Source: Octopus vulgaris (taxonomy: Eukaryota). From it: a stretch of DNA of 64,000 nt. The translations under genes and the position numbers were made by a program. Below the pieces are notes generated by a model. That model was not told the DNA's origin and ran no database searches. It saw only the letters and a program-made list of their open reading frames with translations. The stretch's first letter is position 1. Every line of letters begins with the position of its first letter. This document shows positions 1 to 64,000 of this stretch, in pieces. Location of the stretch: positions 12,338,001 through 12,402,000 of the forward strand of contig OX597819.1 of NCBI GenBank assembly GCA_951406725.2. Direction: 5' to 3'.

Positions 1-749
1 AGCACATTAAATTAGTTAGTCTCATTTTTGATATTTTCAGTGTCATTAATTATAATAATACATTTGTAAAAGCTAACACTTATTTTCCAAGCTAAGATTC
101 GAAACTGCATCTAAGGATTATTGCTCGTCTGATCCACCATTGGCCAAACAGGCACGAAAGGAATTTTTTTGACCTGTCAAAAAATGATGGATGGATTTCC
201 CTTTGACCTCGGACCTGAGTAGTGTCACTGAAGGTTCAAGTGGACAGGAGGCAACCTACATAGGTAGAAATTACTCCTGTGGTATGTTTGTCCTTTTACC
301 TGGGATCACCATTATAAATACAGTCAGACACATGACAGATAAACAGATAGCCATCAACAGGCAAATGGTCAAGAGACAGCAGACAACAGAGAACCACATA
401 TTCAGCATGAATTACCCAACACAGTAGCGGTCACAGAACATAAACAGACATGACCAAATGACCAACGCACACACAGACACAAAAAATGTCTGGTTCCACC
501 TCATCACATCAACACAGCATATCTCCAGTTCATTTTTTACTTTACCAACTCGAAGCAGATTGGTAACATCATGTAGCAGCTTTCCTTGTGTATACCACAC
601 ATAAATCCAAGTGTCGATTAAATAAATCATTTAAACCACAATCCAATGCTTGTTTTACTTTGTTGTCGTCAACATCTGCTACATCAACAATATCTTTTGC
701 TACACATTTATCATAACTATTATTATACTTTTAACGTAACTTTTAAATG

Positions 750-1262
750 TCTTGCTATGCTAGAGTAAGAATAGCCTGGACAAAGTTCAGCGAGCTCTTA
801 CCCCTGCTGGTGACAAAAGGCCTCTCGCTCAGAGTAAAAGGCAGACTGTATGATGCATGTGTACGAACAGCCATGCCACATGGTAGTGAAACATGGGCCG
901 TGACTGCTGAGGATATGCGTAAGCTCGCAAGAAATGAAGCCAGTATGCTCCGATGGATGTGTAATGTCAGTGTTCGTACTCAACAGAGTGTAAGTACCTT
1001 GAGAAAAAAGATGGCACGTAAAAAAAACACCTTCTGAGCATAGTCATTGCCAGTACCGCCTGACTGGCCCTCATGCTGGTGGCATGTAAAAGCACCTGCT
1101 ACACTCTCGGAGCAGTTGGCATTAGAAAGGGCATCAGGCTGTAGAAACTTTGCCAGATGGGATTGGAACTTGGTGCAGCCTTCTGTCTCTCCAGTCCTCA
1201 GTCAAACCGTCCAACCCATGCTGGCATGGAAAGCGGATGTTAAACAACGTTGGTGATGATGG
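750..1262 (+). mobile_element. RTE-clade LINE fragment (RT C-terminal piece joined to the 3' tail)
   Basis: Peptide KGRLYDACVRTAMPHGSETW is nearly identical to the 32740 ORF, followed by the family tail ending in GAT repeats. Confidence 0.85.
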
Positions 1263-1515
1263 GGATATTGTGGGAAGACTTTTGCCAAGGGAACCACAGA
1301 GTGGGACTGAACCTAAGGCTGCCTGGTTGGGAAGCAAGTTTCTTAACCACACAGCCACACTTCAGCTGTAGTACAATAACCAACAATAAAAATAAAATAA
1401 CTACAGAATTTAGTTAGCGATAAGGCTAAAACTTTCATTCTCTTTATTCATACATTTTTGGGGTTGTGTTGCTGTAAGAAATTTTCATTATTGTTTCTTC
1501 ATACACCTGCAGAAT

Positions 1516-1910
1516 CATCATCATCATTGTTGTTTAACGTCCACTTTCCATGCTGGCATGGGTTAGACAATTTGATTGAGGACTGGCAAGCCAGGCAACT
1601 GTATCAGGCTCCAATCTGATCTGGCAGAGTTTCTACAGCTGGATGCCCTTCCTAACGCCAACCACTCCGAGAGTGTAGTGGGTGCTTTTCCATGCCACTG
1701 GCATGAGGGCCAGTCAGGTGGTACTGGCAACGGCCACGTTCAAAAGGTGTTTTTTATGTGCCACCTGCACAGGAGCCAGTCTGGCAGCACTGACAACAAC
1801 CACGCTCAAATGTAGTCTTTCATGTGCCAGTACGGCGACACTGGCAACGATCATGCTCGAATGGTGCTTTTTAAGTGCCATTGGCATGGGAGCCAGTCAG
1901 CGGCCCTGGC
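1516..1910 (-). mobile_element. RTE 3' UTR/tail copy
   Basis: Matches the 32243-32560 tail (CATCATC...TTTAACGTCC...GGATGCCCTTCCTAACGCC). Confidence 0.85.
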
Positions 1911-1930
1911 AATGAAGAAATACAACTTAC

Positions 1931-1968
1931 CTTTGGATTTGTTTTGGTACCTCTGAGATCTCGACCTC
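1931..1968 (-). CDS. Gene A exon 6 (GGRDLRGTKTNPK), SRA finger loop; the gene continues beyond the left edge
   Basis: CCAG acceptor, GTAAGT donor, 38 bp, phase 1/0. GGRDL follows YTG as in SRA domains. Confidence 0.9.
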
Positions 1969-2170
1969 CTGGTAATATGAAGAAGAAAGGATTCAACGAT
2001 AACAACACAAATGTAGAATGGTTTAGTAAAGCTAATAAGTAACGTCACAATATATTCCTGTTGTTGATTGTTTAGATTGCTACACTAGTGGTCTAAGGAC
2101 TATTGGTTTGTAGGCGCAGTTACCCCACTCCCATAGTGGGTTTAAACACACTGGCACTATTGGCACTAGA

Positions 2171-2382
2171 CGTGGAGGCGCAATGGCCCAGTGGTTAGGG
2201 CAGCGGACCCGCGGTCATAGGATCGCGGTTTCGATTCCCAGACCAGGCATTGTGAGTGTTTATTGAGCGAAAACACCTAAAGCTCCACGAGGCTCCGGCA
2301 GGGGATGGTACGAGCAGGCTGTACCGTTGATTCGGATCAACCGGAACCCTTGTCGTCGTAACTGACGGAGTGCTTCCATCCC
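2171..2382 (+). mobile_element. SINE family 2 (tRNA-derived head GGAGGCGCAATGGCCCAGTGGTTAGGGC) with a 12-bp TSD
   Basis: ATTGGCACTAGA at 2159-2170 and 2383-2394. Same head on the minus strand at ~3330-3620, ~48150-48490 and ~48760-49040. Confidence 0.85.
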
Positions 2383-3807
2383 ATTGGCACTAGAGTGTGA
2401 GATTCTGGCACGAACCCTTAGGACTATCTCGGCATTGAAACACAAGACTATGAAGATGTAACCTGTTACAGTAGCAGATATGAATTCACACACAGAAGAC
2501 TACGGCATCCATGCATCAAACCATTTTCATTTATCATTCAGCTGGTGTATATATGTGCAGCCACATTAAAAGGTATATAAAGTCACAGCCTAGTTTTATG
2601 TATTCTTTATACCGGGTTTCTTGTCAAATGATATTACTCTGAGTAGAGTCACATTAGGTGGAATACAACCCATTCACCTCAAAGTTCTTATTTAATGTCC
2701 ATGCTCTATGATGGCTTATGTTGGACAGTTTGATAAGATCCAATATGTCTAAGCACAGTTTCTGCAGCTGGATGCCTTTCCAAACACCAACTACTTTACA
2801 GATTATGCTGAGTGCTTTGTTTTTTTTCATGCTAGCTGCACTAGTGAGGTCACTATGCAGCCTGCAAGACAGCGAACCTCCAGTAGAAGTAACGTTAGGC
2901 TAGATGAGGGTTAAAATGTGAGAGAAGGGGCCAAAGCAGAACAGGTTTCTCGCTGTAGAGGAGCCACATGGCTAAACATTTTAGAAAAGATGGTGTGAGT
3001 GATCAGTGTGAAGCTGGAAAGAAAGATAAAAGTGTGGTGATGCAGTTTATGGACGGACCTTCAGGGTATGAGAGGAGTGGAAGTGAGTGGGGAGACAGAG
3101 TAGGATGGATGAAAGGGTGAAGTGATGTAGGTGACCAATGTAAAGATTTGAGTGGGGCTGAAGGGTGGATAAGGGGTGGGAGATGACCAATGGTGTACAA
3201 ATTGGGGGAGGTAGCAGGAGTAGAGCAGCAGAATAGTAAGAATTATATGGTAAACAGATGAGGGATGATATGTAGTAGAGTAGGTTGCAGGAATGTTATG
3301 AGTAGTTCAAATCTATAATAAAATATCATCACGTCACCATCCAGTCCATCAGATGTAGTTACACATTGCTGGTCACAATGCGTTCGCATTGTTTTAGCCT
3401 TTGAATGACGCCACCCCGCTGGCTAAGCGAGCAGGCCAACAGAAGAAGAAAGAGTGGTGAAAGAGTACAGCAGGGATCACCCCCGCCCCCCCGCCAGAGC
3501 CTCGTGGAGCTTTTAGGTGTTTTCGCTCAATAAACACTCACCACGCCCGGTCTGGGAATCGAAACCGCGATCCTACGACCGCGAGTCCGCTGCCCTAACC
3601 ACTAGGCCATTGCGCCTCCACATAATAAAATATATGAAATGGAATTGACATCTGGATTTGAACCCAATACAATGATAGAGGGATAAATTTGCTTTGATTA
3701 GGAACAATACCAGTCTGTAGGAAGAACAGACATTTTGATGGTGGTGGTCATGCTGGTTCTACCACCACTACATTAATTAAATTAGAAGAGATGAATGAAA
3801 GACCTAC

Positions 3808-3923
3808 CTGCTCCTGTGTATGTGAAGCATTCTCCAAAATCTAAATCATCTTCATAGCCACCTGACAGAGCAATAGAATATGCTCCTTCTGTTTCACTTC
3901 CATGGATACCAGCAACTGTAGGT
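3808..3923 (-). CDS. Gene A exon 5 ([39 protein letters not shown]), SRA 5mC-pocket region
   Basis: CTTCAG acceptor, GTAGGT donor, 116 bp, phase 2/1. Carries the hallmark SRA motifs AGIHG, GAYS, GGYEDD and FTYTG. Confidence 0.95.
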
Positions 3924-4431
3924 CTGAAGAAGACATGTGTGATTAAGAAAGAAGAAAAACCACCAACAGCAATAAATCTAAACTATTTTCAAACATTTAA
4001 AATAGTGTGTGAATGGACAGCATAACGCACGAGACCCCCTCTTATCCAAATAAAGTATTCCTCATTTATGATACATGAATGCATTCAAATTTCTGGGATT
4101 TTATTAATTCTTTAAACTAAGTAATGCATTTAGCAGCAAGAAATTCCAAGGGATTAACATTAAACCCAAGTAACCCCAAAGAATTCCATTGTTCATTGTT
4201 CCCTTAAACAGATAGATGGTAACTTTAGTAGGTCAAGAACAGATTATTACAGCAAAAGGTATCCCAATAATCAAGAGTAACTTGTAAAATTTTCTTTTCT
4301 TGATCAATATTGACAAAATTGTAATTCTATTTCTATATAAAGATATCATTTGGACTCTAATCAGACACAATCAATTAGAACTAAGGCCAATTAAAAAAAC
4401 TGACTATTTCATCTTTATTGTAATCTATCTA

Positions 4432-4822
4432 GGTGCAGGAGTGGCTGTGTGGTAAGTAGCTTGTTTACCAATCACATGGTTCCGGGTTCAGTCCCACTGC
4501 GTAGCACCTTGGGCAAGTGTCTACTATGGCATCGTGCCGACCAAAGTCTTGTGAGTGGATTTGGTAGACGGAAACTGAAAAGAAGCCCTTCGTATATATA
4601 TATATATATATATATGCGTGTGTGTTTGTGTTTGTCCCCCTAGCATTGTTTGACAACCGATGCTGGTGTGTTTATGTCCCCGTTACTTAGCGGTTCGGCA
4701 AAAGAGACCGATAGCATAAGTACTGGGCTTACAAAAGAATAAGTCCCAGGGTTGAGTTGCTCGATTAAAGGCGGTGCTCCAGCATGGCCGCAGTCAAATG
4801 ACTGAAACAAGAGTAAAAGAGT
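4432..4822 (+). mobile_element. SINE family 1 (tRNA-like head, CORE-like segment, internal TA/TG microsatellite, GTAAAAGA tail)
   Basis: A/B-box-like head (GTGGCTGTGTGG...GGTTCAGTCCC), CCTTGGGCAAGT core, more than 15 copies in the window. Confidence 0.9.
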
Positions 4823-5045
4823 ATCTAGAACTACATTATTGAATGTGTCCAGCTGTTTTTAAGAAAAGAAGATATCTGGTTGCTATCTTTAGCATGTTGA
4901 GTGACCACATAGAACAAAACCAATCAATTTAGCTGTCAAATTCTTATTCTCTGTAAGTTCAGAAAACAAGCATATTTGGCCGAAATATGTGTGAATTGGT
5001 AACTGAAGTTCTCACTCTTCCAAGTATAACAATCAAGTAACTTAC

Positions 5046-5106
5046 CTGTGGATTCCAGCATAGCTACACTCCACTCGGGACTGCCACCAGGTGCCGACTT
5101 CTACAC
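5046..5106 (-). CDS. Gene A exon 4 (GVEVGTWWQSRVECSYAGIHR), SRA domain
   Basis: CAG acceptor, GTAAG donor, 61 bp, phase 1/2. Aligns with the UHRF1-type [21 protein letters not shown]. Confidence 0.93.
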
Positions 5107-5490
5107 CTGTCAGATACGAGAAACATGATAAATTTTATTGACAAGGTAGGTAATAAATAAAAGCTATTATTTATTAAGGAATAAACATTTATGTCACTCT
5201 TTGACTAGTTTCAATTACTGGACTGCAACCATGCTGAGGAACAACCATCAAAGGTGTTGGTCACTTACACTGACTCAAGAATTTTACTTCTTGGTAACTT
5301 TATAACAAGGAAAAGTAAAATTGACCGAGGCATAAAGGGAGGTAATCACAATGTAACAGAACAGCTAAATTAGAAGCAAGTTCAGGTGGTGAGCTGGCAG
5401 AATTATTATCGCCACAGAGAAAATGCTTAGTGGCATTTCTTCTGATTATGTTTTGAGTTCAAATGCTGCCAGGGTCAATATAACTGACAT

Positions 5491-5855
5491 AGGCGTAGGA
5501 GTGGCTGTGTGGTAAGTAGCTTGCTTACCAACCACATGGTTCCAGGTTCAGTCCCACTGCATGGCAACTTGGTCAAGCGTCTTCTACTATAGCCTCAGGC
5601 TGACCAAAGCCATGTGAGTGGATTTGATAGATGAAAACTGAAAGAAGACTGTCGTATATATGTATGTGTGTCTGTGTATGTACACCCAACATCGCTTGAC
5701 AACCAATGCTGGTGTGTCTATGCTTCCGTAACTTAGCAGTTCGACAAAAGAGACTGATAGAATAAGTACTAGGCTTACAACGAATAAGTCCTGGGGTTGA
5801 TTTGCCTGACTAAAGGCGGTGCTCCAGTATGGCCAGTCAAATGACTGAAACAAGA
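5491..5855 (+). mobile_element. SINE family 1 copy
   Basis: Colinear with 4432-4822. Confidence 0.85.
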
Positions 5856-5976
5856 GCATACCTCCTCCTCCCAAATTGCTGGCCTTGTGCCAAAATTTGA
5901 AACCAAATTACAAGCAAGTTTGTCTGATGCTCCATGGAGTCTGGAACCTGCTTGCCAAACTCAGTTTTATTATATA

Positions 5977-6380
5977 CTAGCAGTATCGCCCAGCGTTGCT
6001 CGAGGTTTGTAAGGGAAATAACTATATAAGTATTTTTAGAGATGTAAAGTATAATAGCCATCTCAATATGGCTAACCACAAAGGGGGGAGGGGTTACTGT
6101 AGCTTTCTACGTTCTGAGATTTAATAATAAATTTTTAGAGAGTTACTTCCCTTATATAATAGCGAAAAAAATGCATTAAAAATGGGAAAAATTGATGGTA
6201 AATTTTTTTTAAAATTGTAGACTCATCGTAGACGCGCGCTAATTCCCAGAAGGGCTCGATATGAATCATGACTATAAGATACCCGGTTTTTGGTTAAACT
6301 GCACCGCAAAATGTGGGTGTAGTTAGGAATCTAAATCGTAGGAGACAGACAGCACACAACCTCTCTTTTATATACAAAGA
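5977..6380 (-). mobile_element. Non-autonomous Helitron
   Basis: 5' TC start, subterminal GC hairpin, CTAG 3' end, inserted at A|T. Confidence 0.8.
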
Positions 6381-6689
6381 TTTCTGTGTGAATACGTTTC
6401 AGTCTGGACAAAAAGCTGGTAGGCAACGGAAGTTTTAGCAAAGACATCACAACAAATATTGATGAAATGGTTTCCCCTGTGTGAATCCATTAGTGATTAG
6501 ATAAATTTGTAGGTATGGCTGTGGGAGGTTTGCTCCCTAATTACATGATTTCAGGTTCAGTCCCACTGTATGCCACTCTGGATTGGTGTCTTCTATAAGC
6601 GCTGGGCTGACTACAGCTTTGTAAGTGGAATTGGCAGATGGAAACTGAACAGGAACCCTACAAACTGCAGCACGGACAACTTTCTAGGA

Positions 6690-6830
6690 CAGTGGTTCTC
6701 AACATTTTTATTTAAACAAGTTTCTCCATGGACCCCTTTTAATATGCTTATCCTTATGTGTATGTGTGTATGTGAGTGCGAGTATATATATATGTATATA
6801 TATGTGTATGTGAGTGTGAGTATATATATG

Positions 6831-6885
<55 letters not shown>

Positions 6886-7333
6886 ATATTGTGAAGCCGC
6901 ATGTCTCAATGGTTAGAGCGTCGAGCTTAGGATCGTGAGGTTGTGAGCTTGAATCCCGGACTGGGCTGCATGTTGTGTTCTTGAGCAAGACACTTTATTT
7001 CACGTTGCTCCAATTCAATCAGCTGTAGAAATTAGTTGTGACATCACAGGTGCCAAGCTGTATCGGCCCCTTTGCCTTTCCCTTGGATAACATCAGTGGT
7101 GTGGAGAGGGGAGGCCGGTATGCATGGGCGACTGCTGGTCCTCCATAAACAACCTTGCCCGGACTTGTGCCTGGAAGGGTAACTTTCTAGGTGCAATCCC
7201 ATGGTCTGTGTCATGACCGAAGGGGGTCCAGATATATATATATATATCCGAGACCCTGAATTTAGTTCATGGAGTCCTAGAACTACCTTTGTGGATGACT
7301 AAAGGACCACGGACCCCAGGTTGGAAACCACTG
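6690..7333. mobile_element. hAT (Charlie-like) MITE
   Basis: TIRs CAGTGGTTCTCAAC / GTTGGAAACCACTG; 8-bp TSD TTCTAGGA / ATCTAGGA. Confidence 0.8.
6893..7228 (+). mobile_element. SINE family 4 (tRNA head, TTGTGTTCTTGAGCAAGACACTT core), nested in a hAT MITE
   Basis: Second copy at ~25563-25880. Related heads on the minus strand at ~20790-21030, 41105-41283 and 42010-42340. Confidence 0.75.
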
Positions 7334-7747
7334 ATCTAGGAGGACAATAACTCTGAATAAGAATACACAGAAAGTAATGGGGATAGAATGAAATATAATT
7401 TGTTCATGACTATGTGTAAAATGAATGGAATACTTCAACTTTCACCTAACTTGGACATAGAATTTTTAAAAATCATTGTTTTATTGCCCTCTTTTCTATG
7501 CTTGCAACCATCAAATGAAATTCATTGAGGCAGATTTTCTATGACTAGATGCCCTTCCTGTTATGAGCTGTCCAAGGAAGGTGTGACACGTAAAAAGCAC
7601 CCACTACACTCGCGGAGTGGTTGGCGTTAGGAAGGGCATCCAGCCGTAGAAACTCTGCCAGATCGGACTGGAGCAGCCCCTGGCTTCCCAGACCCCGGTC
7701 GAACCGTCCAACACGTGCTAGCGCAGAAAACGGATGTTTAAACGATG

Positions 7748-7895
7748 ATCATACAAGCAGTGTCCTTCATTGCCAATCTTCCCTGAAAACATATCTGAGC
7801 ATGGATATGTGTGTGTATATATATATATATATATATCTCCATGCTCAGATATGTTTTCAGGGAAGATTGGCAATGAAGGACACTGCTTGTATGAT
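7748..7895. repeat. Perfect inverted repeat with 58-bp arms around a (TG)/(TA) spacer
   Basis: 7748-7805 is the exact reverse complement of 7838-7895. Confidence 0.92.
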
Positions 7896-8119
7896 GGTTG
7901 GGAAGCAAGCCCCTCAAAATCACAGCAATGCTTGCACCTATAAACCACACAAAGAGAATAAAGAGACACCTGTCCAAACCGTCATTTGCTGTGGGATTGA
8001 ACCCAGAATCACTGATTATGAAATTGAACTTCTTAATCCTACAGAGACATCTAAGGAAAGCTATGATAGTGACAAAAGCTACACAGAGTATTGCTATTAG
8101 CAAGGATAAGAAGCCTCAC

Positions 8120-8222
8120 CTTCAATTGAACCAAATGTATTTTCTCGAAACTGAGGAATTCTCTTAGCTGGAGAAGGTTTATCCTCATCAAGAAGTTCAA
8201 TAAAATTGTTTTCAGATGGTTT
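8120..8222 (-). CDS. Gene A exon 3 (KPSENNFIELLDEDKPSPAKRIPQFRENTFGSIEG), start of the SRA domain
   Basis: TTTTCTAG acceptor, GTGAGG donor, 103 bp, phase 0/1. FGSIEG corresponds to the SRA 'YGPIPG' motif. Confidence 0.9.
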
Positions 8223-9307
8223 CTAGAAAAAACAAGAAAATTGTTAAAATTAGGGTCAGGGGGAAATCGTACTAATAATAAATTATTTTTACAGGTGAAG
8301 TTGCTGAAGACTTGGTATTTAGAGTTGTGTTTCTGACTTTTCGTTTCCTTAGATGGTTTAGCCAGGACAGACTTCTGTATGTGACCTTTGCAGATCCTCC
8401 CAGACTGGCAGATAGCAAGATTAATGCACTTCAGTTTAAATGAACAATAATCACTTTAACCCCCCACCACTTTTTTTTAACCATATTTCTGTTGGAATTC
8501 ACTGCCTTTCTTTCAATTAATTTTGAAACTTTTAAAGAATATAGTAAAATAACTTTTTTTTAAATTGGAAGCAGGAACATGAATCAACATGGAATTTGGA
8601 CGTATGTTTAAATTTAGATCATATCAACCCTTTAGTTACCATATTTCTGCTGAAATTCACTGCTTTTGTTTCAATTAATTTCAAAAATAAAGAACTTATT
8701 AAAATAACTGCCATTATTAAACTGGTATTTGGAATATAAATAAACATGAAGTGTTTATAAGAGGTTTTAATTAAAATCACTTAAGACATGAAGTTGGTAT
8801 CCTAGAACCATAAGTGATCACAAAAACCAGATTGGCATCATCATCATTAAGTGTTCGTTGTCCATGCTGGCATGGATTGGACAGTCTGACCAGGGCTGGG
8901 AAGCTGAGGTGCTGCACCAGACTCCTGTCCAATTCGGCATGGTTTCTATGACTGGATGCCCTTCCTAACTCCAACCACTCCAAGAGTGTAATGGGTGCTT
9001 TTATATGCCACCAGCATAGGTGCCATTCATGTAATACCAGTATCTGCCACAACTACAATTTTACTTGGCCAAAGGTCTTGGTCATTTGTCATTGCCTCTG
9101 TGCAAATTTTTGAAGGCCTTTTTTATTATTTTTTGTTAGTAATTAGGTTTATTGTAAAGTTAAAACAACTTTTTTATCTTAAAACAAAGACATTGTGATT
9201 GAAGGATGAACTGTAAACAAATTCTTGGAAGGCTGATAGGTTTTACTGACTTAGATAACACAAGACCAACATTTTCCCAGAAGAATAAACAAAAATTATT
9301 TTCTTAC

Positions 9308-9457
9308 CTCTCCTCTCAATCTACAAGAACGCCTCACAGCACCAACACTGATTGAACCTTCATCTGTGGTAGAGGGTACAGATGATCTTTTGGAAGCCTT
9401 TGGTGTCCACAGTGCTTTGCGTTTAATTGGTTTGTGAACCACTAGAAATTTTTCCAG
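9308..9457 (-). CDS. Gene A exon 2 (LEKFLVVHKPIKRK...VRRSCRLRGE), basic linker with an RRSxRL motif
   Basis: Polypyrimidine-TAG acceptor, GTAAGA donor, 150 bp open frame, phase 0/0. Confidence 0.85.
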
Positions 9458-10646
9458 CTAAAAGGAAAGAAAAAAAAAGTGGGGAATTAAGGCCAAGTTG
9501 TAAGCATTATTTTCTAGCAAAAAAATCCACATCAACTGTGATATCTGCTCTGCATGCATTGTGAACGTATATCACCATAGTCATTGTAAAGTAAATCATC
9601 ATCATTTAACGTCCGCCTTCCATGCTAGCATGGGTTGGATGGTTTGATTGAGGACAAGGCGGCGAGCTGGCAGAAACGTTAGCACGCCGGATGAAATGCT
9701 TAGCGGTATTTCGTTTGCGTTACGTTGTGAGTTCAAATTCTGCCGAGGTTGACTTTGCCTTTCATCCTTTCGGGGTCGATAAATTAAGTACCTGTCCGCA
9801 CTGGGGTCGATGTAATCGACTTAATACCTATGTCTGTCCTTGTTTGTCCCTTCTATGTTTAGCCCCTTGTGCGTAATAAAGAAATAGGTTTGATTGCGGA
9901 CTGGTGAGCCAGATGGCTGCACCAGGCTCCAATCTGACCTAGCAGAGTTTCTACAGCTGGATGCCCTTCCTGACGTCAACCACTCTGAGAGTGTAGTGAG
10001 TGCTTTTACATGCCACCGGCAAGAGGGCCAAGCAGGCAGTACTAGCAATGACCTCACTCGAATATACAATGAACTACAGTGCCTTCTACTATAGCCTCGA
10101 GCTAGCCAAAGCCTTTTGAGTGGATTAGGTAGATGGAAACTGAAAGAAGCACGTCATATGTGTGTGTTCTCTCGCTTTACACTCCTTTAACCTAGTGGTT
10201 CAGTGAAAGAAACTGATGGAATAAATACCTAGGTTAAAAAAGAACAGAGGTTAATTTATTTGACTTAAAAAATTCAAAGTGGTGCCCCAGTATAGCCACA
10301 GTCTAATGACTGAAACAAGTAAAAGATAAAAATATCCTAGGAAAATCTCTTGGGCAAAAAGTTGGGAACCTATTTTATTTTGCAGATTTTAATAAGTGGG
10401 CAAGTGTCCACCAAAAATGAAGTCTAGCATGGTTCTAAATATTATCATCATAATCATTTAACGTCCACTTTTATACTGGCATGCGTTGGATGGTTTAACA
10501 GGAACTGGCCAGCTGAAGAACAACTCGGGCTCATTAAGTTATTTAGACTTTTGAAGCTTTTTAGCAAAGCAGGTGGTAAAAAAATAAATAATACTCATTC
10601 TTGTGCAGACAAAAAAAGCAATATATTACATGGAATTTTTATTTCA

Positions 10647-10977
10647 TCTTTATATATAAAAGTGAGGTCGTGTGTTGTCTGTCTCCTACGATTTAGATTC
10701 CTAACTACTCCCACATTTTCCGGTGCAGTTTAACCAAACCCACATTTTCCGGTGCAGTTTAACCAAAACCGGGTATCTTATAGTCGTGATTCATATTGAG
10801 CCCTTCTGGGTATTAGAGCGCGTCTACGATGAGTCTATGATTAAAAAAAAAATTTACCATCATTTTTTCCCATTTAAAATGCACTTTTTTGCTATTGTAT
10901 AAGGGAGGTAACTCTCTAAAAATGCTTATATAGTTATTTCCCTTACAAACCCGAGCAACGCCAGGCGATACTGCTAG
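10647..10977 (+). mobile_element. Non-autonomous Helitron
   Basis: A|TCTTTATATATAAAAG ... CCCGAGCAACGCCAGGCGATACTGCTAG|T, with a ~29-bp internal tandem duplication. Confidence 0.85.
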
Positions 10978-11559
10978 TTGAATATAAAGCAAAGGCATAA
11001 TTTTCATGAGAGAGAAAAAAATAACTTCTCATTAGAAAAATTAAAAAAAGGATGCATTTTCTATTTAGCTGATGAGGTCTAATAACATCGAAACATATAG
11101 AATTGCTTCCCTTGATCGCCAAAAGAGAAAATATTTAATGACCACACTAGAAAATTTCTTATTAGCTCCGTCCTGCATTAAATATACTAACACTAACTTT
11201 ACTACTTTATATTTGGTGACTTGCTTATCTGGATATGTATTTATAACCAATAAATGGTTTACTTGCAAAACAGCTGTCACCTAAAACCAATATTTTCGAA
11301 TCGACAACACGTAGTCGCGCGAACAGCCAAAAATATCTCCCGAATTACGCCCCTTTCGTTACTGCATCTATTCTGAGATGCTCTGTGTTTCTTTCAATTA
11401 CTTTAAGTATAATAAAGAATTTAGTAAAATAACTTTGTTATCGTTAAGTTAGTGTTAGGAACATAAATTGAGACTAAGGTTTGGTGGAAGATTTTAATGC
11501 AAAACTTATGAAGACAAGACATTTGTACTCAGAGCCAGAGCCGGGTTGGTGTAGAAGAT

Positions 11560-11799
11560 AAAAATTTAGCATAAGAAAACAGGCGGAAGAAAATTTGAAG
11601 AGGGACGAATGAAATGGAGGCCCATGACGACAGCCAACGCTACCTGGCGGAAAACAGATTTTACTAACTTGCAAGGAACGACAACTCTCTAAACAATGGA
11701 TTATTTATCACACTGCCAGCAACCGTGTTCACCGGAGTTTTAAGCTTTATATATATATATATATGTGTGTATATATATATATATATGATGAGGAAACAG
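11560..11799 (+). promoter_or_regulatory. Putative promoter and non-coding first exon of gene B
   Basis: CpG-richer unique region around 11.3-12.8 kb, with GGCGGAA motifs and a good donor (CAG|GTATGT) at 11799/11800. Confidence 0.35.
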
Positions 11800-14700
11800 G
11801 TATGTGGCGAAATTATATCGGTCCCTCTCTCTCTCTCCCCCCACCTCTGTTAAGTTAGTGAACTAATCTCGATTAAGAACGAGGCCCTACATGTGAATAT
11901 ATAGGTGTGTATGTGTATGTGAAAAGAAGGACTTAAAGCCCCGAGCGAGTCGAGAGCAGCATCTCGACTCCTGTTCATCATTTGTTTTTTAACTAAATGT
12001 TATATATCGTATCGTTAAATGGTCCTTAGTAACAGCAGGAGACGCTATTTCATGTCATGTCTCTTCCGCCGAGTCTTCTTTTGTGTCTATCTCTCTCTCC
12101 TCGGCCAACTTTAATCCCTCGTTTTTTTGTCTTCTTGAAGCATTTATCAATCGCTGCTGGCAACTTTTAAATTGATACATTTATTGTGAGTCGGTAACAA
12201 TCCGGAGGTTACAAGAAAATAAATATTGGTTGAAGAAGAACCATAAATCGAAGCCATTCAGGAACGCATGCTGGAAAGATTAACTAAAAAACATTTTGTG
12301 GTCTTATCGAAAATTAACGGCTTAACATCTTTCATGAGAGAAAACTTTCTGAAGAGAGGAGGGGGCAATCTTTCGTCTCTAGTAGACCTTTCCGTCGATT
12401 TCCGTATTTTTTTTTACATATGGGCTTGCGGGAACTTTTGAAGTAATATACATACATATACACATACACCGAGTAAAAAATTTCAGTTATCTCTCTCTTT
12501 CACACACACTAACAGAAGCACTTCACTTACACAATATACTGTGTCTCCCACACCCCATCAAACACACACACACACATGTACATCAATGCTTCCCATGCAC
12601 GGTAACTTCAAAAGAACTTCCCTCGTCATACAATCGCTTTCTCTTAGTCTCTTTCGCTCTCATTACCTCAAAAGTTCTGAAGAGAGGAGGAGGAACGAAC
12701 GTGTGGCTTTGGCATATTTTTTTCAATTCCAAGTAAAAAGAAAAAAAGGATGAGCGGAAGTAATATGGGAATCGCTAAAGATGCTCAGCTTTAAATCAAT
12801 CGGAAAACGATCCACCGAGAAAATCTTTTCATAGTTACTCGGCCTGCTAGAAAGAGTAGCCAGACCTTCCTCGAATCATACATGTTTGAAGCATTATTAT
12901 TTCTGTAAGGATCGCCTGTCAAATGTGCATTTTAATGATGATTGTGGGAGAAAGTTAATTTAAAAGACTTGCCTGCCATTTCTAGCAGACGTGTTGTCTT
13001 CACATGGAACATGTATTAATAACACAGGCTCCATGTGGCAGTTTTAAGGGAAGAGGGTTGTGCCGACACTGGTTCCAATGAAAAGTGGGTTTTTTTTTAC
13101 AACGTGGAACCATTTTCTGAGTGGAATACAAACTGTTCTGCCGATCTTGCCCAAGCAACCACAAAAATAAGCAAACATCAGGATGTGTTTTGTACGTGGG
13201 AAAGTTCCGCTGGTATTTCCCAGCATTAACAAAAATAGCCGAAGGACACAGATTTATCTTCGTTATAATAATAATTACACATACCTACACGAGAGTGTCC
13301 ACTCTGTTTTCTGAGGCATACCAAGTTTACCTATATTTAATGTGTATGCGTTCTCAGATTTAAAAAAATATATACATTTAAAGCTAGCTGCATAATCACA
13401 AAATTCCACGTTCGATCCCAACTGTGCGGAATGTGGGCCAAATGGCCTCTGCTCTCATTTCGGTTTCACGTAAAATACCTTGTTAAAGTTTAGTAGAAGA
13501 AACTATGCAGAAGACTGCAGCGTGGAAGCACCGGTAGAAAAAAAAAAGTCGGTGCTCTCTATGTTGCCACATCCATAACTTAGCGGGTCAACAAATAAAT
13601 CTTCGGACTCCAATAACAAACTAGGGAACAAATCCTCATTTTGCGTTGGATTTTCCAAACTTAACATCTCGCCACTTTATTCCAGTCTTTTGTTATCTTT
13701 GTAGGATCCAGCTTCCTAAGATCAACTTTCTATGCCTAAACCCTTCCACAGGTTTCTTCTGCTTAAATTTCTTGTCATTTCTTTATCCAACTCACCATCC
13801 GAAAGCAGCACACGTCCTTACCAGCTCAAATCTTCTCAACATCTGATTCCTCTTTTACAGTTTCCCCCACCCCCTTCCTCTAGGGCATGAGTTAAGCATT
13901 TCCTTTCACCTTTTGCACAACCCCCCTGTTCATTGCCTAGCTTTTATTACCATGCAAACATCGCACCAAGTACCACACAATTTGCTCTTTACCCCACCCC
14001 CAACAGAGGTAATTTTTCTCATTACATTCTCACTTTGGCTACTCTGCTTTTGCGGTACCTGCCAACCCAAACAATTTCATAGGTGCTCTTAAAAGTCCTC
14101 TGCCAGTCTGCTTGTGATCTCCACTTCATATCTTGTCCAGAGTTCACATTGGACAGGCTGTATGGATTTACTACATATTTCATACAGTGGCTACTTCTTC
14201 GATTGCCGGGAATCTTTTCGTTATTGACACGTTTGTCTTAATTTTCGATTTACATTTACATATATGCTCTGAGAGATGGCAGTCACAGACGTGGAATCCT
14301 GATTAAGAAGTTCAGTCTTACTGTGTGGCAGGAGGCATTGGACAAGTGTCTTTTATCATTGCCTTGGGCCAACCAAAGCCCTGTGAGTGGAACGTATATA
14401 TGTATGTGTGTGTGTTGTGTGCGCACACGCCTCCGTTCTGACATTGTGATAGATGTAAACAAGTGTCCCCTCATACAAACGGTGTCGTTCATTTCCATTC
14501 TTCCAAGCGTGTCTGATCAAACACATCTGGCCATAGAAAATTTGCTTTAGCATGGAAAAGTGGACGTTAAGGAGTGTCCGCATATACACACAATCAGCCC
14601 ATCTGCATATTCACACAAAATGCCAGAAAGCGAAGAACAAACCACATTGACATCTTTAAAAAAATATATTTATAAAAATCAAGTTAAACTCTGTGGCAAA

Positions 14701-16026
14701 TCTCAGAACCTACACAAAAAGTGAAAGAAAAAAAAAGTAAATGCCTCCATGGTAACCATCATTTGACGTCCGTTTTCCATGCTGGGAGGACTGCACCAGG
14801 CCCGTCGTCTTCTTTGGCGTAGTTTCTAGGGCTGGATGCCTTTCCTAATACCAACCACTTTACAGAGTGAACTGGGTACTTTTAATAATTATATACTACC
14901 TGTTCATTAAAAGCCTTTTAATTTTGAAGGCTTGGTAAATGAAACTCATTTTTAAAAAAATCTTGTCTTCAGATTTCGTGTTGATAAATAGAATTGGTTG
15001 CTAAGTTGAAATGAAGATCGTTATAGGCAATGGTTTAGCAACACCTTTTTCTAAACCATATAATTAAGCATAAAAAACCCATCTAAAAGTATTCTGCCCA
15101 TTTCTTTCATTTCCAATTATTTTTTGTCGCTTTTCAAATAATCCAATAAACTTTTTATTTTCCACATATCAATTCCTAAAAATCACTGATTAAAAGTTGA
15201 GATCCTCTTATTTCACTTAATGTCTTTCATTTTTTTCGAAGGTGGTAAGTTATATAGTCTATGGGAGATTTGACTGCTACTCTGAACCAGTTGAGCACTC
15301 AAATGGAAGAAAGCACCTCTGATTAGTCCTGACCAAGTACTTCCTTCAGGCCATTCTGGTTGTCAGATTTGAAATATTAGATTTTGAATTCTTTTCTCAA
15401 CAGGTTTCATATTAGTTCTCATCTAGACTGAAGCAGTACAAGTTACACTTTTATATTGCTTATCTTGTTTACACTTGATGAAAAAAAACTTTTTCAAAAT
15501 TTGAATTTTTTTTTTTTTTGTTTATCATCATTTAACGTCCATGTAGGCATGGGGGGTTGGATGGTTCGACAGGATCTGACAAACCAGAGCACTGTATCAG
15601 ACTCCAATGTCAGCATTGGCATAGTTCCTATGGCTGGATGCCCTTTTCTATGCCAACTGCTTTACAGAGTGCACTGTGTGCCTTTTCCTGTGGCATCAGT
15701 ACAAGTGAGATCACCAAATAACTTGCAAGACATGTGGGAGTGTGGTATTGAGGGAGGTAGCTTTACGCCAGGTGTCAAGAGGTTGAAAGATAAGAAAGAC
15801 AGAAACAGGTGTCTTGTTCAAGAGAAGATACATGGCTGGCTCCTGTTGGGAAGACAGGAGAGAGAATAGAGACGGAGGATCAGAGAGGGTGGGTGCTATA
15901 ATCATTTTGCTTCTGCCTGTCAGGATGTTGCTCAAAACTAATACAATTGATTTTTCTTACAGATTTATCAAATGACAATAACAAGAAGGAGTGAAATGAA
16001 ATAAGAAGAGAAGGAAGTGCCTCAAA

Positions 16027-16740
16027 ATGCCTCAGGTTTTACTTGAAGAAACTCACCGAAACCTAACATATCAAGAAAACAAACACGATGATTTCCTTCT
16101 CATTGAAGTGGAAGCAATTCTCCGACACCCAGACCCAGCAAAAATTACACTGTCCCCACCACTCTTCCCCAAAGGTGGTGATGTTTACCTTTACAAATCT
16201 GGTCCCCATGACAGAAGAGTCAAAGATAAATACTGGTGGGTTAACAGAGGGAACAACTTCCATTCAAAAAGTCAAAAGCGCCATGCCATTATGAAGACCT
16301 ACTTCAGTCTAAAAGACAGAAATGGCAGCAAGAAAAGTGATTGCCTTAATGGATTCAGGCGCCACATCTACCGCCTGGCGGATGCAAAAGATGACAGGAG
16401 AACATTAATGCTTGTACACTATCTTGGAGATGAGAAACTACACACAGCTATCCCTCATGGTAACAGCAAGCACAAAAAAGGTCAGAGTGAGAGCAGCAGC
16501 CATCAAGTAAAGACAATGCGAAGCAATGACTTGGACACAGCAACAATGACCGCCTCCTTACAGAGTTTGAATGCAGCTAAAAATGAACTGAGAACCTCCG
16601 ATGGTGTTGGAAGCCACGGCAAGATTATAAAGTCGCCAATCAACAACTTGAAGCAACCAAATTTTACCATTCAAACATTAAAAGACAATGGCAGTTCAGA
16701 TGATTTGAGAATCTGTTTGGAGAAATTAAAACACAAATCG
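16027..16740 (+). CDS. Gene B first coding exon: CG-1 (CAMTA-like) DNA-binding-domain protein
   Basis: Acceptor TTTTTCTTACAG ending at 15962, AAA-ATG start. Motifs PKGGDVYLY / KDKYWW / FRRHIYRL / LVHYL occur in the order of CG-1 PQNGSMILY / KDGYCW / FHRRCYWL / LVHYL. Donor TCG|GTAAGA in phase 0 at 16740; unspliced, the ORF would end at 16815. Confidence 0.8.
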
Positions 16741-16973
16741 GTAAGACTTCTTGTTTCAAATAACCTTTTCGGTTCTCCAGCAAAAGAGCTGCAGCAGAGC
16801 CAAAAGATATTTTAGAGCAAAATTGTTTCTCTTGTTGAAAATTTGAAGTGCTGTGTTCATTTTCTTAAACATTCAAATTTACAGAGATGTACTTGCATAG
16901 CAAGTGACCTGATCCAAGATTGTGTTCTGGAACGAAAACATTTGCAGCGTGGAAGGTGTTTATAAGCCGTTTC

Positions 16974-17179
16974 AGAAACACACAAAAAGCCGTTCGATTC
17001 ACTTCAACATTTAAATTTAATTTGCCAAAATATTTTCGTTGCTTTGAGACCGTGACCTGTTCTCTGAGATGCAGCACGGAATTTTGCCAGTGAACAGGTT
17101 GCGGTCTCAAAGTGATGGAAATATTTTGATAAATTAAATTTAAATGTTGAAGTGAATCTAACGGATTTTGTGTGTTTCT
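16974..17179. repeat. Imperfect inverted repeat with ~89-bp arms
   Basis: 16974-17062 pairs with 17092-17179; mismatches are mostly CpG-type transitions. Confidence 0.88.
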
Positions 17180-19042
17180 TAAATCAAATTTACAAATCCA
17201 AATGAAATATAGATATGCATTAATGCTTATATTCTCCTCCATCACTGTCCGATCCCCACACATCATCTCCCTATTTTCTGATCTAAGGGTTTATTGCTAT
17301 TTATCCCCTTTTTTCTTCACCCCCACCATCCCTACATTCACTCCTACCCCTATCTCTAACCACCTGTTGCTCTCCTCTCAAACTAAGGAATTTATCCACC
17401 CACCCTGCCCAATCGTGTGCATTCCCTCTCTTACACTCACCTTCTTGTACCCTGAAAGTAGGCACCAACACCCGGTCAGCACCATCATTGTGCTTTCAGT
17501 TTTTTCCCACCCACTTTTATATAATATGCAAGGTAGCTATATATCTCCTCTACAGCAAGACACCTGTGCCCCTGTCCTTCTGCCTTACTAAAATGTGGCA
17601 TCAAGCCACCTACCCCCTCCTACTACAGCCCTACTCTGTTAAAGGTTGTTTTTCTCATTGTCTTCTAAGTTACTTGGTCACCTCACTAGGGTTAGTGTTG
17701 CCAAATGGCTGGCATGAAAAAGACAAAACCATAAGATTGTCCTCTGGCTTGCTGGATGCTGAGTGACAGTGATGATAATTTGCATGTAGCTGGTCACCAT
17801 AGGAACAGAAAGCAGAAGAAATGTAAACAAATGAAGAACGTTCCACAAAGAACATGCTTAGAAAATTTGAATTGAAAACATTGAGAAAGTGGTTATTTCC
17901 ATAATAGTAAACCTGAGAGCCAAATGTCGGGTTTTGATTAAGCTTTGAATATTAAGCATCTCAGACCCCTGGGCCCTTGCGTCAAACTTTACCCTCCAAC
18001 TGGGCTCCTGAGAAAAAAAAAAAAAAAAAGTTGCACTTACAAGCACGGTTGTATGGTAAGAAGCTTGCATCCCAACCACATGGTTCTGGGTTCAATCCCA
18101 CAACACAACACCTTGGGCAAGTGTCTTCTATTATAGCCTTGTGAATGAATCTGGTCGACGGAAACTGAAAGAAGCGCATCGTGTATATATTTTGGTGGCA
18201 CATAAAAAGCACCATCTGAATGTGATCGATGCCAGGCCCACCTGACTGGCTTCTGTGCAGGTGGCACATAAAAAGCACCCACTACACTCTTGGAGTGGTT
18301 GGTGTTAGGAAGGGTATCCAGCTGTAGAAACACTGCCAGATCAGACCAGAGCCTGATGCAGCCACTGGCTTTCCAAACTGCAGTCAAACTGTCTAACCCA
18401 TGCCAGCATGGAAAGCAGATGTTAAACGATGATGATGATGTGTGTCTGTGTTCGTCCTTCCCACTCCATCGCTTGACAACTGGTGTTGGTGTGTTTATGT
18501 CCCCAGAACCTAGCAGTTTCGCAGAAGAGACCGATAGAATAAGTACAAGGCTTACAAAGAATATTTCCTGGGGTTGATTTGTTTGACTAAAGGTGGTGCT
18601 CCAGCATGGCTGCAGTCAAATGACTGAAACAAGTAAAATAAATAAACAGATGCAGCAGAGGCTGTGTGGTAAGTAGCTTGCTTACGAATCACATGGTTCT
18701 GGGTTCAGTCCCACTATGTGGCACCTTGGGCAAGTGTCTTCTACTATAACCTCGGGCTGACCAACACCTTGTAAGTGGATTTGGTAGAAGGAAACTGAAA
18801 GAAGCCCATTGTATATATGAATATATATATATATATATGTGTGTGTCTTTGTCCCTCCATCACTTGATAACCTATGTTGGTGTGTTTATGTCCCCAAAAC
18901 TTAGTGGTTTGGCAAATGACTGAAACTAGTAAAAGAATACAGCTCAAGATTAGGGATCAGCTGAATCTTCTCTTTCCTATGCTGTTCCTCACCAGTTTAT
19001 CAAGAATCCAGCAGAGACGACATTTAATATATTCCCGCCATA

Positions 19043-19448
19043 AGCGCAGGAGTGGCTGTGTGGTAAGTAGCTTGCCTACCAACCACATGGTTCTGGGTTC
19101 AGTCCCACTGCGTGGCATCTTGGGCAAGTGTCTTCTGCTATAGCCTCGGGCCAACCAATGCCTTGTGAGTGGATTTGGTAGACGGAAACTGAAAGAAGCC
19201 TGTCGTATATATGTATATATATGTATGTATATGTTTGTGTGTTTGTGTTTGTCCCTCTAGCATTGCTTGACAACCGATGCTGGTGTGTTTACATCCCCGT
19301 CACTTAGCGGTTCAGCAAAAAGAGACTGATAGAATACGTACTGGGCTTACAAAGAATAAGTCCCGGTGGGGTCGATTTGCTCGACTAAAGGCGGTGCTCC
19401 AGCATGGCCGCAGTCAAATGACTGAAGCAAGTAAAAGAGTAAAAGAGT
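19043..19448 (+). mobile_element. SINE family 1 copy (part of a cluster with copies at ~18040-18645, 18650-18935 and 20146-20548)
   Basis: Colinear with the family consensus. Confidence 0.88.
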
Positions 19449-19606
19449 ATAGCAGGAATATCAGGGTTAAGCTGTTCTTCTACATTTTAACTTTTCTGTG
19501 CAGGGCTGCAAATGTTTAGCCCCGTTGAGGCTCAGTCTGAAAAAGCACCACAGCAGTGGTACCCTGTCTTCTTGCTTCGTAACACTGTACCCGGTTACCC
19601 ATAACA

Positions 19607-19997
19607 TCTCTTCTCTCTCTATATAAACGGCAGTTTGTCTGTGCGTGTTTCTGTGTGTCTGTTTGCTTGTACCCTCACTCTGACCACGGCTTTCAACCGA
19701 TTCTGATGAAACTTGACACACACATAGCCCAATGTCATAATTCAAAACTAACGCAGCGAAAACTTTGAAAAGTTCCCCCAGTTCTGAAAAAAATCGATAA
19801 ATTCGACATGGGGTCGAGAATCTGAAACCCAAACCACAGACTGTCTAGGGGACGCAACTCCACCTTTTTTAACTCTCAAAAAAAAATTTACCATCATTTT
19901 TTCCCCATTTTTTTGCTATTTTTTGGCTATAACTCTCTAAAAATGCTTTATAGTTATTTCCCTTACAAACCTGAGCAACGCCGGGCGATACTGCTAG
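19607..19997 (+). mobile_element. Non-autonomous Helitron with a different 5' half and the same 3' end
   Basis: Shares the final ~120 bp and CTAG|T with the other copies. Confidence 0.75.
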
Positions 19998-21109
19998 TTA
20001 TTAATAAGGCACTGAGCAAGCAGAATCATTAATAGATTTAACAAAATGCTCAACAGCATTTCCTCTGGTGTCTTATGTTCTGCATTCAGCCATCACAGGG
20101 GACACAATTGCTTTTTATTTTTCACTAGTTTAATAAAATAAATAGGTGCAGGATGTGGCTGTGTGGTAAGTAGCTTGCTTACCAACCACATGGTTCTGGG
20201 TTCAGTCCCACTGCATGGCACTTTGGGCAAGTGTGTCTTCTACTATAGCCTCGGGCTGAACAAAGCCTTGCGAGTGAATTCGGTGGACGAAAACTGAAAG
20301 AAGCCCATCATGTATATCTATGTATGCGTGTGTGTGTGTGTGTGTGTGTCATTGTGTTTGTGCGCCCCCCCACCCCCCCATCGCTTGACAACCGATGTTG
20401 GTGTGTTTATGTCCCTGAAAATTAGCAGTTCAGCAAATGAGACTGATAGATTAAGTACAAGGCCTACAAAAATAAGTCCTAGGGTAAATTTCTTCGACTA
20501 AAGGTATGCTCCAGCATGGCCATAGTCGATTGACTGAAACGTGTAAACAATTACCAGTCACATACGAGGCAAAGGGGGGGGGGGTCAATGCAATCGACTT
20601 CCTCCCCTCACAATTACTGGCCTTGTGCCATACTTATTTAGTCAATAGGGATATTGTTTCTTCTGATTCTCGCAGAATACAGGATGCTACTTTTTAGCAA
20701 GTCAACAATACATATCTCAATTCTAATGCTTTTCAACCTCATAGATAGCATCTTGGGTATTGTGCCAAGTGCACTGAGCTCCCCCCCACTCAAGCCATGC
20801 CAAACTCATGAGGGCCGGTTTCCTGCTTTCAATGGCGATATATATTTACCCACCTGGACGGGACGCCGGTCTGTCGCAGGATTATTCATTTTTGCTGGTT
20901 GAGTGAACCGGAGCAATGAGAAAATGAAGTGTTTTGCTCAAGAACATAACACGTCGCCTGGCCCACGAATCGAAACCACAATCTTAAGATCATGGGTCCA
21001 ACACCCTAACCACTAAGCCACACATCTCCACAAGTGCACTATTTACTACAAGACCAATTGATACATTATTTACATTTGACAGATATTTGTTCCCATCTTG
21101 TTTATTGTT

Positions 21110-21155
21110 AACACAATGTTTCGGCTGATATACCCTCCAGCCTTCATCAGGTGTC
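21110..21155 (-). ncRNA. Minimal hammerhead ribozyme motif (second copy)
   Basis: Same core on the reverse strand. A partial third copy lies at ~50943-50975. Confidence 0.62.
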
Positions 21156-22999
21156 TTGGGGAAATTTTCAACCTGGGTTTTCATTCCTAAAGTATTTTTC
21201 GATATTATTAATTTTATTATTATTCAGGTCACTGCCTGGAATTGAATTTGGAATCTTGGGGTTAACCACTATGCCATATGCCTGTGGGCAATTATGGAGT
21301 GAATTTTAGGGCTTATAATTGTCACCTTTCACAAATCTCCCTATCTCTCTCCTGTTATTTCTTAATTCCTTTGGTATCCATCTCATCAAATGCTATTGCA
21401 AAGTCTATGATGATAAAGTTATTTTTCCCCTTTGTTCTCTTCAATCATACCTGGTCTCCTTGCTTCAATAGCATTGTCAGTCTTTATGGGGGAGATCCCC
21501 ATAAAATCCTGTAATTATTATTGTCCACAGCCTCTGTCTCATTATTATGCTTGAGTCAATAGCATGATATGAAGGAGATTGACTGCTATTTCCAACAAGT
21601 CAAGCCACGACATACAGACATCCATCGTGTAACTGTTTTGTTCCCAGATTTCTGCTGAAATACACTTTGTTGCAATCAGTTTTCAAAATAATGGAACAGT
21701 TCTTCAAATACCCGTTATTATTTAGCCAGTATTTGAAATATAGGATCACAGGATCCAGCTTTTCCTTAACACCAAGCAATTTACAACACGTACCAGGTGC
21801 TTTTTTTTCGTGCTACTGACACTAGCGAGGTTGCCATGCAACTTGAATGGCTGACCCAGGTCAGCCCTGAATGGGCAATATCCCGCTTTAATTAATTGCG
21901 TGCCCACGGCGCCAGAAACCGATTCCAAGAAGATCGACCACCCAAGAGGAAAGACTCAGCAACGAAGTGGTTAGTGACTGGTCTGGAGGAAGAGACTACA
22001 ATATGAGGACGAGGTGACCGTGGCTCGATACGATAGTAAAGACAGATCTATTATCAAAAACGTTCCAGCCACGACCATCTCGTAACTTTTTTTTCTTCTT
22101 CAATGTATCAAAGATTACATTATCCCCTGTTGTGCTCTATAAACATAGGGTTGTGATATGCATGGATTAAGCTGCTATTTTCTTAGAAAAGTTGTAAGTT
22201 TGGTCGATGTTGTTTAGCTCTAGGACAACCCCAACCCAGTAAATCAATGATCAAGAGCATGCCAACCGTGACCCTCTCGTCTTTTCACTATCAACTGATG
22301 ATTCAGGGATAGCAATATATGACGTTATTTTCTAAAATGATGGGGTGTGCTTCGAGGGTGATTTGGCTACTATTTCTATCATGTAGAGCAACCACTTAAC
22401 AAGAGGTTCTTAGTAAAAGCATTATGCCGGCAGTAGATAAAATATTATGGCAATCTATTTCATTTCCGCAATACAAAAAAACAGGTGGCCGTTGATTTAG
22501 TCATTTATTGTCTTCCCATCTTTCCCCCAAAATATTAATTTTGAATGTTTTAGCAGGAAATAGAATCTGCAACAATACGAGATGTGCGGTGAAACGTTTT
22601 CTTTTTTTAAAAATAATTTCACAACCGAAAACTTTTTTAAAATCTACGTTTTATAAACAACAGTAAAGCAATTCGCTCTACTTTTTAAAATAAATTCGTT
22701 GATAAACAACAAATTTTCTTATTTGAAACATTGTGGTTTTGTAAATAATTTTAGAAATGACACTTATAAAGTTGTTAGGAGTTTAAAAAAAAATATTGAA
22801 TATTTAAAAAAATTACGATGAAAAAGTTCCCTATCTTCTTAAGATATGAAAATTTATGCTTTTGACAAAGATAAAAGCTAAAACTTCATTGAAAAAGCAC
22901 GTGTGTTACCGGCTTAGCCGGTTTAACCCTGCTTAACCGACGATTTAAGAAGAGGAAACAAAGAAAAGAATAACTTAATATGGACGAAAAACAACTTAC

Positions 23000-23083
23000 A
23001 GAATGACGGATTCCCAGCTCAGCCAAAACCCTCCGATTGTCGGCGAGATTTTTCAGACGAAGTTTTTCGTATTCGCTGCACAT
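23000..23083 (-). CDS. Gene A (SRA/YDG-domain protein) coding exon 1: MCSEYEKLRLKNLADNRRVLAELGIRHS
   Basis: AAAA-ATG start context, 28 codons ending at a GTAAGT donor in phase 0, matching the phase-0 acceptor at 9457. CpG-richer promoter-like DNA lies just upstream. The link to exon 2 across a 13.5 kb intron is inferred. Confidence 0.75.
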
Positions 23084-23099
23084 TTTTCGTTTTTAGAAA

Positions 23100-23340
23100 A
23101 AGAGATTAAAACCGATTTAATCTTTAACAGGAAAATATATCAGAGAGAAATCTGATGAATTTCAATTAAAAGAGTCTTCTTTTCGACTCCGTCAGAGAAT
23201 TGTGTGGCTGTAAATACAGATACACGTTCCGTGTGGGGTCCAGTCTCCCGCGAAATTTATGTCACGTGCTACCATATCGGAATGTTGATTGGTCGTTTGT
23301 ATTATCTAGGCGTAACGGCGGGAAAACAACTGCTTCTATA
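23100..23340 (-). promoter_or_regulatory. Putative promoter of gene A
   Basis: Locally CpG-richer, repeat-free DNA upstream of the ATG, with an E-box (GTCACGTG, ~23261) and a CCAAT box on the minus strand (ATTGG, ~23288). Confidence 0.45.
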
Positions 23341-24417
23341 ACTCCACCTAATGTCATAGTGACAACAATTTTGAAATTACTTCCGTTTAAAATAATTGCA
23401 GATATTCTCTCCTTTAAATCACTGAATAAGATCGATTCTCAATATTTTTTTTCGTTTACTCTCTATTTCCTATTTCCCTGTAAACATCTGTTTTATTAGT
23501 GAGCGACTATATAAGTTCGGATAGAATATGTATGAGATCTTGTTGAAACCTATTTCTTTATTACCCACAGAGGGGACAAACAAGGACAGACATAGGTATT
23601 AAGTCGATTACATCGACCCCAGTGCGTAACTGGTACTTAATTTATCGACCCCGAAAGGATGAAAGGCAAAGTCGACCTCGGCGGAATTTGAACTCACAAC
23701 GTAACGACAGACGAAATACCGCTAAGCATTTCGCCCGGCGTGCTAGCGTTTCTGCCAGCGGTTTTTAACCTCGACACCTGGAATAAAACGAAATCGTCGT
23801 TAATAAAATATTGACAAAATGAAGCTTGAAGAATAAATTTAAAATATAAAATAAATTCTTATTTATCGACAGATTTCGATTCCAGTTGTAGATCTTTGTA
23901 TAGACATAAAACATTTATACAGCTTTAGTCCTTTTGGCCGCTCATTTTGTAAAATTGTATACTGTATAATTCTCCAGAAGAGATCTGTAACTGTCTCTTA
24001 GATATTACACATTATTTGTTGGTTGAAAATAAATTAATAAAATATATAACTAATATTTAGATGTAAAAGCAAAGGTGACGATTCCATATCAGAAAGTAGT
24101 GCCATGTCATCTTAGTCGAGTATTTCCGGAAGTTTTTTTTTATATATATTCAAGCCATGCTATTCTGTTTTTGTTGCTTTATCGCTTAATTTCCTTTCAA
24201 TGTTGTTCAATATGGGACATAGCTTCCGTTTCGTATGAGAAATCAAACAATTTGAAAATTGATGACTTCAACAAGATGAGCGAACACACACACCATCATC
24301 ATCATTTGAAATGCCTTTACGGTGACATGTTGCTAAGTGCTCAGCCACTTGCATGTTAAATTCAAGAGCAACTAGTTCCATTGTCATCGCAACGGGTAGT
24401 GCCCCACTCTCTGTGTG

Positions 24418-24466
<49 letters not shown>

Positions 24467-24724
24467 ATATAGATATATATGTATATATTCTTTTCGTTTC
24501 GGCCATTTGACTGTGGCCATGCTGGAGCACCGCCTTTAGTCGAGCAAATCTACCCTAGGACTTATTCTTTGTAAGCCTAGTACTTATTCTATCAGTCTTT
24601 ATTGCTGAACTGCTAAGTTACGAGGACGCAAACACACCATCGGCTGTCAAGCGATGTTGAGGGACAAACACACACACACACACAAACAGATACACACATA
24701 CATAAATACATATACGACGGGCTT

Positions 24725-24827
<103 letters not shown>

Positions 24828-26007
24828 GTTCTGGCATAGTTTCTATGGATGGATGCCCTTCCTAATACGAACCACTCTGCCTGCCTGCACCTTTTCTGTG
24901 TATTGTGTAGGGTCATTTACCTGATGGAAGAAGGGTCTTGTCCACTTTCTTGCTCACTTCTACCCACTTCTCTGCCACAAGTATTTCTAACCTGCCTACC
25001 CCATCACTTCTCCCTATCTAGAAGAATTTATATCTATGCCCTTTGCCCACGTGTTGTCTTGCATGCAGCAAACATCTGCATTTCAACAATCATCATCATC
25101 ATCGTCGTTGTCGTCATCATTGTCGTTTTATGTCTGCTTTCCATGCTGGCATGGGGTGGACGGTTTAACTGAGGACTGGTGAGCCAAGAGGCTGCACCAG
25201 GCTCCAATCTGATCTGGCAAGGTTTCTACAGCCGGATGCCCTTCCTAATGCCAACCACCCCGAGAGTGGAGTGGGTGCTTTTTATGTACCACCGACATGG
25301 GGAGCCAGTCAGGCAGCACTGTCATCGGCCACAACTATAATTTCCATTTTGATTTCGATCTTGATTTGATTTTGATTTTGATTGACATATATAGACATAC
25401 ACTTAAAAAATGTCAAGTAGTATATTCCTAGTTATGGCATAGAAGTTTACCATTTGTTTTGCGTCTAGTATTGCACTTGGAAATAGAGACAACTCATCAG
25501 ACATACTAACCAGTGTATCTAATGGACTGTCTGTATTCCCATATTTAGGAATAAGTTTCATGAAGGTGCTTGGATCAGTGGTCAGAGCATCGAGCTTACG
25601 AGCATGAGGTTGAGTTCGATTCCTGGGCTGGGCTGTGTGTTGTGTTCACTCAGCTGTAGAAATGAATTGCAATGTCACTGGTACCAAGCTGTGTTGGCTG
25701 TTGCCTTTCCCTTGGATAACATCAGTGGCGTGGAAAGGGGAGGCTGGTGTGCATGGGTGCTGCTGGTCTTCCACAAAAACAACCCCAAGTTGTGCGTTCG
25801 CCAGTGAGGCAACTTTCCACCCAGACTTGTACCCTGGAGGATGGACCTTTTAGGTGCACCCATGGTCATTTGTGGCCAACAGAGTCAAGAGAACTTTATG
25901 ACAATATAAAAGTATAACTATCCAAATTCTGCCGGCTTGCTGCCTTACACTGGATATATTAAAGAAGAATGAAGTGCATTTCAGCACTAAGTTTGTTTTT
26001 ATTGATA

Positions 26008-26397
26008 CCTCCGTGCCGGTGGCACGTAAAAAGCACCATCCGTTCGTGGTCGTTGCCAGCCTCGCCTGGCCCTCATGCCGGTGGCACGTAGAAAGCACCA
26101 TCCGTTCGTGGCCGTTGCCAGTGCCGCCCCGACTGGCCTCCGTGCTGGTGGCACGTAAAAGCAGCATCCGTTCATGGCCGTTTGCCAGCTCCGTCTGGCA
26201 CCTGTGCAGGTGGCACGTAAAAAGCACCCACTACACTCGTGGAGTGGTTGGCGTTAGGAAGGGCATCCAGCCGTAGAAACACTGCCAGATCAGACTGGGC
26301 CTGATGCAGCCTTCTGGCTTCACAGACCCCAGTTGAACCGTCCAACCTATGCTAGCATGGAAAGCGGACGCTAAATGATGATGATGATGATGATGAT
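26008..26397 (+). mobile_element. RTE 3' UTR/tail copy with four internal sub-repeats. Other tail copies at about 7585, 8837, 9596, 18192, 25090, 29496, 31500, 36652, 37133, 40848, 44826, 50461, 52965 and 56605
   Basis: GGTGGCACGTAAAAAGCACC units, then TTAGGAAGGGCATCCAG and a (GAT)n end. Confidence 0.85.
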
Positions 26398-26543
26398 TCA
26401 GTGATGTAGGATTTTTGTGTTTGCTTGTGAGGGGAACAAGTGAGATTAGCACAATGGAATTAGTATGGGAGTAAATATATTGTAAAAAGATATCTTTGTA
26501 ATAATTGTTTTCTCTAATGTTTTTCTCATGGTTATTGTTTCAG

Positions 26544-27881
26544 GCTAATCACTCTGAACTGGTAGAAAGCAACTTATTGACACCAACAAAAATAAGACGA
26601 ACAGATGGAAACACTTATAACATTCAAGGCACCTTGGCCCTTGCACATCATCATCCTGTGAACCAATCTAAAACAGCTTCTCAACTCTGGACAGGGGATA
26701 ACAAACAAAACCATTCTCAAGTCCATTCTGTGGTACCAGTGTCCCGAACAAACACGGCCCTGTTGGCTTCTGTTTTACCGAACAAAGACAAACCCCAAAT
26801 GAGGATCCAGGATGAACGTATTAAAAATCAAACAGTTTTCCATAACCGACACCAGTTGAACATGTCATTCCAACAAAGGAAAAAGCTGCAGCAGTTACAG
26901 AAAGTAGACAATTCTCTTGCAAGTTTGATGCCAAGGTCTTTACACGCTGCAGAAAGTTTGTCTTTCAAAAACCTCCAATCTTTGGGTCTAAATGCCAGCC
27001 CAGATGTTCATCTCAGTAAAAGGGGTGTAAATCCTTCTGAGCACCAGACTTCTAAAAATGGTTGTGCAGATACAGTGAAGCAATCTAGTCTGGTGAATTG
27101 TCCGGAAACTGATTCCAGATTACAAATAGACTACATGAAACTGTTTGAAGAAGCTTCAAAATTGCCACAAATGGGTTGTGATGTGTTTGTTCTTGTATCA
27201 TATCCTGGCTGTAAACCAGCTTACTGGGGCACCAAAAAATATGTACAGAAATTTGAAAATTCTGAGTGTTTGCAGCCTTATGTTGCTTCAAATTGTCTTT
27301 CTGTGAAGTTAAAAGACTCTTCTTTGTCTCCTAAAAACTTGAATCATTCTGAATCAGAAACAGACAATAGACTTGGTAAATTAAGAATTTCAAACTCAGC
27401 AAATAATAATAAAAGTGTAGTGACTCTGAAGAAGGAACCGATGGAGGATGATTCTCCAGACAATAATAACAGAATCCCAGAAGTCACAATAAAAGACGAA
27501 ATCCTTGAAGATGTAATTATTAGAGACTCTACTGGACTTGCTAATGGTAACCGTGACTTAACAGAAACTATAAGGAACTCCGTAAATGGAATTAACAATT
27601 CCAGGGGGCAGAGTTTACAAAAAGACAATACATTTAAAAATTCTTTGCAAAGAACTATAGAAGAACAGTACAAATCCATGTACAGAACACAAGAGAACTC
27701 AATGTCCTTTGACCAAATTATACCTCAGACTAGCAGAAGGAAAGACAAGAGATCCGTTGCTGATGAGATGACATGTCATAATAAAGATACAAAAAATATT
27801 GGGGGGAATTCAAACGGGACGTTATCAACTCCAGTTTATGTCAAAATAGAATCTTTGGCTGATGATCTTGAAAACAGATAA
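26544..27881 (+). CDS. Gene B terminal coding exon (445 aa): N/S/Q-rich region, MADS-like segment and SUMO consensus sites
   Basis: TTGTTTCAG acceptor in phase 0, compatible with the 16740 donor. 1.3 kb open frame, psi-K-x-E motifs LKKE, IKDE and VKIE, possible ATTAAA polyA signal at 28011. Confidence 0.75.
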   Translation, partial: ANHSELVESNLLTPTKIRRTDGNTYNIQGTLALAHHHPVNQSKTASQLWTGDNKQNHSQVHSVVPVSRTNTALLASVLPNKDKPQMRIQDERIKNQTVFHNRHQLNMSFQQRKKLQQLQKVDNSLASLMPRSLHAAESLSFKNLQSLGLNASPDVHLSKRGVNPSEHQTSKNGCADTVKQSSLVNCPETDSRLQIDYMKLFEEASKLPQMGCDVFVLVSYPGCKPAYWGTKKYVQKFENSECLQPYVASNCLSVKLKDSSLSPKNLNHSESETDNRLGKLRISNSANNNKSVVTLKKEPMEDDSPDNNNRIPEVTIKDEILEDVIIRDSTGLANGNRDLTETIRNSVNGINNSRGQSLQKDNTFKNSLQRTIEEQYKSMYRTQENSMSFDQIIPQTSRRKDKRSVADEMTCHNKDTKNIGGNSNGTLSTPVYVKIESLADDLENR

Positions 27882-28084
27882 TAACTTTATGGCAGTGTGA
27901 TAGACTGTGTCTAAGTTTATCATATTGGTGAGGTGGAGAGGGGTTTTTAAATGTACTAATTTCCATTATTTCCCTTTGTAAAGGCAGATCATGTAATATC
28001 TGTGAAGCACATTAAATACTTTTACAAATAGCAAGTTAGTGTTAACGTTTTTAATGCAGGGAGCATTCAAAAGTTAATCAGAAA

Positions 28085-28375
28085 TCATCATCATTGTTCG
28101 ATCGTGGTCGAGACAATGGAATTTACTATGTTATGCCAGACTTTACGGTCCATCATAGCATTACGGAGGTCTTGTTGCTGGATGCCTGTATCCCTGGAGA
28201 TTACATCAGGGTAGGAGAATATGCACCCTCTGGTATCGCGAGCAGATGGCTTCCAGAGGAGAAGAGTAGAAATTACCTCGTTTTCAGCTCTACAACAATG
28301 TCCAGCAAACTGGACTCTTCTACCTTTCACAAGAGATGATACAGGCGGTAATTTCCCATATATTTGTACTTTGGT
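28085..28375 (-). mobile_element. RTE/RTEX-like LINE 3' fragment
   Basis: RRVQFAGHCCR...LLLWKP...YPDVISRDTG...AMMDRKVW, followed by a short GAT tail. Confidence 0.7.
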
Positions 28376-28892
28376 GGGAAATAAATTAGAAATTATCCTG
28401 TGGTGGAAGGGAAATAGTATGAATCCCTAATGATATTTGAATTAGTTTGGTAAGTACAGGGAGGCAACTCTGCACAGATTTGGTTTTATAACATCGTCAG
28501 CAAAACAGTTTTACCATAATTATTTCAAGTTAACTTTTAATATTCCCTCTATTAAATATGTTAACACCAACTTAACTATTGTTTCTCGTATGAATGACGT
28601 CTCTGAGTTATTTATTCCTGTTGACTTTGATTGTGATTTTCAATATTTTAATACATTTTATTGGTCGCGATTTCGTTTGACTCTCAATACTCCTGGAAGA
28701 CACAAATGTGGGAGCTCATATGGTTTTGTGTTTACAGTTGAAAGTAACGATGCTTGCACCAATTAGTGAGCCATAAACACAAAACTATACACTGCTCACT
28801 TTTGTGCCGTCCAGGGATAAAGGTAAACAATCATATCCACTAAAGCATACGCGCAGCTTCAGAGGGTTGAACCATTCTTAAAATTGCTATAT

Positions 28893-29268
28893 ACTCTTTT
28901 ACTTGTTTCAGTCATTTGACTGCAGCCATGCTGGAGCACCGCCTTTAGTCGAGCAAATTGACCCCGGAATTTATTCTTTGTAAGCCCAGTACTTATTCTA
29001 TCGGTCTCTTTTGCCGAACCGCTAAGTGACGGGGATGTAAACACACCAGCATAGGTTGTCAGGCAATGCTAGGGGGACAAACACAGACACACAAACACAT
29101 ACGTATATATATATACATATATACGACAGGCTTCTTTCAGTTTCCGTCTAGCATTGGTCGGCCTGGGGCTATAGCAGAAGACACTTGCCCAAGATGCCAC
29201 GCAGTGGGACTGAACCCGGAACCGTGTGGTTGGTTAGTAAGCTACTTACCACACAGCCACTCCTGTGC
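28893..29268 (-). mobile_element. SINE family 1 copy
   Basis: Reverse complement of the consensus with a small internal deletion. Confidence 0.85.
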
Positions 29269-29459
29269 CATATGCGTAATATTGTTAGTGAAGTGCCAAA
29301 CAATTTAAGCATCGATGACAAATTTGAATCTCCATTAGAATGTCTTAGATGTTATTGTTGCTGTTGATAAGATTATAAACTTTCCACTTCAACCTCAGAG
29401 ATAATCGTATTTTTGATATTTATATCTTTACATTATGCATTGACTAGTTTCATCTCTGA

Positions 29460-29497
<38 letters not shown>

Positions 29498-29719
29498 TCA
29501 TCATCATCATCGTTTAACGTCCGCTTTCCATGCTAGCATGGGTTGGACGGTTCAACTGGGGTCTGGGAAGCCCGAGGGCTGCACCAGGCCAGTCAGATCT
29601 GGCAGTGTTTCTACAGCTTGATGCCCTTCCTAACGCCAACCACTCCGTGAGTGTAGTGGGTGCTTTTTATGTGCCACTGACACAGGTATATATAATATTG
29701 AGCATATTGTATGCAGTGT

Positions 29720-30130
29720 TCAGGTGCACCACAACTCATTACAAAAGGTAAAAAGGGGGAACAGAAAGCAGACATAACGAAAGACAGCGAAGAAAGCTAG
29801 AAATACCTGCACAGTACACAGAATAGGGAACATTAAAAGAGTCTTAAAGAGGAAAGGGTGTTTAAGTTTGTCAGGAATAAAGTTGGTGAACTTCAGGAAG
29901 CATGGAATCTTTGAAGGATGCAGTGTCCTGACAACTAACAACTGAATGTGGGTAGTTTGTTCTATGGTTTATTAATTCTAAGTGTGAAAAAATGTCTCTG
30001 AAAGTCTTGGGTGTTGTGCTGTTTTTTGTTAATTTTATACACCTGTGCAAGAGTGGTAGAGCTGTTGAATTCAAAATGGTGGTCAAAGCTGTTATTGGAA
30101 AGATGGTGGATAATCTTGTGTGCTTCTTCC
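29720..30130 (-). mobile_element. Degenerate CR1-like LINE 3' fragment
   Basis: Frameshifted 'HFFTLRINKP*NKLP / HSVVSCQDTASFK' resembles the CR1 RT end FF..R....WN.LP..VV......FK. Confidence 0.5.
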
Positions 30131-31086
30131 AAGTCAGTTGCTCAATGCTGAAACTTTAGTGTATTTGATGCCTAGAGAAGCAATACGTTCAAGACACATT
30201 CATCACCAAGTATGTATCACGATTCCTCTTTGTGTACATTGTACCAGCCTGGAATTGAACTTTGAAATTTTCTTTACCGACCAAATCCATTACTGACCAA
30301 ATTTTTAATATAATTTATTACCAAAAATCTTTTTTTATACAACTTTATCTGATACTAAATATATAAAAAAAATTTTATTACAGTATTTGAAAGACATTCC
30401 AGTCTTGAAGACTAACTAAAGGTATCTCAGAAAAAAATACAGATGTTGCAGAAATATGATGGATTGTCCTTCTAGTCCTAAAAAATGGACCATGGGGCGC
30501 TAATGGGTTAAGAGTGGTGTAAATAATTTTCAAAAGTATTCGTCTCAAAGATGAAGTTAATTGTCTGAAACAGATTTAAGCTATATAAATGAATAATATA
30601 GAATCCATACTTTAAGAAGTTTTATGTATTCGTGGATCATACCTTTGCTTTTATGGCATAAAATGATTCATCTCATATATCATCATCATCATTTTACTTT
30701 CATTTTACCATATATGCAATGATTGGTCAGGCCTTCTCCAAAACATCTGGTTATCTCCTTTATAAGTTTCTTTATCCTACAATCAGTTTTCTTCTTTACC
30801 CAACAGTCCACATACATCCATGCACATCACACACCCACACCAGTTAGTGTCTTCTTTTGCACCCAAGTCTTCTCTCTTCTGTATTCACATTAAGGGGAAA
30901 CATTTTCACCTCATTTCTTTCTAACTTTCTCATGTCTTTTCCATCCAAACCCTCCTTCATCACGCAATCTACCTTTCATTAATTAAGAGGGGAAATGTCT
31001 TTGTTACCTGCTGAGGTAATAACTCATGGAACTTAGTCCACTCTGATTTTCAATTTGGTTACTATGCTAGCTGAAGTATTCACCTT

Positions 31087-31380
31087 CAACAGCTTGGGTT
31101 TCAGAGAACCACAGCTCTTCAACATCCTCCCTAAATGCCTGAGAGACTTGCATGTTGTGGACGTGGGTTTCTTTAAAACTAAACTGGATCTCTTCTTGTA
31201 GGGGGTCCCAGATGAACCTACCTCACGGCAGGAGACACAGATGTGGGCAGCGGCATCGAACTCCCTTGTTTACCAAGTGCCATGTATAAGAAGTGGATTT
31301 GCATATTAGTGTAGCTCATTCAGCGTTGGTGCCCCAGCATGGCCACAGCCTTCGGGCTGAAACATTTTTAAGGATTTAAG
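31087..31380 (+). mobile_element. CR1/L2-group LINE 3' fragment
   Basis: NSLGFREPQLFNILPKCLR...FKTKLDLFL.GVPDEP; homologous to 42856-43131. Confidence 0.75.
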
Positions 31381-31381
31381 A

Positions 31382-33458
<2,077 letters not shown>

Positions 33459-33470
33459 TGTGTATATATA

Positions 33471-33585
<115 letters not shown>

Positions 33586-33622
33586 GTATATATATGTATA
33601 TATATATATGTATATATATATG

Positions 33623-33691
<69 letters not shown>

Positions 33692-33755
33692 GTGTATATG
33701 TATATATATGTGTATATATATATATATATGTGTATATATGTATGTCTATATGTAT

Positions 33756-33787
<32 letters not shown>

Positions 33788-33809
33788 ATATGTATGTATA
33801 TATATATAT

Positions 33810-34205
33810 TGTGAAGGGAAGGAGACTCCGGCAGAAACCAAGGCTGCGATTTAAGGACTGTGTTAAGTCCTCGTTAAAGGCCTTTGATATGCAGGACACT
33901 GACTGGGAGAACAATGCCTGTCATCGCCACAGATGGAGGAAGCAGGTTAAGGAGGGGATCGACACTTTTGAGAGAGCACGTATCCAGCATGAAGAACTTA
34001 AGCGAGCTGCGCGAAAGCGCACGGCTCGTATAGTGAATGGGGAAAGCTTGGTCTGCAATGTTTGCAGTCGTGTATGCTTGTCAAGAGCAGGGCTCATTAG
34101 CCACCAACGGAGTCACAAATGCAAAATATAAGTTAGTCCTAGAGCGCACAATGTTCCTGAAGGTCGGCAATGGTCTTCCTCGGTCACGAGTGGACGGCCA
34201 TCATA
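33810..34205 (+). mobile_element. RTE/BovB-type LINE 3' end with a C-terminal C2H2 finger
   Basis: [15 protein letters not shown]...W...W..., then [21 protein letters not shown]. Confidence 0.85.
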
Positions 34206-35790
34206 TATGTAAAAAGTAAAAAATATATACAAACTGGGACAAGAACGTGAAACACCTAGGAGACAACACAAGAACCACAGGACGGGACATTCGAAGCCCT
34301 CAGTCATCAGTCAAGAACCAGATCATCTTCGCAATTTCGGCTGATTAATCTTGAGATTGCTCCGACCTGGGCAGCCCCCAAGGGAAATCTAAGCCAAGCG
34401 CATTAAATCCCTTGGAAGAAAGCTTCGAATGTATACAACACAAGGACGGAAAACGAACGATGTACACGAATAAAAATACAGAAATATGTGAAAACAATAA
34501 GGAAAGCACGAATAAGAATACAAAAACGTAAAAACAATAACGGTAAGGATAAAAAACAAAACCAGGACGTAGGACAAGGGTCTTTCGACAGGACGAGTTG
34601 AGTTGGGGCTGGCTTATGGAGTTGTATATATGTATATATATATCAGATCACCATTTCAACTTCTACATTTCCATGCTTGCATGGGTTGAACAGAATTTTG
34701 GTGAGGCAGACCTTCTATAGCTTCCTGTCCCCAACTCTTGCCTCTTTCCACACAAAGTAATATTTAACCATGACCAGGTGTGTTATTCTTGAAAGACTGC
34801 AAAGAACACTGCTTGCACAACAGTGACATTCATTTACGACATTTACAGATCGATAAATCTTTCAGGGGTCGATAAATTAAGTACCAGTTACGCACTGGGG
34901 TTGATCTAATCGACTGGCCTCTTCCCACCAAATTTCGGGCCTTGTGCCTAGAGCAGAAAAGAATATTTAAATGCTATTATTTATAGCTTTATGTGTGTGC
35001 TTCAAGAATCACTATTCCAAAAACAGAATTATTTAACCTTCTTTCAAAAGTTTATAAAAGTCTTATGACATCAATGTTATATACATCTTTTACTTGTTCT
35101 ACAGTACAGTACTTCATTTCTCTATGTAGAACCGTTTTGTTTCACTCAGTAAACTCTGGCTATGCTGGAGCAGTATCTTGAAGAATTTTAGTTGAACAAA
35201 TTGACCCCATACTTATTTTTTTAAAGCCTGATGCTATTCTATTGGTCTCTTTTGCCGAACTGCAAAGTTACTAGAGCTGATTTGTCCAGCTAAAATACTT
35301 CAAGATGGTGCCCCAGCATGGCCACACTCTAATGATTGAAACAAGTAGTAAAAGACATTGTTTACAGGTTACTAGTTCAAACCAGTTCAGCTCTGCAGCT
35401 GCTTCTGCTGCTGGTTCAGTGTTGTTTCAAAAGAGAACGTCTATTCTTAGACTTCCTTTGTTTACCTTCGCTGTCAGAACTCGAGACCTTATCATCTTGG
35501 AATGTTTAGAATCTGCCAGCTATGTTGATTCACCTTGGCATTGAATGCAACCTTTAGTTCTCCTTCTAAGCGGTCTGTAACGGCTGGAATGTATACAGCT
35601 CATTTCATATTAAACTGATCACATACATACACAAACACACTCACTTCAAGCCGTAGATGACTTTCATACCTCAACTATGTTTGTGAAGATTTGCTGCCTC
35701 TCTGCTGGTAATAAATATATATCATCTAGAGATGATACAATTACACTGACAAGATAGGAATTGTGAATTAACTGCAAGAATGTTCAATGT

Positions 35791-35956
35791 AGGCGCAGGA
35801 GTGGCTGTGTGGTAAGTAGCTTGCTAACCAACCGCATGGTTCCGGGTTCAGTCCCACTGCGTGGCACAATGGGCGAGTGTCTTCTGCTATAGCCCCGGGC
35901 CGACCAATGCCTTGTGAGTGGATTTGGTAGACGGAAACTGAAAGAAGCCTGTCGTA

Positions 35957-36005
<49 letters not shown>

Positions 36006-36218
36006 TTGTGTGTCTGTGTTTGTCCCCCTAGCATTGCTTGACAACTGATGCTGGTGTGTTTACGTCCCCGTCACTTAGCGGTTCGGCAAAAGAGACCGAT
36101 AGAATAAGTACTGGGCTTACATAGAATAAGTCCCGGGGTCGATTTGCTTGACTAAAGGCGGTGATCCAGCATGGCCGCAGTCAAAATGACTGAAACAAGT
36201 AAAAGAGAAAAGAGAGAG
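35791..36218 (+). mobile_element. SINE family 1 copy
   Basis: Full-length match. Confidence 0.9.
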
Positions 36219-37840
36219 TAGTAAAAACATATCAGACATCATAAAGTATCAAACTAAGGCAAAATGAAGGGGAATAAATAGGAAAAAAAGATGTGGCTCA
36301 AATGTTCCTTCTGTAATTTCTCAACATAAACAACAAACTGAAGCCAAACACCTGGTTATGTTGGATTGTAGTGAAATACCCATTCTGCTAAAAGATTCTT
36401 CTTCTCTTCACCATCACCATCTTCTAATGTCCATTTTCCATATTGACACAGGCTGAATGGTTTGACAGATTCCAGTGGTTTTGTTAAGGTTTTTTTCTAC
36501 AGAAATTATAGTCAGCAACCCATTGGTTCTACAGAAATTATAGCTCCAACCCATTGGAAACCAACTCTCATCTTACTTTCAACTTTTCTAAATTAAAACC
36601 TTCCATTAAAATCTCTTGTTAATTTATCTTCCAAAGTTATTTTACTAAATTCATCATCATCATCATTTAACGTCCGCTTTCCATGCTAGCATGGGTTGGA
36701 CGATTTTGACTGAGGGCTGGCGAACCAGACGGCTGCACCAGACTCCAATCTTGATCTGGCAGAGTTTCTACAGCTGGATGCCCTTCCTAACGCCAACCAC
36801 TCTGAGAGTGTAGTGGTTGCTTTTTACATGCCACCGGGCCGGAAGCCCGTTAGCTGCTTTGGCAACGATCACGCTTGGATGGTGCTCTTGGCACCCTACT
36901 AGCACGGGCACAAGTGCCAGTAGGTGCTTTTTAAAATTAAATGAAACAAAAGCTAAAATGTGGTAATGAAAGGTTTTACAGGTTCGTGAGTCAAAGCTGG
37001 AGTTCAATGTTTTCAACAAAATCTCAAAGACAGAAATTTGTTCTGTTTTTCCTTTTCTTGGTTGAATTTAATACTTTATAAGTATTTCGTGAATAAAAGT
37101 AACAACAACAACCGCCGCTGCCACCGCACCTTCATCATCATACATCCGTTTTCCATGCTGGCATGGGTTGGATGGTTTGACTGGGGTCTGGAAAGCCAAT
37201 GGCTGCACCAGGCTCCAATCTGGTCTGGCAAGGTTTCTACAGCTAGATGCCCTTCCTGACGCCAACCACTCCAAGAGTATAGTGGGTGCTTTTTACATGC
37301 CACCGGCACAGGAGCCAGTCAGGTGGCATCGATCATGTTTGGATAGTGCTTTTTACATGCCACTGGCATTGACCACGTTTAGGGGCACTGACACCAATCA
37401 CGTTCGGATCATGTTTTTTACATGGAACTGATAATTATTTGCTTGGTGGTAGGCGTTTCTTCTGACTAATCTACAACTTCAAACTGATGCAGAATAGAAA
37501 AACCATCCACGTAACCGACCTTGTTCACAAAGATATCGTATAAACATTTCAATAATAATTAAATATTACCAAATATAAGAACACATTAAAAATAGATTTT
37601 TCACAGAGTATTTTTCTTTTTATTTTATAGAATTTTCAAAGATTTTTTTTTTTTAAATTTAAAAAAAAACTTTTTTTCCACTTGAAACATTTTTTTTTTA
37701 AGAAACGACAATTTCTTTAATCTCCTCGCCTGCCCAAAGAAAACAATGGTTTTGCTCACACAGAATAATGGAAAAGAAGAAATAATAGGAAAATGTCAAA
37801 CAAAAAAATGATATTTTTTTGTCAAACATACATACAAACA

Positions 37841-37910
<70 letters not shown>

Positions 37911-37922
37911 AGTATATATATA

Positions 37923-37967
<45 letters not shown>

Positions 37968-38440
37968 ATGCCCTTTAAAGCCAGGTTTCAGTGATATGGT
38001 CAATTTAATGAATGAGAATGAATATATGATTGGTAGGGTGTGTGTTGATGGGGTGTATGTATCAGTGTATGTATCAGTGTGTGTGTGTGTGTGTGTGTGT
38101 GTTTGAAGAAATCCAGAAAAACTTCAGTAAAAACTATTCACAACAACATATTTTTCAAAGAATCAGAATTAAGGTTGTGAATATTAAAATATTCTTTGTC
38201 AAATTTAGAAGAAAATAGATGATAAAGGCAACATTTTCGTCTCAACAGAGTACGACGGATTATCATTATTATTATTATTATTATTATTATTTCAAAGGGC
38301 TAAATGTGGTACTTCTCTAATACTGAACCATAAACAAATAAAAAACAAAGGAAAAAAGAAATAGTAGAAAAAGACCCAATGAAGTGACCCTATTGAGAGA
38401 TAAAAATGTGAAAATGAAGCAGGGTTGATGTAATGGGAGC

Positions 38441-39874
38441 TCAGTCCAGTTCGAACAAGATGTTGTTACTGAACTGAAATGGACAGTAAGTTTGATGCTC
38501 ATTTTTCTGTAAACTAGACATTGGTGTGCTTTCCCAACTAAGCATTGAATCCACTTTGTAAATATCTGAAGAATTAACTGTACAACTCTCTTTGCTCTTG
38601 CTGTCGGAATTGTCCTTCAGATTGGAAGTATCTATACAGTGGCCGTTTTCTTTGGAAGAATTTTTATCTGCGACATTTTCATCGACTTCAACAACTTTAC
38701 CGTTGATTTTTAAATCTTTACATTTATCCCCATCAGAGTTCCCTTTTGATATCGTCTTATCAAAATCGAACTTATCTCCCTCACCCTCACTTCTAACCGT
38801 TGTTGGCGCCGTTACATCGACCTCTGTCTCTTCGGTGAAACTGGAAGAAGACAAGGCTGTATCTAAGCTTTGTCCATTTGAAGTGTGGTGCTCTGAAGTA
38901 TTATTATTATTGGGGTCGTTAGTAATGGAAAGAGCAGCCATTTGTGTCAGTGTTTGGTCAACTTGTGCTGTGGCTACTTCATTAGAGTCAACATCAGGAG
39001 ATTCTGAGACTTCAGGGTCATCAAGTTCTGGCAGAAGGGTATTACTTACAGCTGCTGTCATTAAATTATCCAAACGACTTTTCTCTGTTTCCGTAAGTTT
39101 GCTGTTATTGCAGCTACTGCTAGTTTCCATAACCTCGAGTGAGGCACAGTTTTTCGATCTCTTGCTACCGTTTCGTTTCGATTTGGAGGCTGGATTTTTA
39201 CGGGAGCGGAAGTTGTAGTTATTGTTCTCAGACTGAGAGGAAGGCTCAGTTTGTGAAGGGTCAGGCATAGGTTGGCCATTCTGATCATAACCAGAGTCTG
39301 TATCATGATCAGAGGCCTCAGTGTTACTCGTTTCATCTGTTTCATCCACAGTGCTACTGCTGGCGCCACCTTCCTGTTTGTTTCCACTTCGGGCAAATGA
39401 AGTGGATTTCTTTTTATTATTTTTGCCTTCATGTGTTTTGGACTGAGATTTACTGCCGTGTTCCCCTGTACCTTTCTTCTTAGTCTCTTCTCCTTCACTG
39501 CTCTCCGCACTACTTTGTCGTCGTCGGCGCCGACCATTCTTTCTGCGTTCTTCACGCTGTCGGTTTCGTTTTCGTTTACTCTTCAACATACTACGCATAC
39601 TGGAGACCGTGGAATTGGTTTTGAACATAGCTTGGTCGATACGTTCGTTAAATGAAACCGATTTCTTGACAGTCGTAAAGGGACTGTCCACTGAGGAAGT
39701 ATCGGGGGACGCAGACAACGTAACGTTTTCATCACTAGATTCAGACATAGTCTTCGAGTACTGTTTCAGAATTCCTTGTAAATGTGGAAGCCTTTTATGA
39801 TGTACAACTTCTATACTCGGATATGTCGATGGCTCGGTGTCTGTTGTGTCAGACTCAGAAACTGTACGACCCAC
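38441..39874 (-). CDS. DNAAF2: Kintoun / dynein axonemal assembly factor 2, terminal exon
   Basis: TTTCAG acceptor in phase 0. The C-terminus HQTYCPFQFSNNILFELD* resembles the kintoun F-x-F-x-N-x-L-L-Y/F-D/E-L-D end. The GILK...SESS...KKSVSF...KRKR block resembles invertebrate kintoun. Confidence 0.8.
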   Translation of the reverse strand: MGRTVSESDTTDTEPSTYPSIEVVHHKRLPHLQGILKQYSKTMSESSDENVTLSASPDTSSVDSPFTTVKKSVSFNERIDQAMFKTNSTVSSMRSMLKSKRKRNRQREERRKNGRRRRRQSSAESSEGEETKKKGTGEHGSKSQSKTHEGKNNKKKSTSFARSGNKQEGGASSSTVDETDETSNTEASDHDTDSGYDQNGQPMPDPSQTEPSSQSENNNYNFRSRKNPASKSKRNGSKRSKNCASLEVMETSSSCNNSKLTETEKSRLDNLMTAAVSNTLLPELDDPEVSESPDVDSNEVATAQVDQTLTQMAALSITNDPNNNNTSEHHTSNGQSLDTALSSSSFTEETEVDVTAPTTVRSEGEGDKFDFDKTISKGNSDGDKCKDLKINGKVVEVDENVADKNSSKENGHCIDTSNLKDNSDSKSKESCTVNSSDIYKVDSMLSWESTPMSSLQKNEHQTYCPFQFSNNILFELD

Positions 39875-40094
39875 CTGAAACAGAAAAAGAGACAAGTGAA
39901 TATTTATTAGCAAAATACTCTCAAATAGTTTCTTTTATTATCTATAAAATTGCATTATTAGAATGAACAAAGACAACTAAAATGTCACTAGTAAAACTGA
40001 GCCCTATGGACACATAAGAGCCAGTTTCCTGGTTTCCGTGGCATTTATATATTTATCCATTGCTATTATCATGAGGCTTTGCTATTACTCATGG

Positions 40095-40835
40095 TAGATG
40101 TACGGAAATGAAGATGGTGACCCCAAGACTGGCAAGAAAGTTTGTTTGTGGAAGATGTGAGAAAAGAGCTGGAGGGCTGGTGAAGTCAGTGGAAACACTA
40201 TGTGATGAGGTGGAGACGATGAGTGGGTTTTGATATTTGGGAGACAGGGTGGATGTGAAGCAGCTGTGACAGCAAGAGTGAGTCTTGGCTGGGTGAAGTT
40301 CAGGGAATGTGGAGCATTATTATATGGGAAAAGGTTCTCATTGAAGATGAAAGGAAAGGTCTATAGGAGTTGTGTGAGAGCAGCAGTGCTGTATGAGAGT
40401 GAGACATGGTGTTTGAGGGGGAGAGAGATGGCAATTTTGAGAAGGACTGAGAGAGCAATGGTGAGAGAGATGTGTGGTGTGAGGCTGTTTGATAAGAGGA
40501 GGACTGAGGACTTGATGGGGGATGCTGGGGTTGGAGAAATCGGTGGAACAGCTGGCAAGGGCAAATGGAGTGTGGTGGTATGGGCATGTGTTGAGGAGAG
40601 ATGAGGAGCATGTTCTGAAGAGGGTGCTTGAGTTAAAGGTAAATGGACAGTGAAAACGAGGTAGACTGAGGGAAAAGTGGAGCGGACAGGTGGAAGAGGA
40701 GATTGGGAGGGTTGGGTTGAGAAGGGAGGATGCCCCAAATTGGGCAAGATGGTTAGATGGTGTGAGGATGGTTGCTATGGCACTGAGGTAGATCTCGCCA
40801 CCCCTATTAACGGGGACAAAGCATGGATTTAAAAT
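40095..40835 (+). mobile_element. Degenerate RTE LINE fragment (second family)
   Basis: GKVYRSCVRAAVLYESETW...ERAMVREMCGV with frameshifts. Confidence 0.85.
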
Positions 40836-42433
40836 GATGGGCAATGGATGTGCAGGTGGCACGTAAAATGCACCAATCCGGCCGTGGCCAATGCCAGCCT
40901 CGCCTGGCACCAGTGCAGGTGGCACGTAAAAAGCACCCACTACACTCACGGAGTGGTTGGCGTTAGGAAGGGCATCCAGCTGTAGAAACATTGCCAGATA
41001 AGACCGGAGCCTGGTGCAGCCTTCTGGCTTCCAAGATCCCCGGTCAAACCGTCCAACCCATGCTAGCATGGAGAACGGACGTTAAACGATGATGATGATG
41101 ATGACCCCTGGGACGAGATGCTGGTCCACCAGAGGATTACTTATTTTTGCCAGCTTAGTGGACTGGAGCAATGTGAAATGAAGTGTTTTGCTCAAAATGC
41201 AACATATTGCCTGGTCAAGGAATTGAAACTACAATCTTACGATCATGAGTTTAACATCCTAATCACTAGGCTACATGCCTCCACAAAACCAAAGAAATAC
41301 CAATTCTAAATTCAAGGAAGGAACTTTGACTAAGTTGCTCCTTGCACTCACTTGACTTATTTTGCTAAAGACACTGTCAACCATCTCCTTAACCCTTTTG
41401 TTACTGTATTTATTTTGAGATGCTCTGTGTTTCTTTCAATTACTTTAAATATAACAAAGAATTTAGTAAAATAACTCAGTTACCATTAAGCTAGTGTTAG
41501 GGAGGTTTGTCTAATGTGGGCAAAATACTACAAGGTATTTCTGTTTGGAATGGACTAGTTTTAGGTTCAGTTCCACTGCATGGCACCAAGGGCAAGTGTC
41601 TTCTACAAAAGGCTGGCCAAAATACCAACATATGTACATGTTGGCATTAGGAAGGAAATCCAGCCACAGAAACCATTGCCAAAAGAGACAACTGGAACCT
41701 GGCATAGCCCTCTGGCTTGCCAGATCTGCCAACCCATGTGAGCATGGAGAACAGACATTAAATGGTAACGATGATGATGATATATATTATGTATGCATCA
41801 GTATGTGTGTGTGTGTGTATGTATATGCATGTGTGTGTTAGACTCTCCAGTCTTGACACTGAGTGACTGTTATAAACAAGGAGCATTATCAGACAAGCAG
41901 TGACATTAATTTCTGCAAGAACATGTTTGGCCATGGGGGAACATTACCTTGCTTGGAAACAGACAAGGGTTGGCCATAGAAAATCTGCCTCAACAAATTA
42001 CTGGTCAATGTACAAAGGAGCACTCCGTCGGTTACGACGACAAGGGTCCCAGCTGATACGATCAACGGAACAGCCTGCTCTTGAAATTAACGTGCAAGTG
42101 ACTGAGCAATCCACAGACACGCGTACCCCTAACATGGTTCTCAGGGAGATTCAATGTGACACAAAGTGTGACAAGGCCAGCCCTTTGAAATACAGGCACA
42201 ACTCATTTTTGCCAGCTGAGTGGACTGGAGCAACGTGAAATAAAGTGTCTTGCTCAAGGACATAACGCGTCGCCGGGAATCGAACTCACAATCTTACAAT
42301 CGTGAGCCGAATGCCCTAACCACTAAGCCACGTGCCTTCACAATGTATACAAAACAGAAAATGACAAATGTTTGTCCTCCCTTAATTCTACATATTGTGT
42401 GGAAAGCAGATAATGTCAATAGTTTCTAATTAC

Positions 42434-42592
42434 CTGAATATCGAGTTTGATGTGTTTCTCATTGAGTTCAGACACATTCAGTTGATAATCCATCTCCTGG
42501 AGCTGAGGCATGTTGCAAGCACTGTTGTCTCCACCGCACTCAAGTTCTTCAAGAGATGATTGTAATCGGCTGCTACTTTCAAAACTGTGGTA
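42434..42592 (-). CDS. DNAAF2: Kintoun penultimate exon (YHSFESSSRLQSSLEELE...LNVSELNEKHIKLDIQ)
   Basis: Poly-T TTCCAG acceptor, CAG|GTAATT donor, 159 bp, phase 0/0. It fits the short middle exon of DNAAF2. The PIH1/CS-coding exon was not found, so it presumably lies beyond 64000. Confidence 0.75.
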
Positions 42593-42834
42593 CTGGAAGT
42601 AAAAAAAAAAAAAAAAAAAAATAAGATTTAGCAATCTGAGAGAGACAGAGAGGGAGAGAGAACAAAACTAAATCCATGACTTTTCATAACTATCTAATTA
42701 GATATTATCAATTTTCATGTAGTTTTATTAAACAAAACACACACACACACACACACACACACAACAAATCCTACACAATACAATTCTGTGTTTTCTGAGA
42801 TGAAAAGAAAAGAAAAGAAAAATATTTTGGCATT

Positions 42835-43192
42835 GAAAGCAACACAAATGCCAGAATGGGACGACACTGCATAGTGCCAAAGATCCCAGCAACGCCATCG
42901 CACTTCAGGACCAGCTACTGCAACAGCCTGGGTTTCAGGGGCCCACAGCTTTTTAATATTCTTCCAAAGAGCCTGCACAAAGTAGATGTACGCGTTTTTA
43001 AATCAAAGCTGGACTTCTTCCTGTTGAGAATCCCAGATGAACCTACCTCACGGCAAGAGGTGCAAATGAGGGTAGCTACATCAAACTCCATCCTTCACCA
43101 AGTGCCACATATTGGAGGAGGCTCTCAGTAATAACAGTGTAGCACAAAACGGTGGCGCATCAGCATGGCCGCAGCTCTGAGCTGAAACTACG
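42835..43192 (+). mobile_element. CR1/L2-group LINE 3' fragment
   Basis: GRHCIVPK...NSLGFRGPQLFNILP...FKSKLDFFLLRIPDEP, then a 3' UTR containing CAGCATGGCCGCAG...CTGAAAC. Confidence 0.78.
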
Positions 43193-43738
43193 GCGTAAAA
43201 AAAAAAATCCAGTACACTCTTTAAAGTGGTTGGTATTAGGAAGGGCATCCAGCAGTAGAGACCCAGCCAAAGCAGACATTTGAACTTTATACAGCCCTTT
43301 GGCTCACCAACTCCTGTGAAACTGTCCAACCCATGCCAGCATGGAAAATGGACATAAAATAATGATGATGATGATGATGATGATGATGACACACATTCAG
43401 TTCTACAGCATGATTCCCACATTATATTCTCCAGAAACTCAACGCTATGTCTTTCAGCAGTTACAGCAAACCCACTACTTAAAGTCTAAGTGGAATGTTC
43501 TTAACCTATATGCATCAAAAGTTAAGTATTTTGAGCAGCCACAAGAAAGCAAAACCTCCTTCAGCAGTTTCGGTCGAAAGTTCTGTACACTTGTTACCAG
43601 CGAACACAGACACAGCTATTGGTTACACTACTTCACACTATCTCTGATTAACGGAATAACAAGATAACAGAACTTTTAACCTATTTTTAGCAAAGTATTG
43701 TTATGATTCAAGAAATGGCTGCACTGCCTGCTGTGCAC

Positions 43739-43786
<48 letters not shown>

Positions 43787-45861
43787 ATATATTTATATAC
43801 TTAGAAGAGTGTGTGTGTGTGTGTGTGCACGTGCTTAGACCCACTTAGTGAGAGATCTTTAATTGTCCTTTAATATTGTTCTTTCATCGTAGTTAAGGTC
43901 ATCTCGGCTGGAACACTGCTGTTAACATCTAGACGTGTAATACTAAGATAAGTAAGTAAATATATGATTCACAATGCAGTCACTGTGAAATAAATTACAA
44001 AACAGATGACAGGTCTTCGTTGCAACAACAGCGTTAGCAGTGCACAGATGTTCCCTTAAACATAAACAAATAAAATGATTATGATGATGATGATGATTAA
44101 ATACCTAAAATTGTAACTAATTTGTATGTAAAGCATACCAAAGCAGGCATTGGCGCCCACTGCAGTTGTCCAGCTCAGCCTGTCAAATCATGAGTGTGCA
44201 TATGTGTGTTATGGTGTTTTTAACTTTTCAGCATTTAAACCGGCCATATCTGGCCAAAAGTATTCTGATTGTTTTATGTTCAAACTGGCCAGATCTGGTC
44301 TCTCACACCAACCCTACAATATTGTTTTAAAAATTAACAGCTACCTCATCAAAATCTCATAGCTACAAGGTAATGAATGATTAGTTCAAAACAATGTGGA
44401 TGAAAAAGCATTAGTTTTGGCAGAATAATGTGAACACTAAAGGGTTAAGGAAGAATGTGTGTAGAAGCCTGGTCGAGTGGTTAAATATTTCTGTTTGCAA
44501 TGATAGGATTCCAGGTTCATATCAGTGATTGGCATCTTGGCCCTTTCTCTTTTACCATACCGTTAGGTCAACCCGAGCCTTGTAAGTGAAATTGTGTCAA
44601 TGGAAACCATGTGGAAGCCTGTAAGATGGTCGTTTTTGTCCCGTGGTCATGTCATGATGATCCTGCTTGAGCATTACAATAAAAGACTACATTAAATGTG
44701 AACGGAATATCTAGTAATTAATATTTCAATTAGTAGTGACTTCATATGATGAGATAATTTGAATATTTACTTAAGAATGGGAGAGGATTCAGTTCCTCTT
44801 AATATAAAAATTTGAGATCCTCTGGCCCCTGTGCCGGTGGCACATAAAAAGCATCCACTACACTCTCAGAGTGGTTGGTATTAGGAAGGGCAAATTCCGC
44901 CGAGGTCGACTTTGCCTTTCATCCTTTCGGGGTCGATTAAATAAGTACCAGTTACACACTGGGGTTGATATAATCGACTAACTCCGTTTGTTTGTCCTTG
45001 TTTATCTGCTCTCTGTGTTTAGCCCCTTGTGGGTAGTAAAGAAATGGGTATTAGGAAGGGCATCCAGCTGTAGAAACACTGCCAGATCAGATTGGGGCCT
45101 GGTGCAGCCTCCTGGCTTCCCAGACCAGCATGGAAAACGGATGTTAAACGATGATGATGATGATGATATGATATAATATTATATGACATTTACAGAAAAT
45201 TATCTACAGATATATTGAAACATAAGAAAATGAAGCTAAAGTGCACGTAGTGGCAATTATGTTGAACTTGAAAATCTTAATGCTTTACTCTACATATACA
45301 GAACCACACACGTTTTCATTGAAGTCTTTTGATATGAAGCTGCCTGTGACAGACCCCGGTGCTCTTAAACAAACTCCTGGCTATAAAGTGATTTCAAGTA
45401 AAACCTTCCATCAAAATTCCACGTTCATTTATATTCTACGCACTCTCAATTTAATTTCAAAATTAATTGACACAAAATCTGTGTATTTCAGCAGGAATAT
45501 GGTAATAAAATTGTAAAGTGGGTTTCAAGTAGATACAAAAGCAGAGGAAGTGCGGATGAGGGGAGGGACTTGTGAGGAACCAAACTGAAATCTAAGTGAA
45601 GGAAGCCATTCCAACAGAACAAATGGCATCAAATGTCAGCAGAGATGAAAGAAGCCAGTCTGCACCAATGAACAGACAGTCTCACAGAATTTAACTCTCT
45701 CAATGGATGAACCCTTTAGCATTCAAATTGCTCAAAGCAAATGAGGAGTTTATTTTTAGAGCGACATTGTGGGGTAAGCGTGAGAACCCAGACCTGGTCA
45801 GTTTGGACATAAAACAGATAGAATATTTGGGTTTGGGGGCCAAATATATCTGGTTTAACCC

Positions 45862-46265
45862 TCTCTTTTACATGTTTCAGTCATTTGACTGCGGCCATGC
45901 TGGAGCACCAACTTTTTTTTAATCGAGCAACTCGACACCGGGACTTATTCTTTGTAAGGCCAGTACTTATTCTATCGGTCTCTTTTGCCGAACTGCTAAG
46001 TGACGGGGACGTAAACACACCAGCATTGGTTGTCAAGCAATGCTAGGGGGACAAACACAGACACACAAACATACACACGCATATATATATATACATATAT
46101 ACGACGGGCTTCTTTCAGTTTCCGTCTACCAAATCCACTCACAAGGCTTTGGTCGGCCCGAGGCTATAGTAGAAGACACTTGCCCAAGGTGCCACGCAGT
46201 GGGACTGAACCCAGAACCATGTGGTTGGTAAACAAGCTACTTACCACACCGCCACTCCTGCGCCT
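45862..46265 (-). mobile_element. SINE family 1 copy
   Basis: Full-length reverse match. Confidence 0.88.
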
Positions 46266-46267
46266 AA

Positions 46268-46484
46268 CCCTTAGCATTCAGATTATTATTCTGCTAAATG
46301 TAATGCTTGTTTATTCACATTGTTTTGAATTAATCTGGATTATCTTATAGCTTTGAGATTTCAATGATGTGATTGTCTGTTTTTAGAATGACATTGTAGG
46401 GTAAGTGTAAGAGGCCAGATCCAACCAGTTTGGACATAAAATAGAGTATTTGGGCTGGATATGGCCAATTTAAATGCTAAAGGG
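46268..46484. mobile_element. piggyBac-like MITE (second copy at ~44224-44444 in the opposite orientation)
   Basis: CCCTT(T)AGCATT...AATGCTAAAGGG termini next to TTAA-like sites. Confidence 0.5.
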
Positions 46485-47785
46485 TTAGTGTAGCCAATAA
46501 ACCAGGATAGCTGTATTGGTACCAGACACCTAATGAATTATTAAAAAAGTCAGGGCTGCACTGCTGAAGTAACTATTACTAGAGTAAATTCAACTATAGA
46601 TGGAGTTAGCAATGGTGTTGTTTAACCCAAGGCCAACCCTGGTTAAGCAGACTAAAATTAGAGTTATTGCAAATATGACAGTACCGTGATTTTGTAAATA
46701 TATAAGCACTGGCAGTTAATATATAGGCACAAAAGTTTGGTTCCCAACCACATGGTTCTGGGCAAGTGTCCTCTACTATAGCCTCAGGCCAACCAAAGCC
46801 TTGTGAGAGGATTTGGTAGACAGAAACTGAAAAGAAGCCCATCTTGTATATATCTATGCATGCATATCCCCTATCTCCACTATTTAACAACTGGTGTTGG
46901 CATGTTTATGTCCCTGTTACTTAGCGATTCAGGAATAGAGACTGACAGAATAAGTACCAGGCTTTAAAAAAATGTACTGGGATTGGTTTATTCATCTAAT
47001 AATTCTTCAAGGCTGTGCCCCAGCATGGCCACAGTCTAATGAATGAAAAAAGTAAAAGATAAAAAGATATATATATATATATATATATTCTTTAATGCAT
47101 GGTTTTTTAACAAAAGGATTTGGTGTTATTTATATTGAAGGAGTTTTGGCTGCTCTGTTTAGCAGGTTGAGTAAGGAACCATGTAGAGCCTTCCCTTCTT
47201 GAAGTTAGTAGTGTGAACAACAAGTATGAAGGAGTGAAAGAAAGAATTTTGCTGTTGACTTCTGCTACTCTTGCTTATTCTCCCTCTTTACCATCAGTTG
47301 TCTCTACACACAATTAGGTAAATATCTAAATAACATGTAAAACATATTTAAGAGTTCAGGTCTGGTTCTGTAGTTAAGAGGTCAGCTTTGGAGATGTGGT
47401 TCTGGTTTTGATTCCACTGTGCAGCACCTTGCACAAGCGCTTTTCTTCTGCTTTGGCTTTTGGCTATGGAACTTGGTAAACAGAAACTGCACAGAAGCCT
47501 GTTGAATGATTATCATCATCAGATATTTGTAAGTGTGTATAAAAAATACTAATAATTATTATTTCTGCTATGGGAACAAGGCCTGAAATTTGGGAGGGGG
47601 ACTAGCCGATTACATTGACCCCAGTGTTTCACTGGTACTTAATTCATTGACCCTGAAAGGATGAAAGGCAAAGTCAACCTTGGCGGAATTTGAACTCAGA
47701 ATGTAAAGACAGACACAAAGTCACAAAGCATTTTGCCTGGTATGCTAACAATTCTGCTAGCTTGCTGCCTTAAAAAAAAAAAAAA

Positions 47786-47816
<31 letters not shown>

Positions 47817-49038
47817 TAGGATCAGTCAAGTGGTTATAGTAACACAATTGTTTACTCTTTCGCATAAAGATGGCTTGAATCATCATATCATCATCATCGT
47901 TTAACATCCGTTCTCCATGCTAGCATGGGTTGGACGGTTCGACCGGGGATCTGGGAAGCCAGAATAGAAAATACAATGACTTGATAATACAGTGACTTGA
48001 AAATACAAATGACTTGATAATTAATCGATAAAATTTATTAATCAATGCATCAGATACAGTTTGTCCCATATTGAGATTAGACAGAAAATTCCAATAAGAT
48101 GACAGCTGTTATACAATTCCATTTCAAAATCAACAAACAGTGCTTATATCGTGGCACTCCAGTTGATCTGATCAGTGGAACAGCATGTCTGTGAAATTAA
48201 CATGCACTCCACAGATACGTGTACCCTTGACATACTTCTTGGGGAGATTCAGTGTGACACAGTGTGTGACAAGGCTGGCCCTTTGAAATACAGGTACAAC
48301 AGAAACAGGAAGTAAGAGTGAGAGAAAGTTGTGGTGAAAGAGTACAGCAGGGTTCACCACCACTCCCTGCCGGAGCCTCGTGGAGCTTTAGGTGTTTACG
48401 CTCAATAAATATTCACAATGCCCGGTCTGGGAATCGAAACCGCGATCCTACGACTGCGAGTCCGCTGCCCAAACCACTGGGCCATTGCACCTCAATTGCT
48501 TATAACATGATAATCAAATCTAGAAATAAAAGTGATAGTAGAGGTATTTGAGTAATACAATTGTTTTGCAGCTAACCAGTGTAATCTCTCATCAGGTACA
48601 TATGACTGATTAATTGATTATGGTAGACTGTTTTTAATTAAACAGTTGTCTGTACCTGAAGAAAAAAGTATACCAGACAGCAACAGGACATTTGTAATGC
48701 TTTTGAAGCAGTTGTAACACTTGGGTACCTCTTCCATCTCTTTTTTTTGTTTATATATATATCACGTGACCGACCAGACCATCAGATGTAGTTACACATC
48801 ACTGGTTACAATGCGTTCGCATTGTTTTAGCCTTTGAATGACGCCACCCCGCTGGCTAAGCGAGCAGGCCGACAGAAGAAAGAGTGGTGAAAGAGTACAG
48901 CAGGGATCACCACCCCCTGCCGGAGCCTCGTGGAGCTTTTAGGTGTTTTCACTCAATAAACACTCACAACGCCCGGTCTGGGAATCGATACTGCGACCGC
49001 GAGTCTGCTGCCCTAACCACTAGGCCATTGCGCCTCCA

Positions 49039-49080
<42 letters not shown>

Positions 49081-49759
49081 GAAAGCTTCGAATGACCTGT
49101 CCTTGTTTTTTTTTTGTATCGTCTATCTGGATGTTTTGTTGTCCCTTTTTGTATCACCTAGTTGGTCCGGATGTTTTGCGTTCTTGTCCCATTTTGTATT
49201 TTATATATATATATACACATATATATAGTGGCGTACGTACACTTTGTTCTCTTACATATATATATATATACACACATACATATATAAATGTATTTTTATA
49301 CATATATAATATATACATGCACACACATATATACATATATAATATATATATGCACACACATATATACATATATAGATATATATATGTATATATCTGGTAA
49401 AGTAGCTTGCTTCTCAACCACATGGTTCTGGGTTCAGTCTCACTGCGTGGTAACTTGAGCAAGTGTCTTCTACTATAGTCTTGGGCTGATCAAAGCCTTG
49501 TGAGTGGATTTGGTAGATGGAAACTGAAAGAAGCCCATCGTATATATATATGTGTGTGTGTATCTTTGTCCCTCATCATTGCCTGACAACTGATACTGAT
49601 GTGTTTATGTCCCCGTAACTTAGCGGTTCGGCAAAAGAGACCGATAGAATAAATACTAGGTTTACAAAGAATAAGTCCTGGGGTCGATTTGTTTGACTAA
49701 AGGTGGTACTCCAGCATTGCCACAGTCAAATGACTGAAACAAATAAAAGAATAAAAGAT

Positions 49760-49805
<46 letters not shown>

Positions 49806-52800
49806 CTGGTGGCACGTAAACAGCACCATTCAAGTGTGGTCATTGCCAGTGCCGCCTGACTGGCCCTCATGCTGGTGACACATAAAAACTCATGCCAGTA
49901 TGGAAAGCGGACATTAAACGACAATGGTGATGATGATGATAACAGTGACTTCAGAGTTTTGGCTAGTGAAGCAATCACCAGATAATCCTATGAAGGCTTA
50001 GCTGGCCGAAACTTTGAAGTCTCTCAATACTATTGTCGTTAAAAGAATAATAAATTTGTTAATCTACAAAAGTATGGATTAACCCTTCAGATGAATGCAA
50101 AATTGTTTTAATTATGACTGAACATAAAAACAAACATTAATATATATACACACATACATGTATGTATGTACACACACATTTTTATGCCTGCTTCATGCTG
50201 GCATTGATAAGGCAGGTTGAAGTACCACGTGTTGCTCATTACATTTTTCATGCCAACATGATTTCTTTGACAGGATACAGTTTCCTGTAGCACCAACACT
50301 CAAAAGGTTGTCATGTCCTCAACAGCAATAGATCTAAAGACTTCTCTCAACCTTATGTTGTCCATTCATTTGCCAATTACTTTACAGAGTGTAGTGGGTA
50401 GTAGGATTAAGTATGGACAGATCTAATATTTTTGTCTTAGTTTATCAGTAGCAGAGTATATCATCATCACTGTTTAACGTCCGCTTTCCCAGTTGGCATG
50501 AGTTGGACAGTTTGACTGAGGACTGGCAAGCCAGGAGGCTGCACCAGGCTACAATCTGATCTGGCAATGTTTCTACAGCTGGATGCTCTTCCTAATGCCA
50601 ACCACTCAGAGTGTGTAGTGGGTGCTTTTTATGTGCCACCGGCACAGGAGCCAGTCAAGCGGCACTGGTATCAGCCACGTTTGGATGGTAGTGAAGGGAA
50701 AAGATGACCAAGAGACGACTGGGTATTGTGGGCAAGAGGGTCAGTATTTGGCAATACAACAGAGACAAATGAGCAAAGATCCACTGTGATCCTTCAAAAA
50801 CACTGGTAGAATATCCTTTAAGTGAGCTGCTATCAAAACTGTATAAATTATTCAGTCATTCACAAACTACTTAATCTGTTTGAAAATACCAAAAATGAGG
50901 CATACAGAATAACATGTAACAGCAAGGTTGGGTTCCAGTTTACTGGGGGGTATACCAGCCGAGACGTTATGTTAACAACAAACAAGATGAGGACAAATAT
51001 CGGTCAAATGTAAATAATGTATATAATTCCTCATCTCTTAAATATAGAACTGTATAATCCAGTTTAAGTCTATATAATCAATAATCTACAAACAATAGTT
51101 TATGTTTTAGCATGGTAATAAAAACCTAAGGATAATAACTTGTAAATCATTTTACAATAAATTAATCAAGGATTTTGGAGGGATTTAGCAATATGACTGA
51201 ATGACTTTCTCATTATGACATTGATGTTTAAAGTGGCCAGCTGGTGGAATTGTCAGCCTGTTGGGCAAACTGCTTAGCAACACTTCAGCCATCTTTACAT
51301 TCTGAATTCAAATTCTTGTGAGGTCAACTTTGCTTTTATTTTTTCTTTTAGGTCCATAAAATAGGTATCCCTGCATCAACTGCAGAAAATGTATCCTTAC
51401 TGGATATCCCATCCATATTTCACCTACTTCAATTTTAAGCTGACCATCAACCACACCAATCTTACCAGTCTCACAGGGTCTGCGTATGTCATGGTGCACA
51501 ATCCAGCTTCAAATATAAAAAAAAAAAAAGGGTTGGACCTCATTCTGTACTGCAAAGCTTAACCTTATCCTCCTCCCAGACAATCTGAGTGATTAACAAA
51601 ACTTTCATTATACTGGTGCCCCAGCATAGCTACAGCCTCAGGCTGAAATCGGAAAGAGAATAATAGAATAATATATTTATTTCTTTACTACCCACAAGGG
51701 GCTAAACACAGAGGGGACAAACAAGGACAGACAAAGTGATTAAGTCGATTCCATCGACCCCAATGCGTAACTGGTACTTAATTTATCGACCCTGAAAGGA
51801 TGAAAGGCAAAGTCGACCTCGGCGGATTTGAACTCAGAACGTAACGGCAGATGAAATACGGCTACGCATTTCGCCCGGCATGCTACCGTTTCTGCCAGCT
51901 CGCCGCCTTCATAATAGAATAATATATTGAAAAGACAACTGACTTGGTTTATGATAGAGGAAGTTATACAAATACTATAGTTCAAGAGAAGAATGTTATG
52001 TACCAACAGAATAAAGAAACTTGTAAAATACTCCTCAAATGTAGCAACTGCCACTCACCACCACCACCACCACTCCGGAGTATATTTCTTGGCCTTTTAA
52101 CACAACTTCTACCAGGAATTTCAAACAGATTATTAGTTCTCTGAATTCCAGTTACAAATTTACATTGTATCATCTTTATTTATTCCATAAGCTAGGAATT
52201 ACAGATGGTAAAAGCTAAAATTACTTAGGGTGTAATACAATAACATTGCTTGTAAATGTTATAATATGAAACAGCAGAACATACACGCACAAATGTGAGA
52301 TAAATATACATGTGTGTGCATGTATATATATATTTGTGTGTGTGTATATTACACACACATACACATTTTTGTACCGTGAAAGTGTGCTCCACCAACTTCA
52401 TCATCACCATCTTTATTTTATTTTCAGTTACTACCACCCACCCTTATATAATACTGGGTAGCCATAACAAGCTATCTGTTCTTGTCCCTCACCCCCATCA
52501 TATTTTAGCCCTTCAACACCAGGCATAAAGCAACTTCTTTTCTCTCTCAAATACACTCCCACTCAGGCAAAGGGCCTTTTCTGGTCTTGCAAGTTACTGA
52601 GTGACCTCACTTGAGCTGGTGCCACATAAAAAGCACCCAGTACATTCTGTAAAGTGGTTGGCATTAGGAAGGGCATCCAGTCATAGAAACCGTGTCAAAG
52701 AAAAAACATTGCAGATTGATGCAGTCCTGTAGCTTGTTGGACCCTATCAAACTGCCCAACCCAAACCTCCAAAGAAAAGGGATGTTAAGTGATGATTATT

Positions 52801-52910
52801 GTGTACAAACTCTTTAATTTTTTTACTTGCCTCAGTCATCTGACAGTGACCATGCTGGAGCAATGCCTTGAAAAGTTTTAGTTGACTAAATCAATCCCAG
52901 GACTTTCAGA

Positions 52911-52964
<54 letters not shown>

Positions 52965-54042
52965 ACATGCCAATACTCCCTGACTGGCTCCTGTGTTGGT
53001 GGCATGTAAAAAGCTCTATCTGAACGTGGCCGATGCCAGGACCGTTTTCCATGCCAGTGGCACATAAAAAACACCATCCAAATATGGCTGATGCCAGGTC
53101 CCCCTGACTGGCTCCCGTGCCAGCAGCATGTAAAAAGCACTATCCGAACGTGGCACGTACAAGGCACCCACTACACTCTCGGAGAGGTTGGTGTTAGGAA
53201 GGGCATCCAGCTGTAGAAACCTTGCCAAACCTGATTGGAGCCTGGTGCAGCCTACAGGCTCTTCAGACCTCAGTCAAGCCATCCAACCCTTGCTAGCATG
53301 GAAAACGGACATTAAATGATGATGATGATATATATAAGGATTAGCATATTAAAAGGAGTCCGTAGGAAAACTCATTTAAATAAAAGGAGTCCTTGGTAGT
53401 CAAAAGGTTGGGAACTACTGCTCTATATCATGACAAGGCCCACAGGCTAAGAAGACACACAAGAGGTTGTTGGATAATTTCTCCACTTATATAACTATGG
53501 AACACACAGTTTCACATGGTGAACTAACATTTTATTTTTCTCTCTCTCTTCTTTAATGTAACCCTTCAGCAACAAAGACACATGATGGAGGACTGTTAAA
53601 CAGATTATTTCTCTATGAAGCCCACTGTGATAAACAATGACATTGTGGATGTATTATGGATGGCAACATAGTGACATGAAATTAATTTAAAACCATCATT
53701 ATTTATCTATTAAAACAAGACAAACTATTCCGTCTAGCAAACATGTTTGCTCAGAAATATGGTGAACTATACCAGAGTATGAACAGCTGTCATTATTCCA
53801 AGTATCTTGACAACATGATAATGGGGGCAGCTTCTTCATAGTCATTTATGTAGTGTTCACTAGAGTGGTTTTGAATGTGGACCAGTTGAGAAGGGGTTGA
53901 CTTAGAGCCAAAATATAACACTGTAAAACACCCCTTTTATACTAACACACTCTGACTACCCCGAACAACGTCATAAAGAGATACAGCTCTATATTTAAAA
54001 AATACATTAGGAATGAGAAACCTGGTTCGAAATTTCCCCCAA

Positions 54043-54088
54043 GACACCTGATGAAGGCTGGAGAGTATATCAGCCGAAACATTGTGTT
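54043..54088 (+). ncRNA. Minimal type I hammerhead ribozyme motif in a Penelope-type repeat
   Basis: GACAC-CTGATGA-A-GGCTG(10 nt)CAGCC-GAAA-CATT-GTGTT; stems I and II pair. Confidence 0.65.
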
Positions 54089-54457
54089 AACAACAAGCAA
54101 GATGAGGACAAATATCCGTGAAATGTAAATAACGTATCATAAAGAGATGTTAGTCATAAGTCAGTAAAGATGACAAAGGTTTTTGTCACAACAGTTTTTC
54201 TCTTTAATTGTATTCACTGTCATGATTGCTTGTTCTGTATTCAAAGCATCTTATTCTCATCCTCCACTAAACAGACTGATTGATTTCTATCAACACAAGA
54301 TGAAGATTTTTTTCACTCTATGCAACATATTTTCCTATTTTTCATTAGCTTCAGTCAATCACAGAACCTCAATAGTTCCTCCTTCTGTTTGTTAAGACTG
54401 CACAAGTGGGTGGTCCAACGCTTAATTCTTCAGTCAAACACTTCACATTTATGTTGC

Positions 54458-54806
54458 TCTCTTTTTACTCTTTTACTTGTTTCAGTCATTTTGACTGTGG
54501 CCATGCTGGAGCACTGCCTTCAGTCGATCAAATCGACCACAGGACTTATTCTTTGTAAGCCCAGTACTTATTCTATCAGTCTCTTTTGCCGAACCGCTAA
54601 GTGACGGGGACGTAAACACACCAGCATCGGTTGTCAAGCAATGCTAGGGGGACAAACACAGACACACAAACACACACACATATATATGACAGGCATCTTT
54701 CAGTTTCCGTCTACCAAATCCACTCACAAGGCATTGGTCGGCCCGGGGCTATAGCAGAAGACACTTGCCCAAGATGCCACGCAGTGGGACTGAACCCAGA
54801 ACCATG
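54458..54806 (-). mobile_element. SINE family 1 copy (others at ~49397-49760 + and ~55820-56178 -)
   Basis: Reverse match with a truncated head. Confidence 0.85.
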
Positions 54807-57800
54807 GAGGTTTTCCGACAAACATCACTTTCTGTGTTTTCTCATTTCTTTATTACCTGCAGGGATGGCAGATGGCATTTTGAAATTCTGAACAGAGATT
54901 ACAGCACAAAACATGCAATAATTAAAGCAAACGCAAAGGGTTACTATAACAGCTGCTGACAAAATTCCAACTTAATAATTCCAACCCAAAATGGGTAAAG
55001 GTCGTTTCTAACACCTGATTCTCCACACATGGTCAATGACAGCTGCACATCATTCAGGGACCTTTTGAATGGAGGAGGTGGATGGGATTGTGTATGGCTG
55101 CAGTACCAGGCAGAGGCTCTCATGGCTTTGGTATAAAAGATGGGCTACAGCAAATATTCTGCTCAATACCACAGATTTGCTTGTCAGTTGTTTGACCATA
55201 AACAGTTGAGTATGTCCCTTGGTGGCTGATGATATGTGCATCTCTGATCACAAGCAGAAGTAATGGGGGAGCTTCATAGCCATGTGTTGAGAGGGATTCT
55301 TTGGGGTTTGAATAATTCACCACTGGAAACATGGGTGTTTCGTTCAACATCCTTAAACAACCCTTATTCAGGGACCTTTTGAGCGGGATGGGCTACTCAA
55401 CTCGAAGAAAATTCTAACTGAGCCCCACCTGCAAGGTCATGTACTGTTTATCATGATATGGGATCACCATGTTGCGCACATATTGTTGTGATGTGTGTGC
55501 TTGGTGTATCCTTATCAGACGGGTAGTCATGATGTGTATACTGGGCTTTGTATATTTTACCCCAGTGTCACTTTGATGGCATGCACTGCTCTCTCACTCA
55601 ATAATAATAATAATTCTTTCTGTGACAGGAACGAAGCCTGAAATTCAAAGGGAATGTGAGCTAGTTGATTAAATTAACCCCAGTGCTCACCTGGTACAGA
55701 TTTTATTATATCCAGAAAAGAAGAACGGTAAAGTCAGTAATGGTGGTATTTGCAGAATATGAAGCTAGAAATGCTCCAAACTTTTGTCTGGCAATGCCAA
55801 CAATTCTGTTTTTAAAAATTTGTTTCAGCCATTTGACCGTGGCCATGCTGGAGCACTGCCTTTAGTCAAACTAATCAACCACAGGACTTATTCTTTGTAA
55901 GCCTGGTACTTATTCTATCGGTACTTTTTGCAGAACTGCTAGGTTATGGAGACGTAAACACACCAACATTGGTTGTCAAGCGATGGTGAAAGGACAAATA
56001 CACACACACACATATATACAACAAGCTTCTTTCAGTTTCGATCAACAAAATCCACTCACAAGGCTTTTAGTTGGCCCGAGGCTATAGTAGAAGACACTCG
56101 CCCAAGATGCCACACAGAGGGACTGAACCCGGAGCAGTGTGGTTGGTAAGTAAGCTTCTTACCACACAGCTACGCCTAACAATAAAGGAATAAAAAATTC
56201 AAAAAGACGATAGTGGTGATGGATGCAATAGTGAGATAAAAATGTAGATAGAGATAAGGTGAAGGTAGTAGTTGTGAGAAAAAATCCTATGGTAAGGATG
56301 ATACATGAAAAAGTCGTTGAAAATATATCAGAGAGCGAAGAACGAAAGATAAAAATGACTGACAGAAGTTGAAAGTAAATAGAGAGGGAGAGGTGAGTGG
56401 CTGGGTGGAAGGGAATGACTGAAGGTCAAAAAGTGGAAAGAGACAAAGGATTAAGTAAGATTGTGGGTTGAGTAGACAAATTGGGACATGTTTTCATGGA
56501 AGACTGGTGGCAATGGAGGAAGGACATGGATTATGTGACAGTGATACTTGTTAGCAACTATCACATGTAGTGAAGACAAAGACACACACGTGCATGAGGA
56601 GACCTATTGAATCAAGTACATCAACATCAGCAATATCAAAACCAAAATTAAATGGAAATTGTAGTTGTGAGCCCCGTGCTGGTTGCACATAAGAAGCACC
56701 ATCCTAACGTGGCCGATACCAGTTCTGCTTTGACTGGCTTCCATGCTAGTGGCACATAAAAAGCAGCATCCAATCATGGTTGATGCCAGCTCCTCAGGCC
56801 CCTGTGCTGGTGGCACATAAAAGGTACCCACTACACTCTCGGAGTGGTTGGCGTTAGGAAGGGCATCCAGCCGTAGAAACTCTGCCAGATCACATTGGGA
56901 CCTGGTGCAGCTGGAACAGATTGGAGCCTGGTGCAGTCTCCTGGCTTCCTAGACCCCATCAACTGCCAGTACACGGTGAGTTTCCAGAAAAGAAAAAAAC
57001 ATTATAAAATGCTTATGTAATATTGTATTATTTGTTTACAAAATAAATATACGATAAAAAATTTTTATTGGTCCTTTGCATATTAGAAAAATACAAAAAA
57101 AAAACCCTGCTGGTACGCCACATTGGATTGTTTGAGAAGCACTGGACTAGCTCAGTCCCACCAAAATGTCAGGCCTTGTGCTTATATTGGAAAGGACTAT
57201 TATATTGTAGCGATACTGCTCCATTAGACAGAATACCATTTCTCTGGAATGCAATAAAAGAACATAACTTTCAAAATCATAAAATCCTACTCTAAAATCT
57301 ACAAGAGCTGCTGGTCAATCGAGATTTAGAGATCTACTTAGCTTCTACTTAAATATAGAGTTTCACTGATCTCAGGTCTGGAAATATACAAGTAAACATA
57401 TTTGTAAAATCTACAATAATTTTCAATTGGATACATAAATATGTAATTTTTAAAACGTTTAGTTGTTACAACTTGTGAATACCAATAGGTATCTATAACA
57501 TTATCCCCACTCCCGTTTTTACGTTGACACGAGTTGGATGGGACTTTTTGAGGAAGTGTTTTATGCCCTACTCAGTAAACTTGCCTAGTCATCTACTTAG
57601 CCAATCTACCTAGCTATACTGCTATGTGAATTGATAGACAAGAACAATGCCGTCCACCACAGACATTGCTCTGCAATGAAAATGAAAAGAAATTATTACA
57701 ACGAAAGGTTTTCTACATGGTCGCTCGACTTGCAAGAAATGACAAGGTTTTTTTTTCCATATTACACTCTACTGCTTTAAGAAGACAAGAATATACACAA

Positions 57801-57841
57801 TGAGTCATGCAATCCATTGCCTAAAAAAAAAAAAAAAGACA

Positions 57842-58012
57842 GGCGCAGGAGTGGCTCTGTGGTAAGTACCTTGTTTATCAACCACATAGTTCCAGGTTCA
57901 GTCCCACTGTGTGGCACCTTGGGCAAGTGTCTTCTACTATAGCCTCGGGCCGACCAAAGCCTTGTGAGTGGATTTGGTAGACGAAAACTGAAAGAAGCCC
58001 GTCGTATATATG

Positions 58013-58065
<53 letters not shown>

Positions 58066-58255
58066 TTGTCCCCCTAGCATTGCTTGACAACCGATGCTGG
58101 TGTGTTTATGTCTCCGTTACTTAGCGGTTCGGCAAAAGAGACCGATAGAATAAGTACTGGGCTTACAAAAGAATAAGTCCCGGGGTCGAGTTGCTCGATT
58201 AAAGGCGGTGCTCCAGCATGGCCGCAGTCAAATGACTGAAACAAGTAAAAGAGAG
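57842..58255 (+). mobile_element. SINE family 1 copy
   Basis: Full-length match. Confidence 0.9.
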
Positions 58256-59917
58256 ATCATGGATGGAAGGCTTTTTGATCAAAGGTCTACTCGATCGGAA
58301 TTTGGTACTAGACAACAACAAACAAAATTAACCGACATAGCTTCTAAATGGTACACTAGCAACATGGTCATACCCGAGAATTGAAACCGGACAGCTAGCT
58401 TGGCTCACGAGAAATTATTTACCATTTTCTATTTAACTCTATTCCATACATCTTGAAATTCTGTGGTGTGTGTGAGAAAGAGAGAGAGAGGGGGTATGTA
58501 TATACGTTGAATTAAGCTGTACAAAAGGGGAAGATGCAGACAAGCAGCTATTCTAGTAACTGCCAGTTATATTTTACTCACAAGACGGTTTCTGCTGCTG
58601 AATGGGTCTTGTAATTAGATTTGAAGTCAGCGTAAGAGAATTGCCACGCAGGCGGCATGTCGGACTGCTCAGGGTGCAAAGACAACCGTCTTTTTCAACT
58701 GATCATTAGTAAAAAAAAAACCAACAAAAAAAACCTTAACTGTTGCCCTATTTATTTATACATTTTTCAAAAAAAGCTGGTTGTTTCTGAAAATAACTCG
58801 AGCCAATGTAGTCGCTCGACCTGCTAGAAATAGCAACTATATATCTATTTCTTTACTACAGAGAGGTCAAACAAGGACAGACAAAGGGATTAAGTCGATT
58901 ACATCGACCCCAGTACGTAACTGGTACTTAATTTATCGACCCCGAAAGGATGAAAGGCAAAGTCGACCTTGGCGGAATTTGAACTCAGAATGTAGCGGTA
59001 GAAAAAATACGGCTACGCATTTCGCCTGGCGTGCTAACGGTTCTACCAGCTCGCAACTATATACGCTACTCTCTTAAAACAAACAAAAAAAAAAAACGTA
59101 GTCCCAGACACAGTATGTTTGACAAACAAAACAGGATGGTCATGTCTAGAACACTTTCGATCAAAGCATGCTGGATCAAGACTGACCTGGAACTAAACAA
59201 CAAATAACTAAAGTAACCAAAAGCAAAAATAAAATTTAAAAATTCTCAAAGAAACACCAGTATCTTGTCTAAGAGGATCCACTTGCTAGAGATAAGAGCC
59301 AAATCTTCCTCATACAACTTACTATCTTAAATAAATAAAAGCAGGGTACATGAGATAATGTTGTCCTAGAAATACTGACTTATCAGGGCCGACAATGAAA
59401 GCACAAATGAGAAAGATAGTATGTTGAAATCAAAAAGGAATGTGACCAGCACGTTGATGCTCCCTCATGGAATACTCTAACATTAACTTAAATGTCTGAC
59501 TATTTCTAAGGGATTTCGACAGTAGGGAAGGAGAGGGTGAAATGCTTTACGATGAGTCAGTCACAGTCAGTCAGTTTGCCCAAGTAATTCCTGCAGTAAG
59601 TAGAAAGGGTTCGTTAGAACATGGTGACAAGACTGCAGTGACCTACTCAAATGTATTAAGCTGACATTTCAAATAGAACGAGAGCTTTATTGCATCACCT
59701 CAGATAACCTGACATGGGTGGCATTGAGAAATAAAAGGGAGTGGTTTTTACAAACACGCACAAAGCTTTTCTTTTCTTCTTTTAAAGCCACTCCTTGTAC
59801 TTTTGTTACACAAAAACGAAAAAAAAAAAACGAGTCTTAACAGAGCCATGGACAGTGTCGGAAAATAACTGACTATGGGGTCATAGCTGAAACACAATAA
59901 TATATCTGGGTCTAGAT

Positions 59918-60150
59918 AAGGCAGCGAGCTGGCAGACACGTTAGCACGTCGGCGAAAGGCGTAGCCATATTTCGTCTGCCGTTACGTTCCGAGTTCAAAT
60001 TCCGCCGAGGTCGACTTTGCCTTTCATCCTTCCGGGGTCGATAAATTAAGTACTAGTTACGCACTGGGGTCGATGTAATCGACTTAATCCGTTTGTCAGT
60101 CCTTGTTTGTCTCCTCTGTATTTAGCCCCTTGTGGGTAGTAAAGAAATAA
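59918..60150 (+). mobile_element. SINE family 3 (GGCGGCGAGCTGGCAGAA...GCCTTTCATCCTTTCGGGGTCGATAAA) with a 17-bp TSD
   Basis: ATATATCTGGGTCTAGA on both sides. Other copies at ~9657-9886, 23548-23760, 44893-45045, 47570-47770, 51680-51910 and 58845-59055. Confidence 0.88.
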
Positions 60151-60168
60151 ATATATCTGGGTCTAGAC

Positions 60169-60428
60169 CAGGGCTGGCCAACCTGATGCCCGCGGGCCGC
60201 ATGCAGCCCGCAGGCGTTTATTTTGCAGTTCGCTTGATACTTCTTTTGAAGTATTGTGTTTTTCAAAATAGATTATAATTTTTATAATTCTAAACAAACG
60301 AAGAGTATGAAAAATTCTCGATTCTATCATTTATTCGAATATCAGTGCATAAAGTATACAAGCGGCCCACAAAAAAAAAAACCTGTGATCAAAGTGGCCT
60401 GCAATTTAACTAGAGTTGGCCAGGTCTA
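60169..60428. mobile_element. hAT (Charlie-like) MITE
   Basis: TIRs CAGGGCTGGCCAAC / GTTGGCCAGGTCTA; 8-bp TSD GTCTAGAC / GTCTAAAC. Confidence 0.8.
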
Positions 60429-60549
60429 GTCTAAACATACAGGAAAACGTACTGCAACCATCAATTCTAATACACATACACACATGTTCATAATTACTTA
60501 CACATTTGTAATTTGTGTAAACATTTTACATATGTCTATGGAATGTACA

Positions 60550-60949
60550 TCTTTATATATAAAAGTGAAGTTGTGTGTCTGTTTCCCTCGATTTAGATTC
60601 TTAACTACTCCCACATTTGGTGGTGCAGTTTAACCAAAACCGGGTATCTTATAGTCGTAATTCATATCGAGCCCTTCTGGGTATTAGCGCGCGTCTACGA
60701 TGAGTCTACGATTTAAAATAAAATTTACCATCATTTTTTTTTCTATTTTAATGCATTTTTTCGCTATTATATAAGGGAAGTAACTCTCTAAAAATGTCTA
60801 CGATGAGTCAACGATTTAAAAAAAGATTTACAATAATTTTTTTTCCATTTTTAATGCATTTTTTTGCTATTTTTTGGCTATAACTCTCTAAAAATGCTTA
60901 TATAGTTATTTCCCTTACAAACCCGAGCAACGCCGGGCGATACTGCTAG
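60550..60949 (+). mobile_element. Non-autonomous Helitron
   Basis: A|TC...CCCGAGCAACGCCGGGCGATACTGCTAG|T, with a ~100-bp internal duplication. Confidence 0.85.
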
Positions 60950-61798
60950 TCTTTAATAAAACTAACACTATTCATCCATCTAAACACACACGTTTATGTA
61001 CGTGTAAAAGCAGTATTAAGGGAGATGGCAAAGCCTCGGCCTAACATTTTCATACGCTTTCCGTTATTAGGTACTTTAACATTATTTGTATGCCCCCCCC
61101 CCTTCTATTAATACTACTCACTCCCTGTACCTCTCCCTCTCCTCCTCACATGGTAAGCTCATGGAAAGGGGACAGTATTAGCTCCCACGTGGTGCTAGCA
61201 TGTATCAGTACAAATAACTTTTGCAAGGTTAAACACATGCCCTATATACATACAATCTCAAATGTTTAATGAAGATATTCTCAATAGTTAAGAAGTTTTA
61301 TCATATTTTTTTTTTTACCGAAAGCCTAAAAAAAAAAATGTTTCGTAGTAGTTTACTCGAGTGACTTTTGTACGACAAAAAGCTTCCACTTTGGCTTTTT
61401 AAGGGCTGATGATATTTTTAGGCTCCAAAGTCTGCAGCTTGCCACAACAGCTACTGACTGGATTATAAATACAATAATAACCGGAGGAAAACAATAAACA
61501 GTTAGGTCACTACAGATAAGGTGACACTAGAAATAAATATAGGTTTACTATCCCTATTATATATATATAGGGAGAGAGAGAGGGAGAGATGCTACTTATT
61601 TAGAGAGGTAGAGTGCAAAAAGGGGGAGTCAGTTGGACTTGAAATAAATTTTGTATTTTTGTATATACACCCACGAACTGTGTTAAAAAACAGCTTACTA
61701 CACTTATTAAGTTGAAATAACTTGTTTTTGCAAATCGTGTCTGTATATACACACTACTGACAAAACAGTTAAAATAACATGCATTTTTGTAAATCGTG

Positions 61799-61853
<55 letters not shown>

Positions 61854-61881
61854 TATATATATATTATATTATTTATATATA

Positions 61882-62012
61882 CAGGGTGTCCCCAAAAAAT
61901 GTATACACACCTTAAATAATTGTAAATTTGTTATTCTTTGTAAGCCTAGTACTTATTCTATCGTTCACTTTTGCCGAACCACTATGTGTATACATTTTTT
62001 TGGGACACCCTG
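61882..62012. mobile_element. Tc1/mariner-type MITE containing a SINE fragment
   Basis: ~28-bp TIRs CAGGGTGTCCC(C/A)AAAAAATGTATACACA, flanked by TA. Confidence 0.8.
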
Positions 62013-62407
62013 TATATATATATAGTCATAATATAGACCTCTTATAGGGATATTTTTTTATCAAAGATACACTGGTTCAAAATATTGTATTTTCAAGAGA
62101 TATTTCTTCAATGAATATATTACACAAAATATCGTAAAATATCAAATATTGTTAAGTATGAAAGCAGAGAAACCTATAGATATACTTCTGTGTGAGTGTG
62201 TATCCGTTAGATCTCCGTTTTCAAACATGATGATAATAATAACATTATATATATATACACACACTTTATTTAAAAGCAGTAAAAATTTATCAAAAGCTGT
62301 TAAACCGCTTTTGTTAAATTTCTGCTGCTTTCAAATAAAGCATATTATTCTACCTCTGGTATTTGAGTACTCTTTTTTCCACCTTGTTTCACATTTATGT
62401 TTACTCC

Positions 62408-62475
<68 letters not shown>

Positions 62476-63571
62476 CATACATACACACAATGTATTTATA
62501 TAAATCACATCGCAGGAGTGGCTGTGAGGTAAGTAGCTTGCTTACCAACCACATGGTACCGGGTTCAGTCCCACTGCGTGGCACCTTGGGCAAGTCTCTT
62601 CTACTATAGCCTCGGGCCGACCAAAGCTTTGTGAGTGGATTTGGTAGGCGGAAACTGAAAGAAGCCTGTCGTATATATGTATATACATATGTATGCGTGT
62701 GTGTCTGTCTCTCCAACATCGCTTGACAACCGATGCAGGTGTGTTTACATCCTCGTAACTTAGCGGTTCGACAAAAGTGTCCGATAGAATAAGTACTAGG
62801 CTTACAAAGAATAAGTCCTGGGATCGATTTGCTCGACTAAAGACGTTGCTCCAGCATGGCCGCAGTCAAATGACTGAAACAAGTAAAAGAGTAATTAAGG
62901 CTAATTTGGGATTTAAGTTTCCTGCTAAAGAAAATATTTCATCTGTAGAATGTTCTTTTAGCCAAAGTGAGGAAAAGTAGCAAACATTATCCTACCATAA
63001 TATATTTACATGCATTTACTCACGTAAACAACAATAACAACAACAACAAAGCGGTATTGATTACTCACTTTCTAGGTCATTATATATATATATATATCCG
63101 CTAATATCGAATAGCGTAAACGAGTGCTGAACAACGCACTGGTGGATAAATATTCTTTCTTTATGGGTTGTTAAGGCTACCACTGGTTTCATGCAATATA
63201 TTTTCTTAGCAATTATCAAGCCCGTCACATTGCTACGTTGGTACTCATCTCCATCTTGGATGAGAATACAAGGAATATATATAAATATATTACACTCATG
63301 ACAAACCTATATCTGCATTCACATATAATGCAAATTAAGAGAGCAAACTTTAAAGAGAGATGATGATGATGATGGGTCGTAAATGAACACAAAAATTTAT
63401 TGAGAAGTGTGTGATATTTTAACTGTTTAGCCCGGGTCAACCCTGATCAACGTGACCATCCTGACATATTTTCGCCTTAATGTACCCCAGACCAGTTCTT
63501 CTCATTCTAATACATATCTCCCTATTCGCCAATCTCCCCCCTTTCCCTGTATATTATTAACAGTTATTAAC

Positions 63572-63988
63572 AGGCGCAGGAGTGGCTGTGTGGTAAGTAG
63601 CTTGCTTACCAACCACATGGTTCCGGGTTCAGTCCCACTGCGTGGCACCTTGAGCAAGTGTCTTCTACTATAGCCTCGGGCCGACCAAAGCCTTGTGAGT
63701 GGATTTGGTAGACGGAAACTGAAAGAAGCCCGTCCTATATATGTATATATATATGCGTGTGTATGTTTGTGTGTCTGTGTTTGTCCCCCTAGCATTGCTT
63801 GACAACCGATGCTGGTGTTTTTATGTCCCCGTTACTTAGCGGTTCGGCAAAAAGAGACCGATAGAATAAGTACTGGGCTTACAAAAGAATAAGTCCCGGG
63901 GTCGAGTTGCTCGATTAAAGGCGGTGCTCCAGCATGGCCGCAGTCAAATGACTGAAACAAGTAAAAGAGAGTAAAAGAGTAAAAAGAG
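63572..63988 (+). mobile_element. SINE family 1 copy (another at ~62510-62892)
   Basis: Full-length match with a repeated GTAAAAGA tail. Confidence 0.9.
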
Positions 63989-64000
63989 TTTGTATTTCTA

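Follow-up and report, generated by a model that had tools for sequence, protein, structure and literature searches.

A minus-strand gene of Octopus vulgaris encodes an SRA protein whose N-terminal helix matches those of CDCA7 proteins, and the product is probably an adaptor linking hemimethylated DNA to HELLS. It is likely to represent a second, overlooked link of this kind, common to many invertebrates and fungi. HELLS shows no activity in vertebrate extracts that lack CDCA7. CDCA7 is nevertheless missing from several lineages in which HELLS and a maintenance methyltransferase persist, and the family is a concrete candidate stand-in for CDCA7 in such lineages. Databases and presence-absence tables file this distinct paralogue under 'UHRF1'.

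Gene structure and transcripts

The window, which is the whole 64,000-nucleotide stretch of octopus DNA analyzed, contains six minus-strand exons with GT-AG borders throughout. They splice to an open frame of 184 aa with zero stops, as proposed in the initial annotation. Three further exons lie 0.7–3.4 kb past the window start (G000:C6:12337302-12337149, 12336701-12336592 and 12334831-12334571). The 9-exon frame encodes 358 aa and is identical to database protein P0516 (Octopus vulgaris UHRF1-like). From N- to C-terminus the protein consists of a helix, a basic linker, one SRA domain and an acidic tail. Comparison of the 358 aa with Pfam found SAD_SRA at 108–265 only, confirming that UBL, tandem Tudor (TTD) and PHD domains are absent. 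A RING domain encoded downstream was rejected, as the complete frame ends without one. Features within the window are as follows.

23084..23251, minus strand: 5' untranslated part of exon 1, within a CpG-rich promoter region (contigs extend to 23243 and 23251 in two runs)
23000..23083, minus strand: coding exon 1, residues 1–28 (splicing, contigs)
23009..23077, minus strand: N-terminal helix, residues 3–25, putative relative of the CDCA7 HELLS-binding helix with predicted docking on HELLS CC2 (profiles, structure model, complex prediction)
13910..13933, minus strand: alternative 24-nt first coding exon of the annotated helix-less isoform P0515 (annotation)
9308..9457, minus strand: exon 2, basic linker, residues 29–78 (splicing, contigs, processed copy)
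9317..9334, minus strand: RRSCRL motif, residues 70–75, of the conserved R-x-S-x-R-L type (family motif counts)
8120..8222, minus strand: exon 3, linker end and SRA start (splicing, contigs, Pfam)
5046..5106, minus strand: exon 4, SRA (splicing; consistent with 58 unlisted bases separating exons 3 and 5 on contigs)
3808..3923, minus strand: exon 5, SRA thumb and methylcytosine pocket (Y156, Y168) (splicing, contigs, alignment)
1931..1968, minus strand: exon 6, first half of the extended finger loop (splicing, alignment)

Beyond the window, exons 7 and 8 encode N185-L-R187 and the remaining SRA, and exon 9 encodes the acidic tail and stop. CpG observed/expected is 1.4–1.5 at 22501–24000.

The initial annotation joined exon 2 to the distant exon 1. 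This 23000/9457 junction is spanned by one contig in each of 4/4 runs from four studies, although the RNA status of the contigs is the tool's guess and no sequencing run listed as a holder is recorded as RNA. An intron-less, processed partial copy on contig C4 has the same join. Annotated isoform P0515 starts instead from 13933-13910, a join absent among the contig pieces listed. The gene is real, and a pseudogene was rejected.

The SRA domain retains the methylcytosine pocket

The octopus SRA matches UHRF1 in sequence (E 2e-49) and in structure (Foldseek E 1e-19). It begins at about residue 105–108, earlier than the ~140 aa first estimated. The spacing of Y156 and Y168 matches that of UHRF1 Y466 and Y478, indicating that the aromatic methylcytosine pocket is present. 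In the 143 complete SRA domains among 165 family proteins examined, GGY.D occurs in 143/143, FT[YF]TG in 142/143 and N-L-R-T in 142/143. The pocket is near-invariant in the family.

The NKR finger of UHRF1 was originally described as replaced. A 6-residue insertion is indeed present, modelled with low confidence (pLDDT 53–56), but the exon following the window reads on N-L-R-T-A, so the finger has been lengthened, not replaced. The arginine is kept, probably within N-x-R. While phmmer gap placement aligns the arginine alone, the spacing would align the asparagine of N-L-R too, and on this reading N185 is probably equivalent to UHRF1 N489. Hemimethylated CpG is the predicted ligand of the domain.

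The N-terminal helix resembles that of CDCA7

Residues 4–22 are modelled as a helix at pLDDT 90–96. A profile of 65 family helices scored at least 10 bits on 43/150 zf-4CXXC_R1 proteins (maximum 40.2), and on 0/3000 shuffled, 0/150 reversed and 0/120 HELLS sequences. Scores of 14 canonical UHRF1 sequences did not exceed 0.1 bit, indicating that they lack the helix. The reverse comparison used a CDCA7-only profile of 58 rows, whose seed helix we take to be the published HLBH from its position and conservation. It scored at least 10 bits on 63/66 aligned family proteins and on 71/99 further members, mostly fungal (octopus, 28.0 bits; C. neoformans, 19.8). Its controls at that mark were 0/1650 shuffled, 0/165 reversed and 0/120 HELLS sequences; for both profiles, the controls make a weak null where helices are charged, and the scans were restricted to the named protein sets. 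Profile-profile comparison (hhalign) of the family and CDCA7 helices gave a probability of 98.6. The suspected similarity to CDCA7 is thus seen in both directions with no control at 10 bits, and at profile level the octopus helix matches the CDCA7 N-terminal helices. An R-x-S-x-R-L-type motif lies within 120 aa of the helix in 59/65 family proteins and 11/43 helix-bearing CDCA7 proteins, compared with ~1.3 in shuffles.

Other searches gave little. No Pfam model covers the helix. A PDB profile search matched nothing except ribosomal L20 (E 0.5), and the PDB yielded no chain containing the N-terminal helix of CDCA7. Residues 1–80 had no usable match in the ESM Atlas with SRA clusters skipped; with P0500 every cluster at 0.9 or above was an SRA cluster, and one viral cluster at 0.80 is a lead only. 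Among 39 candidate stretches of viral contigs two are related to SRA; both are HNH-like and lack the helix. The helix exon of octopus CDCA7 itself was found neither in the genome search (CDCA7 protein query and a 343 kb local scan) nor in 40 kb of octopus DNA examined. No additional gene with the helix turned up in the 343 kb, where unrelated sequence scored 8.7 bits at most.

The helix is predicted to dock on HELLS

Structure prediction placed the octopus protein in a complex with octopus HELLS on the CC2 helix, in line with the HELLS binding originally surmised, with a score of 0.72 compared with 0.00 for the best of three controls. The runs agree in at least 79% of contacts and partner pLDDT is at least 71. 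The score mark is reached by 51/78 solved and 2/108 mismatched pairs in a microbial calibration, and in eukaryotes by 39/65 solved pairs for which no similar older complex exists and by 2/126 unrelated pairs; the predictor was run without family alignments, and the calibration excludes peptides and disordered chains. Because near relatives of genuine partners pass as well, the result indicates likeness to CDCA7-type binding and is not proof for the octopus copy. The predicted interface on HELLS (185–206, 358–362, 388–390 and 526–533) fits the published CDCA7 site, composed of CC2 and SNF2_N segments. In both partners, conservation is higher in interface columns than in adjacent ones (0.74 vs 0.51; 0.74 vs 0.53). 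The prediction thus seats the helix against CC2 and the first ATPase lobe of HELLS.

An animal and fungal family

The helix-linker-SRA order occurs from sponges to amphioxus and in fungi including Cryptococcus. The octopus protein has the full family layout of helix, basic linker, single SRA with a GR.L.G+6 residues+NLRT finger, and acidic tail. P0500, labelled UHRF1_CRYN9, has the helix, basic motif and finger insertion. The octopus genome also holds canonical UHRF1 (TTD and NKR finger, C8), a CDCA7 zinc finger (C1) and HELLS. Since the gene exists beside canonical UHRF1, the family is a separate paralogue.

A tree of canonical UHRF1 and family SRA domains, without plant VIM/SUVH and rooted on long branches, has a 100/100 branch that sets 14 canonical domains apart from every one of the 38 family rows. 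With three long Gymnopilus rows included, the family is grouped on its own in 0% of bootstrap trees, and its monophyly is not rejected by the AU test (p=0.2).

In the accessible part of the Funabiki table, HELLS and DNMT1 or DNMT5 are present in 8/8 species that have a named member, and CDCA7 is missing in 3/8. CDCA7 is kept beside a family member in octopus, Nematostella, Dendronephthya and Owenia. Five named members come from smut fungi (Sporisorium x3, Kalmanozyma and Ustilago trichophora), and their relative Ustilago maydis has no DNA methyltransferase according to the available text; this counts against the adaptor view. The literature at hand, mostly outside subscription titles and partly in excerpt, yielded no paper on the animal SRA-only family, an SRA-HELLS link or a family-HELLS link. 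The accessible text of an annelid methylome paper does not mention the animal family.

Proposed function and alternatives

We propose that the SRA binds hemimethylated CpG, reading linker rather than core DNA, while the helix docks on HELLS CC2 and the first ATPase lobe. HELLS would thereby be brought to newly replicated methylated DNA, and docking may relieve its autoinhibition as proposed for CDCA7. The outcome would be better access for DNMT1/UHRF1 in animals or DNMT5 in fungi, giving the octopus protein an inferred role in maintenance methylation. The earlier view of a CDCA7 functional analogue is supported by the helix, the complex prediction and a hemimethyl-selective family member; reading of the nucleosome core, as by CDCA7, is not expected. 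For the family as a whole, we lean slightly towards an ancient animal-fungal adaptor in which the CDCA7 helix is plugged onto an SRA. It would act beside CDCA7 in most invertebrates and take its place in lineages that lost CDCA7 while keeping HELLS and a maintenance methyltransferase (Cryptococcus, Daphnia, barnacle), making Cryptococcus Uhrf1 CDCA7-like, not UHRF1-like. The H3K9me-independent methylation to which Cryptococcus Uhrf1 contributes would thereby gain a mechanism, and the HELLS-binding helix may be a movable plug, used by more than one type of reader.

The protein might instead serve HELLS outside maintenance methylation, its SRA reading damaged, oxidised or flippable bases, or might compete with CDCA7 for CC2 and tune HELLS. 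This is unlikely, though the smut fungi, the altered finger loop, and methylation-independent roles of HELLS with WDR76 binding in Neurospora would suit it. So would the four animals that retain CDCA7, in which both proteins would share one HELLS site. Against it stands the only tested member, Cryptococcus Uhrf1, which is selective for hemimethylated DNA; when it is lost from cells that already lack H3K9 methylation, 5mC falls from 31% of the wild-type level to 11% (10.1101/149385). The near-invariant pocket also argues against this reading.

Less probable still, the SRA may guide a maintenance methyltransferase or shield hemimethylated sites, with a helix that binds a non-HELLS partner or is a chance look-alike. 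Charged helices are common, the motif spans just ~23 residues, the accessible Cryptococcus text reports no HELLS link (10.1101/149385), and Allomyces and Catenaria have an SRA protein (of any family) but no HELLS in the available portion of the Funabiki table. Reciprocal helix scores well above every control, a predicted complex that occupies the published CDCA7 site while its controls score 0.00, and the downstream motif common with some CDCA7 proteins oppose this reading. We give very little credence to a truncated or mis-modelled UHRF1, or to an exon 1 foreign to the SRA gene. The UHRF1-like database name, the exon 1-skipping isoform P0515 and the unrecovered monophyly on a long-branch-rooted tree are compatible with it; the exon 1-exon 2 junction in all four runs and the processed copy, the separate canonical locus on C8, the identical domain order from sponge to Cryptococcus and the 100/100 branch are not. 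Because canonical UHRF1, CDCA7 and HELLS are also in the octopus genome, the gene is not a broken UHRF1, and truncation was rejected.

Comparison with known systems

The adaptor proposed here can be set beside several characterized proteins. WDR76/Cmr1, a known HELLS/MUS-30 partner, is likewise HELLS-linked (by prediction for octopus) but has WD40 instead of SRA. Neurospora HELLS (MUS-30) has a role in genome stability, not methylation. That role, and the nearly neutral effect on 5mC of losing Cryptococcus Uhrf1 alone, as the accessible text describes it (10.1101/149385), count against the adaptor view. Uhrf1/Uhf1 of Cryptococcus neoformans (CNAG_00677) is likewise SRA-only, without Tudor or RING, and shares 59% SRA identity with the octopus protein. 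The available text describes it as a reduced UHRF1 orthologue that works with Dnmt5 and sustains 5mC on a path parallel to H3K9 methylation, with no mention there of the helix or HELLS (10.1101/149385).

UHRF1 and UHRF2 have the SRA fold and pocket in common with the octopus protein, which differs in its helix, its 6-residue finger insertion and the absence of UBL, TTD, PHD and RING, implying no H3 reading and no ubiquitylation. A further parallel is CDCA7/CDCA7L, the CHIRRC adaptor (PMC11343034, PMC10538959), which is alike in helix profile, disordered basic linker and C-terminal hemimethyl-CpG reader (predicted for the SRA), and has the same predicted CC2 site on HELLS. The readers differ: CDCA7 uses zf-4CXXC_R1, whereas Pfam finds SAD_SRA only and no zf-4CXXC_R1 in octopus. 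Within the nucleosome core, hemimethyl-CpG is bound by the CDCA7 zinc finger but not by the SRA of UHRF1 (PMC11343034). Unlike CDCA7, and by analogy with UHRF1, the octopus SRA would flip bases in linker DNA, not CpGs of the nucleosome core.

Gene structure and transcripts

The six minus-strand exons proposed in the initial annotation are present, have GT-AG borders and join into 184 stop-free amino acids. With exon 5 as query, a 358-aa, SRA-only protein of Octopus bimaculoides (P0004) was retrieved, which has the identical exon 1-exon 2 join. Three more exons lie just past the window edge, and all nine together encode exactly P0516, the protein named Octopus vulgaris UHRF1-like. Whether a RING follows the SRA domain (residues 108-265, Pfam) had been left to the remaining exons; past the SRA, these encode an acidic, low-confidence tail and nothing else.

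The proposed 23000/9457 junction is spanned by one contig in each of 4/4 runs from 4 studies, runs whose status as RNA is guessed, and the contig extends to exons 3 and 5 in three of the four. A copy on another contig of this genome (C4), 93-95% identical, runs intron-less from the 5' UTR through exons 1 and 2 into the beginning of exon 3, which supports the exon 1-exon 2 junction at the DNA level. This copy (L046, G000:C4:62792765-62792848 plus flanks) is processed and 3'-truncated and has a proline within the helix. It retains two residues as in O. bimaculoides and is therefore probably older than those changes. An annotated isoform, P0515, has another first exon and lacks the helix; no RNA for that exon was found among the matches listed from sequencing-run contigs.

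Neighboring features of the window are as follows.

15959-16740 (+), transcribed exon in intron 1 of the SRA gene, on the opposite strand; weak CG-1 match (E 3.5e-5)
26544-27881 (+), probable partner of the preceding exon
38441-39934 (-), open frame of 497 codons, probably the terminal exon of a gene that lies upstream
32740-33357, fragment that we take to resemble a LINE reverse transcriptase end
40209-40604, another such fragment
42799-43131, another such fragment

The donor of the 15959-16740 exon is in phase with the acceptor at 26544; a gene on the plus strand may therefore span the promoter and exon 1 of the SRA gene. One distant relative is on contig C3. No Pfam match was found for the 497-codon frame. 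Abundant short repeats in the window are transcribed.

The SRA domain and its family

The octopus SRA aligns with that of UHRF1 (E 2e-49) and has a similar predicted fold. The protein is not UHRF1 itself: contig C8 carries a second SRA locus with an NKR finger and an upstream TTD. In the same genome a CDCA7 zinc finger is encoded on C1, and C17 carries HELLS-type exons. The last CDCA7 exon has a decayed duplicate on C26 that contains a stop (L009, G000:C26:22231493-22231663).

In UHRF1, 5mC is stacked between Y466 and Y478, R491 touches the CpG, and sensing of the opposite cytosine falls to N489 (PMC4615792, excerpts). In octopus, Y156 and Y168 likewise stand 12 residues apart. R187 is 6 residues farther along than R491, with N185 two residues before it, and this insertion followed by NLRT occurs in 142/143 complete SRA domains; since phmmer sets the gap elsewhere, the arginine alone is secure among the finger residues.

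Family searches listed the best 120 of 202 and the best 120 of 668 matches. Animal members among those listed come from a sponge, cnidarians, molluscs, annelids, a bryozoan, crustaceans, a sea spider, a leafhopper, echinoderms and amphioxus, and fungal members from a chytrid, Glomeromycota, Tuber, Saitoella and many basidiomycetes. None of the matches listed bears a vertebrate name, which cannot be read as absence. Daphnia has several members (P0078, P0085, P0113, P0115-P0120), and those examined have GRAL in the finger rather than GRDL, as do rust proteins P0429/P0433.

SRA identity to octopus is 71-79% in non-cephalopod animals, 72% in the chytrid and 57-69% in other fungi; it is 64% for the UHRF1 of the same genome, and 13 canonical UHRF1 frames taken from metagenome contigs range over 56-62%. 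A long 100/100 branch separates the 14 canonical rows of a 55-row SRA tree from all other rows. The 38 family rows, three long Gymnopilus rows included, fall on one side of a branch in 0% of bootstrap trees, an arrangement that the AU test does not reject (p 0.2). In this tree the family is clearly split from UHRF1.

The N-terminal helix and HELLS

The initial annotation likened the N-terminal helix to that of CDCA7, and profile comparisons point to similarity in both directions. A profile of the first helix of 66 near-full-length members, picked from 120 matches listed, scored at least 10 bits on 43/150 zf-4CXXC_R1 (CDCA7 zinc finger) representatives and on 0/3000 shuffled, 0/150 reversed and 0/120 HELLS proteins, nulls that are weak for charged helices. 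Of 98 additional members, mostly from fungi, 74 also reached this score; records truncated at the N terminus are among the other 24. The reverse profile started from a single vertebrate-type CDCA7 helix, was extended inside the CDCA7 set alone, and recovered 63/66 and 71/99 family proteins and 0 controls, under the same weak nulls. hhalign of the two profiles gave 98.6%. An R-x-S-x-R-L-type motif lies downstream of the helix in 59/65 family and 11/43 CDCA7 proteins (shuffles about 1.3). In P0293 this helix is combined with zf-4CXXC_R1 and a chromodomain, a further sign of helix modularity.

Binding to HELLS, suggested earlier from sequence, is also predicted by structure modeling. Residues 1-40 of P0004 paired with residues 138-915 of O. 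bimaculoides HELLS passed the mark with scores of 0.73, 0.72 and 0.71, against 0.00 for the best of three controls; contact agreement between runs is 79% or more, with a partner pLDDT of 71 or more. The mark is passed by 51/78 solved and 2/108 mismatched microbial pairs, and in eukaryotes by 39/65 solved pairs that had no earlier similar complex and 2/126 unrelated pairs; peptides lie outside this calibration. Predictions ran without alignments of our own. In the prediction the helix touches HELLS 185-206 and three SNF2_N segments, in keeping with the published CDCA7 site: Wassing et al. describe CC2, a HELLS helix, and SNF2_N segments as bound by the CDCA7 helix, with confirmation by deletion co-IP (PMC11343034, excerpts). 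The same helix-CC2 contact is predicted in Arabidopsis (PMC12718391, excerpts). Interface columns are more conserved than neighboring columns. The score could instead reflect recall of a solved helix-HELLS structure. Full-length HELLS is in the PDB set searched, but CDCA7 is there as zinc-finger fragments only, making such recall unlikely.

Co-occurrence and the Cryptococcus member

Eight species in the Funabiki source table (PMC10538959; parts 2-5 of 18, UHRF1 column inferred from the legend) have a named family member: O. bimaculoides, Nematostella, Dendronephthya, Owenia, Amphibalanus, Daphnia pulex, C. neoformans and Kwoniella mangroviensis. HELLS and DNMT1 or DNMT5 occur in 8/8, a count over member-bearing species only and no measure of enrichment; CDCA7 is absent in 3/8 (C. 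neoformans, D. pulex, Amphibalanus). In that table XP_024511987, the Cryptococcus member (P0409), is classed as UHRF1, and the octopus entry is a different accession. Five named smut proteins are family members among the matches listed, and U. maydis is without DNMTs (PMC10538959, PMC7862722, both in part), which counts against a methylation role of the family. Also counted against such a role is the case of Neurospora, where HELLS serves genome stability and has WDR76 as a binding partner (PMC4714748, excerpts); human WDR76 and HELLS co-purify (PMC11331135, excerpts).

P0500, labeled UHRF1_CRYN9, of C. neoformans H99, carries the helix, motif and finger. A tag could presumably account for a two-tyrosine gap between P0500 and the published tagged protein. 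The computed extinction coefficient of P0500 is 38,360, that of the tagged protein 40,920, i.e. two tyrosines more (10.1101/149385, excerpts). From its label and the statement of Catania et al. that C. neoformans has one Uhrf1-like SRA protein, P0500 is equated with CNAG_00677. In the same excerpts that protein is selective for hemimethylated DNA; removing it alone changes almost nothing, and in cells that also lack H3K9 methylation its removal lowers methylated sites from 31% to 11%.

Proposed mechanism

The component parts are already known and one fungal member is characterized. Among the results returned by the literature search, in the text they provided, no account was found of the animal branch, the helix or the candidate HELLS link. 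In the most likely mechanism, which we consider probable, the SRA would flip 5mC of hemimethylated CpG in accessible DNA, the helix would draw HELLS in via CC2, and HELLS would open adjoining nucleosomes, giving access to the maintenance enzyme. Since the UHRF1 SRA binds linker CpGs and not core CpGs (PMC11343034, excerpts), the octopus SRA protein would, by analogy, complement CDCA7 rather than copy it.

Follow-up and report, generated by a model that had tools for sequence, protein, structure and literature searches.

Nested and interleaved genes form a general class, in which exons of one gene lie within an intron of a gene on the opposite strand. The term "interleaved genes" occurs as a passing mention in PMC5534336. 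Among human genes, 582 protein-coding pairs overlap at their 5′ ends; their expression is mostly positively correlated, with 33 positive and 3 negative correlations among 73 pairs, and the overlap arises for the most part through alternative start sites (PMC8076222). For the pair INO80E/HIRIP3, a duplex/R-loop mechanism is put forward in PMC11890862. In both systems the genes lie on opposite strands, and the promoters are transcribed by the partner.

Here, we describe two protein-coding genes of Octopus vulgaris, A on the minus strand and B on the plus strand, that are mutually interleaved, with a coding exon of each located in an intron of the other. As in the human pairs, the transcribed regions of the two genes overlap at their 5′ ends. 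The pair differs from the human set in that the overlap extends over 7-11 kb, contains conserved coding exons of both genes without exon-exon overlap, and apparently involves the main transcripts. A duplex of the INO80E/HIRIP3 type involves complementary exonic sequence in both mRNAs, which the A and B exons found do not provide. Unlike in nested genes, the nesting is mutual, with neither gene enclosed entirely by its partner: the last exon of B is positioned beyond the 5′ end of A, and the later exons of A beyond the 5′ end of B. A literature search covering few subscription journals found no report on this gene pair.

Layout of the two genes

The window, which is the whole analysed stretch of 64 kb, contains the following features of the two genes:

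1931-1968, minus strand: gene A exon 6, encoding the SRA finger-loop region; bounded by AG/GT with the frame preserved; agrees with P0005, P0030 and P0032
3808-3923, minus strand: gene A exon 5, SRA core with thumb and pocket motifs; Pfam SAD_SRA E 2.1e-12
5046-5106, minus strand: gene A exon 4, start of SRA; Pfam SAD_SRA E 2.9e-5
8120-8222, minus strand: gene A exon 3; RNA contig X5 record 25
9308-9457, minus strand: gene A exon 2, containing the basic motif RRSxR; phase 0/0; X5 record 25; orthologues P0005 and P0006
9458-22999, minus strand: gene A intron 1, with a length of 13.5 kb, spliced out in X5 record 25; holds on the plus strand the likely B promoter, the putative B exon 1, and B exon 2
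10988-12500, plus strand: likely gene B promoter, CpG-rich, CpG o/e 1.01
11758-11799, plus strand: gene B exon 1, putative, non-coding; runs 5′ into (TA)n
15963-16740, plus strand: gene B exon 2, ATG at 16027, CG-1-like domain at aa 27-133, phase-0 donor; X2 record 20 and X5 record 29
16741-26543, plus strand: gene B intron 2, 9.8 kb; joined frame gap-free against P0001, RNA contigs depart at 16741; holds on the minus strand A exon 1 and the A promoter
23000-23243, minus strand: gene A exon 1, with the 5′ UTR followed by 84 coding bases from the ATG at 23083; X5 record 25 starts at 23243
23244-23330, minus strand: likely gene A promoter, CpG-rich; E2F-type sites at 23248-55 and 23318-25, E-box at 23263, CCAAT at 23292
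26544-27881, plus strand: gene B exon 3, ending with the stop codon; encodes a linker of low complexity and the conserved ~60-aa domain at aa ~428-494

The exons follow one another in the order A2 (minus, 9308-9457), B1 (plus, donor 11799, putative), B2 (plus, 15963-16740), A1 (minus, 23000-23243), and B3 (plus, 26544-27881). This interleaved antisense order had been proposed in an earlier note on this DNA, and the RNA contigs and orthologue frames confirm it.

The exons of gene A are connected by a 2459-nt RNA contig (run X5, record 25), which is spliced exactly from 23000 to 9457 and from 9308 to 8222. Its positions 1-242, 243-392, and 393-498 correspond to genome positions 23243-23000, 9457-9308, and 8222-8117, so that the predicted A junction is directly present in RNA. 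The six exons comprise 184 stop-free codons, and 182 of the 184 encoded residues are identical to the O. bimaculoides protein P0005. The gene continues past the window start, with 184 of 358 amino acids encoded inside the window. Run X2 has no cover on gene A exons, and carries no weight for or against them. An alternative first exon at 13933-13910, from the O. vulgaris model P0031, is absent from the RNA pieces listed and is likely a prediction artefact.

The joined B2-B3 frame of gene B encodes 683 amino acids without a stop, 650 of which are identical, in a gap-free alignment, to P0001 of O. bimaculoides; exon 3 matches P0001 aa 239-683 at 95.5%. Two RNA contigs (X2 record 20 and X5 record 29) part from the genome at 16741 and continue for another 1586 and 1588 letters, which are unplaced, as the compared stretch ended at 24400. 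The predicted junction of 16740 with 26544 is thus backed by the orthologue frame and by the point of departure, with the O. vulgaris RNA being consistent with it rather than displaying it directly. The earlier note had named a scenario that would overturn the interleaving, in which B2 would be nested as a whole gene with its end at 16815, and B3 would be transcribed separately, from a divergent promoter near 23.3 kb. Read without splicing, exon 2 indeed keeps its frame beyond the donor as far as a stop at 16815, and the CpG-rich stretch near the gene A 5′ end reaches 24.4 kb. However, the departure of both contigs at 16741 refutes this arrangement as the main form, full-length two-domain proteins are present in 4/4 clusters (the contigs of two being 2.8 and 4.0 kb long), and the read-through tail is unconserved, with 10/23 residues retained in one relative versus 211/238 in the exon. 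We consider the scenario extremely improbable.

Both gene B contigs begin matching at 15959; therefore, the upstream exon ends in ACAG. The plus strand of the window has seven upstream ACAG/GT sites, and we infer that the donor is the best-scoring one, 11799 (99.8th percentile of GT sites, ranked with generic donor weights). Exon 1 is listed as putative because 11799 lies in a stretch skipped as repeat during contig placement. On the same scale, the A1 donor is of moderate strength only (91.5th percentile); this qualifies the strong splice sites claimed previously for both cross-links, A1-A2 and B2-B3, and the claimed matching phase stands, as both are phase 0.

The region transcribed from both strands spans at least 7281 bp (~7.3 kb), from the A 5′ end at 23243 or beyond to B exon 2 at 15963, and likely extends to 11.4 kb, in line with the 7 to 11.5 kb of facing transcription suggested before. 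Among the exons found, those of A and B have zero overlap, the 5′ end of B being the putative one. DNA contigs of X15 and X16 bridge 12668-14390, 15534-16904, and 21381-23184. No listed piece bridges 16.9-21.4 kb, where the exon order is that of the assembly. Since this interval is also dense in dispersed repeats, the B1-B2 and A1 blocks could be misordered in the assembly and the genes really be divergent neighbors. Such an error is very improbable, as it would need a clean block swap preserving both strands, the window has no N, and an overlap is in keeping with the truncated gene A models of Sepia and O. vulgaris.

Promoters, transcripts and linkage

The 5′ ends of both genes are rich in CpG. 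The observed/expected ratio is 1.01 at 10988-12500, compared to 0.54 for the whole window and 0.19 in the flanking gene A body, and 1.42 at 22400-23545 around the gene A 5′ end; exons and flanks have values of 0.17-0.40. According to PMC9476566, octopus methylation is located in gene bodies. Two of the three matches to TTTSSCGS in 64 kb are at the gene A 5′ end, and two such sites within 150 bp occur in 4/5000 Markov controls, for a motif that was picked after looking at the sequence. Gene A would likely be an E2F-driven, proliferation-linked reader of modified cytosine. The two promoters are ~11.5 kb apart, and no common motif set was found in the scan.

Run X5 contains spliced contigs of both gene A (record 25) and gene B (record 29). 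The run is a bulk sample, one of two RNA-type runs compared, and its RNA status is an automated guess backed by the spliced joints.

The A and B proteins share a contig and have neighboring accession numbers in O. bimaculoides (XP_014774604/5 and 607), O. vulgaris (CAI9723818 and 816/817; these records are letter-identical to the window proteins and do not constitute independent evidence), Argonauta (GAB1608516 and 517), and Sepia (CAE1160860 and 861). The linkage is therefore likely coleoid-wide. In O. sinensis, each gene is on a contig of equal size. Synteny had been proposed as a check of the interleaving; what it establishes in the other cephalopods is the neighborhood of A and B, while the exon order was read in the O. 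vulgaris window. Further signs, of a circumstantial kind, come from gene models. In the cuttlefish-type B cluster, three short members depart from the full-length protein at aa 251-252, and another three begin at aa 269; both would fit the same linker being interrupted by an intron. The Sepia gene A model lacks the first 67 amino acids and the Sepia B model spans that point, as might be expected if the gene predictor avoided an overlap.

We propose, with a probability of roughly 0.6, that A and B overlap head to head over at least 7.3 kb, with the exon of the partner spliced out as intron, and that the arrangement is kept by inseparability and not as a switch. Transcription of each gene would start at a CpG-rich promoter of its own, likely unmethylated and situated in the intron of its partner. 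The polymerases would only occasionally share the 7-11 kb, so that interference would be transient and both mRNAs could accumulate. Both intercalated exons are coding and appear conserved, A1 encoding the family helix and B2 the CG-1-like domain. Any breakpoint within 9.5-26.5 kb would cut at least one gene, and entanglement is therefore the best explanation for linkage across coleoids.

It is also conceivable that transcription across each other's promoters makes A and B exclusive per allele or cell, for example with A expressed in cycling and B in resting cells. Each promoter is inside the other's transcription unit, the gene A 5′ end carries the two E2F-type sites, CCAAT, and E-box, human UHRF1, CDCA7, and WDR76 are listed in a table of RB-E2F targets (PMC9090780), and the linkage is kept from octopus to cuttlefish. 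The earlier note had likewise anticipated mutually exclusive expression, which finds no support in bulk, as both spliced transcripts come from run X5. It also runs against the human pairs, among which negative correlations are outnumbered 33 to 3 among 73 (PMC8076222). Moreover, both promoters remain CpG-rich, which argues against lasting germline silencing, and entanglement alone accounts for the linkage. We therefore regard such a switch as unlikely.

Distinctly unlikely, too, is the opposite effect, in which the overlap would co-activate A and B through open chromatin or nascent sense-antisense pairing, as proposed for INO80E/HIRIP3 in PMC11890862. The co-occurrence of the transcripts in X5 and the tendency of human overlapping pairs to higher, positively correlated expression (PMC8076222) agree with it, but mature mRNAs without exon overlap among the exons found could not pair, and the distance between promoters and their dissimilar motifs speak against it.

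As to how the entanglement arose, the CG-1 exon was likely nested in intron 1 of an older gene A, and then spliced to an exon beyond the A promoter. Blastn and tblastn searches for remnants of duplicated A1, B2, or promoters returned only common repeats and one 48-bp match of 75%. Tandem duplication with reciprocal loss was set aside as the origin for this reason, though the event would be so old that remnants could have faded.

Domain composition of the two proteins

The SRA domain ascribed earlier to gene A is confirmed by a Pfam match of E 2e-12 on exon 5. The gene A profile matches UHRF1 SRA structures with E 1.5e-54, and the 5mC-pocket motifs align. The thumb is TVAG instead of the HVAG of UHRF1, and the finger loop is six residues longer and lacks the NKR motif. 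PF02182 is the sole domain on record in the 358-aa orthologue, which has no UBL, tandem Tudor, PHD, or RING. The missing domains and the altered thumb and finger set gene A apart from UHRF1 orthologues, and octopus UHRF1 is a separate gene according to PMC9476566.

Its sequence places gene A in a eukaryote-wide family of SRA-only proteins whose N-terminal helix is conserved; in gene A, this helix is encoded by the coding part of the interleaved exon 1. The family is UHRF1-like and spans animals and fungi. The helix is present in 70 of the best 150 representatives, many of those without it being fragments, and in 0/150 reversed controls. By SRA type, it occurs in 65/105 long-loop, 2/22 UHRF1-type, and 3/23 other representatives. 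Gene A has the N-terminal helix, the RRSxR motif, and the long-loop SRA. PMC9476566 describes YDG-OCTBM of Octopus bimaculoides as a short protein with a single SRA, without Tudor, PHD, RING, or the CpG-recognition residues; it fits gene A by description, rather than by accession match. Similarly, the SRA-only Uhrf1 of Cryptococcus neoformans, likened to gene A by description, has the same short single-SRA plan, and in bioRxiv 10.1101/149385 is reported to bind hemimethylated DNA and support 5mC. No mention of an N-terminal helix or of a gene overlap was encountered for either protein.

The CG-1 assignment of gene B is marginal: the Pfam score of 24.0 bits exceeds the cut-off of 23.5, three of four relatives score 21.3-22.9 and the fourth has no match, and the structure model is poor (pLDDT 29.7). 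Gene B would share this borderline N-terminal domain with CAMTA and other CG-1-domain proteins (PF03859). It differs from CAMTA in having its own C-terminal domain of no known family, and no TIG, ankyrin, or IQ domain was matched by Pfam in gene B or four relatives. The C-terminal ~60-aa domain is near-invariant in 5/5 aligned proteins, has no Pfam or PDB match, and is modeled as helix-strand-strand-helix with low confidence (pLDDT 46.1); a likeness to SRF/MEF2 (MADS-box) had no Pfam, PDB, or Atlas match. A single protein combines both domains in Argonauta, and likewise in two clusters of squid/cuttlefish type. In one search, for 460-2000 aa, the full-length relatives formed four clusters, whose named members are all coleoid. 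The pairing of a methyl-CpG reader with a CG-motif binder, to which the earlier note drew attention, retains the 5mC-pocket motifs of gene A, and is weakened by the altered thumb and longer finger loop, by the CpG-recognition residues missing from the octopus SRA protein according to PMC9476566, and by the borderline CG-1 match.

A candidate adaptor family

The N-terminal helix of gene A may resemble the HELLS-binding helices of CDCA7 and WDR76/Cmr1. CDCA7 combines such a helix with zf-4CXXC_R1 (PMC11343034), whereas gene A has the SRA in place of a zinc finger, and its full-length orthologues have PF02182 only. WDR76/Cmr1 binds LSH/HELLS homologues (PMC4714748) and differs from gene A by its WD40. 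All three would share a general architecture in which a helix and a basic linker are combined with a DNA reader. When a 41-sequence full-length profile of the gene A family, which is not specific to the helix, was run against the PDB, no chain of CDCA7 was retrieved to E 10. According to the PMC10538959 supplement, octopus possesses a CDCA7, a UHRF1, and a HELLS of its own. We tentatively suggest that the gene A family might be a second kind of HELLS/DDM1 adaptor in animals and fungi, joining a CDCA7-/WDR76-type helix to an SRA reader, while regarding this as somewhat less than an even chance. That convergent transcription of a coleoid CG-1 factor would, in addition, gate this adaptor by cell-cycle state is improbable, the gating being the weak link.

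The locus is a clean and apparently old case of a known class, with two conserved coding exons mutually nested over 7-11 kb, and the overlap accounts for the truncated models of these genes in the public annotations of cephalopods. The locus provides a natural setting in which to ask if convergent transcription is put to use or simply tolerated. Should HELLS be recruited by the helix of gene A, this would connect an SRA reader to nucleosome remodeling in a way overlooked so far, and the gene A family would offer a substitute in Cryptococcus, for which HELLS and a UHRF1-like protein are listed but no CDCA7.

Exon structure of the interleaved genes

The minus-strand SRA-only UHRF1-like gene (gene A) and the plus-strand gene with a CG-1-like domain (gene B) are assembled from the coding segments listed below. 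The window sequence contains no N and has a GC content of 31–45% per 2 kb.

Coding segments of genes A and B
23083-23000, minus strand, gene A exon A1
9457-9308, minus strand, gene A exon A2
8222-8120, minus strand, gene A exon A3
5106-5046, minus strand, gene A exon A4
3923-3808, minus strand, gene A exon A5
1968-1931, minus strand, gene A exon A6
16027-16740, plus strand, gene B exon B2, coding part
26544-27881, plus strand, gene B exon B3

The six exons of gene A, with GT donors and AG acceptors at five internal exons, encode 184 stop-free codons, and Pfam SAD_SRA matches exons 4 and 5. The protein is identical to its homologs from Octopus bimaculoides (P0005) and Argonauta (P0006) in 182 and 154 of 184 residues, respectively. 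The splice from A1 to A2 across a 13.5-kb intron, claimed in the earlier note, is borne out by one 2459-nt contig of RNA-type run X5, in which segments 23243-23000, 9457-9308, and 8222-8117 occupy consecutive record positions. The X5 contig jumps at 23000, unlike a contig of DNA-type run X15 (22043-23184), which passes unbroken across this position; therefore, intron 1 is spliced out. An Octopus vulgaris model (P0031) begins gene A at 13910-13933 (minus strand) with eight different residues and drops the N-terminal helix; this start is absent among the RNA pieces listed. Named Octopus vulgaris records match both window proteins letter for letter (683/683 residues of B; 184/184 residues of A within the window) and thus add no independent support.

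The joined exons of gene B form a stop-free frame of 683 amino acids, 650 of which are identical, without gaps, in O. bimaculoides (P0001). The proposed B2–B3 join is supported by this gap-free frame and by Argonauta P0002 and two Logan proteins (2.8- and 4.0-kb contigs), which carry the CG-1-like N-terminal domain together with the conserved C-terminal block on a single chain. Contigs from RNA-type runs X2 and X5 span 15959-16741 and continue with 1586 and 1588 unplaced 3' letters (placement covered the window only to 24400), which, if they correspond to exon B3, would end near 28131. The read-through tail of B2 to 16815 lacks conservation, retaining 10 of 23 residues in one relative, versus 211 of 238 within the exon. 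At the 5' side, 16 and 38 unplaced letters point to an upstream exon whose last bases are ACAG. Among seven such donors, 11799 is the best; it lies in a stretch skipped as repeat during placement, and exon B1 is therefore putative; alternatively, the first exon may be located upstream of the window. Exon B2 contains two short upstream ORFs (15972-16004, plus strand; 10 and 2 codons) before the start codon.

Exon positions, RNA junctions of A, and the joined frame of B confirm the observation of an interleaved antisense pair. The genes share at least 7281 bp of transcribed length, and probably about 11.4 kb. The DNA contigs listed span 12668-14390, 15534-16904, and 21381-23184, and none bridges the repeat-rich 16.9-21.4 kb, so the exon order is taken from this assembly. 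Two mutually inverted, 89% alike copies of a dispersed repeat lie near the ends of the A intron 1 region, one within the intron and the other just upstream of the A promoter (9666-9891 and 23546-23759). Open frames at 28094-28426, 32743-33357, and 747-1043 resemble ends of LINE reverse transcriptases; that at 28094-28426 may fall within the B 3' UTR. At 39064-39582 (minus strand), beside another CpG-rich stretch at 39.5-40 kb, an open frame of 173 codons that lacks a Pfam match may mark the beginning of a third gene.

Domains and relatives of the two proteins

Gene A is not UHRF1: the SRA domain is its only one, its thumb reads TVAG, and its finger loop has six extra residues. The SRA domain retains the pocket motifs. 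The nearest Atlas clusters contain cnidarian and basidiomycete SRA proteins, and named relatives include Ptychodera, Mytilus, Lineus, Nymphon, Frankliniella, Geosiphon, and Rhizophlyctis. By description, gene A fits the short protein YDG-OCTBM (PMC9476566). The Uhrf1 protein of Cryptococcus likewise has the SRA domain only, and it binds hemimethylated DNA (bioRxiv 10.1101/149385). The coding part of exon A1 (23000-23083, minus strand) corresponds exactly to an N-terminal helix that is conserved in a family of SRA-only proteins found across eukaryotes. An iterated profile, built from the same 150 best representatives that were selected by likeness to A, detected the helix in 70 of them and in 0/150 reversed controls. 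The helix accompanies 65 of 105 long finger loops, 2 of 22 UHRF1-type loops, and 3 of 23 others. Four representatives (P0072, P0074, P0083, and P0102) are apparently fused behind DUF7923, three with CCCH zinc fingers; these are either real fusions or merged neighboring gene models.

The A helix may resemble the HELLS-binding helix of CDCA7 and the N-terminus of WDR76. A 41-sequence family profile retrieved no CDCA7 chain from the PDB. The HELLS-binding helix of CDCA7 is documented (PMC11343034, PMC12718391), and WDR76 co-purifies with LSH/HELLS homologs (PMC4714748, bioRxiv 10.1101/650028), although the second of these studies places HELLS as the weakest of three partners and leaves it out of the N-terminal binders named in a legend. 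In a supplementary table (PMC10538959), as aligned by column position, Cryptococcus has HELLS and a UHRF1-like protein and no CDCA7, and octopus has HELLS, UHRF1, and CDCA7. Therefore, in octopus, A would add to CDCA7 rather than replace it.

The CG-1 match of gene B is borderline (24.0 bits against a cut-off of 23.5), its relatives score below the cut-off, and Pfam detected no further CAMTA domains. A C-terminal block of about 60 residues (27100-27310, plus strand) is nearly invariant in 5/5 proteins from octopus to cuttlefish-type, unlike the remainder of exon B3, which drifts. The block had no match in Pfam, the PDB, or the Atlas; a faint likeness to the MADS dimerization half was unsupported by these searches. 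Structure predictions for both domains were unusable.

Probable promoters and convergent transcription

The CpG observed/expected ratio is 1.01 at the 5' end of gene B (10988-12500) and 1.42 at that of gene A (22400-23545), compared to 0.17–0.40 in exons and flanks. Since octopus DNA methylation resides mainly on gene bodies (PMC9476566), the CpG-rich ends suggest two protected promoters, each within the gene body of the partner. The RNA 5' end of gene A is directly preceded by the following element.

23244-23330, minus strand, compact E2F / E-box / CCAAT / E2F cluster

Such compact clusters resemble G1/S-regulated promoters. For TTTSSCGS, a motif picked after inspection, two of the three matches in the window lie just upstream of the A RNA 5' end, and two sites within 150 bp occurred in 4/5000 Markov controls; the whole window has no excess (3 observed, 6 expected). 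An RB-E2F target table includes UHRF1, CDCA7, and WDR76 (PMC9090780).

The earlier note also proposed that convergent transcription could make expression of A and B mutually exclusive, a reading that has no support so far. Spliced transcripts of both genes are present in X5, where contig depth gives no expression ranking. X2 has no coverage of A, an absence that counts neither for nor against exclusion. In human data (PMC8076222), 582 gene pairs overlap at their 5' ends, and 73 analyzed pairs gave 33 positive and 3 negative correlations, with expression not lowered by the overlap. The duplex mechanism of INO80E/HIRIP3 needs paired transcripts (PMC11890862), whereas the A and B exons found here do not overlap. 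We therefore favor the explanation that convergent transcription is merely tolerated.

Conservation and proposed origin of the arrangement

Accessions of A and B are adjacent on the same contig in O. bimaculoides, O. vulgaris, and Argonauta. The Sepia pharaonis accessions are likewise adjacent and share a contig of 2.03 Mb; in O. sinensis, the contigs carrying A and B are equally long. Among short members of the B cluster of cuttlefish type, three depart from the full-length chain at aa 251-252 and another three begin at aa 269, a pattern that suggests an intron within the corresponding linker. In Sepia, the A model is missing its 67 N-terminal amino acids and the B model crosses that point, which circumstantially matches the output of an overlap-avoiding predictor. 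Adjacency is observed in these other species, and we infer interleaving beyond this window. Octopods and decapodiforms split roughly 270 million years ago.

A breakpoint anywhere from 9.5 to 26.5 kb would sever a gene, which would explain why the linkage is retained. In a search limited to 460–2000 aa, gene B has full-length relatives in four clusters, and every named member is coleoid; exon B2 keeps its own stop just beyond its donor, and gene A is old. Therefore, the simplest path of origin would be a CG-1 exon nested in A and later joined to B3. Searches by blastn and tblastn showed no duplication remnants.

The layout belongs to a known class; 'interleaved genes' are mentioned in a figure legend of PMC5534336, and the literature searched gave no description of this pair. 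The pair is unusual in how long the overlap is, in the conserved and coding nature of both intercalated exons, and in an age that is likely coleoid-wide.
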